Shown here: positions 1 to 64,000 of the stretch, piece by piece | Numbering within the stretch: position 1 is the first letter of the stretch | How the letters are laid out: every line of letters begins with the position of its first letter | NCBI GenBank assembly: GCA_014905635.1 | Contig: JABVCE010000009.1 | Location: 62,001-126,000 of the forward strand | Length of the DNA stretch: 64,000 nt | Source: Scenedesmus sp. PABB004 | Lineage: Eukaryota | Direction: 5' to 3' | The notes under the pieces: model-generated | What the model was told of the DNA's origin: nothing | Databases searched by the model: none | Seen by the model: only the letters and a program-made list of their open reading frames with translations | Program-made: the position numbers and the translations under genes

Positions 1-3000
1 GACGCCGACGTCGGCCTGCGCGTGGGCCTGAACCTCAGCGGCGGCCCCGCCGCCAACTTCTGGAAGGCGCGCGCGCCATTCGACGCCCCCCCCCCCCCCC
101 CCCCAGCGCACGCGTGCTCGCGCCTCAGTTGCTGCCGCCGCCGGCCCCGCCGCCGGCGGCGCCGCAGGTGGGCTGCCACAAGGACCACTTTGCTGTGTGG
201 GCGGCCAAGGTGCTTGCGCGCGGGTACAGCGTCGGGCGCGTCGAGGAGCTGCCTGGCCACGAGGGCGGCGCCGGCCGCGGCGGCCTGCTCGTGCGGCGGC
301 TAGTGCAGATCTACACGCCCGGCACCGCGGTCGGCGGCCTGCTCGCGGTGAGGCTCTGGCAGCGGGCAGCACGGCGCGCACGCCGAGCTGGCAGCGGCGC
401 GCCGCCGGCAGGCAACGCGGCGCCGCGCGGCGCCGGCGCCTCGCAGGACGAGCTCGACCACCGCGCGCGCCCCATCCTCTGCCTCGTCGAGCTCCCGGCG
501 TCGGGCGGCGTCGCCGCCGGGCCCGCCCTCAAGGCGAGCGTGATCGGGTTGTGCGCGCTGGACGCGGCGTCGGGCGCCGCGCACGTAGGCTGCTGCGCCA
601 CTGCCGGCGCGTCGCGCGCGGCGCTCGCGGCGGCGCTGCTGATGGCCGACCCGGCCGAGGTCGTGGTGCTGCGGCACAACCTGCAGCCCGCCACGCTCGC
701 CCTCGTCGCCCGCCACTGCGCCGTCAAGGGCCGCCCGGGCGACGCCGGCGGCGGTGGCGGCGCCGGCGGCGCGGCGCAGGGTGGCCACGTGCCGGGGCTG
801 TCTTGGCTGCCGCAGGCCTCGGCCGGCGGCGTGCTCGACGGCCCGCTTCAGCTGCTGGGCGCGGCGCTGCCCGAGGCCGCGGCGCCCCAGGTGCATGCTG
901 CGGCCGAGCACTGCGCCAGCAGCGCTGGCGGCGGCGTCGCGGCGGCGGCGGGCCTCGCCGCGCTGGCGCTGGCGGTGCGGCAGCTCCAGCGGTGCAGCCT
1001 GGCGCACGTGCTGCCCACGCTGGACGTGCGCCCCCTGCTCGGCCTGGGCGGGCCCTTGGCGCTGGCGCCAGGTGCGCCTGCACGCGGCGAGGCGAGGCCG
1101 GCCGCCGTGCGGCTCACGCGCGCCCGTGCGCGTGCGCGCTCCCATGCCAGGCCGCACCTGCCGCGCGCAGGCCGCCCGCTGCTGCTGGACGACAAGGCTC
1201 TGCTCTCGCTGGACCTGCTCGCGCCCAGCAGCGCCGGCGCCGGCGGCGGCCTCAGCGGCGCGGCGCCGCCGGCCGTGGGCGGCGGCGGCCCGCCCGGCTC
1301 GCTGCTGCAGCTGCTTGACCGCGCCGTCAGCGGCGCGGGGCGGCGCAAGCTGCGTGACTGGATCTGCAGGTGCCTCCCTCGCACGCGTGCCGCCGCCGTG
1401 GCTCGTGCGGCGGCGGCGTTGCCGACGCGCCCGCGCGGCCCTGACCCGCGAGCGCCCGCGCGGCCCTGACCCGCGCGCGCGCGCCGCCCGCTGCCCGCAG
1501 GCCGCTTACGCTGGCATCGGCCATCGACGAGCGCCTGGACGTGCTCGACCTGTTCCTGGCTCACGGGGGCGCCGTGCGTGAGCTGCAGGGCCAGCTCGCT
1601 GCGCTGCCGGCGGACGCCGAGCGGCTGCTGCCCAAGGCCGCGGCGGCGCTGCGCGCCCTGCGGCAGCAGGCGCGCGTCGGCGACGGCGACGGCGGCGCCG
1701 ACCCCAGCGACGCCTGCGGCGCGGAGGCGAGCAAGGCGGCGTGGCGCGCGTTGCAGCTCCTGCCCGCATGCCTCATGGGTGAGCCCGCACGCCGGCCCGC
1801 CGCCGCCCGCGCTCATGCGCTCCCTATTCTACGGCGGCCGCCACCCCGCGCGCGCCACCCTCGCAGGCTGGTGAGCGCGGTGGCCCTCCTGCACCGGCAC
1901 CTGCAGCAGCACGGTGTCGCCTCGGCCAAGCTGCCGTTGCTCCACCGCGCGCTGCTCGCGGCGGCGCGCGCGGCGGAGCCGGCCAAGGCCCTGCACCGCA
2001 CGCTCAAGGGCGCAGAGTGGCAGGAGGAGCAGCCCGACGGCAGGCCCGCCGCCGCGCACGTGTCGCTCGCGCCCGGCGCCGACGCGGCGTGCGACGCGGC
2101 CGCCGGTGCGCTTTGCGACGCGGCGGCGCGGCACGAGCGCGTGCTGGCGGCGGCGCTGGCGCGCTACGGCCGCGCCGCGCCCGCGGTGCAGCGGGCCTTT
2201 GCCGGCGACGAGGAGCAGGCCACTGTGTGCCTGGTGGTGCAGCCGCCGCCGGGCGAGCACGCGCTGCAGTGGTCCGCGGGCCTGCTGGCGCCGGGCCACG
2301 AGCTGCTCGGTGCGGAGCGCCTGGCCGACTCGGCGGCAGCGGCGGCCGAGCCGCGCGCAGGGCGGGCGGCCGCCGCAGGCAGGGGCGGCCGCGGCGGGCG
2401 GGGGCGCGGCCGTGGCAGGGCGGCGCAGGCCGCCCAGGCGGGCGGCGGTGACGCCCTCGTGCTGCACGTGCTCGTCCCCGAGCTGGCCGCGCTCGGCGAC
2501 GAGCTCGGCGCGGCACGGCGGGAGCTGGCCGCCGCGGCGGGCGCCGCCCTGGACGCCGCGGCGGGCGCGTACCTGGCGTCGTATGGTCACTTCCGGGCGC
2601 TCGTCGCCGCGGTGGCGGAGCTCGACGTCCTGGCCGGCTTCTCACAGGTCGTCCGCCCGGCCGCCGCGCCGCCGGGCTGCGCGTTCAGCCGGCCGCGCTT
2701 CTCCGCGGCTGCGCCGCGGCGAGAGGGCGAGGGCCGCGCGGCCGCGCTGCTGCACCTGCGTGCGCTGTGGCACCCGCTGCTGCCAGCGGCTGGGCCGGGC
2801 GGCCGCGGTGCGCGCGTGGTGCCGAACGACCTGCGCCTCGGCGGCGACCAGCCCGGCGCGCTGCTGCTGACGGGCGCCAACATGGGCGGCAAGTCCACGC
2901 TCCTGCGCTCCGCCTGCCTCGCGGTCGTGATGGCGCAGGTGTGAGTCAGTGAGCGGGCCCGGGCGGCGCTCCCGACTCTCCGCGCCGACCGCGCTCCGAC

Positions 3001-3748
3001 TGCACCACGCCGCGCCGCGCCGCCGCCGCGCTGCCTGCCCCGGCCGCCGCAGATCGGCTGCTACGTCGCGGCGGCGGAGGCGGTGCTGGAGCCGGTGGAC
3101 GCCATCTTCACGCGCATTGGTGCGCCGCGCCACGCGCCGCGCCGCGCACGGGCTGCGGCTGCGCTTGCCGAGCCGCGGCCGGCGCTCGCCTCACACACCG
3201 GCAGGCGCGGCGGACGCGATCTGCTGCGGGCTGAGCACCTTCATGGTGGAGATGGCTGAGACCGGCGCGGCGCTGGCCGCCGCGTCGCCGGGGTCGCTCA
3301 TCGTGCTCGACGAGCTCGGCCGCGGTGCGGGGCGCGAGGCGGCGGTGGCGCGCGGCGCGCGCGAGGCACGCGGCCGCCGCTCGAGCTCACGCGCTCGAGC
3401 TCACGCGCGCGCGCAGGCACGAGCACACACGACGGCTATGCGCTCGCGTACGCGGTGCTCCGCCACCTCGCTCTGCCCCGCGCAGGGGCGGCGCCGCCGC
3501 GTCTCCTGTTTGCCACGCACCACCACGCCCTGGGTGCCGAGGGGGAGCTGGCGGCGCACGTCGCCGCGCAGCACATGGCGACCGAGGTCGACGTTGACGG
3601 CCGCCGGCGCCACCTCTTCGCGCTCCGCCCCGGCGCCGCGCCGGCGGGCTCCTGCGGCATCGACGTCGCGGCGCTGGCGGGCCTGCCGGAGGGCGTCGAG
3701 GCGCGCGCGACGGCGATCGCGGCCGCGCTCGCGCGCGGCCGTCACTGA
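1..3748 (+). CDS. MutS-family mismatch repair protein, MSH6/MSH7-like (multi-exon, 5' end lies before the window)
   Basis: Spliced exons give DADVG...FWK|VGC...GYSVGRVEE...RRLVQIYTPGT (domain I), LLLDDKALLSLDLL and GSLLQLLDRAVSGAGRRKLRDWICRPL (domain III), and LWHPLL, VVPNDL, LLTGANMGGKSTLLR (Walker A), IFTRIGAAD, STFMVEMAET, LIVLDELGRGTSTHDG, LFATHHH (ATPase domain V). Stop TGA at 3746-3748. Confidence 0.88.
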
Positions 3749-3975
3749 AGAGCGCTTCAGCGCGGTCGGCCTGTTGAGGAGCCGTCACTGAAGAGCGCTT
3801 CACGCCCGCCGCAACCGCCGCCGCCGCCGAGCGCAACGCCGCCCGCCCACGCCGGTCGCACTGCACCGCGCCCGATCTCAGGTCGTCGTGGCAGGCGGCG
3901 CGGGCCGCGAGCGCGCGCGGGGGCCGCAACGCAGTCGCACCCGGGGGCGAATCGCGCTCGCGCGGCTATCCCGCG

Positions 3976-5369
3976 ATGGACGCGCTGCTCGAGCATGACG
4001 CCGACATCCTGCGCCCGCCGTGGGGCCCCTACGGCCGCGACCTGACGCTGGGCGTGGTGGCGTGGGCGAGCAAGCTGGTGCTGCAGGTGCTCAACACCAC
4101 CAGCGTGCAGGGCCACGACACCTACACGCAGCTGGTAACCAATCGGACGCCCGGCCGGGGCCTGCTGACCGTCAGCAACCACACCAGGTGCGCCGGCGCA
4201 CGGCAGCGGCGGCCGCCGGCCGGCGCCCGCGGCCGGCGGCGCGCGGGGTGCGCGGGGTGCGCGCCGGCGCACACGCGACCGTCGGCGGCGGCGGCGCCGA
4301 GCAGTGCCCGCCCGGTCGCGCCCCACGCAGCACGTTTGACGACCCCGGGCTGCCGTGCGCGATGCTGCCGTGGACGTTCTTCTGGACCGAGCACGCGCAC
4401 GGCCTCAACCGCTGGACCATGTGCGCCAGCGACGTCTGCTTCACCAACGCGGTGTTCAGGTCAGGCGCACCCTGCACGCGCGGCGACTGCGTCGCCGGCC
4501 GCCCCCGACTTGCGCCGCCCGCTGACGCCTCGCTGCCCCCGCCCCTGGGGCGCAGGCAGTTCTTCGCCAACGGCAAGACGCTGCCGATCGAGCGCGGCGC
4601 GGGCGTGGGCCAGGCGCCGATGGGCGTCGCGGCGTCGGTGCTCGCGCGCGGCGACTGGCTGCACATATTCCCGGAGGGCCGCGTCACGCCCGACGGCAGC
4701 GTCGGCCCGTTCCGGCAGGGAATCGGGCGCCTCGTCTGCGACGCGCGCGCCGCCGCCGGTGGACGGTGCGCGCGCGCGCCCTCACGCCGCTCCGCGCACT
4801 CACTCTGTCCCCCCTCTCTCCCTCCTCCCTCCCCCACACCTCACGCACCGTTTACACGCCGCGCCCGCCCCGCTGCGGCGCAGGGACCCAATCATCCTGC
4901 CCTACTTCCACAGCGGCATGGCGCGCGTGATGCCGTTCAAGTCGGCGGTGCCGCGCGCGGGGCACGCCGTGGAGGTCGCGGTCGGGGCGCCTCTGGACAT
5001 CGGGCACATCACCTGCCGCTGCAACGCGCCGGGTGCGGGGCGCGCCGCGCGCGGCGCAGCGGCGCCGGCGGCGCTCCGCCGACCCGTGCGGCCGGCCGGG
5101 CCCGCGCCGCCGCAGGCGAGGACCAGCAGCAGGTGTGGCGGGACATTGCCGCCGCGCTGCGCGACGCCGTCGTCGCGCTGGAGGGCCGCGTGCCGCCCAA
5201 CCCCGACCAGGTGGCGGCGCGGCCGGACGTCGCCGAGTGGGAGCGGCGCTACCAGGAGCGCCAGGCCGCGCGGCGCGAGGAGCAGCAGCGCGCGGGCGGC
5301 GCGCAGCAGCAGCGGCCGCCGCGCTGGCGCTGGTGGCGCGGCGGCGCGGACGACCAGGGCGCGCGTTGA
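3976..5369 (+). CDS. TAZ: Tafazzin-like phospholipid acyltransferase (about 5 exons)
   Basis: LLTVSNHTSTFDDP (HxxxxD motif across a splice), RWTMCASDVCF, FFANGKTLPIERGAGVGQ, WLHIFPEGRV, FRQGIGRL, IILPYFHSGM. Confidence 0.9.
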
Positions 5370-5862
5370 GGGGGGGGGCGCTCGAAGCTGCACAGCTGCA
5401 GGGTTGTCGGCACTGAAACACGTGCCGCGCGTCGGCGTCGTCGGGGCGCAGCGCTGCGTCCTCGGCGCAGCGCCCCCCGCCGCGCGGCGCCGCCGCCGCT
5501 GCAATCCCGAGCGCACCGGCTCGCCACAGCACCCCCGCGCCGCCAGCCAGCCTCGGACGCGCGCGCGGCGCGGCAGCAGCGAACTCGCCCAGCTCGAGCA
5601 GGCGCTCCGCAGCGCACGCGGGACAGCGGCGCGCCGTGCGCGTGCGCGCTCGCTCCAGCGAGTCGTGGAGACGGTGACGACTGCGCGCACAGCGGCGAGA
5701 GCGGGCGCTGCGGGCCGCGCTCGCCCATCGGCTTTTGCGGCCTCCAGCGCTCCAGCGCTGCCCGATGGCCCTGCCAGTGGACTGAGCGGATGATTGAAGG
5801 TCCAGCCTTCATGTGAGCGCGCCAGGTGGCCGCAGCCCCCGGTTTTCGGGCGGGGCAGCAGG

Positions 5863-6229
5863 ATGGGGACAGGGCAGCAGCAGCCGGGCCGCCCCACCCC
5901 AGGCCGCCCGGGCGGGCCAGCCGAGGAGGACCCGCTGGAGATGAACCCGTTCACGCTGGCCTTCAAGTCGCCGGGTGCGGCCGCGCGCGCGCAGGCGGCG
6001 GCAGCGGGCGCTGCCGCTGCCGCTGCTGCCGCTGCGCCGCCCGGAGCCAGCGGCGGCGGCGCCGGCGCGCGCCCACGCGCGCGCGCGCTCCGCAGCTGTG
6101 GAGGGCGAGTTCCTGGGCGAGGTGGCCAACCGGCGCTGGCCGGTGCTGATCTTCATATTTTGCTTCGACGTGCTCTGCTTCCTCTTCCGCTTTGCCGCCA
6201 AGCTCTCCGCCTCGCGCGGCGGTGCGCCC

Positions 6230-6272
<43 letters not shown>

Positions 6273-8949
6273 TGCCTGGCGTGCGCGTGTGGCGCAGCGC
6301 ACTCGCCGCAGGGGGCACGGCGGCGGCTGGCGCGCGCGCGGCCCACGCGCGCCCGCGCGCGCGCAGGCGGCGCCGGCGAGGGCGCGGTGCGGCTGCTGGA
6401 GGTCGCGACGGAGATGGGCCACCAGCTCGCCAACATGGCCATGCTCTACGTCCTCATCGGCCTCCTCAACAAGCGCGCGCGCACCGCCGGCAACAACGCC
6501 GCGCGCCAGGCGAGAGCCGCGCAGCCGCGCCGCGCAGCCGCGCCGCGCAGCCGCCGCCCGCTCGCGCGCGCCGCCCGCCCGCTCGCGCGCGCGCTGCGCG
6601 CGCCGCCGCCTCACGCCGCGCGCGCGCTGCGTGCTGCGCGCCCGCCAGGAGGAGGTGCTGCTGTCCATCTGCATGGGCCTCGCGATCTGCAACCTGCTCG
6701 CGAGCCTGCGCGCGGACAACGCGCAGGACTACGTCTACATGGGCTACTTCCTCATCTGTGAGCACACAGACAGGCCCTTTGCTGTCTGCTGTGTTGTGAG
6801 CCAAGCAAAGCAATGGCCCTTTGCTGTGTGCTGTGTGTGCTGCCTGGCCCGCCCGCGCCGCCGCCTGCTGCGTGCCATCGCTGCTGCGTGCCGTGCGCCG
6901 TGCGCTGTGTGCTGTGCGCGGCCCACGCCCGCGCCCGCGCCCACGCCCGCCCCGCGCCGCGCGCCGTCCGTCAGGCACGAGCACGTTCCTCAAGATCCGC
7001 TGGTGGGTGGGCACGGGCCTGCTGGCGACGCCGACCGTCGCGGTGCGCATCTGGTACAGCTCGGCGGCGCCGAGGTGAGAGGAAGGGGGCGGGGCGCACG
7101 GGGCGCCTGCCGCCGCCGCCGGCCGCGGCCGCATCATCACGCCCCCACCGCTGCCATGTCGTCGCGCGCCGCCGCCGCCGCAGCGCGCTCCTGCCGCCGG
7201 ACGCGGTCGTGCACATCGTGGTGGCCTGGGCGGTGGGCGGGCTGATGGCCTATCTCACAGACTCGTACCGCAGGTGAGGCGGCGTGCGTGCCCGCCCAGC
7301 GCACCGCGGGGCGGCAGCGCCGCGGCCTGCGCGGCCGGCGCCGGCCGCAGCGGCGCGCCCCGCTGAGCGCGGCCGCGGCGGCGGGGTCGTGGCGCGCGCA
7401 GGCAGATGTACTCGCACGCGCGCCTCGCGGCGGCGGCGCACGAGAAGGAGATGCAGGAGGCCACCGCGCGCATACAGGCACGCGCGCGCCGGGCGCGGCC
7501 CGCGTCGCCCTCACGCTCTGCCGCGCCGCGCGCGCGGGCCGGCGCCGCGCGCCGCTGACAGGCGCCGCGCCGCGCCCCGCCGCGCCGCGCCGTTCCCTCT
7601 GCGCAGGCGCAGCGCGAGCTCGCGGCGGCGCAGGCGCAGGCGGGGCAGCGCGCGCTGACAGTGGCGCGCGAGAAGGCGGCGCACGAGGCCAAGAGCGAGT
7701 TCATGAGCCTGATGTGCCACGAGGTGCGTGTGTGTGGGCGTGTGGGTGTGTGTGGGTGTGTGGGTGTGTGGGAGTGGGTGTGGGTGTGGGGCGCACGCAC
7801 GCACGGCGCGCGCGGCACGCTCAGCGACCCCGAGCACGGCGCGGGCGCGGGCGGCTTCGCGCGCGGCCGCCACCGCAGCTGTACGGCAGCGCCTGTCAAG
7901 AATGACGTGCGCACGGCCGTGCAGACACCATTCTTGACAGGCGCTGCTGTGCAGCGGCGGCGGCGGCCGCGCGCGTTAGGCCCCCCTCCCCCATCTGTCC
8001 AGACCCTCGCCCCGCCCCCACACACACCGGCACCCTCGCCTCCCACCCACCCACCCTGGCTCGCCCCCGCCGCGCCCGCCCGCGCCCCGCCGCGCCGCCC
8101 GCCGCCCGCCGCCCGCGCGCGCCGCCGCGCCAGGTGCGCACGCCGCTCAACGGCTGCCTCGCGAGCGCCGAGATGCTGCTGGGCATGACGCTCAACGACG
8201 AGCAGCGCGAGCTCGCCAACACCATACGCGTGAGCGGCTCCATCCTGCTGTCAACGGTCTCAAACTTCCTCGACTTTTTCAAGCTCGAGGTGCGCGACGC
8301 TGGGGGGGGGGGGGGCGGCCCGCCGCCGGCCCGCGCCCGCCGGCCCGCCGCCGCGCTCCGCCCACTCCTGCCTTCCCCCCACGCACACACACGCGCAGGC
8401 GGGGAAGCGGCTCGACATCGTGCGCAGCGAGGTGGTGCTGTCGGACCTGGTCGGCGACGTGCACTGCATCATCGAGGCCATGATCGGCCGCGGCGGCGCG
8501 GTCGCGCTGCAGCCGCCGCAGCTGCTCGGCGTGCCCGACGCGGTGCTGTGCGACCCCGACCGCCTGCGGGGCATCCTGCTTAACCTTTACACCAACGCAG
8601 CCAAGTTCACCAAGCGCGGCCACATCCAGCTGCGCGTGCGCAGCGTCCCCCGCGACTTCACGCCGCCGCCGCCGCCGGGGTTCAGCGCGATTACGCTCAA
8701 GCCGAGCTACGGCCCCAGCGCGAGCAGCCACAGGTGCGGCGGCGGGCGCGCGCGCGCGCGCGCACGCGCAGCGGGCACGGCGTGCGCGGCGGGGGGGGGG
8801 CTGAGCAGACGCGCGCCCGCCCGCGCGCCGCGCCCTGCCAGGAGCATGGACATGTCCAGCCACGTGGTTATGACGCCCGCGGCGGACGGCGCGACGGAGC
8901 AGCAGCAGCTGGGCCAGCAGCAGGGCCAGCAGCAGCAGCTCAAGCAGCC

Positions 8950-8984
<35 letters not shown>

Positions 8985-8994
8985 TCAAGCAGCC

Positions 8995-9027
<33 letters not shown>

Positions 9028-10891
9028 GCAGCAGCAGGACCAGCAGCAGCAGGAGCAGCAGCCGCCGCCGGGCACGCCGTCGGCTGCGGCGGCGGCCGAC
9101 GCCGGCGGCAGCCTGCAGCAGCAGGCAGCGGCCGGTGCGCCGGAGCAGGCGCAGCAGGCGCCCGCCAAGGTTCGCACAGCCGAGCGGCAGTTCTGGCGCC
9201 ACGCGCCGCAGTGGGCGCGGCACCTGCTGCTGCCCAACGGCGCGGAGCGGGCCGCTCGCGCGGCGCCGGCCGGCGGCAGCGAGGGCGGCAGCAGCGCCGC
9301 GAGCAGCAAGGCGGACGGTGGCCCCCAGTATGAGGTGCACGCGATGAGCAGCGCCGCGCCGGCGAGCAGCGGCGGCGACGACCCCGGCGGCGGCGGCGCC
9401 GACGGCCCCGCCGGCGGCGCGCCGTCGCCATCGCCGTCGCCATCGCCGTCGCCGTCGCCGTCGCTGTCGCCGCCGACGTCGTGCCCGCTGCCGGAGCTGC
9501 CGGCGCCGTCGGGCCCCGCCGCGGCCGCGGCCGCGGGCCTGCCGCCCGCGGGGCCGTCGTCGTCGGCCGCGCCGCGCGCGCGGCGCAGCCTCGGTGACGA
9601 GGCGTGCTGGCTGCTGTTTGAGGTGGAGGACACCGGCGTCGGCATCACGCGCGACGGCCTGGCCAGCCTCTTCCGCGAGTTTGTGCAGGGCACGGAGGAC
9701 GAGATGAGCAAGCCGCGCACGCGCGGCGGCACCGGCCTCGGCCTCAGCATCTGCAGCAAGCAGGCGCGCCGCGCCGCGGCGCGGGCGGCGCGCGGGCGGC
9801 GGGCGGCCGCGGGGCGGCGCGGCGCGGGGGCTGCCCGCGACGCGCGCCGGCGCCGGGTGGGGGCGCCTGGCCCGCCCGGCCGAGGGCTGGCGCGCCGCGC
9901 GCGCGCCGACGCCGCCCGCCCGCCGCCGTACACATGTGCGCCGCAGGTGGGCGTGCTCGGCGGCGTCATTGGTGCGCGTTCCTGCCGCGGGCAGGGCAGC
10001 TGCTTCTGGTTTGCCATTCCGACCTACCTGCGCTCACCCAAGGGCAGCAGCCGCGAGGAGCGCCGCAAGTCGGTCGAGCTTCTGCAGCAGCAGGCAGCGG
10101 CGGCGGCGGCGGCGGTCGCCGCCGCGCCGTGGCCGGGCGGCGGCGGCGGCGCCGGCAGCAGCGCCGGCGCCGGCGGCGCGGCGAGCAACGTCGCCACGCC
10201 CAGCGTGCTGCACTCTGGCCTGTACCAGAGCGCGGCGCTGCCGGGCGGCGCGCGCGGCGGCGGCACGGGGAGCAGCAGCACCGCCGCCGGGCCGGCGCCG
10301 GGCGGCGTCGCGGCGCCGGCGCCGGCGCCGCTCGTCTCGACGGCGGTCGCGGCGCCGCCACCGGGCGGCGGTCGGCCGGCGGGCCCGCCGGCGCGCGTGG
10401 GGCCGTCGCTGAGCCTCGACGGCCGCGCGGCGGGCGCGCCCGCGCTCGACGTCGGCCGGCTCGCCGGGCGGCGCGTGCTGCTGGCGGAGGACAACCTCAT
10501 CAACCAGACCGTCGCGCGCAAAATGCTGAGCAGCCTCGGCATGGCCGTCGAGGTCGCGGCCAACGGGCTCGAGGCGCTGACCGCGGTGCGGCGCGCCGCG
10601 GCCGACGCGGCGGCCGGCGGCTTTTCGCTGGTGCTCATGGACATGGCGATGCCGGTCATGGGCGGCGTGGAGGCGACGCGCGCGATCCGGGCCGAGGGGC
10701 ACGGCCTGCCCGTCGTCGCGATGACCGCCAACGCGAGCGACCGCGACCGCGACGAGTGCGCGGGCGCGGGCATGAACGGTTTCCTGTCCAAGCCGGTGCT
10801 GCGCGACCAGCTCGCGCGCGCGATCCTCGCCGCGCTCGACGAGCACGACGCGTGCCGCGGCGGCGCCGGCGGCGGCGGCGGCGGCGGCTGA
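5863..10891 (+). CDS. Membrane-anchored hybrid histidine kinase (multi-TM N-terminus, HisKA, HATPase_c, receiver domain)
   Basis: H box AKSEFMSLMCHE|VRTPLNG, N box ILLNLYTNAAKFT, G1 FEVEDTGVGI, G2 GGTGLGLSICSK. Receiver RVLLAEDNLINQ...LVLMDMAMPVMGG...AMTAN...FLSKP. Several hydrophobic exons lie at 6096-7273. The start codon is inferred. Confidence 0.9.
7858..7975 (+). ncRNA. Long intronic hairpin, candidate pre-miRNA
   Basis: 7880-7904 pairs with 7929-7953 (25 bp including two G:U on the + strand), extended by 7858-7871 pairing with 7962-7975. Lies in histidine kinase intron 7724-8133. Confidence 0.5.
8898..9061 (+). repeat. CAG-rich repeat encoding a polyglutamine tract inside the histidine kinase
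   Basis: (CAG)n runs in frame with ORF 8420..10891. Confidence 0.85.
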
Positions 10892-11659
10892 GCGAGCAGA
10901 GGAGTTGGGAACGAACGCGGAGGATGCAGGGGATGGGGACGGAGGGGCGGGGGGTGCTGAGGGGCCGCGGCGTGGCGCGATTTGGCCGGCCGCTGCGTGA
11001 GCTCGCGCTCGCATCGAGCGCGGCCGGGCTGAGCAGCGAGGCTGGCTGAGCGGCCAGCGCAGCGTTCTCCGCGGCGCGCCGGCGGGCGGCCCACTTTTGC
11101 CGCAGTTTGGTTTGACGAGTGCTGCCGCGCCGGCGTATGAAGCCTCGCGCACGGGCGGCGCAGGGCGCGGGCACAAAAGAACCCACACACACGAAACCTT
11201 GGCCGCACTGGTCGGCGTCGGTCCGGCGTCGGCGTCGTTGGTTGGGGGCGTCTGGGTGCGAGTGACTGCGAGTGAGAGTGTTTGCGTGCTGCGCGGCGTG
11301 CTGCGGCGCACACGCGCGGGACTGGCGGCGCGCGCTTGGAACCGGCGTCACACGCCAGACATTGCGCGACTGGCGGTGCAGGCAGGCAGCGGGGCAGCTG
11401 GCGTGCGCGGCGCGGCGGCGGCCGATCGGGCGCGCGTCGCCGTCGCGCGTGCTGCACCGCCGCGCGTGGCCGCCGCGCGCCCCAAGCGCGCGCGGCGCGC
11501 CGTCCTCGCACAGCTCCCGTCCGTCGCCCCGCCGTCCCAGTGCGCCGCCCGCACGCCCGCCAGGCGCCCGCCAGGCGACGCGGCCCGCGCCACGCCCGCG
11601 CCCGGACGCCGCGCCCCCGACGCCAGGCTCAGCGGTCGGTCCAGGCCCCCCAGCGCGCC

Positions 11660-14381
11660 ATGGTGGCCGGCGCCGGGCCGGGCGGGGCGCCGGTGCGGCT
11701 GGTGGGGCACGACAACTTTGTGCGCAGCAACCCGCGCAGCGACCGCTTCCAGGTCATCAAATTCCACCACATCGAGTTCTGGACCGCCGACGCCACCAAC
11801 ACGTTCAAGCGGTGCGGCGCCCGGCGGCCGCGGCGGCGCGGGGCCGGCGCGCGAGCAGCAGCGGCGCGCCAGGCTGGCGGCGGCACGCGCGGCCATGCGC
11901 GCGCGCCGCCCGACGCCGCCGTCGCCGCCGGCGCGCCCCCGCCCAGCTTCCAGCACGGCCTGGGCATGACGCTGGTGGCGAAGAGCGACCACTCGACCGG
12001 CAACGCGCGCTACGCGAGCTACGTGCTGCGCGCGGGCGACCTCACGTTTGCGTTCACCGCCCCCTACTCGCGCGCCTGCGCCGCCGCGGCGCCCACGAGC
12101 GCCGAGCCCCTCCCCGACTACGACGCGGCCGCGGCGTTCGAGTTCATTGCCACCCACGGCCTCGCCGCGCGCGCCATCGGTGCGCGCCGCGGCCGGCGGC
12201 GGCGGCGGCTGCGTCGTGCGGCCCACGCGCCCGCCGCGCTGCTGGGCGGGTCAGTACCCGCCCGCCGCCGCACTGCCTACGCGCCCGCTGCCGCGCCCGC
12301 GCGCGCGCGCACCCAGGCCTGGTCGTCGGCGACGCGGCGGCGGCGTACGAGGCGTCGGTGTCGCACGGCGCGCGCAGCGTGCGCGCGCCGACGGCGCTGG
12401 ACGACGGCGCGGGCGGGCGCGCGGTCGTGTCGGAGGTGGCCATCTACGGCGACGTCGTCCTGCGCTACGTCTCGGGCACCTGGCAGGCGCGGCGGCGGGG
12501 CGCCGGCCGGCCGGCGGCGGCGCGCCCGCGCCGCCTGCCCTCGCTGTCTCTCTCTCTCTTTCTGCAGGCCGTCGTCGGCCGCGGCGCCCGCGGCGCCCGC
12601 GCGGCGGCCAGCCCAGACGTACCCCTTCCCCGCCTGCCCGCACTCTCCCTCTCGCCCCCTCAGGGCCCCTACCTGCCCGGCTACGTCGCGACGCCCGACG
12701 AGCCGGCGATCGACTACGGCCTGCGCCGCCTGGACCACGCGGTCGGCAACGTGCCGCGCCTGCTCGAGGCGGTGGAGCACATCATGGGCTTCACTGGTGC
12801 GCACCGGCCGCGCGGCACACGACAGCCCCCCCCCTGCCCGGCACGCGGCCGCCCCGAGGAGGGGGCCCGCGCACGGCCCCTCCGCGCGCCGCGCGCCGCG
12901 CCCGCCGCCGCCGCCGCCGCCGCGGCGCGCGCTCGGCCTCCCCCCTCCGCCCGCGCCGGGCGCCCGTCCGACGCCGCCGGCCGACCCCCCCCCCCCCTCC
13001 CGCACACACACCCCACACCCACCCGCCCACCACCCCCCCCCCCCACCCACGCCCCGCCAGGCTTCCACGAGTTTGCCGAGTTTGTCGCCGCCGACGTGGG
13101 CACGGTCGACTCGGGGCTCAACAGCATGGTGCTCGCCAACAACAGCGAGATGGTGCTGCTGCCCATCAACGAACCCACCTTTGGCACCAAGCGCAAGAGC
13201 CAGATCCAGGCGCGGCGGCGCGCGGCGCGGCGCGGCGCGGCGCGGCGCGGCGCGGCGCCACACCCGCGCGCGCGCGCGCGCCGCGGCCGCCGCCGGGCCG
13301 CGCCCCGCATGCGCTCGACACGCACGCTCGCACGCACGCTTAACACGCACGCTCGCCCGCGCGCTCACTGTCCCCCTCCCCCTCAGACCTACCTGGAGCA
13401 GAACGAGGGCCCCGGGCTGCAGCACCTCGCGCTCAAGAGCGCCGACGTCATCTCGACCGTGCGCGCGATGGCCGCCGTGGCGCGGCGCGGCGGCTTTGAG
13501 ACGATGACCCCGCCCGGCCACGCGTACTACGTGCAGGCGCAGCGCCAGATCGTGAGCCCCCGGGGGACGCTCACGGGGGGGAGGGCGGCGGCGGCGCGCG
13601 CACGGGGAGGGCGGGCGGGCGGGGCGCGGCGGCGCGCGACGCGGCTCGGCGCCGGCGGCGGCGGTGCGCCCACGACGCGCGCGCGCCCGCGACCTCCGCG
13701 CAGGGCGACGTGCTGAGCGCCGAGGAGTGGGCGGCGGTCGAGGAGCTGGGTATCCTGGTGGACCGCGACGACCAGGGCGTGCTCATGCAGGCGCGGCCGG
13801 GCGCGGCGCCGCGCGCTGCGACACCGCGCCGCGCCGCAGCCGCCGCTGCGGGCCGGCCGGGGCGCGGCGCCGCGCGCGCGCGCGCCCGCTGCCGCCCACG
13901 CGCACGCCCGCTGCGGCCCGCCGCCGGCCAGATCTTCACCAAGCCCCTGGGCGACCGGCCGACGATCTTCATCGAAATCATCGAGCGCCGCGGCTGCCTC
14001 ACCGAGGCGCCGCCGCCGGCGCGCGGCGGCGCCGCCGCCGCCGTGGCGGGGCGCGAGGGCGCCGCGGCGGGCGGCGCCGGCGCGGGCGCGGGCGCGGAGG
14101 AGGGCGGCGCCGCGGAGGAGGAGTTCCGGGACATCGTGGCGGTGAAGCCCGACGGCACGGTCGTGGAACAGGCGGCGGGCTGCGGCGGCTTCGGCAAGGT
14201 GCGCCGGGACGCGGGAGGAGGGGGGGGGGGGCCTGCAGCCCACCGCCCGCCGCCCGCCACTGTTAGTTAGGCAAACCCTCAACACCCCGCCGCCCGCGCC
14301 GCGCCGCGCCGCGTGCTGCAGGGCAACTTCAAGGCGCTGTTCACCAGCGTTGAGGAGTACGAGCGCACGCTGCAGGTGTGA
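11660..14381 (+). CDS. HPPD: 4-hydroxyphenylpyruvate dioxygenase (9 exons)
   Basis: LVGHDNFVRSNPRSDRF, FHHIEFW, AKSDHSTGN, LRRLDHAVGNV, FHEFAEF, DSGLNSMVLANN, PINEP, KRKSQIQ|TYLEQNEGPGLQHLAL, ILVDRDDQGVLMQ|IFTKP, FIEIIER, GCGGFGK|GNF. Confidence 0.97.
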
Positions 14382-15819
14382 CAGGCCCGCGCTGAAGGTG
14401 TCGACGGGCGCACCTGCGTGCGCAGCAGGTGTGCGACGAGCAGGCGGCGGGCGTGTGATGAGGGCGCGCGGCAGCAGGCGCACTCGCCAGCAGTGGCCGG
14501 GGGCGGGGCGGTGGCCGCAGATTGCGGCGGCGGCGGCGCCGTGGCATGGCAGCGCGCGCGGTGGTGGTGTCGGGCGCGGCGCCGCACGATTTTGGCCCGC
14601 GCGCCGGGCTCGTCCGGCGCGCAGGCGTAGCGAGTGGGCAGGCGAGCTGAGCTGTCTGTGTCGACGGCGCAAGCGTGCGGGGCGGCGTTGCTGGCGGCCG
14701 CGGAGTTGTCGCTGTCACGGGGGGCGCCGCGGTTGGCCGCGGCGGCGTGTGCTGTCGTGGCGAGGGGCGCGGCGGGCCTGCGCTCCCAGAGCTGCAGTGC
14801 TTGTTCAACAGTCCAGCGACGCCGGTTCGGCCGCGCCGAGGGAGCGGCCGGGCGTGAGCTGCACGCCAGACGTCCAGAGAACTCTGGGCCCCACCGCCCC
14901 CCGCCGCGCGGCCGCCGACCTCCGCCGGCAGGTTGATCAAATGGGAAGGGAGTTGGTTGGCAAGTGCTGCTGCACGCCGCAGCCCCCCACCCCCACCCCT
15001 GCCTGCCTGCCTGCCCGACGCTGCAGCCGCGAGTGCGCGCAGAGCCGCGCCGCGCCCGCCCTGCACCAGGGCGCTCCAGTGCAGCTTGCGCAGCTCCTAT
15101 CTGTGTGGCGACGGCGGCGCGGGCCCCACCAGGCCAGGGCCCAGCGCGCCAGCCTCGGCAGCACGCGGAGCGGCGGCGGCGGCGGCGGCGGCCCGCGAGC
15201 GCAATCAATGGCCGCCCACGCGCTGCGGGGCCGGCGCGCGCCCGCGGGCCCCGGCGTCTCGCCTGCCTTGCCTGCAACAAACAACACACGCACACACGAC
15301 GACTCGCGGGGTGCGGCGGGGGGCCGATCAAGGCAGCGGCCGCGCCCCGCAAGGCGCACGCTGGCGCGCGCGGCCCGCCGGCGCGCGTGTGCGCCGGGCA
15401 GGCACGCCCGGGCGCCAGGCGCAGCCGAGGCTGTACAGTGACAGGCCACACCTCCACCGTTGCCGCCGCCCTCGCCGCAGGCGGCGGCCGGCTGGGGCGC
15501 GCGCCCCGCCGCCCGCCCCCTGCCGCGCTCCAGCTGCCCGTTCAACGCAACGCAGCGCGCCGTCCGCCCCCCACTCCCTATCAACGCGCGCGAACGAAAG
15601 CCCCACAGTGCAGATCCCGCCGCGCGGCAGCCGTTGACTCAACCCGGCACAGGGCCCGCCCGCCCGCCCGACCCCTGCCCCGTCCTGCTGCGCGCCCGCC
15701 CCACACCGACCCCGCCGGGTCGCCGCGGCCCACAGGGAACCGGGGCGCCGGCGCGTGCTGCGCGTGCTGCGCGTGCTGCGCGTGCTGCGCGTGCTGCGGC
15801 CCACCACCCCTCGCAGTGC

Positions 15820-18800
15820 TCACAGCGCGCAGAGGTTCTCCTTGGGGTGCATGCGCGCGAGCAGCGCGCTGCAGGTGAGGCGCAGCACCTCGATGACGCC
15901 CAGCGCGACGAGCAGCGGCGTGACGAGCGCGCCGGCCGACATCGTGAGCGCGCCCGCGACGACGACGGTGACGAGGATCGCCGCGTTGCTCAGCATCACG
16001 CCCGCGAGCTGCCACAGCGCGACGGCCTCGCGGCTGGGCAGTGTCATCATGGCGAGCAGGCCGTTGAGCGGGCCGCGGCCGCCCATGACAAACTGCACGC
16101 CCGCGACGACCGCGAGCACGTGCGGCAGCGGGCCGAGCGCCCACGCGGCGAGGCCCTTGAAGAGCGCCGCGCCCGGGAGCGCCGCGAGCGCGAGCGTCGC
16201 GCTGTGCAGGTGGAGCTGCATGCCGCGGCTCTGCAGCAGCCCGACCGCGGCCGCGACGCCGACGATGCTCGCGGCAAACGTCGTCCCGCTGACCGCGACC
16301 ATGCCGGCCGTGCCGCGCAGCACGCACAGCAGGTAGCCGAGGACGCTGAGGCCGGTCATGTCCAGCACGCTGGTGAGCAGGGAGAGGTGGGGGCTCTTTG
16401 GCCCGGAGAGCATGACGAGGCGCTGCTCGCTCCACTTCATGTTGAGCTTGAGGTGCGTGTAGCCGGGCGCGAGCGACTCGGGGAGCCACAGCCACGTCGC
16501 GATCGCGGTCAGGCCGAGCGCCGCGCCGCATGCGACGCCGAGGAAGGGCATCGCGCTCGCGCTGAAGTAGGTCAGCGCGGCGCAGCAGGCGAGTAGGAAC
16601 GACTTGAACGCGTCGCTCACCAGCAGCAGGTGGTACCCGACCTGAAGGTGTGTGTGTGTGTGTGGGGGGGGGGGGCATGGGCGGGGCGTGGTGAGTGTGC
16701 ATGCACCACACGGCGCGCGCGGTTGGCCCGGCAGCCGGCGCGAGGCAGCTGGGCTCAGTGTTTAGAGGGTTTGGAGGGCTCAGAGGGTTCAGGGTTCGCA
16801 CCTCGCTGAGCTCCTGGTTGCAGCCCATGAAGCCCAGCGACACGAGCGGTGCGCCGGAGAGGGCAAAGGGCGAGGTGAGCAGCAGTGCGACGTTCATCGA
16901 CTGCTGCCACAGGAAGCTCAGCACCACCAGCAGCAGGCACAGCAGCGTGGTGAACGCGACGGTGTGCACGTAGCCCCTGTGCGGTGCGGGCGCGGGCGGC
17001 ATGTCGGCGCGCCGGCGGCAGCGGAGCCAGCGCCGCTGGCGTGCCGCCGCCGCCGGCTGCTCCCGGCTGCCGCGCAGCTCACTTGGGCGTCTTTTTGAAC
17101 GCGAGCGTCGTCCACATCGGCGCGGCGGCGGTGGAGAGCACGAGCTGCCACATCACGCGCATGCCGAGGCCGTTGAGCCCGGGGAGCCACTCGGCGTCGT
17201 GCGGGCGCAGCGGGCAGCTGGACCAGGTCTGGCGGCTGATCTGCTGCAGGATCATGAACGCCAGCAGCAGCAGGCTGGGCAGCATGCTGAGGCTCTGCAG
17301 CAGCACGACCAGGTAGTTGCTGAACGCGTGCTTCGGCGACACCTCCTCGTCCTGCCCGTACCGCTTGGCCTTGGCGTGGTGCCCGCCCCCGTGGCCGCCG
17401 TTGGCGTGGGCGCCGTGGTGGCCCTTGCCAAAGCCGAGCAGGTGCAGGCGGCCCGCGCCGCCGCCGCTCGACTTGGCGGGCGCGCCGCCGTCGGTCGAGG
17501 GGGCCTTGGCCGGCGTGACGGTGACGTTGACGATGCCCGGCGGCGGCGCGCTCGCGACGAGCGCGGCCTGGAGGTTGAGGTTGCGCCGCTGCCACGACTG
17601 CGCAAAGTAGGTGTCCGTGTCGGCGGTCGCGCGGCCGAGGCGCGACGCGCCGTGCCCGCTCGCCGCGCTCGCGCTCGCGGCGCCGATCTTGCGCCAGAGG
17701 CGCTCGTATGCCACCATCTGGTCCTCAACGCTGAAGCGGCGCGCGAGCGCGGCGCCGATGAGCGCCCGCTTCTTGTCCGCGCTCGTCGCGAGCGCGGCGT
17801 TGAACGCGGATGCTAGCTTCGCGGCGAGGTGCGGCACCGTCGCGGCGGCTGCGGCGCGTCGCGGCGGCGGGCGGCGCGTCGGCGCGAGGGCTTGCGCACC
17901 CTCCTCACGCGAGTGCTGCGCGCCAGCACGGCAGGCCGCCAAGCCACGCGCGTCCCTCGCAGTCCCCGGCCGGCTGCGCGGCCCGCGGGGCACACCTGCT
18001 TGGAAGTAGAAGCCAGGCATCTTGCCGAGGCCGCCGGTCTCGTTGCCAATGATCAGCCCGCCCGCCCAGCCAAACTCAATGTCGACCAGCCCGCACGGCT
18101 CGTACCTGCATGCGGGTGCGTGGGCGACGGTGCGTGAGCGAGCGGCGCGTGAGCGACGGCGCGCGAGCGCGATCGCGCGCGCGGCGCCGCGCTGTGACGT
18201 GCTGCGGCGCCGCGTGCCGTGAGGGGCAGAGGCAGAAGTCGGCGGCCGCGAGCACGAGCTCTTTCTCGTCGCCCGCGACGTAGTGGTTGGCCGGCGCGAC
18301 GAGGCGGCCGGGGTAGTCCAGCGCCAGCATGCCCAGGCTCTCCTGCGCCTCCGCGCCCGCGACGTCGCCGAGCGGGCCGAGCACGAGCAGCTGCAGCTTG
18401 GGGTGCCGCGCCAGCACCTGGCGGGCGCGGGGGGGGGGGGGGGGGGGGCGCGCGCGCGCGAGGGGCGTCGGCGTCGGCCGCGCGCTCGCGCCGCGCGCTC
18501 GCGCCGGGCGGCCGCGGGCGGCCGCGGGCGGCCGCGGGCGGCGCGGCGTGGCGCGAGCCCCGGGCCGCACCGCTGGCGCGGCGTGGGCGATGATGTCGAC
18601 GCCCTTCTGGTGCGTGAGGCGGCCGAGGAAGATGGCGAGCTCGTACTGCTCCCCGACCGCGAGGCCCATGCGCGCCTGGACCTGCAGCTTGGCCGCGGTC
18701 TTGCGCCGGATCGCCTCGTCCGCGCCGATGCCCTCGCCTGCCCACGTGCCGGCGGGGTCCATGGCGTTCAGGATGCCGATGACCTCGCCTGGCGGCGGTC

Positions 18801-21800
18801 ACGGGGCGGCCAGGGGCCGGTCACGGGGCGGCGGCGGCGGCGGAGGATGTTGGTCAGGCGTCAAGGCGGGCCAGGGCGACCAAAGAAAGCGCGCGCATGC
18901 TGGGCAGCCGCAGCTGCTGCGGCGGCGGCGGCGCGGCGTCCCACTCCCCCCCCCTTTGCTCGCCCCGCCCGCGCTCCCTCCGCTCTCTCACCCTCGGGGA
19001 TCTGCCAGAAGGGGCTGAGGCGGGTGCGGATCTCGCTCGCGTACTTGGGGCTCACGGCGGCGCAGCCGACGCCCTTCTGCGCCTCGACCATGTGGCTCAG
19101 CAGGCTGTGCAGCGTGTCGAACGCCGACTTGTGCTCCGTGTGCTTGCCCACGGCGGCGGGGTTGAGGTTGAACATGGAGTAGAGGTAGGCGCGGCGCTGC
19201 TTGGTCGGCAGCGCAAACACGCCGTTGTAGTGCGCGTTGTGCGCGATGTAGAGCACCTGGGTTTAGGCCGCGGCGTGGAGCGGGGCCGCGGCGTGGCGGG
19301 GCGCTGGTTGGTTGCTCGTCCAAGGCCGGCCGGCGCGCGCACGCGCGCGCGCGAGAGAGAGGCAGAGAGGGCAGCAGCGGCGCGGCGGGTGCGGGCGCGG
19401 GCGGCGGCGGCGCTGCGGCTGCGCACCTGGGGGCGCAGGTGGCGGGGCAGGTACTGCAGCGACAGCGCGCCGTGGTAGTCGTGCAGCTGCAGGCGGCGGG
19501 CGCCCCAGTTCATGATGACCGTCGCGACCGCCTGGTTGACCACGCTGCGGGGCGGCCGCGAGAGACAGGGTTTAGTTTGGTCAACGCCGCGACGGGCCGA
19601 GGTGAGGGCCATGTGTCAGCACACTGACACGACAGCACAGCCCGCGCGAGCGAGCCCGGCAGCCCCGCGCCCTGGGCGCCCGCGCGAGAGCGCGCCCGGC
19701 GCGCCTGAGCCAGGTGATCATGTCGTGCTCGCTCGCAAAGCTGTAGATGTCGCTGCGGCTGCGGTGCCGGAAGACGTTGGCCTGCAGCAGCAGGTACCTG
19801 CGCGGTGAAGGGGGCGGTGCGGGCGCGGCGCGGCGCGGCGCGGCGCGGCGCGGCGCGGCGTGGCGCGGCGCGGTCAGCGCTGCAGGCGGCGGCTGCAGCG
19901 CTGCAGGCGCGCGGGCGGGTCGCGGCCCCGGAGCGAGGGGTGCCGCTCGGCGTCGCGCACCTGCGCGCCTTGCCCGGCGGCGCGTCGGGGATGACGAGGT
20001 CGAACACCTCCACCTGGTGCGCCGCGTGGCCGACTTGGACGTCAAAGCGCAGCGCGGGCGGGCCGGACATGAACTTGGGCCCCGGCGCGGCGGGGTCGGC
20101 GTAGGCCGGCGCGTAGAGCGGCGCGCAGAGCACCATGTCGCCCGGCCAGTCGCGCGCAAAGGTGTCCACCACCTTGCCCAGCCCGCCAAAGACAAAGCCG
20201 TCGAGGCCGAGCTCGGGGATGGTGTACTCCATGGCGACGTGCATGATGCTGTCGGGCCCGAGCGGCGACACGCTGTGCGTGCTGTGCGCCGCGCTGCCGG
20301 GCGACGCGGCGCCGTCGGTGCGCGGCGTCGTCGCCGCGGGGCTGGGCGGGCTCTTGTCGCGCACGGCGGCAATGAAGCCGTGGTCGTCCTCGTCGCTGTC
20401 CAGCGCCTGCGACAAAGCGGGGGCGGGGGCCGCGGGGCGTGAGCTGGCGCGGCCCGGCTGCCGCCGCCGCCGCTGGCGCAGGCGCGCCGGCGCCGCTGCC
20501 CCGCGCCCGCCCGCCGCCCCGCCTGCCGCGCACCGCCATGCAGCGCAGGGAGCCGCTCTTGTGCAGCTCGGACGCGGAGTCGACCTTGCTCGTGCCCGCG
20601 GCGTCGCAGCGCTGCACGGCGTGGCTCCCCAGCTTTGCCTCCACGCCCGGCAGCGCGGCGGGCGCGCCGCCGGTGCTGCTGCCGGGCGTGCTGTCGAGCA
20701 CGGGGCTCGCGCCCGCGGCCGCGGCCTTGCGGTTGAGGTGCGCCGTGAAGGTGGTGCAGCAGTTCAGCACGCACGCGGGCGGGCGCATGATGCCCCACCA
20801 GATGGAGAGGCAGACGATGGCCATGAGCAGCAGCGTGGCGGTGAAGACCACCTTGTCCAGCGACATCTGCGGGGCAGGGAGGTAAGGTAGGCAGGAGGGA
20901 GGCGGGGAGGCGGGGCAATCACCTCAGCGGGGCGTGCGGCGGGGGCGCGCGACGCGGGGCTCGCGCGCCGTGCGTGCTGTGTGCTGCATGCGGCGCGGCG
21001 CGCGCGCACCAGCAGGCGGCGGGGCGGCGCGGGGAAGAAGCTCGCCACGGGGCGGGGCGCGACGACAAACACCAGCGGCTGCAGGCTCGTGAGGCGCAGG
21101 TCGGCCGTGCCGTCGGCGCCAACCGTGAGCGTCTGGTTGGGGTTGAAGATGTTGGCCAGCGTGCGGCCGCGCAGGCCCTCCGGCAGGTCGGTCAGCGCGA
21201 CGACGCGCGGGAGCTCGTGGCTCGCGTTGCGCGCGGCCTGGCCCGACACGACGACGAGCGCGCGGTCGCCGCGCGCAAAGGCCAGCACGTAGCCGTCCGC
21301 CAGCAGCGGCTCGTAGTCCGCCTCCCACAGCCGCAGCGCCGCGCGGTACCTGCGTGCGGCCGGGCGCGCGGTCGGCCGCGGCGTGGGCGGCGGCGCCGGC
21401 CAGGGCGGCGCCCCCGGCCAACCCTCCAGCGCAGGCCGACCAGCCTCGCCCGCCGCCCAGCGCGCCTGCCCGCGCCGCGGCCGCGGCCCGCCCTCGCTCG
21501 CGCCGCCGCCCGCCCTGCCCTTGACCCTCGCCCCCAAGCCCTGCGGCGCGGGCCGCACCAGTTGAGCATCTTGAGGTTGACGTAGAAGGGCGCGGACGCG
21601 CTGTAGTCGCTCTTCTCCCACAGCGCGTCGCGCTGCACGTCCATGAGCGCCTCGGTGCCGTAGTAGACGATTGGGATGCCGGGGATGAAGTAGGTGAACA
21701 CAAGGGAGTTGCTGGTCGGTTTGTTTGTTGGTTGGTTTAGTTTAAGTAGTTCAAACAGGGAGCGGGGCGCGCGCGGGGCGGGCGTGGGTCGGGGCCGGGG

Positions 21801-24151
21801 GCGGCCCCGGCGGCGCGCGGCGGGGCGGGGCGCGGGCCGGCGCCAGCCGCCGCGGCGCGGCGCGCCCGCGAGCTCACAGGATCATCGCCTCGTCGGTGCC
21901 CTCGTGCGCGGCCATGCGGGGCATGTCGTGGTTGTCCATGAAGTTGCCGAGGATCGGCACCGCGCCAGGCGACGTCGCCGACAGCAGGACGTCCACCGCC
22001 GCCTGCGCGCGCGCGCGCGCGCGCGCGAGCGTGAGCGCCCGCCAGCGCCGCGCTGCCGGGCCTCGATCCACATGCTCGCTGGGCCCCGCCAGCTGTGCTG
22101 CCCCGCGCGCCGCGAGCGCAGGGTGCTGCGGGTGCACTGCGCACCTTGAGCAGCGTCGTGTTGGCGGGGTTATACGGGTAGCGGCCGTCGGGGCCGAGGA
22201 AGACGCGGCTGCTCGCGCCGTAGAGGCCGTACGAGAGCTGGCTGTGCAGCTGGTCGGTCGCGACCATCTCGGCGAGGCGGCGCGTGCCGTTCTGCCAGTC
22301 CATGTCCAGCACCTCGCCGATGGTCAGGATCTTGGACCGCGCCTTGATATCCTGCAGGAAGGTCTGTGTGCACGCGGCGCGGTGCGGCGCGGCGCGGTCC
22401 GGGCGGGGCGGCGGGGTCGCCGCCGGCGCCGAGGGACGGCGCGCGCGCGCGGGCCGGGCCGGGCCGGGCCTGGCGCGGTGCAGGCACGAGGGCCGGCGCG
22501 CGCTCGCGGGCGCGTGCGCGCACCTTGGGCATGTGCTTTGCCGCGTCGACGCGGAACGCATCCACGTGGTACTCGTCGCGCACCCACTTCATCCACGCGT
22601 GCAGCGTCTCCGCGACGTGCGGGACGCTCTGGTTGAGGTCGGGCAGGCCCTTGATGCGGCAGACCTCGAGCGCGCGCGGGCTCTCGTCGGGGTTGTTGCA
22701 CGTCCCCGGCTCGCAGCCTGGCGGCGCCGGGCGCGGGCGTGAGCGCGGGCCCGGTCGCCCGGCGGCGCCCGGCGGCGCCCGGCGGCGCCCGCGGCGGTGC
22801 GCGGCAGACCCTGCACCGCAGCCCTGAGCCCTGAGCCCCGAGCCCGGGGCGGGCGCGGTTGCACGCACCGTCGCACGAGTGGTAATACTCCGGCTTGTCA
22901 AAGGTCATCTCCCCGATGTCCTCCTCAGCAAAGTAGCCAGAGTGGTTGGGCACGATGTCCAGCATCACCCACATGCCTGGGCGCGCCGCGTGGGCGGCGC
23001 AGAGGGGCTCAGGCACGCGGTGCAGCCGGCGCAGCGCGGCCCCGGCGGCCTGGCTCCCCTGCCGCCTGCTGCCGCCGCCGCTGGTGCTGCTGCTGCCGCT
23101 GGTGCTGCTGCTGCCGCTGGTGCTGCTGCTGCCGCTGGTGCTGCTGCCATCGCTGCCGCCGCCGCTGCTACTGCTGCCGCCGCTGCTGCTGGCCTGGCGC
23201 TGCTGCGTGACAGCCTCGCGGCCCGCCCGCCCGCGCGCCGGCCGCCGGCGCGCCGGCTCACCCCTGTCGTGGATGGCCTTGGTCAGGTCAGCAAAGTCCT
23301 GGGGCGTGCCCAGCATGGAGTTGAGGTCCCACAGGTTCTGTGCACGTGGGCGGGGTGGGCCGCGTCAGCGCGCACGCGCCCCATGTGTGTGTGGGGCCGG
23401 CCGGCCCGCGCGGCCCGCGCGCGCGCAGGCCAGCCCCGCTTGCGGCTGGCTGGCTCCGGATTGGCCGCCGCGGCCCGCGACGCCGTGCACGCTGGCCAGA
23501 GCAGCTGCCTCTCGTCAGCTGAGCTGCTCAGCGCCTCACCTTGGGCCAGTAGCCTGCGACGGGGCCGCGGGGCGGCGGCGGCGCGCGGCGCGCGTCAGGG
23601 GCCGGCGCGGGCGCGGCGAGGCGCGACACGCCGCCAGGGCCGGGCGTGAGCTCTGAGGGATCTGGGCAGCGCCCCCGCGCAGCCCCGCCGCCCCTCATGG
23701 GCGCGGGCAACCGCCCTGCCAGGGCTGCCGACCACACCACACCCACCGTGCCAGCCGTCCTGGAGCTCGCGCACGGGCCCGCCCGTCTGCGACGTGACGG
23801 GGCTGATCCAGACGGCATCGAAGCCCATGCCCTGCAACCGCGGCGGGGTGTGAGGCGGGCGCGGCATCCCGGCGCGGGTCGGTTGCGGTCGATCCGCACC
23901 TGAATGTAGTCCAGGCGCTGGCGCAGGCCGACGTGCGTGCCGCCGCAGGCATTATCGAGGTCCTTGCACGGCCGCGGGACGGCGGGGCAGTCGGCCAGGC
24001 CGAAGCGGTCCGTCAAGATGTGCAGCACCGAGCGGTTCGCCCAGGCCTCGGGCGGCGGCGGCTGCCATTGCGACTTGGCGGCGGTAGCGATGCCGAGCGC
24101 CACCGCCAGCAGCGCGGCGAGCAGCAGCGCTGGCTGGGCGGGGCGCCCCAT
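15820..24151 (-). CDS. Alpha-glucan synthase-like (Ags1/Mok1 architecture): signal peptide, GH13 alpha-amylase domain, TM helix, GT5/GT-B synthase domain, multi-pass TM domain; about 1703 aa
   Basis: 21 exons: 24151-23900, 23831-23747, 23553-23540, 23337-23262, 22976-22869, 22717-22524, 22363-22145, 22002-21878, 21711-21559, 21349-21010, 20866-20534, 20406-19961, 19797-19705, 19544-19427, 19256-18992, 18788-18571, 18417-18218, 18105-17996, 17848-17083, 16976-16802, 16641-15820. They sum to 5112 nt in one open frame. GH13 motifs: ILTDRF, LDYIQGMGFDAVWISP, WHGYW, LDIVPNH, LPDL, FRVDAAKH, IGEV, DNHD, GIPIVYYGTE. GT motifs: MEY...GGLG, HDYHGAL, HNAHYNG, FLGRLTHQKG, PSRYEPCGLVDIEF, GGLGKMPG. Confidence 0.82.
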
Positions 24152-24881
24152 TTCTGTGGGGGGCTGCTGTCGGTCTCCTCCTGGCGGTACTGCTGGGCTG
24201 CCGCCTACTCTATATCATGTTGAGAGCTCGGTCTGCGGCGAACGGGCAGCTCGCGGGCGGGCGAGGGCGGGGGTGCGGCGAGCGGCGCTCCGGGTCCTCG
24301 CGCCGAGAAACCGAACTGGTGGTTTGCCCGACTGTCGCGCCGGCTGGCTCCCTAAACGACGCGAATCTATCAGATCGGCGGCTGGGACTGCAGAGAGCTG
24401 GGCCGCGCCGGCCCAGCGCGGCCGGCAGGAGTGGCCGGCAGTACGTGCGCCCGGCGGCGCCGGGCGCCGCGAGAGTGAGCTGCGCAGCTCCCCGCAGCCC
24501 GGCGTGGCCACTGATCGGTCGGATTGGAGTGGCAGAACTCCCGACAGGTGCCCCGCACAGCGCCGGCGCGCAGGCGCGCGGCTGCGCACTCTGCCCGCGA
24601 GGCGCCGTCGCTCACTCGCGCTGCCTTTCGTGCCGCTCAGCACCGCCCCTGCTGGCTCCGCCAGCTGTCACGAGCTGCCCGAGTCCTCATCCAGCTGCTG
24701 AGGCGCGCCAGCAGCAGGCCGGGGGTCGGGCCAGCCGGGCACCAGGCTGCGCTGGCCAGCCAGGCTGGGCGCTGGGCACACGAGCTGCTCGTGATGAGCA
24801 CGCGCGCTCGCTCGCAGCACGTCACACGCCGCCCGGCGCCCACGGCAGCGCCTCCCCAGCACGCGCGCGCGCGCGCCGCGC

Positions 24882-26568
24882 TCACAGGTCGGCCATGGGG
24901 TCGTCCCGGACGTCGCGCGCGGCGTAGCTCTCCACGCGCTTCTTCTTGCCGCCGCCGGCGCCGGGGCGGTTGGCCGTCGGCAGCGCCTTGAGCCCCGCGG
25001 GCGTCTTGAGCGCGCGCTCCCACGTCGCCGCGTGCTTCTGGTACAGGTAGAGCGCCGCGCGCGCGTCGTCCACCGAGCTGTGCTCGCCCTCCTGTATCGT
25101 CAGCCCCAGCTCCTGTCCGCGCGCGCGCGCGTGAGCGCGTGAGCGTGGGCGCGCGCGCGCGTGCTGCGCGTGCTGCGCCGACGGCCGGCGCGCGCCGCGG
25201 CGCGGCGCACCTGCAGCGCGAGGTGGCGCAGCGCGCGCGGGCGGCGCTTGCCGCCCCTGCTGAACATGAGGGGCGGGTACTTTGCTGTGTCGCGCGTGTC
25301 CTTGCGCGGATGGCTCAGCATCAGCACGCGCAGGTCCTTGGACACGCCGTGCCCCACGAGCGTGCGGCCCGACAGCAGCGCCGCGACGTCGGCCTGCACC
25401 GCCGCGAGCGCCGGCGCGCCGGCGAGGCTCGACGGCGTGATGCCGCTGACCCACGTCCTGCGGGGCGGGGCCGGGTGCGGCGGGGTCGGGCGCGCGCTCG
25501 GCGGGGCGTCTGGCCCAGCTGGGCAGCCCTGAGCCTGGGCGGGCTGGTGGGCCTCCGGGCCCAGGGAGCAGCGCCCGCGCCGCGCCGCGCCGCGCCGCGC
25601 CGCGCGCCTGTAGTCAGTGACCGACTCCACCTGCGCCACGTGGCTGTCATAGAGAACGTTGCCCGCCGAGTTGACCTGGCGCACGGGGGCAGCGGCGACG
25701 GCAGCGGCGGCGGCGCGGGCGGTGAGCCCTGGCAGCAGTCCCGGCTGTGTGCGCCGCGCGCGCGCCGCCCGCGTCGCCGCGCCGGCCGGCGCAGGCCCTC
25801 CCTGCCCCCGGTCGCCCCCGGGGCGCTCGGCGCGCGCCGCTCACGATGCTGACGCGCGCGAGCGAGTCGCGCTCGCCGCCGGGGCCGACGCCGACCATCT
25901 CGCAGTCGATCGCCACGATCGGCGTGGCGTCCTTGGTGTGGCCGATGCTGCCGATCGCCTTCTTGGGCGGCGCCGCGCCCGCGGCGCCGTCCGGCGGCGG
26001 GCGCTTGCGGCGCGGCTTGGGGTTGGCCGCCTCGGCCGCCGCCAGCTGCTGCCTCAGCGCCTGCCAGTTGCTGCTCACGGCCGCCGGTTGCTTGGCGTGC
26101 CAGGGCTTGGCCGCCGCCACCGCGGCCGCGGCCGTCGTGGCCGCCGCGGCGACCGCAGCCGCCGCAGGCGCGTCCGCCGCCGCACGCTTGGCTGCCCCGG
26201 CGGCGGCGCCTGCCGTCGCGTTTTTGCCACCAGCCGCGCCCTCGGCCGCCTGCTTGCGCTTGGCCCGGGCCTTCTTGCGCTTGTTGGCAAACGCGGCCTG
26301 GCTCGGCTTGGGCTGCTGCTCGGCCGCCGGCTGCGGCTGCGGCCGGGCGGGCGGCTGCCGCGGCCCGGCCGGCGGCTTCCCCGCCAGGCCAGGCGCCGCC
26401 TGCTTGGTCCTCTTGCCGGCCGGCTGCCCCTCGTCCGGGCCGCTTGCGTGCTTGCGCTTGCCGGGCGCCGAGCCGCCCTGCGGCTGCCGCTGCTGCGGCT
26501 GCTGCTGCTGCGGCTGGCCGCCGGCTGGCTTGTGCTTGTGCTTGTGCTTGCCGCCGCCCGCCGGCTGC

Positions 26569-26604
<36 letters not shown>

Positions 26605-26681
26605 CGACTGCCGTTCTTGGGGACGGGCGCCGGCAGGCCGTGCACCGGCACGATGGGCCGGGCGTGGACCTTTTTCCGCAT
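24882..26681 (-). CDS. REX4: RNA exonuclease 4 (DEDDh family, 4 exons)
   Basis: IVAIDCEMVGVG, LARVSI|VN, VTDYR|TWVSGI, LVGHGVSKDL, RDTAKY, IQEGEHSSVDDARAALYLY. Basic low-complexity N-terminus containing SSNW. Confidence 0.93.
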
Positions 26682-26718
26682 TGCTGCTGCTGCTCCTGCT
26701 GCTCCTGCTCCTGCTCCG

Positions 26719-27284
26719 CTAGTGCTGCTGCTTCTGGGACGCTTCCACCGCCGCGAGCTTGTCTGCGGCACGCACGCGGCGAGCAGGCAGGCAGGTAGGC
26801 CGCGCTGCAGTCGCAGCCGCCGCCGCAGCGCCGCCGGAGCGCAGGTCCGCGGTGCGTGGGCGCAGGCCACGCACCGGCCACGGCCTTGGTGGCGGCTGGC
26901 TTGTAGCTCAGAAAGAAGATGCTGCCGCGCTTGAGGTACACGGCCTACGGGCGCGGGCGGGGCGGTGGGCAGCAGCGAGCAGCGGCGGCGGCGGCTGCGC
27001 GCCCGCCCGCGCCCGCGCCGCCGATGCAGCGGCCGCTCCGGAGCCCTCACCCGGCCCTGCTTGAGGCTGTTGAGCTCCGCCTGCGCGACGCGCAGCGTCT
27101 GGGCCTGCGCGGCGCAGCGACGGCGCCGGCGGCCGGCGGTGGGGCTGCGGCAGCCGCGCGGCGGCCAGCCCGTGGCGCGGGCGGCACGGCGTGCCGCGCG
27201 TCCATCCAGCCTTCGCACCTGCAGCTCTGCCCGCCGCTGCGTCGCGCCGGCTGGCTCGGGGCGGTGCTGCTCACGCGCGCTCAT
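26719..27284 (-). CDS. Small beta-prefoldin-like protein resembling ASDURF (77 aa, 4 exons)
   Basis: Exons 27284-27219, 27104-27051, 26944-26875 and 26762-26719 (all GT-AG, 234 nt) give MSAREQHRPEPAGATQRRAELQAQTLRVAQAELNSLKQGRAVYLKRGSIFFLSYKPAATKAVADKLAAVEASQKQQH*. The ELxxLK..R.VY...x.IFFL core resembles human ASDURF as recalled. Confidence 0.72.
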
Positions 27285-27726
27285 CGCTCATGGCGCGGCA
27301 ACGGGCGCAGCAGCGGAGGCAGCGTGCGCGTGCTGTGACACGGGCGGCTAGCGATTTTCGACGCCGGGGCGCAGGGAGCAGCCGGCGTCGCCAGGCCAGC
27401 TGAAGCGCGCCGCTGCGCCGCTCCGCCAGACGGCGGCGTTGCGTCGGCCGGGGGTGGGTGCCGCTGCGGCCGCACCGCGATCCCGTCACCCCACACTCTT
27501 AGGGGGCTCACACAGCGCGATGGCGGACCGTCTCGGCGGCGATTGGCGGCGCGCGACACGGAGCTGGCCCAGCGCGTGCGGGCGCGGCCGGCTCACTCCT
27601 TGATCGCGCGCGCGGGCGTCGGCCGGCTCACTCCTTTCATCGCGCCTTGACCCCAAAGCTCAAGTCCCGCCATCCATGCCCCCCCCCCCCCCCCCCCCCG
27701 TATCATCGCCGCCGCCGCCGCCGCCG

Positions 27727-29534
27727 TCACAGTCCCTTGTTCTGCTTGACCAGCGTGCTGTGCCGCAGCACGCGCGTCGGCGTGCCAGCGTCCTCGCTGG
27801 ACACCTCGCGCTTGCGCGTGGGGTTCATGTAGAAGCTGGCGTTGCTGGCGGCCTCCACGTCCTCGCCCTCGCTCGAGCAGCGCGTGCTCGCGCTGCGCAC
27901 GCTCACGGGCAGCTCCGACGACGCCGCGCTGCTGCCGCCGAGGCGCGAGCGCACGCCGACGACGACGACCACCGCCGCCAGCGCGGCGACGAGGCCGCCC
28001 GCGGCGACGCCGACGATCGCCGCCGCGCCCAGGCGGGCGGGCGCGGACGCGGGCGCGGACGCGGGCGCGCCGCCCCGCGCGGCGCGCGCCGACACGGCGC
28101 CCGCGGCGGCGCTGTTGAGCTTCTCCAGCTCGCCCTGCCCGCTGGCGCCGGGGCGGAAGGCCAGGCCGCCGTAGCTCGGCGCGCCCGAGGGGATGAGCTC
28201 GACCTCGCCGCCTGCGCCCGCTGCCGCGGCCTGGTCGGCCGACGAGCTCTCCAGCGTCAGCGGGTTGCCGTTGACGTCATACAGCTGCTCCTCGCCGCCC
28301 CCGGCCGCCGCGCCGGACGCCTCCTCGCCTGCATCGCTGGCGGCGGCCTGGGCGCTGTGGTCCGGCTCCGGCTGCTGCTCCTCAAGCGCCGCGCCGCGCG
28401 GGTGCTCCTCCGGCTGCGCCGCCGGCTCTGGCGTCGTTGGCTCCGGCGTTGCCGGCTCCACTGGCTCCGCCGGCTCCGCCGCGGCGGCGAGCGCGAGCTG
28501 CTCTGCCGGCTCCTGCTGCTGCGTGACCTCCGGCTGCTGCGTGACCTCCGGCTGCTGCACGGGCGTCGGCTGCTGCACGGCCGCCGGCTGCTGCACGGCC
28601 GCCGGCTGTGCCTGGGGCTTGAGCAGCGGCGCGCCGCCGGTCATCATTTTGAGCAGCTGGTTGAACCCGCCCGCCTGGCGGGGCGTCACGACGCCGCCGC
28701 GGGACTCCTCCGGCTGCCCGCCCTGAGGCGCGGCGGGCTCCTGCGCGGGCTCGGCGTCCGGCTGCGCGGCGAGCTCCTGCGCGGGCTCGGCGACCGGCTG
28801 CGCGGCGGGCTCCTGCGCGGGCTCGGCGACCGGCTGCGCGGCGGCCGGCTGCGCGGTGGCGGGCTGCGCGAAGGCCGCGCCGGCGCCGAGCTGCGCGTCC
28901 AGGCCGCTCTCCTCGGGACTGTAGTCCGTGTACTCCGGCAGCAGCTCCTCCTCGGGAATCGGCTCCTCCGGCACGGCGGACGCGTAGACGGGAGGTCCGC
29001 CGCCGCCGGCCGGCCGCTGCTGCGCGGCGCCGAGGCTGCCCGCCTCGGGCAGGGCCGACATCTCCTCGAGCGACGCGCCGACCTCGTCCGCGAGCGCCGC
29101 GTCGCGCTCGTCCGCGAGCTGGCCGTAGTCGCTGTATATTATGACCTCCTCGCCCGGCGAGCCGGGGTTGGCGAACGCGCCGCCGCCGAGCGCGGCGGCG
29201 GGCTGCTGCGCGGCGCGGCCAGCCGCGGCCGCGCCGCCGCCGCCCATCATCGACAGCAGCATCGCCGCGCCGTCTTGGGCGGCCGGCGCGACGGGCGTCT
29301 CGTATGGCGTGTAGTTGTCCTCTGCGGGCGGCGGGGCAGGGGGCGAGGCGGGCGGGGGTCGGCCAGCGCGGCCGCCCGCGCACCGCTGCTGCCCGCCGCC
29401 GCCGCGGCCCAGCAGCGCCTCCAAGCTCGAGCTGGAGCTGCGTGAGCTCACTCACCATACGCCTGCGCCAAGGCGCCCGTGGCCGCTGCCAGGAGCAGGA
29501 GCAGCCCCGCCAGCCTCAACTGCTCCCGCCTCAT
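27727..29534 (-). CDS. Type-I membrane protein, acidic low-complexity ectodomain, unknown function (2 exons)
   Basis: Exon 29534-29456 encodes a signal peptide (MRREQLRLAGLLLLLAAATGALA). Exon 29321-27727 has QPAA/QPVAEPAQE repeats and a C-terminal TM (AAAIVGVAAGGLVAALAAVVVVVGV-RSR). Confidence 0.72.
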
Positions 29535-29837
29535 CTCCGTCCGCGTCTCGCGCGCCCCCAGCGCGGCGCAGAACGCTTTTTAGAGTCCCTGGAGAGTTAC
29601 GGGCGACTGGGCGCGGCGTGCCGACGAGGCGTCGAGCGCCCCTCGGCAAGGCGCGAAGGGCGTGCCCGCGAGCTGCGGGTCTTGTGGGAGCTGCTGTTCG
29701 CGCAATGGCTGGCTTGCAGTGGAGTGGCGACCGACGAGGTGCGCAGCGCGGGCGGCGTTGCCTTCGTGCCGGAGGCGCACGGCCCGCCGCTCCAAATTCC
29801 CCGCCCGCCACGCTTGCTCAGCGCCGCTGACCATGAT

Positions 29838-29842
29838 TTACA
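29838..29842 (-). promoter_or_regulatory. TGTAA green-algal polyadenylation signal
   Basis: TTACA on the + strand, about 85 nt downstream of the stop of the minus-strand gene ending at 29927. Confidence 0.5.
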
Positions 29843-29926
29843 GCTCAGAATGCACTTGCTCAGCGCCGCCTGGGATGCTGTGCAGCTGCGCAACGCCGCC
29901 ATCAACCCCCCACCCACCAGCGCGCG

Positions 29927-31265
29927 TCAGTCGGACAGCGTGAAGCGCCGGATGTCGGGCGCGGCGCCGCTGGCCGCCGAGGCCGCCGTGCTCGCGGCGG
30001 CGCTCGCGGCGCTCGCGGCGCGCGCGGCGAGCTCCACGTCCTCGGCCGCCGCCGTGGGCTTGTAGCCGCTCGCGGTCTGGGCGGTGATCGCGCGCGCGCG
30101 GAGCATGAGCAGCACGCCGGTCCCCGCCAGCACAGCCACGAGGGCGCCGACGGCGATACCGGAGATCGCGCCCACGCTCAGCGCTGCGCCCGCGCGGCGC
30201 GCGCCGCCGGCGGCGCCCGGCGCGGCGGTGACGGGCACCGCCACGCTGTCGTCTGCAAGCAGGTCGACCGGCGCGAGCTCCGCGTGGTCGGCGGCCGCCG
30301 CGGCGGCGGCCTCCGCCTGCAGGTCGGCAAACGTGCCCGACGCCTCGCCGCGCGGCGACTGCTCGAGCGTCTGCGTCTCGGACTGCTCCAGGCTCGCGGC
30401 GCCCGCGGCGCCCGTGGCGCCGCCCGCCACGGCCGCGGCCGCGGGCGCCGGCGCGGGCGCGGGCGCGGGCTTGCCCGCGGCCGCGGGCGCGGGGTGCGTG
30501 GGGTCGACGACGACGGTGAACGTGTGCGCCTTGAAGCGGTCACGCGCGCTCAGCGTCGCGGCGTCGCGGTCGAGCTCCGCGAGGTTGGCCAGCCTGATCG
30601 CCTCGGCCTCCTCCTCGGTGGCCGCCGCGTCAAGCACGCGCTGCTCCTCGGCCGCGCCGGCGCCGCCCTGCTGCTGCCCGTCGGCGTACGCCTCGGCCTG
30701 CGCGCTCTCCAGCCGGTACTGCTCCGCGGCGGGGTCGGCGCCCGCGCCGGCCTCCGCGCCGGCGTCGGGCGCGGCCCAGCGGCCGAGCCGCGCGCCGCGG
30801 CGCGCCATGAGGCTCTCAAACTGCTCCTCCGCGCTCGGCGCGGCGTCGTCCGCGACCGCGTCGAGCGTGCCGCTCTCCAGGCCCATGCGCGCCGCCACGC
30901 CGTCGTCGGCGGCGGCGCCATATGCGCCGGCCACGGGCGCGGGGGTCTCGTCGAGGGAGAGGTCAAAGACAAACGGGTCAGCCGGGCCCTGCCCCGCCGG
31001 CCCGAGCACGCCCGCCGCCTCGTCGCTGCTCGCGCTGCTGAAGCCTGCGGCGCGGCGGCGAGGTCACGGGGCGAGGTCACGGGGCGAGGTCACGGGGCGA
31101 GGTCACGGGGCGAGGTCACGGGGCGAGGTCACGGGGCGCTGGCCAGCGGGTCGCCTGCCGCCGCCGAGAGAGCTCACCAGTCTGTGCCCAGCAGCTCCCA
31201 GCAGTCAGAAGCAGCAGCGCCAGCGCCAGTGGGGCGTGGCGCGGGGCCGCACGCGCCGTCGCCAT
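29927..31265 (-). CDS. Type-I membrane protein, acidic ectodomain, unknown function (2 exons); probable paralog of the neighbour
   Basis: Exon 31265-31178 encodes a signal peptide (MATARAAPRHAPLALALLLLTAGSCWA). Exon 31044-29927 contains a TM (LSVGAISGIAVGALVAVLAGTGVLLML-RAR). Confidence 0.72.
31058..31136. repeat. 13-bp minisatellite (GCGAGGTCACGGG) x6 in an intron
   Basis: Six perfect tandem copies are directly visible. Confidence 0.9.
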
Positions 31266-32059
31266 GCTGCTGCGCCTGGCTCGTGTGCCGGGGTGGTCAC
31301 CGAGGTGGTCGCACTGCGCGGCAGGTGGCTCTCACTCAGCGCGCTGCAGCTCGCGGAGCTGTCGTGGAGCTGTCGGCGCCCTTTGCGGCCATGGCGTGCG
31401 CGCGGGCTGGGGCCCGCGCGCGAGCCCGCCCGCGAGCGCGCAGCGGCGCTGGCAGCAGCGCGGCAGCTCTCACGCGTCGTGTAGTGTGCCTACGATTGCC
31501 CCTGGCGCGGCCCCAGCTCGTCGCGCGGCCTGCAAAGCAGCCTGGGCTGGGCTGGCAGCGTGCCGCAGTTGTGCCCCCGCGGCTTGCGCGCAGCTAGACG
31601 GCTGCCTGCCTGGTGCCTCTGGGGAAGCTGGCACCTCCGCCAGTGCGACGGCGGGCGACAGGGCTCAGCAGGCGACAGGGCTCAGCGGTCGCGGCGCGGC
31701 CAGGGCGGCGGCGTGTGCGTGCCGCGCCGCGATGACGGTGCGGCAAGCCCGACTCCGCTGATAAGGAAGACCTACACTGCAGTTCAGGTGGGGCGCAACC
31801 GCGACCGAGCGCCGCGCGCGCGCGGCCGCGAGCGGGTGCAACTTTCAGAAAGTTGAGCCTGCTGAGCCCTGGCCGAAGAGTGCCGGAAAAGCGCCCTCCA
31901 GCGCGCATGCAATCCGCCGCGACCGATCAGCGATCGCACCGCCAGTGGCAGCGGCAGCAGCGGCCGCAGCGGCGCCGCCGGCGCTCGAGAGCAGCAGCGG
32001 GCGGGCGCAGCCCAGGCCCCATGCGGCCCGCCGCGCCGCCCGGACGCCCCGCCTCCAGC

Positions 32060-35000
32060 ATGCTGGGCGCGGCGCGGCTGGCGCGGGCGGGCGCGGGCCG
32101 GCTGCTGGCGGCGTGCGGCGGAGCAGCGGCGCCGGGCCCGTCGCCGCGCGCCGGCAACGGCGGCGCGCTGCTGCGGCAGCTCAGTGGCGCCCCTCAGCCG
32201 CGCGCCTGGGAGCGTGGTGGTGCCGCCGCGCTCACCGGCGGCCGTGCCGTCGCCGCGGCTGCTGCAGCGCGGCAGCAGCGCGGCGCGCCCACGCCCAGGC
32301 GCCGGCCGTGCTCGAGCGCCGCGCAGCCGGCGGCGCCGCCGCCAGCGGGGAGCGCGCCCGCGCAGCAGCCGCAGACGCCGCAGCCGGGGCCGTCGGCGCA
32401 GTCCGCGGCCCCGCTCGCGCCGCAGCCGGCGGCGCCGCCGCCGCCACGGCCGGAGCCGCGCCGCCGGCCCGTGCTGACGCCGGCGGCGGCGGCCGCGGTC
32501 GAGGCATACCTGGGCACGCTCAACGAGCAGCAGCGCGCGGCGGCGCTCGGCGCGGAGCAGCACCAGCGCGTCATCGCGGGGCCGGGCAGCGGCAAGACGC
32601 GCGTCGTGGCGGCGCGCGTGGCGCGGCTGATTGCGGAGGGCGTCGACCCCAGCCGTCTGCTCGTCTTCACCTTCACGCGCAAGGCCGCGGGCGAGCTGCA
32701 GGAGCGCCTGCAGGCCCTGCTGGGCTCCCGTGTGGCGCGGCAGCTGCACGCGTGCACCTTCCACAGCCTCTGCCACGCCCTGCTGCGCGAGCACGGCGCG
32801 GCCGTGGGGCTGGGCGAGGTGCTGGTCGCGGACGACGATGACGTGAAGGGCGTCGTCACTGACGTCATGCTCGGCCGCGGGATGACGCAGGTGCTCGGCG
32901 GCCTGCCGCCCGCCGGCGCCGGCGCGGCCGCCGTCGCGGCTGCGGGCGGCGCCGCGACCGAGTCTGCGGCCAGGTTCGAGGCTGCCGCGCGGGAGGCGGC
33001 GTCCCTGAGCGTGGACGAGGCGGTGGGCCACTTTGGGCGCATGAAGAACTTTGTGGAGAGCACCTACCAGTGAGCAGGAGGTCTCGGGCGGGCGCGGCGG
33101 GCGGGCGGCGGGGCGGGCGGGGGCGGGGCGGGCGGGCGGGCGGGCGGGCGGGCGGGCGGGCGGGCGGGCGGGCGGGCGGCGGGCGGGCGCGCGGGCGGGC
33201 GGGCGCGCGGGCGGTGGCTGAGCGGGCGGTCATGCAGCGGGCGCCGGCGGGCCTCTAAGGATCCTGCGCCGCCGCCGCCAGCCCGCGCAGCGGCGACGCG
33301 CCGATGGCGCGCCGCGCCGGCGCCGACATCGTGGGCGAGCTGAGCCGCGCCGGCGTGCGCCTCGGCGCGGGCGGCAGCGGCGCGCTCGCGCACCTCGGCC
33401 GCCAGTACGACGCGTACGTGGCGGAGATGGAAGCGCGGGGCCTGGTGGACTTCAACGACCTGCTGCACGCCGCGCTCGCGATCGTGCAGAGCGACCGGGT
33501 GCGCGCGCCGTGCCGGCCGGGCGCGGCGCCGCTGCTGCCGCGGCCGCTGCCGCGCCAGTGCCGGCGGCGCGGCGCCTGCGGCGGGCGGGGCGGGCCGGGC
33601 GAGCTCACGCGCGCGCGCGCGCCCGCCGCGGCGCAGGTGCGCGCCGCGCTGCACGAGCGCTGGAGCCACGTGCTCGTCGACGAGTCGCAGGACACCAACC
33701 CCTGCCAGTTTGCCCTCATCCGCGCCATCACTGGTGCGCGCCTCGCGGCGCCGGCGGCGCTGCAGTGCGGCGCTTGCTTTCCGCACGCGCGCGCCCCGCC
33801 GCGGCCCCGCGCCGCGCCCACGCGCGCGGCGAGCGAACCCTTGCCGCGCCGCGCCCCCTTGCCCCGCCCCAGGCCCGCAGTCCAGCCTCTTCATGGTCGG
33901 AGACGCAGACCAGGTGGCACACCGCGGGGCGCGACTGTGCGGCGCCGCCGGTCGGCGCCGCCCAGCCCCGATCCTCGCGGCGGCGGCGGCGCCCCCGCGC
34001 GCGCCCACGCGTGTGCCCACACCGCGTGGCCGCGCCGCGCCGCGGCGCCCGCAGGCCATCTACGCCTTCCGCGGCGCCGACAGCGCGCTGCTCACGCACA
34101 GCTTCCGCCAGACCTACGCCGGCGCCGTCACGCGGCACCTGACCAGCAACTACCGCAGCCGCGAGGCCATCGTGCGCGCGGCTGACCTCATCCGCTTCCA
34201 GGAGTGAGCGCGGCGCATTGCAGTGCATTGCATTGCCGCGCGTCGCCGCGCGCTCGTCCGCCCGCGCCCCGCTGACCGCGCGCCCCCGCCCGCCGCCGCC
34301 GCGCCGCGCGCGCGCGCGCGCGCCCGCCGCGCCCCGCAGCAAGACGAGCGCGGCGCGGCAGCTCGCGCGCCCCGCGGCGCCGATGCGGCGCAACGGCGGC
34401 GCGGGCGACGCGGTCGTGCTGGTCGCGGCGGACAACGAGTTTGACGAGGCCGACCAGGCGCTGGCCGCGGTGCAGGACTGGCGCGCCGCAGGCTACGAGT
34501 GGGGGCAGATGGCCCTGCTCTTCCGCGCGGGGCACCTGATGCGCACGCCCTACAGCCGCCTGGTCGAGGCGGGGGTCCCCGCGCACATGCAGGCGCGCGC
34601 GGCGCGGCGGCGCGGCCGCGGCGCCCGCCGGCGGCGGCCGGGCGCGGCAGCGGGGCGGGCGGCGGGCGGCTCGCAGCGCGCTGCCCTGACGCGGCGCCCG
34701 CGCCGCGCCGCGCCGCGCCGCCCGTCCCGCCCGCGCCGCGCGCGTTTGGCCGGCCTCCCCGCAGATCGGCAAAGACTTCTGGGAGAGCGCGGAGGTCAAG
34801 GTCGCGCTCGCGCTGCTGCGCTGCGTCGTCGGCCCGGCGCACGCCACTGGCGCCCGCGTCGCGGCGCGCCTGGTCAAGAAGGGGGGCGTCGCCCTGCCGC
34901 TCACGGCCGGCCTCGGCGAGGCGACCATCGCCAAGCTGGTCGCCTTTATCGCTGACCAGCCCACGAGCGTCGCGGGCAGCGGCGGCGGCGGCGGCGGCGC

Positions 35001-36306
35001 GGCGCAGCAGCAGCTGCCCACGCTCGGCGCCTGCCTCTTCGCCGGCTGCGCGCCGGACGAGCGCAGCGGCGGCGAGGGTGGCGGCGAGGGCGGCGACGCG
35101 GCGGCGGAGGCGGCGGCCGTGGTCGCGCGCTGGCGTGCTGCGCAGGGCGGCGCCGGCGCGTGCGAGGCGCTGCAGGGCCTCGCGCCGCCCTGGGCGCCGC
35201 CCGCGGGGCTCGCCAGCCTCAAAAAGGGCCAGCTTGCAGCCGTGGCGCAGCTGCGCGGCCTCGTCGTGCTGGGCAGGGCCGTCGCGGCGCTCGAGGCGCC
35301 GGAGCAAGTGCTGCACGTGCGTCGCGCCGCGCCGCGCGGAGCGCGGGCCGCCGAGCCGGTCTCTCGCATGCCGCCAGCCACGCGGGCGCGCCCGCCACCG
35401 CTCATGCCGCCGCCGCCGCCGCCGCCGCAGACGGTGCTGGAGGCGTCGGGCGTGCAGCGCGAGCTGGAGGCCGCCGCCGCCAAGCCGGGCTCCGCCCGCG
35501 CCGGCAAGGACGACGCACGGCGACGGCTCAACAACCTGGGCCTGCTGGCGCGCCTCGCGCGCAACCCGCGCGTGTACGACGACCCGGCCGCAGCGGCTGC
35601 CGGGGACGCCGGCGCCGGCGCCGGCAGCAGCAGCAGCAGCAGCCGCGGCAGCGGCAGCGGCAGCAGCGACCCGGGCGGCGGCGCTGCTGGGGGCGACGCG
35701 GACGGCGCGCCGGAGGCCGACGAGGCGCCGCCGGCGCCGCCGGCGGGGCTGGCCGCGCTGCGGCGCTTTGCTGACTTTTGTACGCTCATGGGCGAGAATG
35801 ACGAGGCGCAGGCTGGCGACCGGGTGGAGCTGCTGACGATGCACGCCTCCAAGGGGCGCGAGTGGGACTGCGTCGCGGTGCTGCGCTGCGACGACGGCAA
35901 CGTGCCGAGCCTGCGCAAGGACGACGCAAGCGACGCGCCCGACGCGCTTCAGCAGGAGCAGAACCTGCTGTATGTTGCCGCGACGCGCGCGCGCGACCAC
36001 CTGCTGCTGACCTGGCCCAGGTCGCTCTGGCAGCGGCAGGGCGAAGCGCGCGCGCCCAGCCGCTTCCTCGCCGGCCTGCTGCGCGCGGCGTGGCACGGCG
36101 AGCTCCCCGGCGCGGCCGTGCTCCCGCGGCGCTGGGTCGAGCGCGCCGGCGGCGGCGCCGACCGGCGGCGGGAGGGCTGGGGCGGGCGGCGCGGCGCGGG
36201 CGGCGGCGGCAGGAGTGCGTCTGAGGAGCTGCTGGACGTCACACTTGATGACATCAGCCTCGTGCGCTCGCCGCGGCGCGCGGCGGGCGGGTCGTCGCGG
36301 CGCTAG
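32060..36306 (+). CDS. UvrD/PcrA/Srs2-family SF1 DNA helicase with an N-terminal organelle-targeting-like extension
   Basis: LNEQQ, VIAGPGSGKT, FTFTRKAA, TFHSLC, DFNDLL, VLVDESQDTN, MVGDADQ|AIYAFRGA, LTSNYRS, LLTMHASKGREW, LLYVAATRAR. Confidence 0.92.
33100..33210. repeat. (GGGC)n simple repeat in an intron
   Basis: Directly visible. Confidence 0.85.
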
Positions 36307-36716
36307 CGCGGCACGCGGCGAGCTGGGCGAGGCCAGCTTTGCGTTGAGTTGGACGGAGTCGGCCGAGGTTGGCGCGCCCTCGCGCGTGTTACCGTGCCGC
36401 CCGCCAGTCGCGCCAGCTGCGCGGCCGCGCCGCGCCACGCGCGGTCGGCGTGCGCGGAGGGCAGCATGCCCGCCGCGCCCTCGCGCCGCCCGCCTCCTGC
36501 CTAAAAGCAATCTGCTCCCTCTCGTGCGCACAGCTGCGCCGAAACTCCTCCTGCCTGTCCGTCGCTGCCCACCCCGCGCTCCCCGCCGCTGCTAGCTCGC
36601 CTCGCCGGCGCGCCGCCGCGGTCCCCGCGCCTGGCGCGCCGCTCGCCGCCGGCCCGCGCGCCGGCCCGCACGCCGCGCAGCTCCCGGCTGCCCCGCGTGC
36701 CGCGCCGCGTGGCCGC

Positions 36717-45838
<9,122 letters not shown>

Positions 45839-46371
45839 CGCGCCAGGCGCCGCGCCGGCGCGCCCGGCGGCTGGTGCTGCTGCGCGCTCACGCCGCGCGG
45901 GCGAGCATCCCGCGGCGCTGCGGCGGCGGCCTCGGCGAAGAGATCGACGAGACGCGCGTCTCGCGACCGCTGGCGGGCTCAGGCGGCCGCCCTGGGCCCG
46001 GGTCGGCGCGGGTGCGGCCGGGCACGGCGGGCGGCGCGGTCGGGAGCGGTCGGCAGCGGTCGCGCGGGACGTGGGTCGGTGCCGAGGTGGTGGCCCTGCT
46101 GCGCGCGGAGCGTTGGCGGCCGCACCAGGCGCCGCGCGCTGGCCTGGTCCTGCGCCGACCGCGACTAACAGGTCTTCGCTGCTCGAGGGCAGCTCTGCCC
46201 TGCTCCGCTCGGCACTCTCAGCGCCACAGCTGTGCGTGGGCGACCCGACTGCGGCGGCGGCGCTGGGCGACCGGGCGGCGCGGGCATCACCGCGGCGCTG
46301 CCGCTGCGCCGGTGGCCTCCGCTCCCTGATCCTCCTGCCTGCCGCGGCCCCGCCTCCAGCAGCGCCGCCGC

Positions 46372-48772
46372 ATGGCGGACGTGTGCCCGCGCGACCAGGG
46401 CGGCCCGCGGGCGCCGCCGCGCGGCGCCGCTGCCGGAGCACGGCGCCCGGCGGCGCCGCCCGGCGGCGCGGCGGCGCGCCACAAGGCCTTCACCGCCGAC
46501 CTCATCGCCGCGATCGAGGAGCTGGGGGCCAGGCGCGCGGCGGCGCCGCCGGAGGAGCTCGCGGCGGGCGCGTGGGCGAAGCTGCAGTTCGACCTGCCCG
46601 CGCTCGAGGCGCGCGAGCTCGCGGCGCTGCTGGATGCGCTGCGGTCGTCGCTCGGCGACCCCAAGGCGAGCTGGCCGTGCTTCACGCTGACGGCCAAGGC
46701 GCTGGAGAACGTGACCGCCGGCGCGCGCCGCGCGGGGGGCGGCCCCGAGCCCGCGCCCAGCGACGCCGAGGCGGCGCTGCGCGCGGCGCTCGCGGCGGGA
46801 CGCGGCGGCGGCGGCGGCGCGGAGCAGGCGGCGGCGGCGGGCGGCGCGGCGGGCGCGACGGCGCAGCAGCTGTACCAGCAGCTGTGCGGCGTGCTGCTGC
46901 TGCAGTACGTTGCCCGGGTGGTCTCGCTGCCGGAGCAGCAGGCTTGGGCGCTGCTGGCGGACTACGAGCCCGAGGGCGACGACGAGCAGGCCCCGCCGCG
47001 CGGCGGCGCGCCCGGCGGCGTCGGCAGCAGCAGCGACGGCGACGGCGAGCGCGGCGCCGAGCCGCAGCAGGCGGCCGCGGCCGCGGCGGCGGCGGCGGCG
47101 CAGGGCGCGCCGGTCGAGGCGGTGCTGTCTGCGGCGCTGCAGGCCGGCGCCGGCGGCGCGCCGAGCGGCGCGCCGAGCGCGGTGATCTACGAGCTGGTGG
47201 AGGCGGCGGAGCAGGACAGCGACGGCGATGCGTATGAGGCACTCGAGCAGCCGCCGCCGGCAGCAGCTCAGCCGGCAGCAGCGCCGCTGCCAGCTGCGCG
47301 GCGCGGCGGCGCGGCGGCGCAGCAGGCGGCGGCGGCGGCGGCGGCGCAGCAGCAGCAGCCGCGCGAGCCGTACAGCTGGCCGGCGCTCCGGCGCAAGCTC
47401 GCGGCGCTGGCGGGGCACGTTCACTACAGCCTGCTGGCGTACGAGCCGCTCTGGCGCAGCGGCGGCGCGGCGCAGCACCTGCTCGCGCTGCTGCGCGCGC
47501 TGGGCGCGCACGGGCGCGGCGAGGAGCTCGCGCCGCTGCTGCACGCGTACGTCGCGCTGCTCGTCGACCGCCTCGCCGCGGCGCCGGCCGACCTGCCGCT
47601 GCTGCAGCAGCTGTGGGAGGCGCTCGGCCTCCTCGCCGGCGGCGGCGCGCCGGGCGCGCGCGTGTGCGGGCGCGGCGGCGCGCTGCCGGCGGAGGCGCTG
47701 CTTGCCTTCAGCGTCGCGGCTGCGGTGTGGGCGCAGCTGCCGCCCGGCGGCGGCCGCGGCGCGCTGTGGCGGCTGATGCACGAGCACCTGCTGCCGCTGC
47801 TGGAGGCGTGCACCGAGCAGCTCGCGTACGGCGCCGCGCCCGGCGGCGCGGCGGCGCGCGGCGAGGGCTTTGCGCACGCGCTGCTGCTCGCGCATGTCGC
47901 GGAGCTGCTCGTGCTCGGCCGGCCGGCCGGCGTGGACGTCGGCGCCGCGCTCACGCAGCGTGGCGTGACGCGCAACGTCACGGCACTGTTCGCGCAGCAC
48001 GCGGCCGACGGGGCGGCGGAGCCGCTCAGGTGGGCCCGCCTGCGCGCGCGCAGCGCAGCCGGCACGGCCGGGCCGCGGCCACGCCACGGGCCCGCCCGCA
48101 GCCGGCGGCGCTGACGCCGCGCCGCGCCGCGCCCCGCGCTCGCCGCCGCGCCGCAGGCGCGCGCTGCTGCTGGCCGCGTGCTCGTCGCAGGCCACCGCCG
48201 CGTGGGTGCTGGCGGTGCCGACCGTCACCGCGCAGCTGCAGCACCCCGCGTTTGCGCTCGGTGGGCCCGCCGAGGCCCACGGCGCGCTGTGGGAGCTGCT
48301 GGCCGCGCGGCAGCGCCAGCCGGGCGGCGCGGCGGCGGCGGAGGCGGGCGCCGGCTGCGGGCAGCTGCTGGCGCTGCTGGCGCTCGACCCGGCCGACACG
48401 GCGGCGCTGCAGCGCCAGGTCGCGGCGCTGCAGCTGCTCGCCGACGCGCGCGGCGCCGCGGGGCGGCAGGCGCTGTGGGGCGGGCCCGTGCTCGCCGCGC
48501 TCAAGGCGCTCGCGGGCGCGGTCAAGGCGCTGCCGCCGCCCGGCGGCGCCGGCGGCGAGGCGCCGCGGGGCGCGCGGCGCCGCGAGGGCGCCAAGGCCGC
48601 GGACAGCGACGCCGACTCGGACGACGAGCAGCCCGACCAGGCCGCCCGCCGCGGCGCGGCGCCGCCGGGGCGGGCCGGGCCCGGCCTCGCGGCGCGGCAG
48701 GCGGCGCAGCTCGCGCCGGCCGCGCTGCGGCTGGTCAAGGGCCTGCTCACAACCGGCGGGAAGACTGACTGA
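46372..48772 (+). CDS. Hypothetical helical protein (2 exons, about 46372-48029 and 48157-48772), divergent from RPA2
   Basis: Long coding-like ORF with typical codon usage and a GT-AG intron. No family recognised. Confidence 0.7.
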
Positions 48773-49024
48773 GCGAGGGGGGGGGGGGGGGCGGGAGAGC
48801 GAGAGTGTGACCCGACGGACTGGCGACGCGCGCGCTCGGCGGCTCTCGCTGCTGCTGCCCACCAGCCGGCCGCGCGCGCGGGGGAGACCGACGGGCGCGC
48901 CGTTGCCCGCCGCCGCTCGCCGCCGCGGGTGTCTGTCTCAACACACCGGCACCGCAAAATCGCAGCGCTACTACTGTACACACGGCGCCGGCCGCGCCGC
49001 CCCTGCACGCGCGCGGCGCGCGGG

Positions 49025-50132
49025 TCACGCCTCGTCCTCGCTGCCGCTGCCGCTGCTGCTGCTGCCGTCGTCGTCCGAGTCGCCGCCGTCGAGCATGTCC
49101 AGCATCGTCTTCTTGCGCTTGGGCGCGGGGCCGCGCCGCCCGCGCCCGCGCCCGCGCCCGCGCCGCCCGCGGCCGTGGCCGCCTTGCGCTTGCCGCCCGG
49201 CGAGCCGCCGGCCGCCGCCGCCGCCGCTGCCGCTCCGGCGTCTGCCGCGCCGGCCGGGGGGCTGCCGCCGCTGCCGCTGCCGCTGCCGCCGCTGCCGCTC
49301 GCGCCGCTGCCGCCGCTCGCGCCGGCGCCCTGGCCCAGGGCCTCCGCGAGCGCCGTCTGCACCGACTCTGCGACCGCCTCGGCCGCCTTCTTGTGCGCCT
49401 GCCGCACCTCCTCCACGTTGATCTGCGGCGGCGGCGGGGCATCGCGGCCAGGTCAGCGCCGGCACCCCCCGCCGCGGTGCGGTCGCGCGCGTCGCCCCCC
49501 TGCCCCCCCCCCCCCCCGCGGCCGCGTCGCACCCTGTCGTCGCGGTCGCGGCGCGACTGGCGGGCCATCTCCTTCATGTGCTTCATAGCAAGCTTCTCGA
49601 GCTCCCGCTCCTTGGCCTCCGCCTGCCACGCGTGGAGGCGCTTCTCCGCCTCGACGTGCCGGATGCGGCGGCCCGAGAGGTCGCGGCACGCGTCAAAGTT
49701 GTCGGTCGCCTTGCCGTCGCGCCCCTGGCCGCGCAGCAGCGCGCCGAAGCCGCCCTTGCCGCCCGCGAGGCGGAGCGAGAGGTGCACGACGCCGCCCGAC
49801 GCAGACGACAGCGCGCCGGCGAGCGGCGCGCCCGGGTCGGCCAGCAGCCGCCCGCCGGCGGTGAGGACCTGCTCGTGCGTCGGGACGCCGGTGGCGGCCT
49901 GCGGGCGGCGCGGCGCGGCGCGGCGCGGCGTCAGCGGCGGCGGGGCATGGGCGCTCGCGCGCCCGCGCCGGCGCGGCGGCGCCCCGGCTGCGGCTGCCCG
50001 CGCCGCCCCGCGCGCCGGAGGCCCGGGGGCGCGCCCCACCTGCACCGCGGCGCGCAGCTGCGCCACGCTCGCGCCGGGCGGCAGGTCCAGCGCCGACGTC
50101 CCCCCGCCCAGGCCGCGCAGGAGGAGCTGCAT
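49025..50132 (-). CDS. SDE2: SDE2 (ubiquitin-fold, splicing and replication-stress regulator), 3 exons
   Basis: Ubiquitin-like N-terminus, then LRLAGGKGGFGALLRGQG...TDNFDACRDLSGRRIRHV, the diagnostic SDE2 cleavage motif. Confidence 0.93.
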
Positions 50133-50473
50133 GGCGCCGGCCGGCGTGAACGTGCAGGCCGCGACGGGGGCGGGCGCCGGGAGGACGGGCGAGACGCCGG
50201 GGGAGGTCTGCTGCTCGAGGTGCGCTCGGCCCGGCGTGCGAGGGGGGCGCGGCTGAGCGAGTGGCGCGCTGTGTGTGTGTGCGGCCGCACGCACGCTCAG
50301 AGGGTCGCCACCGGGGCCCAGGGGCCTGCACCACCACGGCGCTCGGTCTCCCCGCTGCCAGCCGAACGCAGCAGCATCTGCGCCACCGCCCGCCTCCCGG
50401 CGCAGAGGGATCGCCGCCCGCCGCCGCTCTCTCGCGGATCTGCCGCCGCGCCGCGGAGCAGCAGCAGCGCCAG

Positions 50474-52940
<2,467 letters not shown>

Positions 52941-53089
52941 AGCGGGCGCCGGGGGCTGGCTCTCGAGGGTGCTGTGTTGTGCTGACGTGGGGGGCGGCGG
53001 GAGAAGAAGGACGCCAGCGGCAGTTTTCCGGCGAGCGAGCGAGGCAACGGCGAGCGACGACGGGGCGGCTGTGACCTCGCAGCGCGCGG

Positions 53090-53094
53090 TTACA
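53090..53094 (-). promoter_or_regulatory. TGTAA polyadenylation signal for the Kish gene
   Basis: TTACA on the + strand, about 65 nt past the Kish stop. Confidence 0.55.
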
Positions 53095-53159
53095 GCGACG
53101 GTTGCGCGCTCGCGACAGCCCAGCGCTGCCGGCGCCCCGCCGAGCCCGCGCGGTGCGCC

Positions 53160-53520
53160 TCACGACAGGAGCGTGCTGAAGCCCATCGCCACGCACGCGA
53201 TGCCCACCCACGGGCTTAACCGCTCGCCGATGCGCGCCGCCTTCCAGAACAGCCCCCTGAACCTGCGCGGCGGCGGGGCGGGGCCGGCCCGCGAGCGGCG
53301 GCGGCGGCGATCGGCGGCCGCCGGCGCACGCGCGCACGCTCGCTCGCTCGCTCGCTCGCTCGCTCGCGCGCTCGCAGGCGTCGCCGCTGCTGCGACGCCG
53401 CCCCACCCACCCGGTCGTCTGCGTGAGGCCGCCCGGGTTGATGAGCTTGTAGTAGGTGCAGGAGCAGATGGTCAGCAGCACGACGGTCAGGAAGGACTGG
53501 AAGTCGAACAGCGCCGACAT
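53160..53520 (-). CDS. KSH1: Protein Kish (TMEM167), 2 exons
   Basis: [23 protein letters not shown]...[29 protein letters not shown]. Confidence 0.95.
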
Positions 53521-54147
53521 GGCGCCGCGCCGGCGCTGGCGGCAGCAGCGGCCGCGCCCGCCGCCGCCCGCCGCGGCGGGGTGTGTTGCTCGGCGCCGCC
53601 GCGCTCGCGGGCTTGGGTTGTGCTGCGCGGCGCCTGCAACGACGGGGGTAAGCGGCGCGCACGCGAGCTGCTGGCGCGGCGGTTGGCGCGCTGCTGCACC
53701 GCGCGGCGTCGGCGGCGCGGGCGGCGGCAGCGGCTGCCCAGGCAAGCGCTGGCGGCGGCGTCGAGGCGACGAAGTTGTGGCGCCCCCGGCCGGCCGGGGC
53801 GTGCGCCTGGTCTCGCGTCAGTGAACTCGAGCGTCGCCCGGGCCCTGCACCCCGGAGGCGCCGCGGCTCACGCCCGCGTCGCGCTCTTCGTCTCGTGCCG
53901 GTGCCACACGCCCTCGCCGCGCCGATCACGCGCACCCAGGCCGCGCAACGCCGTCGGGGAGCTGGCCGTCGCAGCCCGCTCCGCTCCCACCGGCGCCCAG
54001 GCCCGCCCGCCCGGCGCTCCGACGCGCCCCGCGCCCTGATCAGCGCCCTCTCGGCCCGCGCACGCAGCGCGGCGGCGGGGTAGGGCTGTCCAGCAGCAGC
54101 CGGGCGGCGGCAGCGCCGGCGGCGGACCGGCCCCCGGTGCGCCCACG

Positions 54148-56635
54148 ATGATGATGCAGCAGCAGCGCCAGGCCGCGCGGGCCGGCGTCCCGGGTGGCGC
54201 CGTCGCGGCGCCGCGGCCGGCGGCGCTGGCGGCGGCGGCGCGGCGCAGCGCGGCGGCCCGGCGGCCGCGGCGCGCGGCGGCGCCGCCGCGCGCGCAGGCG
54301 GCGCCGGCGCCGGCGGCGGCGCCCGCCGCGCCCGCCGCGGTGCCCGCCGCGGGCGCGCTGCCGAGCGGCGCGAAGCTCGCCGCGGCGTACGGCGAGAACG
54401 CCAACATGCCCGACTGGCACAAGGGCCGCCGCGCGGGCGTGATCCTGCACCCGACGTCGCTGCCGGGGCGCTACGGCGTCGGCGAGCTCGGGCGCGAGGC
54501 GTTTGCGTTTGTGGACTGGCTCGCCGACGCGGGCATGCAGTGCTGGCAGGTGCTGCCGCTCGTGCCGCCCGACCCCGAGTATTACAGCCCCTACAGCGGC
54601 CTCGACACCAACTGCGGCAACCCGCTGCTCATCGACGTCGACGCGCTCATCACCGAGGGCCTGCTCGCGCCCGGCGACGCGCCGCCGGCGGCCGGCCCCG
54701 GCGACGTCGACTTTGGCGCCGTCGCGGACGCAAAGGGCCCGCTGCTCGGCCGCGCCGCGCGCGCGCTGCTGAGCGAGCCGCGCTTCGCCGCGCTGCGGGG
54801 CCTGCTCGGCGAGTTCCGCGCGGCCAACCCCTGGATCGAGGACAGCGCGCTCTTCGACGCGCTGCGCCTCACGCCCGAGCTTGCCGGCAGCGACTGGTGG
54901 GAGTGGCCCGAGCCGCTGCGCTTCCGCGAGCCCAAGGCGCTCGCCGCCGCGGCCGAGGCGCACAAGGCGCACATCGAGGAGTTTGTGGCCATCCAGTTCC
55001 TCTTCGACCGCCAGTGGCGCGCCGTCAAGGCGCGCGACCCGCGCGGGTTTGCTTGCGCCGCGGCGCGCGCGCGCCGGCGCCGGCCCCGCTCTCTGACCCG
55101 CGCCGTTCCGCCACGCACACACATACAAACACACACGTGCATGCACGCAGGCGTACGCCAATTCGCGTGGCGTGAAGATCATCGGCGACATGCCCATCTA
55201 TGTCGGCGGCCAGTCGGCCGACGTGTGGGCCAACCGGCACCTCTTCGAGCTCAACGAGGAGACCTGCACGCCCGAGGACGTGAGCGGCGTGCCGCCCGAC
55301 GCGTTCTCCGCGACCGGCCAGCTCTGGGGCAGCCCGCTGTACCGGTGCGCGCGACGCGGCGCGCGGGCGGCGCCGCGCGGCGCGTGCGCCGCGCGAGCTG
55401 CGCCCGCGGGGGCCCCACCGCCGCGCCCCGTCGCCGCGCCCCCGCGCCCGCACAGGTGGCCCGCGCACGAGGCGGAGGGGTACAAGTGGTGGGCCAACCG
55501 CCTCGGCCGCGCGCTGCAGCTCTACGACGAGACCCGCATCGACCACTTCAGGCGCGCGGCCGCGCACAGACGCCGCCGCCGCCGGGCTCGCCGCGCGCCG
55601 CCGCCGCAGCGCGTGCCGCGGGGCGCGCCCCGGCCCCCGCCGCAGCGCCCGCGCGCGCGCCGCGAGCTGCTGCCGACGCGGCGCGCCCGCCGCGCGGCCG
55701 GCCGCGCTGGCTGCGCAGGGCGTTTGCTGGCTACTGGAGCGTTGAGGCGACCGAGGAGACGGCGATGAACGGCCACTGGCGCCAGGGCCCCGGGCTGGGG
55801 CTGTTCAAGGCGCTGTCGGCGCAGCTCGGCGAGGTCCCCATCCTCGCGGAGGACCTCGGCGTCATCACCAAGGACGTCGTCGCACTCAGGCGCGGCAGCG
55901 CCGGCACGCCCTGCGGCGCGGCGGTGGCGCGCCCGTGCGGCGGCGTGCCCGGCCGGCGGCGGCGAGCGCCGCGGGCGCCCTGCCAGCCGCGAACGCCGCC
56001 GCCGCGCGCCCGCGCAGGGAGGCGATCGGCGCGCCGGGCATGGTCGTGCTGCAGTTTGCGTGGGGCGGCGGCAACACCAACGTGCACCTCCCGCACATGC
56101 ACTACGAGAACAGCTTCTGCTACCCCGGCACGCACGACAACGAGACCGCGGTCGGGTGGTTTGCGGGGTCGGCCAACGCCGAGGACAAGGCCTACCTCGC
56201 CGCCTACCTCGGCAGCGACGGCGCCGACATCGCGTGGGACTTCATCCGCGCCGCCATGGCGTCCGTGTCCAACACGACCGTCATCATGATGCAGGCGCGG
56301 CGGCGCAGCGGCGGCGGCGGCGGCGGCGCCGTGGCGGCGGCGGCGGCGGCGGCGGCGCGGGGGCGGTGCGCAGCCGCGGCGGCCGCGCGGGCCGAGCCGC
56401 GCCGCGCCGCGCGCCGCGCTGCTCGCAGGACATCATGCGCCTGGACAACAGCGCGCGCATGAACGTGCCGGGCCGCGCCGCGGGCAACTGGGCGTGGCGC
56501 GTGGGCGGGCCGGAGGTGTGGGCGAAGCTCGCGCCCGAGGCGGCGGCGCTGCGGCGGCTCGCGTACGTCTACAACCGCCTGCCCAAGAACACCAAGCACA
56601 AGGACTTTGAGTTCGACAAGGAGGAGGCGGCGTGA
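54148..56635 (+). CDS. DPE1: Plastid 4-alpha-glucanotransferase (D-enzyme, GH77), 6 exons
   Basis: [87 protein letters not shown]...GNW. Ala/Arg-rich transit peptide. Confidence 0.96.
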
Positions 56636-56959
56636 TGGCCTCGGCGCGGGCGCGCCGGAGACGCGCGCGCGGCTGCGGCGGGGGGGCAGCAGCCGCCCCC
56701 AGCCGCCGGACCAATTCTTGCGTGCGCGTGCCGGAGCGGGGTGGGTGGTGCGCATGCAACAACGCGGGCGGCGGGCTCGCTCGCGCCCTCGCCGCACCTG
56801 CGCCCGTTCGACGCGTCGCGACAGCTGCGCCCGCTCGAACCGCCGCCGCGGCTCAGAGAGGCCCCCGCGCGCCGCCCCAGCGCCGCCCGCCACACCCGCC
56901 GCGCCCGCGCCGCCCCCTGCGCCACGCGCCACGCCCAGCACGCGCTGGTGGCCGCAAGC

Positions 56960-57686
56960 ATGGCACACAACAACATTCAGTACTCGGAGAAGTACTACGA
57001 CGACGTCTACGAGTACCGGTGGGTGGATCAGGCCACGAGGCATCCCCCGCGCCGCCCGGGCGGGCCGCCGGCCGCGGCGCGGCGAGGGGCAGCAGCATCG
57101 CGCGCTTTCAGCCGCCCGCCCGCGCGCGGGCCGGCCCGCGGCGCCCCGGCGGGCGCCCACGGTCACCGCGCGCGCCCCCCGCACGCCAGGCACGTGGTGC
57201 TGCCGCCGGAGATCGCGCAGCACCTGCCCAAGAACCGACTGCTGTCGGAGGTGCGGCGGCGGCGCCGCGCCGCGCCGCCCGCGCGCCGCCGCCCCGGGCG
57301 CGCCGGCCGACCTTGTGCCCGGTCCGCCCGCAGAACGAGTGGCGCGGCCTGGGCGTGCAGCAGTCGCGCGGCTGGGAGCACTACGCGATCCACCGCCCGG
57401 AGCCGCACATCATGCTGTTCAGGTGCGGGCGGTTGCCGCGGCGCGTGCACGCGCGCCGCCCGCGCCGCTGCCAGATTGTGGGCCGCCCCCGGCTCGGCGT
57501 GGGGGCGAGGGGCGGAGGCGCCGCGGGCGGCGCCGCTGCACGTGCGTCGGCGCGCGCCCCAGCGGCTCGCGCGCGGCCTCACGCTCGCCCGCGGCCGCGC
57601 CCGCCCGTGCGCGCAGGCGACCCAAGGGCTACGGCCAGCCCCAGGCCATGGTGAACGCCATGGGCCAGCCCCAGGTGGTCGGCTGA
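56960..57686 (+). CDS. CKS1: Cyclin-dependent kinase regulatory subunit (Cks1/Suc1), 4 exons
   Basis: [20 protein letters not shown]...[37 protein letters not shown]. Confidence 0.97.
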
Positions 57687-58600
57687 GCGCCCGTGTCGGC
57701 CGCCCAGGCAGCGGCGCCGGCTGTGCGCGCGCGCGCCGCCGCGTCGCCGCCCGCGCCGCCGCCTGGGCGGCGCCGCGGCCCGGACAGGCGTCTGTCAATA
57801 AGGGGAGGAGGGCTGGGTCAACGGCGTGTAGGTAGAGGGCCGCGGCTGGAGTTGGAGCTGCTGCGCCGGGCGCAGCGCCACCCGCGCCGGCGGCGGGGGC
57901 GCCGGCAGGGGCGGGCGACGACGCGCCGGCGAGGCGCCCGCGCGCCCGCAGGGGCGGCGGCGATCACCACACACCACTTGCTGGGTCCTGTCACCGCCCG
58001 CCGGCGGCCGCCGCGCGCGTGCGCACGCAGCGGCCGCGGCAGGTGGCTGCGCGCGTCGCGTGCTTCTCTCACGCACTGCTCATGCGCCGCGCGCTGCACC
58101 GATGCTGGGCAAGCATCCCCCGTGATTCGGCTGTGCGCTTCGCACATCGTGGCTCGCGCGCACGGGCCCCCGGCGCGCCGTGCGCGTGTGCGCGCTCACC
58201 CGTCCTGCCGTCGCGCGCGCGCCGCCGCGGCTCGCCGCGCCAACCTTTGTGGCGCGGCGGAGCGCAGGCAGGGCGGGAGACTGCTGTACACTACCCGCAC
58301 ATTCGCGGCGACCGCCGCTGTAAAAGCGCGCTCGCGTCCCGGGGGTGGCGGTTGCGGGTCCGCCTGCTGTGCTTCCGGCGCGCGCCCGCCGAGCTTCGGT
58401 GACCCGTTGGGAGCGGCAGCGCGCGCTCCTTCAGCGCACTCCCGCGGCCCCTCCACCGCTGCCGCGCCCTGCGCAAGCCCTGCGGCGCGCTGCGCCGCAG
58501 GCCGGCGTCACGCTCAAACAGCAGGCCTTGCAGGCCGCCGTCGCGCGTTGCTGGGTCGCGTCGCCTGCGCTGTGCTGCCAGGACGGACCATCGTAACGTG

Positions 58601-60077
58601 ATGAGCCGTGCATTGGCCTGCTTGGCGGTCGCGGCGGGTGCGCGGCGCTGCCCGACCGCCGCTGCTGCCGCCGCCGGCGCGCGCGCGCTCAGCGGCCGGC
58701 ACACCCACACCACCCGTCGCACGCGGCCCTGATGCCGCCGCAGCAGCGCTGTGCGCGCTGCCGGCGGCCGCCGCGGCCGGCGCCAACGCGACCGCCGCCG
58801 CGGCGAACTCGAGCGCGCCCGTCGCGGTCTCGTCGTTCTCGAAGCTGCCGAAGGCCCTGCCGCAGCTGTCGCGGCTGATGACCTACCTGGACATGGTGCG
58901 CACGCGGGGCCGAGCCGCGGCGCGACGGCGGCCGCGCAGCGCACGCTGCGCCCAGCGCCGCGGCAGGCCGGTCCACCTGGCCGTGCTCCCCTGCGCCGTC
59001 CGCCGCCGCCAGGTGCCCGAGCTGCAGGCGTATCTTGACGACCCCGACACTGTCTGCACGGTCATCGCCCCCACCAACGAGGCGCGCGGCGCGAGCGCTT
59101 GCCCCCCCCCCCCCCCCCCCGCCCCGGCGGCCCGGCGGCAGCGCGGCACTGACCCGCTCAGGGCAGCCGCGGCGCCGCTCACGCGCGCCCCGCCGCCGCC
59201 GCTGCCGCCGCCGCCGCAGGCAATCGCCTACGGCCTGAACGCCCTGGGGCCGTTCGTCGGCCTCATGGTACGGCCGGCGCCGCGTGCCGCGCGCGCGCCG
59301 CTCGCCGCCCCACGCGCGCTGCCCCCCCCCCCCCCCCGCCGGCACGCCCGACCCGCGCCCGACCCGCTCGCGCCCCGCCGCGCGCCCCGCCCGCGCCCCG
59401 CCCCGCCCCGCCCGCGCGCAGCTGCAGAACGCGAGCCTGCGCGACGCCGTCATGAACTATCACGTCATCCCCGGCCGCGCCATCCCCGCGTCGCAGCTCG
59501 GCGCGGGCGGGGCGACGACGCGGGAGCTCACGCGCGCGAACGAGACGGTCTGGTTTGTCCGCCGCAACGGCACGGCGCACGTGTCGTACCGCCCCGAGTA
59601 TGCCATCCCGCTCGAGGTGACGCGCCCGGGGCTCAGGGTTTTAAACCAGGCAGCGCGGGGGGGGGGGGGGGGGGGGGGTTCCTACGGGCCCATGCTGCGG
59701 TCTCAGCGCGCCGCGGTCTCAGCGTGTGGGGCCGCGCCGCGCCGCGCTCGCAGACGGTCGACGTGCGTTCGGGCAAGTGCCTCGTGCACACCATCAGCGA
59801 CATGCTGCTCATCCCCCCCACGCTCTGGCCCACCTTCCACGAATGGCTCCAGAAGGCCGGCACCGTGCCGCCGCCCCTGCCCAAGGCCGACTGGGTGCGC
59901 GACGCGACGCCCGCGCCGGGCACGATCGAGGCGCTCGCCGGTGGCGGCGCCGCGCCGCCGGCGGCGCCGCCCGCGCCGCCGCCCGCGCCCGTGAGCAGCG
60001 GCGGCCGCCGCCGCGGCGCCGGCGGCTTGGCTGCACTGCTGGCCGGGGCGGCGGCGGCGGCGGCGGCGCTCGCGTGA
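58601..60077 (+). CDS. Fasciclin (FAS1) domain cell-surface protein, likely GPI-anchored
   Basis: Signal peptide, H1 TVIAPTNE|A, NYHVIPG, H2 DVRSGKCLVHTISDMLL, a Pro/Ala linker and a hydrophobic C-terminus. Confidence 0.82.
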
Positions 60078-60489
60078 ACTGCGCGGCGCGTCACATTTTG
60101 CGAACCCCCTGGATTCAAACCCTGAGACTCGGCGGCTGAGTGGCCCTCACTTTGGACGGGAGCCTCCCCACCTAGGCGACACAGTAACGAACGCCCAGCG
60201 GCCCGCGCACGGCGCCTCTGGCCGGCAGCAGCGGCGGCAGCGGTGCGGCAGCAGCGCGGCAGCAGCGCAGCCGGCGCGGCCCCGCGCGAAGCAGGCGGCC
60301 GACGGTGAGCTGCAGCACGGCCGTGGACAGCTAAGGCCCGCTCGGCGCGCCCGGCTGAGCGCCTGGGGCGCGCAGGGGGCGCGCCGCACACTCAAACCGC
60401 CGCGCCGTCTGTCGCCGCCGCCGCCGCGCACGCCCTGGCTCGCCCCGCCCCGCCAGCGAGCCGATTAACCACCCCTGAGCGCCGGCAGC

Positions 60490-61913
60490 ATGCTGCCCCG
60501 CGCCCTCACGACGGCGCTGCTGCTGCTTGCGGCGGCGACGGCAGCGGCGGCCGCGCCGGCGGCGGCGGCCGCGCCCGCGGCGAGCGTGATGGCGCTGCCG
60601 GCGTCGCACCCCGAGGTCACCCAGGTGAGATGCGACGCGTGCGCCGCGCGGCGGCGCGGCAGGGGCCAGCCAGGCAGGGGGGGGGGCCCGCGCGCGCGCT
60701 CGGCCGCGCTCACACCGGCCGCCGCCGCCCAGGTGCTGCGCCTGATCGAGAACGACGCGGAGCTGAGCAAATACCTTTCGAACCCATCCACTGTCTGCAC
60801 CTTCTTTGCGCCCACCAACGAGGCGATGGCCGACAGCGTGGCGAGCCTCGGCAAGTTTGTGGGGATCGCGTCGCAGAACGAAACGCTCCAGGCGCGCGGC
60901 GGCGGCACGCGCGGCGCGCGGCGCGGCGCACGCGGCCCGCGGCGGCGGCACACGCGTGCCGCGGCGGCGCGCACGGCGCGGCGCTGCGCGGCGCTGCGCC
61001 CAACCCAACCCGCCGCCGCCCCTGCCCGCGCCGCGCCGGCCGCGCCGCCGCCGGCGCTGCTGCTGCCCGTGCTGCCTGTGCTGCGGGCGCTGCTGCGGGC
61101 GCGCAGCGTGCGACCTACAACTACCACGTCGTGCCCGGCCGCGCGCTGACGGCGGCCGCGCTCGCGCGCATGAACGACACGGCCACGCGCGGCAACGAGA
61201 CCCTCTACATCACGCACCGCGGGTGGGCACCGGGCCACGGGCGGGGCGGGGCGGGCCGGGCTGGGGCGGCGGCGGCGCGGGAGGAGCGCCCCGCCGCGCC
61301 GCTCCCTCGTGCGCGTTAGCAAGCACGTGCTTGCTCGCCCACGCCCCCTGCTCGCCCGCACGCGCCGCCGCCGCGCCGTCGCGCCCCCGCAGCAACACGT
61401 CGCTCGTGTACAGCCGGCCGGAGTTCCCCGTCGCCCTGGGCGAGACTGACCTGCGCGCGGGCAACTGCATCGTGCACACGCTCGGCAAGGTGCGGCGTGC
61501 GCGCCGCGCGCGGGGCGGCCGCGGCGGGCGCGCCGAGGGGGCGGCGCCGCCGAGCCGCACGCGCTGACGCCGCCGCCCTGCCCGCCCGCGCGCCGCGGCG
61601 GCGGCGCCAGGCGCTCGTGCCGCCGAGCCTGATCGACTTTGTTCAGGTCTGGCTCGACGAGAGCGGCACGATGCCCCCGATCCCGCCGAAGGACGAGTGG
61701 GCGCCCGTGCGCACGCCGCAAATGGCGGCGCTCGCGGCCGCGTCCGAGCGCAAGCTCGCGGGCGGCGACGGCGCCGCGGAGGCACCCGCGCCCGCGCCCG
61801 CGCCTGCGCCGGCCGCGCCCGCCAGCGGCGCGCGGCTCGCGGCGACGCCGGCGACCGCAGCCCTGGCGCTGGCTGGCCTCGCCGTCGCCGCCCTCGTCGT
61901 CGGGGGGCTGTGA
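60490..61913 (+). CDS. Fasciclin (FAS1) domain cell-surface protein, tandem paralog
   Basis: Signal peptide, TFFAPTNEA, YNYHVVPG, TRGNETL, DLRAGNCIVHTLGK|ALVPP, an (AP)n linker and a hydrophobic C-terminus. Confidence 0.82.
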
Positions 61914-62213
61914 GGATTGGGGCGCTCCGGCGTCCGTCGCCGCCGCTGAGACCTGGCGGCAGCTGGTCGGCGGGCGGGCGCCGGGGCGCCAGCGCCGGAA
62001 AGGGCTGCCCCGCGCGATCGTGTCAGCACTGATTTCTTGCCGCGCACACAGCTGGCGCTCGCCCGCCCCGCCAGCCCGCGCACGAGCCGGAGTGCGCAGC
62101 TTCGCGCGCGTGCGGCTCGCCCGCGCGCGCCGGGTCACGCTCGCAGCTGGCGCCAGCGCCCCGACACTCTCGGCGAATCCGAGCTAGGCGTGGCGGGCAG
62201 CAGCGGCAGCAGC

Positions 62214-63509
62214 ATGGCCCGCGCGGCGTCGCTGCTGCTGCTGGCGTGCGCCGCCGTCGCTGCGGCGGGAGCAGCTCCTCCAGCAGCTCCAGCAGCTCCT
62301 GCAGCAGCGCCAGGACCCCGGCCAGCCTCACCAGGCCCAGCAGCGCCGCCGCCGGCGGCGGTGCCGCCCGGCTGCGGGCTCGGCCTGCTGCGCGCGGCGG
62401 GGCCGTGGCGCGTGGTCGAGGCGCGGGAGGTGTTCTCCATCGTGCCAGACTTTGTGCGCCCGGGGCGAAATGCGAGCGACTCCGCCGCGCCGGCGCGCGC
62501 GTCGGAGGCGCTGCTGCTCCTCGAGGCCCGCCCGCCCGCGTGGGAGGGCGCCCCGGCGCTGCTGTGCGTGCGCGCGGCCGCGCCGCTCGCGGCGGCGTGC
62601 CGCCCCGGCGGCGGCGCGGCTGCCGCGGCGGCCGCAGCTGTCGAGGCGCCGCTGCCGCGCGACGCCGCGTCGTTCATCTTTGGCGACGCCGCGGGCGCCG
62701 GCGCAGCGGGGCCCTGCCTGGAGCTTGCGCGCGACGGGACCGCCGCGGCGCTCGTCGTCGACGCGCCGCGCGCGCCCGGCTGCTGGCCCGGGTCGGGCTA
62801 CTGCAGCGACGGCCGGACGGCGTGGCGCGTCGCGCCGCGCCGCGGCGCGGGCGGGCGGGACGCTCTGCTGGTGCTCAACATCACGCGCACGCGCAGCACC
62901 GTCCAGGACACCGACGGCGCGACCGAGACCTGGTCGGCGGAGCTGCCGCTGGCGGTCGCGGCGGGCTGCGCGCTCGGCGTGCGCGCGGCGGCGGCCACGG
63001 AGGCCGGCGCCGCGGCGGCCGCCGGCGGCGGCGGCGGCGCGGCGGCGGCGGCGGCCGGCGCGCCGCTGTGCGCCGCGTGCGGCGGCGGCGGGCAGGTTGG
63101 CCTCGCCGCAGCGACCAGCGACGCCTGCGTGCGCTGCCCCGCGCGCTCCAGCAGGGCGGGCGGCGGCGGCGGCGCGTGGCGGTGCGTGCCGGGCATGCCG
63201 GCGGGGTTTGAGAGCGTCGCGGTGCGCACCGGCCGCGGCGGGCACCCCGAGTGCGCATCGGTCGACGGCAGGACCTGCCTGCGCGGCCTCGGCGGCGCCG
63301 CGACGGGCTGCGCCGCGCTCGCGGCGGCGCTCAACCGCGCGCCGCTGCCGGTTGCGCTGCGGCCGCTCGCGTGCGGCGCCGCGCACGCGGCCGCGTGGCC
63401 GTCGGTCGGCACGGGCTACCGGCGGGGGCACTGGTGCGTGACCGCGCGCGACGAGCTGCAGGACAGCCAGCCGCCCGTGCGCGGGCGCTGCGTCCCCGCG
63501 GCGCCCTGA
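62214..63509 (+). CDS. Secreted cysteine-rich protein of unknown function (single exon)
   Basis: Signal peptide MARAASLLLLACAAVAAA, uninterrupted ORF, and a C-terminal module WRCVPG...PECASVDGRTC...PLACGAAH...GTGY..GHWC. Confidence 0.65.
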   Translation: MARAASLLLLACAAVAAAGAAPPAAPAAPAAAPGPRPASPGPAAPPPAAVPPGCGLGLLRAAGPWRVVEAREVFSIVPDFVRPGRNASDSAAPARASEALLLLEARPPAWEGAPALLCVRAAAPLAAACRPGGGAAAAAAAAVEAPLPRDAASFIFGDAAGAGAAGPCLELARDGTAAALVVDAPRAPGCWPGSGYCSDGRTAWRVAPRRGAGGRDALLVLNITRTRSTVQDTDGATETWSAELPLAVAAGCALGVRAAAATEAGAAAAAGGGGGAAAAAAGAPLCAACGGGGQVGLAAATSDACVRCPARSSRAGGGGGAWRCVPGMPAGFESVAVRTGRGGHPECASVDGRTCLRGLGGAATGCAALAAALNRAPLPVALRPLACGAAHAAAWPSVGTGYRRGHWCVTARDELQDSQPPVRGRCVPAAP

Positions 63510-64000
63510 CGCGGCGGCGGTGTCGGCGCGAGTGCATGCGGCGGGTCCCTGACGTCGGCGGCGGCGGCCGCACGCGTGCGACGCCCCCACTGCGACACGT
63601 GGGGGGGCGCGGGCCTTGTGCCCTGGGCTTGCGCCGCGCGTGGAACGCGAGCGACGCCCCGCCCCCGCCCGGCCCTCCGATGGCGCCGCTGCCGTCGCGT
63701 GCTGCTGCCAGAGTCTCTCCCCCCACGCCCCGGGCCGCCCACCGGCCACACGCGCGCCGCACCGCACGCGCCGCCGCCGACCGCGCCGCCGCTGCTCCGC
63801 GCGCGCCGCACCACCCCCCGGCCGCCAGACGCAGCCGTGATCGCCAGGAGGAGCTGCCTGCACGGCGCTCCGCTGCGCCAGGCGCGGCGGGAGCTCGCGA
63901 GAGCAGCGATGCGCAGCTCGAGGCACTGCTGCGCGCGGCGGGCGCATGCCTCTCGACTGCGCGGGGCGATGCCCGTCGACTGCTTCGCTTGATGATAGTC

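Follow-up and report, generated by a model that had tools for sequence, protein, structure and literature searches.

Does a green alga carry, in a single gene, the alpha-glucan synthase architecture of the fungal Ags/Mok proteins? The question is raised by a locus at 15820..24151 on the minus strand of the window (the whole 64,000-nt stretch of DNA that was analysed), where the original prediction had spliced 21 exons into one frame of about 1703 codons. A gene finder built without that exon list, which used dynamic programming to choose among GT/GC-AG introns on the basis of a very strong third-position GC periodicity and was constrained to return one gene, arrived at the same model: a single minus-strand gene of 21 exons and 1703 codons plus stop, running from an ATG at 24151 to a stop at 15822-15820 and including the 21010->20866 junction. 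Introns were 68-285 nt in length, with CAG acceptors in 20 of 20 cases and donors of the GTG type in 18 and GC in two. GC was 0.71 in exons, 0.82 in introns and 0.78 in the whole window, with a third-position GC (GC3) of 0.965 in the coding sequence. The neighbours of the gene in the window include MutS-, Rpb2-, UvrD- and GH77-type genes. When the window protein was aligned with eight homologues by MAFFT, all 20 junctions fell in conserved sequence without an indel, and exons 13-14-15 corresponded to one unbroken stretch in the metagenome relatives P0001-P0003. Judged by these aligned junctions, the gene model is beyond chance.

The product of this nuclear gene is predicted to be a 1703-aa membrane protein composed of a leader, a GH13 module with all three catalytic residues, one helix, a GT5 domain and a domain of about 410 aa and about 12 helices. 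By hydropathy, aa 7-25 form an N-terminal hydrophobic leader and aa 528-546 a single helix, with about 12 peaks beyond aa 1290, and this profile and the homologue alignment agree with the part order first proposed (leader, GH13, TM, GT-B, multi-pass TM), with the signal peptide as a putative one. Single window exons gave weak Pfam matches (Alpha-amylase at E 2.6e-4 and 7.5e-3, Glyco_trans_1_4 at E 4.6e-3) below the Pfam cut-offs, and 13 of 16 window pieces were without any Pfam family. The domain calls therefore lean on full-length homologues and alignment to them, several of the domain and structure results being from homologues 26-53% identical to the window protein.

Exon 1 (23900..24151, aa 1-84; this and all following features on the minus strand) encodes the hydrophobic leader, a putative signal peptide, and the start of GH13, which continues through exon 2 (23747..23831, aa 85-112), the 14-nt micro-exon 3 (23540..23553, aa 113-117) that gives a conserved GYWP stretch, and exon 4 (23262..23337, aa 118-142). 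GYW was found at the micro-exon position in all six homologues covering that region. Regions I-IV of GH13 are intact, as is the Asp/Glu/Asp triad, with region I (DIVPNH) in exon 5 (22869..22976, aa 143-178), region II and its nucleophile Asp (FRVDAAKH) in exon 6 (22524..22717, aa 179-243), region III and the acid/base Glu (GEV) in exon 7 (22145..22363, aa 244-316) and region IV (NHD) in exon 8 (21878..22002, aa 317-357). The barrel ends in exon 9 (21559..21711, aa 358-408), and exon 10 (21010..21349, aa 409-522), which ends in phase 0, provides the C-terminal part of the amylase module. The algal GH13 is more canonical than that of fungal Ags, retaining the region I NH of classical amylases that fungal Ags is without. 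The algal module is also closer to ordinary fungal-type alpha-amylases (195 bits to 6sau_A for homologue P0158) than to Ags GH13 (51-59 bits), and because of this, the GH13 part may have been joined by an independent fusion.

Exon 11 (20534..20866, aa 523-633) encodes the single membrane helix (20795-20851 by hydropathy) followed by a low-complexity, presumptively cytosolic linker that extends into exon 12 (19961..20406, aa 634-781), where GT5 starts with a GGLG motif. The GT5 (GT-B) synthase domain (aa ~684-1230; 17508..20256, introns included) proceeds through exon 13 (19705..19797, aa 782-812, GC donor), exon 14 (19427..19544, aa 813-852) and the GT5 core in exon 15 (18992..19256, aa 853-940); P0001-P0003, which match exons 13-15, carry PF08323. 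The GT-B fold enters its second Rossmann half in exon 16 (18571..18788, aa 941-1013), followed by further GT-B sequence in exon 17 (18218..18417, aa 1014-1079, GC donor) and the conserved EPCGL stretch in exon 18 (17996..18105, aa 1080-1116). Exon 19 (17083..17848, aa 1117-1371) comprises the GT end (about aa 1230), a linker and, from about aa 1290, the first helices of the membrane domain.

The synthase had been thought nearer to Ags than to starch synthases. A phmmer search of 1.84e9 proteins with P0002, which is 97% identical to window exon 15 and covers exons 13-15, returned just 173 matches at E<=1e-3. Many were long multidomain proteins; 12 of 14 long matches had Alpha-amylase and GT domains by Pfam scan, and one match (P0037) is S. 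pombe Mok11. The GT domain of the window model scored about 190-200 bits against S. pombe Ags1/Mok11/13/14 and 266-590 bits against algal proteins, with identities of about 29-32% to the best fungal sequences (E about 1e-50) and 46% to the nearest relative, Scenedesmus sp. PABB004 'mok12' (51% in tree columns). GT5 glycogen and starch synthases (GlgA, GBSS, SSI-IV) share the GT-B fold (Foldseek 2qzs, E 2.6e-16, TM 0.74; VIA Z 29.6) and the PSR-x-EPCGL motif, but are soluble, of about 480-600 aa, free of GH13 and membrane domains, and distant in sequence (about 75 bits for P0158 against E. coli GlgA in the PDB, and E 0.93 for a 206-aa piece).

Phylogenies of the GT domain, in which ordinary synthases were represented by bacterial GlgA-like ORFs rather than by plant starch synthases or eukaryotic UDP-glucose GT5 enzymes, separated these ORFs (11 in number) from the superclade with an SH-aLRT of 100. 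The window protein was placed in a green-algal clade (support 99 in the first tree, 100/100 in the careful tree) as sister to Scenedesmus 'mok12' (100/99). The fungal Ags/Mok clade was monophyletic (100/100) and grouped with a further set of proteins, group X (98/95), with the algal clade as sister to both and outside the bacterial GlgA-like enzymes. An ordinary starch or glycogen synthase is thus rejected by the match profile and by trees with a bacterial GlgA-like outgroup. Of the supposed affinity to Ags, the separation from bacterial GlgA-like enzymes stands, but the protein falls in a separate algal clade rather than within fungal Ags/Mok. It appears to be an algal variant within the Ags family that is compact and branches deeply.

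Fungal Ags/Mok proteins have the same order of leader, outside GH13, one helix, cytosolic GT5 and multi-helix C-terminal domain, and their GT5 is homologous. They differ in length (2300-2450 aa compared to 1703 aa, the window protein being about 700 aa shorter) and in precomputed Pfam families, as the algal homologues are without PF26108, PF26111, PF26114, PF26122, PF26775 and PF26127 (12TM_Mok13). Every clade relative with an organism name was a chlorophyte (6 of 6): Micractinium tetrahymenae ABPG75_014062 and ABPG75_013810, Chlorella ohadii COHA_001031, Micractinium conductrix C2E20_8791, Picochlorum sp. BPE23 M9434_001731 and Scenedesmus 'mok12'. These six have the full architecture, including the algal-type membrane domain. 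Their identity to the window protein is 28-46% along the length, and the window gene is therefore a distinct member. Group X (P0111, P0127, P0137, P0075, P0138, P0144 and others) also combines GH13 and GT5 with one helix and a multi-helix domain; of its 14 rows in the careful tree, 13 formed one clade (99/98), whereas P0071 was beside the fungal clade (60/24), and in P0144 GH13 follows the membrane domain. A set of 494 matches contained no close prokaryotic relative, and identities in its best 80 were 23-35%.

The C-terminal membrane domain (aa ~1290-1703; 15823..17330, introns included) continues from exon 19 through exon 20 (16802..16976, aa 1372-1430) to exon 21 (15820..16641, aa 1431-1703 plus stop), which has about the last 8 of 12 helices and a conserved TLPSRE motif; a TL(P/T)(S)RE-type motif is present in both algal and fungal domains. 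An iterated HMM of the algal domain had no match in about 150 fungal-type proteins. By profile-profile comparison with hhalign, the algal and fungal domains matched at Prob 85.6 and E 5.6e-6 over 201 columns reaching both C-termini, with a score of 55.4 for the true pair compared to at most 19.5 for controls (a reversed alignment and 15 block shuffles). Group X bridged the two, with Prob 95.8 to the algal domain and Prob 94.1 to the fungal one. These comparisons point to remote homology of the algal domain to the fungal one. In an AlphaFold2 model of homologue P0011 (pLDDT 80.7), the last ~400 aa superposed on entire chains of MFS transporters (such as Spns1, SotB, VMAT2 and NorA) at Z 22-29 over 340-386 residues, including residues ~595-1001 on Spns1 9boi_A (Z 29.0, rmsd 3.7, 380 aligned) and a match to SotB 6kki_A (Z 28.1, 353/366 aligned); 41 of the 50 matches listed covered model residues ~575-1001. 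A model of window exon 21 matched the same transporters at Z 12-16. No Pfam MFS family matched the membrane domain even at E<=5, which leaves the predicted fold as the sole ground for the MFS link. From the homologue model, a 12-helix MFS transporter fold is predicted, which differs from the MFS transporters in being fused behind a polymer synthase.

Taken together, the nearest relatives of all large parts appear to belong to the Ags/Mok alpha-glucan synthase superfamily, and the protein as a whole is probably best explained, albeit with some reserve, as an algal Ags-type synthase that would make alpha-glucan with one polypeptide. The leader would direct GH13 to the cell exterior or to a lumen; the chain would then re-enter the cytosol, the site of GT5, through the single helix, and both termini of the 12-helix domain would be cytosolic, as they are in MFS proteins. 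PMC12305055 describes the part order of S. pombe Ags1 and a model of its action, and by analogy GT5 may make an alpha-glucan chain from nucleotide sugar at the cytosolic face, the MFS-like domain may move the chain, or a primer, through the membrane, and the outside GH13 may act as a transglycosylase that trims or joins chains. The product would be an alpha-glucan, either of the wall or extracellular, its linkage (alpha-1,3, alpha-1,4 or mixed) not being readable from sequence.

It is unlikely, although worth serious consideration, that the Ags architecture serves another role, with the MFS-like domain a small-solute carrier (e.g., for sugar, nucleotide sugar or malto-oligosaccharide primer) and the product an alpha-1,4-type glucan, internal or at the surface, rather than a structural alpha-1,3 wall polymer. 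The cargo of MFS proteins is normally small solutes and not polymers, the fold being typical for small-solute and lipid carriers. The GH13 motifs are fully amylase-canonical, unlike those of fungal Ags, database names give Mok14 and some Ags1 as alpha-1,4-glucan synthases, and, given the deep split between the algal clade and its sister (fungi with group X), function may have diverged. Against this, all three clades arrange their leader, single helix, cytosolic GT and 12 helices in one and the same order, and profile comparison shows the membrane domains to be homologous, which suggests that a coupled synthase-export function has been conserved.

An unexpressed or decaying gene copy is very improbable, as the frame is intact over 21 exons with GC3 at 0.965 in each, the catalytic residues are preserved and conserved blocks are kept along the full length of the protein.

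No better is the prospect of two adjacent genes, the first for a secreted amylase with its end near 21010 or 20764, the second for a membrane-bound synthase with its start at the ATG at 20866, a doubt that had been attached to the 21010->20866 junction from the outset. Exon 11 opens with a phase-0 ATG in the window and also in L001, a relative of 58% GC, the gene finder had to return one gene, and read-through of the L001 intron meets a TGA, making an unspliced amylase product formally possible. However, intron 10 (20867..21009) is a gap of just 143 nt without codon periodicity, and its L001 counterpart of 122 nt lies at the same position and codon, with a canonical donor (CTGCTG|GTGCG) and a CAG acceptor (GCAG|ATG) in both. 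The exon-11 Met is replaced by Trp or Leu in 8 of 8 aligned homologues and is therefore not a conserved start. Two metagenome ORFs starting with Val span the junction, P0015 (1505 aa) from GH13 through GT5 to the membrane domain and P0157 (1198 aa) from GH13 through GT5 uninterrupted; P0008 aligned as a single BLAST segment (q22-1171, 34% identity, E 1.6e-175), and continuity at this point also holds for the annotated proteins of Micractinium, Picochlorum and Scenedesmus. The conserved intron and the relatives' spanning ORFs argue that the amylase and synthase parts belong to one gene.

Fungal contamination or recent transfer from a Dikarya fungus, suggested by an architecture best known in fungi, is barely conceivable, given GC and GC3 like those of the rest of the window, the MutS-, Rpb2-, UvrD- and GH77-type genes also in the window, placement in the algal clade apart from a monophyletic fungal clade, and the higher GT identity to Scenedesmus than to any fungal protein. 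The original prediction, too, had argued against contamination, from the native-style introns.

The algal family is already in public annotations without a name: all but one of the homologues are hypothetical proteins in GenBank, and no description of them was found in the literature. The green alga would have an Ags-like layout of a kind that reviews describe as confined to higher fungi, and that a 2019 review calls exclusive to Dikarya (PMC7389562).

The gene lies at window positions 15820..24151 on the minus strand, in a region with a GC content of 0.69-0.80 (500-nt windows) where this strand displays blocks of 0.9-1.0 third-position GC alternating with non-periodic blocks. It was modelled with a dynamic-programming gene finder that used only third-position GC periodicity, GT/GC-AG introns and stop codons as inputs, with position 24151, where the leading ORF has its first ATG, taken as the start. 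By this approach, 21 exons and 1703 codons were recovered, with a stop at 15822-15820 (minus strand), a 14-nt micro-exon and a junction at 21010->20866; the exon count, the length of ~1703 aa and this junction were thus all reproduced from the original prediction. The acceptor was CAG in all 20 introns (68-285 nt in length), and the donors were of the GTG type (18) or GC (2). Within intron 4, a GC-rich triplet-like repeat (23009-23210, minus strand) reads as Ser/Gly or Ala runs in several frames and on both strands.

Relatives were used to examine these junctions. A word-based search with exon 15 detected only three metagenome fragments (P0001-P0003), which were 92-97% identical to exon 15 and in which exons 13, 14 and 15 were uninterrupted. 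A metagenome contig relative, L001 (1572 nt, 58% GC), the one locus recovered by the metagenome scan, contained homologues of exons 11, 12, 13 and 14+15. When the model was aligned with eight homologues by MAFFT, 20/20 junctions were crossed without indel in conserved sequence, and gaps near junctions were confined to variable linkers. The splice junctions are thus supported by comparison with relatives.

The doubt raised at the outset, that the amylase and GT parts might be two adjacent genes split at 21010/20866, was a fair one because the ATG that opens exon 11 follows an exon 10 ending in phase 0. Several findings stand against such a split. The corresponding gap in L001 was preceded by 34 nt that were homologous to the end of exon 10 and stopped at the same CTGCTG|GTGCG donor; the gap itself was 122 nt of unconserved sequence that ended in GCAG|ATG, its window counterpart being 143 nt. 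These 143 nt had no codon periodicity, and the coding phase shifted across the stretch. The position of the exon-11 Met was occupied by Trp or Leu in 8/8 aligned homologues, with no alignment gap there. Two JGI metagenome gene calls, P0015 (1505 aa) and P0157 (1198 aa), begin with Val and are therefore uninterrupted ORFs; each runs from the amylase part through the membrane helix and linker to the end of the synthase, and P0015 also includes the whole C-terminal membrane domain. In addition, the Micractinium protein P0008 aligned with the model as a single BLAST segment (aa 22-1171, 34% identity, E 1.6e-175). Two adjacent genes are thus highly improbable. The L001 intron, the homologue alignment and the single-ORF relatives all join the amylase and GT parts, as had been proposed, and the locus is, as judged by these sequence comparisons, one real gene.

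Hydropathy placed a leader at aa 7-25 and a single helix at aa 528-546 of the encoded protein. From about aa 1290 onwards the C-terminal region is hydrophobic, with about 12 peaks in the family profile. Pfam analysis of the window exons taken singly was mostly blank, and the matches to Alpha-amylase were weak (E 2.6e-4 and 7.5e-3). In the homologues that could be aligned with the model from end to end, P0008 and P0013 among them, Pfam identified Alpha-amylase (E about 1e-36 in these two), Glyco_transf_5 and Glycos_transf_1. The window GH13 retains regions I-IV and the Asp/Glu/Asp triad; by contrast, the NH of region I is lost in fungal Ags. The putative leader and GH13 motifs are those of an N-terminal secreted GH13 module as found across the Ags superfamily, and a single helix lies between GH13 and GT5 in one polypeptide, another feature of that superfamily. 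Hydropathy, motifs and full-length homologues therefore agree on the order first read from the DNA, namely leader, GH13, one TM helix, GT-B synthase and multi-pass domain. When the Scenedesmus homologue was compared with solved structures, its GH13 part matched alpha-amylases best (6sau_A, E 8e-57; TAKA-amylase, 1e-37), and the best matches to its GT part were the glycogen synthase of E. coli (2e-20) and a granule-bound starch synthase (7e-19). The PDB copy searched contained no structure of the Ags type.

The family was defined by a HMMER search of 1.84 billion representative proteins with P0002, the metagenome fragment that spans exons 13-15, as query. Only 173 proteins matched at E<=1e-3 (150 listed); an ordinary GT5 enzyme would have yielded far more. 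Among the matches listed, the long ones fell into size classes of ~1500-1650 aa and 2200-2450 aa, for which names were obtained from two word-based searches. The smaller class included two paralogous hypothetical proteins of Micractinium tetrahymenae, further hypothetical proteins of Micractinium conductrix, Chlorella ohadii and Picochlorum sp. BPE23, and a Scenedesmus sp. PABB004 protein labelled 'mok12'. In the larger class, P0037 was Mok11 of S. pombe, with Ags1, Mok13, Mok14 and the Ags proteins of Aspergillus, Histoplasma and Blastomyces as neighbours. Chlorophyte homologues, for which the original prediction had advised a survey, were thus found in Micractinium, Chlorella, Picochlorum and Scenedesmus. 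Matches of at least 400 aa were separated by GT-domain bit scores and membrane-domain profiles into an algal set, a fungal set and a third set of GH13/GT5/multi-helix proteins, group X. The GT domain of the window protein scored about 190-200 bits to Ags/Mok, and that of the homologue P0158 about 75 bits to GlgA. In a scan of prokaryote genomes, which supplied the outgroup, 494 relatives were detected, of which the best 80 were all GlgA-like and 23-35% identical; therefore, no close prokaryotic homologue was present among the matches listed. On contigs L002-L012, from Bdellovibrionota and related MAGs, several GT5-like ORFs were about 930-1000 aa in length compared to the usual ~480-530 aa and therefore carry an extra domain.

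Phylogenies of the GT5 domain were built at two levels, both without plant starch synthases and eukaryotic UDP-glucose GT5 enzymes. A quick tree (94 rows, 418 columns) was built after removal of proteins shorter than 400 aa, of P0044 and three pullulanases, and of nine rows that covered too little of the domain. It placed an Ags-like superclade (83 rows, SH-aLRT 100) apart from 11 bacterial ORFs; within the superclade, support was 99 for an algal clade of 16 rows, 100 for a fungal clade of 45 and 99 for the 19 rows of group X. A careful tree of 53 rows, of which 9 were bacterial and 14 came from group X, gave support of 100/100 for both the algal clade (12 rows) and the fungal clade (18 rows), 100/99 for the window protein with Scenedesmus, 98/95 for fungal with group X, and 100/99 for the superclade versus the bacterial GlgA-like ORFs. 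The algal clade was sister to fungi plus group X, and thus represents a deeply branching lineage beside the fungi rather than one nested among them. By the search, the bit scores and these trees, in which bacterial GlgA-like ORFs represented the ordinary synthases, the GT5 domain was nearer Ags/Mok than GlgA. The grouping with ordinary starch or glycogen synthases that would have spoken against the original prediction did not occur, given the 173 matches and the position outside the bacterial GlgA-like clade.

The membrane domains were compared at the profile level. An iterated HMM of the last 433 aa of the model matched 12 of 280 proteins, all 12 of algal type. The fungal-type proteins in this set, about 150 in number, gave no match, and a profile-profile comparison was therefore needed. 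By hhalign, the algal (10 sequences) and fungal (44 sequences) profiles matched over 201 columns with Prob 85.6, E 5.6e-6 and a score of 55.4, compared to scores of 12.9-19.5 for controls (the reversed alignment and 15 block-shuffled ones); overall, the algal versus fungal comparisons ranged over Prob 85.6-90.2 and E 5.6e-6 to 1.5e-6. The match was colinear and reached both C-termini, with a common TL-x-(S)RE motif. Thus, at the profile-profile level, the ~12-helix C-terminal domain is homologous to that of Ags/Mok. Group X, in which a single helix likewise precedes GT5 and a multi-helix region, matched the algal profile (Prob 95.8, E 6.9e-9, 307 columns) and the fungal profile (Prob 94.1, E 1.3e-7, 404 columns), both without shuffle control, and appears to bridge the two membrane domains. 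Two group X proteins, P0144 and P0138, represent a circularly rearranged form of the family in the order one helix, GT5 and multi-helix domain; in P0144 the GH13 module is C-terminal (Pfam Alpha-amylase, residues 1429-1581), and its amylase part would still end up outside.

The fold of the membrane domain was predicted for P0011, a member of the algal clade, by AlphaFold2 modelling of its GT5 and membrane domains from an 18-row alignment (pLDDT 80.7, pTM 0.67). The GT part of the model matched glycogen/starch synthases (2qzs, Foldseek E 2.6e-16; VIA Z 29.6), and residues ~595-1001 superposed on whole MFS transporters, including Spns1 (9boi_A, Z 29.0, rmsd 3.7 Å, 380 aligned), VAChT (Z 28.8) and SotB (6kki_A, Z 28.1, 353/366 aligned). 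These Z values were far above the helical background stated for the tool (about Z 14), and 41 of the 50 structural matches listed covered the membrane part. The model of window exon 21 by itself was of lower confidence (pLDDT 66), with its top 50 matches at Z 12-16; these were membrane transporters, mostly MFS, and many were the same chains as for P0011. With a cut-off of E<=5, no Pfam MFS family matched window exons 19 and 21, P0011, P0006, Mok14 or P0121. A 12-helix MFS fold is thus predicted by way of the modelled structure of the homologue P0011 only.

The fungal Ags1/Mok proteins share this plan, and the original prediction of a fungal-type Ags architecture held for the superfamily-level features; those of the narrower fungal clade were absent. 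The window protein was placed outside the fungal GT5 clade, and differs in domain set and length: fungal Ags1/Mok proteins carry PF26108 (GH_Mok13), PF26111 (Ig_Mok13), PF26114, PF26122, PF26775 (HTH_Mok13) and PF26127 (12TM_Mok13) and are about 2300-2450 aa, whereas none of these six families was in the precomputed Pfam lists of 10 algal-type homologues, through which the 1703-aa window protein was judged. Within the fungal family, the source names themselves differ between alpha-1,3 and alpha-1,4. By family and sequence relationships, the window protein belongs with the Ags-type alpha-glucan synthases as a compact and deeply branching algal form, of unspecified linkage. Red-algal UDP-glucose GT5 starch synthases, compared by description, have an amylase-like module, a starch-binding (CBM) tail and no membrane domains; the window protein differs from this class in its ~12 C-terminal helices, and no CBM family was found in the 14 long homologues scanned with Pfam. 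Ordinary starch/glycogen synthases (GlgA, GBSS and SS) are soluble stand-alone GT5 enzymes with a plastid transit peptide in plants; they were rejected on the basis that the window GT5 is set between membrane segments and outside the bacterial GlgA-like clade, and that the N-terminus is a hydrophobic leader by hydropathy. Fungal contamination was also rejected.

Other genes were noted in the window. Exons of a GH77 4-alpha-glucanotransferase of the disproportionating-enzyme type were found at 54139-56632 (plus strand; Glyco_hydro_77 in two pieces, E 1.8e-41 and 3.1e-34); this further enzyme of alpha-glucan metabolism is encoded some 30 kb from the synthase and probably takes part in ordinary starch metabolism. 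The second-largest subunit of an RNA polymerase is encoded by a gene of many exons at 36720-45844 (minus strand; Rpb2 domains 3 and 6, E 1e-21 and 8.5e-18), and a hybrid histidine kinase by a long exon at 8282-10888 (plus strand; HATPase_c, E 2.6e-14, and response-regulator receiver, E 1.4e-22). Pieces of a UvrD-type helicase gene (33262-36213, plus strand; E 1.6e-11 and 4e-19) and, weakly, of a MutS-family gene (126-2941, plus strand; MutS I, III and V, E 1e-4 to 7e-6) were also detected. A hydroxyphenylpyruvate dioxygenase guessed from one peptide at 11.6-13.6 kb had no Pfam match.

The topology of the window protein would suit synthesis coupled to export. The leader would set the GH13 module outside, the single helix would return the chain inward, and GT5 would be cytosolic, followed by an MFS-like domain that would start and finish in the cytosol. 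In the S. pombe Ags1 model, as outlined in part of PMC12305055, GT5 makes the chain, the membrane part extrudes it and GH13 joins chains outside. By analogy, an alpha-glucan may be built inside the algal cell, with the MFS-like domain as the export route for this glucan or for a primer, and remodelling would take place outside.

The sequences themselves are not new, since they are already in GenBank as hypothetical proteins, one of them auto-labelled 'mok12'. No description of Ags-like genes in green algae was found in literature searches, some of which may have missed text with '1,3-glucan' written with a comma, in agreement with the original prediction, to which no such chlorophyte pathway was known. 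The 'AGS1' of a Chlamydomonas preprint is an arginine-pathway gene and not an Ags synthase. A passage of a 2019 review places Ags synthases 'exclusively in Dikarya' (PMC7389562), and a 2013 survey of algal glycosyltransferases has starch synthases as the only entries under GT5 (PMC3797821). A conserved green-algal clade outside the fungal clade challenges the Dikarya origin story.

More tentatively, with doubt outweighing confidence, several green-algal lineages (Chlorellales, Picochlorum, Scenedesmaceae and this very GC-rich alga) may make an unrecognised wall or secreted alpha-glucan. They would do so by an ancient machine contained in one protein, in which a GH13 transglycosylase acts outside, GT5 synthesizes in the cytosol and an MFS fold serves as exporter. 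Such a machine would not be a Dikarya invention, being either older than the Ags clade of fungi or the result of an old transfer between kingdoms, and its MFS fold would be the long-sought fungal export route too. Fungal Ags proteins are antifungal targets. The algal proteins provide a roughly 1700-aa natural minimal version of the enzyme and, being compact, may be easier than the fungal ones to express and study structurally. With the predicted MFS fold, the passage of the chain, or of a primer, across the membrane becomes open to testing as a hypothesis, and algal cell-wall research is offered a candidate synthase for an undescribed alpha-glucan.

Follow-up and report, generated by a model that had tools for sequence, protein, structure and literature searches.

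A prefoldin-like microprotein gene conserved directly upstream of REX4 in green algae, probably read with it from one bicistronic mRNA by leaky scanning

Results

Two genes lie one behind the other on the minus strand of the window, by which we mean the whole 64-kb stretch of DNA analysed (Table 1). The first, ORF1, reads from the sequence as four exons between 27284 and 26719 that amount to 234 nt and encode 77 aa (77 codons). Its three introns, of 114, 106 and 112 nt, are bounded by GT-AG throughout and the last exon closes with a TAG stop, which bears out the four-exon small ORF that the initial annotation had placed on this strand with its end at 26719. The left edge of that annotation, ATG 27291, proved wrong as the start of the ORF. 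Because this codon opens a six-codon mini-ORF out of frame, and because the 'MSA' N-terminus encoded from ATG 27284 recurs in relatives (five of the nine other gene models with a defined start, those of loci L006, L009, L033 and L038 among them), we take ATG 27284 to be the conserved start of ORF1.

The second gene, ORF2, begins on the same strand at 26681, as had been proposed, with the only usable ATG of a four-exon gene that ends at 24882 and encodes 460 aa. The intron after its second exon was read as GC-AG because this is needed to retain the conserved VTDYRTWVSG motif. A gap of 37 nt made of GAGCAG repeats does separate the stop of the small ORF from this ATG, in agreement with the earlier description.

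Table 1. Features of the prefoldin-like/REX4 locus, with positions in the window
Feature	Positions	Strand	Length	Details
Mini-ORF	27271..27291	-	6 codons	Out of frame; ATG 27291, stop TGA 27273-27271; overlaps the ORF1 start
ORF1 exon 1	27219..27284	-	66 nt	ATG 27284; N-terminus MSAREQ...; donor GTGCGA
ORF1 exon 2	27051..27104	-	54 nt	AQTLRVAQAELNSLKQGR; exon of exactly 54 nt in 6 of 12 models; 22.9 bits on the window-free profile
ORF1 exon 3	26875..26944	-	70 nt	AVYLKRGSIFFLSYKPAATKAVA + 1 nt; followed by a phase-1 intron, as in relatives
ORF1 exon 4	26719..26762	-	44 nt	DKLAAVEASQKQQH; stop TAG 26721-26719
Inter-ORF spacer	26682..26718	-	37 nt	GAGCAG/CAG repeats; no ATG, no TGTAA; ORF2 frame differs from ORF1
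REX4 exon 1	25845..26681	-	837 nt	MRKKVHARPIVPVHG...; Q/K/A-rich N-terminal half, SSNWQAL motif, start of the exonuclease domain DCEMVGVG
REX4 exon 2	25608..25675	-	68 nt	Followed by a GC-AG intron, donor GCGCGC
REX4 exon 3	25211..25457	-	247 nt	77% identical to Tetradesmus obliquus P0001
REX4 exon 4	24882..25112	-	231 nt	EGEHSSVDDARA motif; stop TGA 24884-24882

Judged by its predicted protein, ORF2 is the DEDDh RNA exonuclease REX4. It is 82% identical over 199 aa to P0001 of Tetradesmus obliquus, which bears PF00929, and its spliced product is 72% identical to P0002, also a carrier of this domain; proteins named RNA exonuclease 4 by their sources align with it from end to end, and the DCEMVG, GHxxxxDL and HSSVDDA motifs are all present. 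Among named species, Tetradesmus is the nearest to the window alga in this gene. Single window exons gave no match in a Pfam scan, and the intron-free relatives at L001 and L009 scored 50.7 and 46.6 bits on RNase_T (PF00929; cut-off 24). In similarity, full-length alignment and DEDDh motifs the window protein is thus a REX4/REXO4 of the RNase_T family, from which it differs by an N-terminal half of about 200 aa rich in Q, K, A and P, seen too in P0007 and P0012. The ATG of REX4 is, by the same kind of comparison, the conserved start of the protein, because its N-terminal motifs are shared with relatives and with annotated REX4 proteins: MxxKxxPIVP is common to the window, P0012, P0007 and L035, and a start of the form M[AV]RGNKFKP, found in five loci, matches the annotated N-termini of named algae (MARGNKFKP in Parachlorella P0017, MVKGNKFKT in Trebouxia P0028, and KGNKFKP within the MPHVKGNKFKP start of Chlorella, Micractinium and Auxenochlorella). 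When 12 neighbouring ORFs of the window were compared with Pfam, the sole result was a weak alpha-amylase-like match at 22327-23364 on the minus strand.

Two of the cues first used at this locus say little in the window alone, because its GC-rich composition predicts them. The window has a GC content of 78%, and the spliced stretch from ORF1 to REX4 of about 70%. That the spliced sequence has no ATG in any frame between the two starts is true when counted from 27284, but is no better than chance as a cue, given that dinucleotide shuffles lead one to expect 0.34 ATG there (share of shuffles at or below the observed count, 0.66). The spacer likewise lacks TGTAA, as had been stated, but this motif is rare throughout the window, with six occurrences on both strands together and none within 24500-27800.

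The pairing of the two genes was searched for with tblastn, using the small protein of the window, and then with a profile, over 61 metagenome loci fetched by their similarity to REX4. The small gene was found directly upstream of REX4 and on the same strand in 21 of the 61 loci, and no profile match of at least 8 bits lay elsewhere or on the opposite strand across the 61. These 21 loci represent 12 lineages, which are related to one another and do not amount to 12 independent trials. The pair-bearing contigs include Coccomyxa-like, Myrmecia/Coccomyxa-like, Volvox/Pleodorina-like and Parachlorella-like ones, and the pairing is also present in several intron-poor green lineages; in the Coccomyxa-like contig, the REX4 exons match the C. 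subellipsoidea protein at identities of 100%, 94.6% and 83.9%. One REX4 locus of uncertain lineage with 3.2 kb of upstream sequence (L039) had no small-gene match. Linkage in other chlorophytes, which the initial annotation had suggested as a check, is conserved and extends to shared intron positions: a 54-nt exon ending in ...LKxGR is followed by a 70- or 76-nt exon starting with AVY or AVF and then by a phase-1 intron, and the splice junctions of the small gene are GT-AG without exception. By its predicted gene structure, the locus represents one instance of a two-gene unit that green algae have conserved.

Further comparisons were made on 12 models, namely the window and 11 other lineages; REX4 5' ends were modelled in the pair-bearing loci, the 40 loci without a small-gene match being left out. 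The spacer from the ORF1 stop to the REX4 ATG is 37 nt in the window and 16, 16, 48, 14, 35, 10, -17, 94, 84, 81 and 317 nt in the relatives, so that it ranges from -17 to 94 nt in 11 of the 12 models, window included. The negative value belongs to L033/L034, where the ORFs overlap, the ATG of REX4 preceding the stop of ORF1 by 17 nt, and the value of 317 nt to a Volvocales-like locus (L050) whose REX4 start is uncertain. At L012 a poly-G run may contain a frameshift, and the spacer would accordingly be either 13 or 141 nt. Near-duplicates of these loci have the same spacer lengths. From the stop of ORF1 up to the ATG of ORF2, all 12 models are free of TGTAA. Small proteins measure 63-101 aa in the models with a defined start, and 57-58 aa in the two without a first exon (L032 and L050, where no convincing candidate for this exon was found).

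Several observations indicate that the small ORF is coding. In comparisons of related pairs, the exons of the small gene were 74-91% identical, versus 53-66% for its introns, and many of the codon differences in the core were synonymous; it is because of this excess of exon over intron identity, of the synonymous core differences and of the Prefoldin_2 match described below that we predict a translated protein. In a leave-one-out check, a profile built from the 11 non-window models was run against 917 six-frame segments of the window, and the two best segments were those of exon 2 (27143-27051, 22.9 bits) and exon 3 (26944-26873, 9.0 bits), the third-best reaching 4.4 bits; on this profile the spliced small protein reached 70.4 bits. 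That it might be a chance ORF was rejected on these profile scores, on the exon-over-intron identity and on the same-strand hits upstream of REX4 at other loci.

Across lineages, ORF1 past its start and the spacer are devoid of ATG. None occurs in the 3,612 nt of the 12 models, where dinucleotide shuffles predict 14.7, while 38 were counted in 3,248 nt of intron from these genes and 19 in stretches of REX4 5' coding sequence matched for length. The start contexts are asymmetric as well, with a purine at -3 in two of 10 models and a G at +4 in none of the 10 for ORF1, versus 10 of 12 and eight of 12, respectively, for ORF2. ATG depletion and a weak ORF1 context combined with a strong ORF2 context are listed among the marks of leaky-scanning bicistrons (PMC11291117). 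In the window itself these marks are weak, because both ATGs have a G at -3 (and neither a G at +4), because only 0.34 ATG are expected, and because the out-of-frame ATG 27291 sits 7 nt upstream of the ORF1 start, which is relevant if the 5' UTR extends there.

As for its identity, the small protein is by sequence a predicted beta-type prefoldin, on the basis of a Pfam match above threshold for a relative and below it for the window protein. On Prefoldin_2 (PF01920; cut-off 27.6) the window protein scored 21.9 bits (E 1.7e-4), and an 89-aa relative from Elliptochloris bilobata (P0011), which reaches 63 bits on the profile of 12 models, scored 32.5 bits; Prefoldin_2 was found in all 30 of the matches listed in an Atlas search with P0011. 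Single exon pieces of the small gene gave no match in a Pfam scan. Against all PDB chains, P0011 found marginal matches only, to archaeal prefoldin beta (E 0.083) and human PFDN1 (E 0.37), and none to PFDN2, 4 or 6 at E<=10, a result that fits a predicted non-canonical prefoldin subunit and does not separate ASDURF from PDRG1. A small-protein profile (A4) had as its best match among PDB sequences a designed repeat protein, reached prefoldin beta at E 0.11 and matched no ASDURF chain; a 41-aa core had no match there and, among protein representatives, only two proteins at E<=0.001. A homologue search with P0011 returned only P0011 itself among nine candidates. An AlphaFold2 model of P0011, built on a four-row alignment (pLDDT 74.9), has three helices and no hairpin, and a Foldseek search with it in the PDB had no match below E 0.001, its one row (E 3.9) being meaningless.

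The description of the small protein as 'ASDURF-like' stands in part. It is consistent with the beta-type prefoldin family, the microprotein size and the upstream position; no match was found, however, to PF21975 (ASNSD1-SEP), either for the window protein at E<=1 or for P0011 and six exon pieces at E<=10, searches in which weak matches may be lost to the filters of HMMER, and a sub-threshold lead from a language-model search is all that points to ASDURF in particular. We therefore treat the ASDURF identity as a lead. The hairpin motif of the small protein may resemble that of human ASDURF, and we presume that the similar length of the human protein makes ours ASDURF-like in size.

Discussion

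We propose that the prefoldin-like ORF1 and REX4 probably share one bicistronic mRNA, conserved among green algae and translated by leaky scanning. One capped mRNA would carry both ORFs; scanning ribosomes would initiate at the first AUG, which lies in a poor context in most lineages, to give the small protein, while some would bypass it and, meeting no further AUG in ORF1 or the spacer, would initiate at the AUG of REX4. Such leaky scanning has been demonstrated by experiment for other green-algal bicistrons (PMC11892635 / preprint PMC11291117). The bicistronic transcript put forward in the initial annotation is strongly supported, across lineages, by the collinearity, the tiny or negative spacers, the ATG depletion, the asymmetric Kozak contexts and the lack of fused models, although we infer the single transcript from these features. 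The partner gene, called unrelated at the time, is indeed not ASNSD1, but its pairing with the small gene is conserved across lineages and not accidental.

It is possible, if unlikely, that the two genes are instead separate, densely packed transcription units, with the start site of REX4 inside or just past the small gene and the mRNA of the latter ending inside REX4, in which case the conserved adjacency would reflect a shared promoter region or mere genome compaction. Gallaher et al. (PMC7896298) describe numerous 'incompletely polycistronic' loci, which yield monocistronic as well as polycistronic transcripts, and the 317-nt spacer of the Volvocales-like locus could accommodate a promoter. 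In eight of the 12 models, however, the spacer is between -17 and 48 nt, which leaves no room for a poly(A) site and a promoter, and its low identity in related pairs (27-59%) argues against a conserved promoter-like element; moreover, a monocistronic REX4 mRNA would not require that ORF1 be kept free of ATG, as it is against the expectation from shuffling and the count in introns.

The absence of internal ATG also bears on a very unlikely variant of our proposal, that of one bicistronic mRNA from which REX4 is translated through termination-reinitiation or an internal entry site and not through leaky scanning, since neither process would select against ATG inside ORF1. Short spacers are compatible with reinitiation, but their 10-94 nt of unconserved sequence speak against this variant, the REX4 ATG precedes the ORF1 stop in L033/L034, and an ORF1 of 63-101 codons is long for reinitiation, as discussed for algal bicistrons (PMC11291117). 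A fusion protein of both ORFs, made by alternative splicing (the route named in the initial annotation as an outcome at odds with its reading), frameshifting or stop-codon read-through, is extremely improbable and was rejected: the spacer is a multiple of 3 in L006, L032 and L038 and both ORFs share a frame in L012, but the relative frame varies (spacer length modulo 3 is 1 in six models, 0 in three and 2 in three), a stop followed by the conserved REX4 N-terminus at its ATG is kept in every lineage, no fused gene model was found, and the small domain occurs in none of 124 REX4-like proteins (P0001-P0009 and P0012-P0126), the profile matching P0010 and P0011 only.

Leaky scanning of a bicistronic mRNA would place this pair beside other green-algal loci, such as REX1S-REX1B, TOM22 and OST4, described by Gallaher et al. 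2021 (PMC7896298) and in PNAS 2025 (PMC11892635 / preprint PMC11291117). As reported there, these also have a small ORF1 followed by a larger ORF2 on the same strand, mostly less than 100 nt apart and in some cases overlapping, a weak ORF1 context, no ATG upstream of ORF2 and collinearity across chlorophytes; they differ in being supported by transcript, Ribo-seq and reporter data, whereas the prefoldin-like/REX4 pair is predicted here from sequence.

Human ASDURF, too, is encoded upstream of ASNSD1 on the same mRNA, according to a 2020 study as cited in PMC10893143 and PMC8567396. Both systems would thus have a beta-type prefoldin-like microprotein of less than about 100 aa as the upstream cistron of a main ORF of unrelated function, with the difference that the algal partner is REX4 and that the algal protein would be linked to ASDURF by the sub-threshold language-model lead and not by PF21975. 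In the green lineage, Table 1 of PMC10893143 gives Arabidopsis AT1G49245 as the plant ASDURF orthologue; it is likewise a small beta-type prefoldin-like protein, and its own gene identifier suggests a stand-alone gene.

If ASDURF orthology holds true, two kingdoms would share this microprotein as an upstream cistron, each with a partner of its own. One could then speculate, and we think it rather improbable, that animals (with ASNSD1) and green algae (with REX4) have both retained the smallest prefoldin-like subunit, of the ASDURF type, in the upstream position of a two-protein mRNA, that such a microprotein may be best expressed on a host mRNA, and that the algal coupling would fix the ratio of a PAQosome-type chaperone subunit to REX4. 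Through such coupling, the supply of the chaperone would be tied at the level of translation to ribosome biogenesis, REX4 being regarded as a nucleolar pre-rRNA exonuclease. The bicistronic nuclear mRNAs known from green algae number in the hundreds; to our knowledge, few of them are kept across classes and few have both partners identified. The present pair occurs not only in the window alga but also in contigs of trebouxiophyte-like and Volvocales-like type and in several intron-poor green lineages, with spacers down to 10 nt, and the complete absence of internal ATG would suit it as a clean natural test of leaky scanning.

The prefoldin-like/REX4 pair was not found by name or domain in the published bicistron supplements for C. 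reinhardtii, C. zofingiensis and A. protothecoides (PMC7896298, PMC11892635), and the REX4 of Elliptochloris was absent among the 120 matches listed. Either the pair could be not bicistronic in those three algae, or it could be not annotated in them; the prefoldin-like microprotein is nearly always missed by annotation, with one annotated orthologue and one mis-predicted read-through found. The exonucleases in those supplements belong to other families than REX4.

Anatomy of the two reading frames

Gene modelling bore out the arrangement proposed in the initial annotation, with a four-exon small ORF lying directly upstream of REX4 (ORF2) on the same strand and separated from it by a 37-nt spacer, in a window whose G+C content is about 78% along its whole length. 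The small ORF totals 234 nt and 77 aa, and its three introns, of 114, 106 and 112 nt, are all GT-AG. The ATG at which it had been thought to begin (27291) is out of frame and meets a stop after six codons, and the start was therefore corrected by 7 nt to 27284, the resulting N-terminus being common to several relatives. A mini-ORF of six codons is also present in L038/L040, two metagenome loci with REX4 relatives, where its TGA overlaps the start ATG (L038 4848-4868, plus strand); this recurrence may be due to chance. The GC donor of REX4 intron 2 was accepted because it is needed to retain the conserved VTDYRTWVSG motif, which no nearby GT donor preserves. Among 12 neighbouring stop-to-stop ORFs, the weak alpha-amylase match was the sole Pfam signal.

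Features of the locus in window coordinates
Feature	Position	Strand	Remarks
Small ORF exon 1	27284-27219	minus	ATG at 27284, N-terminus MSA...
Small ORF exon 2	27104-27051	minus	gene model
Small ORF exon 3	26944-26875	minus	gene model
Small ORF exon 4	26762-26719	minus	TAG stop at 26721-26719
Inter-ORF spacer	between small ORF stop and ATG 26681	minus	37 nt, GAGCAG/CAG repeats
ORF2 (REX4)	ATG 26681 to end 24882	minus	four exons, 460 aa
REX4 intron 2	25458-25607	minus	GC-AG boundary, donor GCGCGC
Six-codon mini-ORF	27271-27291	minus	ATG 27291 out of frame; overlaps small gene start codon
G run	27670-27695	minus	~24 G, within 440-nt stretch from upstream ORF stop (~27727) to small gene
Alpha-amylase catalytic-domain match	22327-23364	minus	Pfam, E 0.0075, 16 bits, below cut-off

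Identity of the encoded proteins

The designation of ORF2 as REX4 held, as the spliced product shares 82% identity over 199 aa with a Tetradesmus protein, and its residues 1-460 align end to end with residues 1-435 of P0012, a database protein named RNA exonuclease 4 by its source. Exon 3 as sole query retrieved chlorophyte proteins carrying Pfam RNase_T, the best matches being from Tetradesmus obliquus (77% identity) and Monoraphidium minutum (69%). No single REX4 exon of the window attained the Pfam cut-off of 24 bits, which L001 (50.7 bits) and L009 (46.6 bits), two intron-free relatives, exceeded. The N-terminus read from ATG 26681, MRKKVHARPIVPVHG, agrees with those of P0012, database protein P0007 and locus L035, and the protein's conserved start therefore lies at this ATG. 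Comparison with further loci (L001, L004, L011, L022, L033) and database proteins (P0017, P0028, P0033, P0039, P0048, P0062) placed green-algal REX4 N-termini in two motif types, M[AV]RGNKFKP (or MPHVKGNKFKP) in trebouxiophyte-like and intron-poor lineages, and MxxKxxPIVP in the window, P0007, P0012 and L035.

The ORF1 product is predicted to be a small prefoldin-like beta subunit. Against Prefoldin_2, the window protein scored 21.9 bits (E 1.7e-4), below the threshold of 27.6. When the one-exon core of L033 was used to query 1.84 billion representatives, two proteins were retrieved, one of which, P0011 (a hypothetical protein from Elliptochloris bilobata, 89 aa long), scored 32.5 bits, above that threshold, and 63 bits on a profile of 12 small proteins. 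On a profile made without its own sequence the window protein reached 70.4 bits, and the same profile ranked window exons 2 and 3 as the top two of 917 six-frame window segments. With all PDB chains as targets, the only matches of P0011 were marginal ones to an archaeal prefoldin beta and to human PFDN1, while no chain of PFDN2, 4 or 6 was matched, a pattern that fits a non-canonical prefoldin-like subunit. Modelling of P0011 produced three helices at a pLDDT of 74.9; neither this structure nor searching with it for similar folds told more about identity.

In the passages of PMC10893143 and PMC8567396 that deal with it (Cloutier 2020 as cited there), ASDURF is described as a prefoldin-like subunit of beta type encoded by a uORF, with AT1G49245 as its counterpart in Arabidopsis. 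The proposal that the small protein is ASDURF-like stands as to the beta prefoldin type, but no ORF1-family query matched Pfam ASNSD1-SEP, and the only ASDURF-specific signal came from two language-model clusters carrying ASNSD1-SEP (scores 0.78 and 0.76, lead-level). Orthology with ASDURF, which we base partly on similarity, is plausible, its chances being about even or slightly better. A public prediction of 193 aa, P0010 (compare L034 8060-8600), begins inside the core exon of the small gene and continues through the intron and spacer region along an open frame rich in GC. This mis-prediction masks the microprotein and the two-ORF layout.

Conservation of the pairing

The linkage is kept in other chlorophytes. 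In 61 metagenome loci gathered by REX4 similarity, the small-protein profile matched solely upstream of REX4 and on the same strand, in 21 loci (L001-L004, L006-L012, L022, L023, L026, L032-L035, L038, L040, L050), with nothing of at least 8 bits elsewhere. With the window protein itself, tblastn found such matches in L012, L038/L040, L035 and L033/L034, and further loci had weaker small-gene motif matches. Small genes were modelled manually in 11 lineages, with coordinates verified, and in these every junction is GT-AG and every frame closes. They share an exon ending in ...VAxAELxxLKxGR (exactly 54 nt wherever an intron precedes it), a 70- or 76-nt exon opening with AVY/AVF, and a phase-1 intron followed by a short final exon. 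Near-duplicate loci have identical small-gene structure, and in related pairs exons are 74-91% identical vs 53-66% for introns.

Among the positive loci, L032 is Coccomyxa-like (REX4 identity of 100%, 94.6% and 83.9% over three segments to a C. subellipsoidea protein), while by best named REX4 relative L033/L034 are Myrmecia/Coccomyxa-like, L050 Volvox/Pleodorina-like and L035 Parachlorella-like; several others are intron-poor green-type lineages. The 40 negatives are defined by profile search, REX4 5' ends having been modelled only in small-gene lineages. In 14 of them the best named relative is fungal or animal (a two-domain aphid protein set aside), L005 starts inside REX4, and the remaining ones are short, start near or inside REX4, or match just 30-70 residues; in L039, of unclear lineage, 3.2 kb upstream of REX4 gave no profile match. 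Contig L011 opens with CCCTAA telomere-type repeats (1-90), and its small gene start codon lies only ~100 nt past them, making the pair the outermost gene unit at a chromosome end in this lineage.

Evidence for a probable shared mRNA

It had been claimed that no ATG separates the two starts and that the spacer lacks TGTAA. Both statements are true, the former in any frame of the spliced RNA from 27284 to 26681, but dinucleotide shuffles expect just 0.34 ATG over the spliced small ORF and spacer, and a count over both strands of all 64 kb gives just six TGTAA (zero within 24500-27800); neither absence therefore exceeds chance in the window, where the -3 position is G at both start codons.

The comparison across lineages is more telling. 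No ATG follows the ORF1 start through the spacer in any of the 12 models (0 in 3,612 nt; shuffles expect 14.7), vs 38 in 3,248 nt of introns of the same genes and 19 in equal lengths of REX4 coding sequence; for L032 and L050 the counts begin at exon 2, because the first exon could not be placed. ORF1 starts have a -3 purine in two of 10 models and +4 G in none, REX4 starts in 10 and eight of 12, respectively. Spacers from ORF1 stop to REX4 ATG measure 37 (window), 16, 16, 48, 14, 35, 10, -17, 94, 84, 81 and 317 nt, and none of the models has TGTAA between the ORFs. In L012 the spacer is 13 or 141 nt, hinging on a possible poly-G frameshift: in the stretch 440-600 of this locus, an ATG 13 nt past the small ORF stop starts a 49-codon frame whose overlap with the REX4 frame spans long runs of G, suggestive of either a frameshift in the assembly or a short intron.

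Splicing of the two ORFs into one protein finds no counterpart in 124 REX4-like proteins, none of which carries the small domain, and the relative frame of the ORFs differs between lineages. Spacer sequence is unconserved. Transcription of REX4 may in part begin within the small gene, which would make the locus partly monocistronic. We consider a bicistronic locus probable, a reading well supported by the comparison, in which one transcript would carry both ORFs, both would be translated, and REX4 would be reached by ribosomes scanning past the ORF1 start.

Relation to published bicistrons

The locus would add a new and deeply conserved case to the bicistronic loci already known from green algae. 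A 2024/2025 study (PMC11291117) characterises green-algal bicistrons, with reporter mutagenesis in support, by a short 5' leader, a poor context at the ORF1 start, a scarcity of ATGs ahead of ORF2 and ORFs that sometimes overlap. The models of the prefoldin-like/REX4 pair show ATG depletion and, in the -17 case, overlap, and most of them have a weak ORF1 context. Full-text literature searching listed no publication on this pair. Gallaher et al. 2021 (PMC7896298) report, in the sections concerned, 87 exclusively polycistronic loci for one alga and 173 for a second, many of them conserved. By name or domain term, their supplements hold no prefoldin, ASNSD1 or REX4-type exonuclease entry, and likewise those of a 2025 PNAS paper (PMC11892635); the exonucleases in the Gallaher et al. 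supplements are of the EXD1, EXD2/WRN and SNM1 types.
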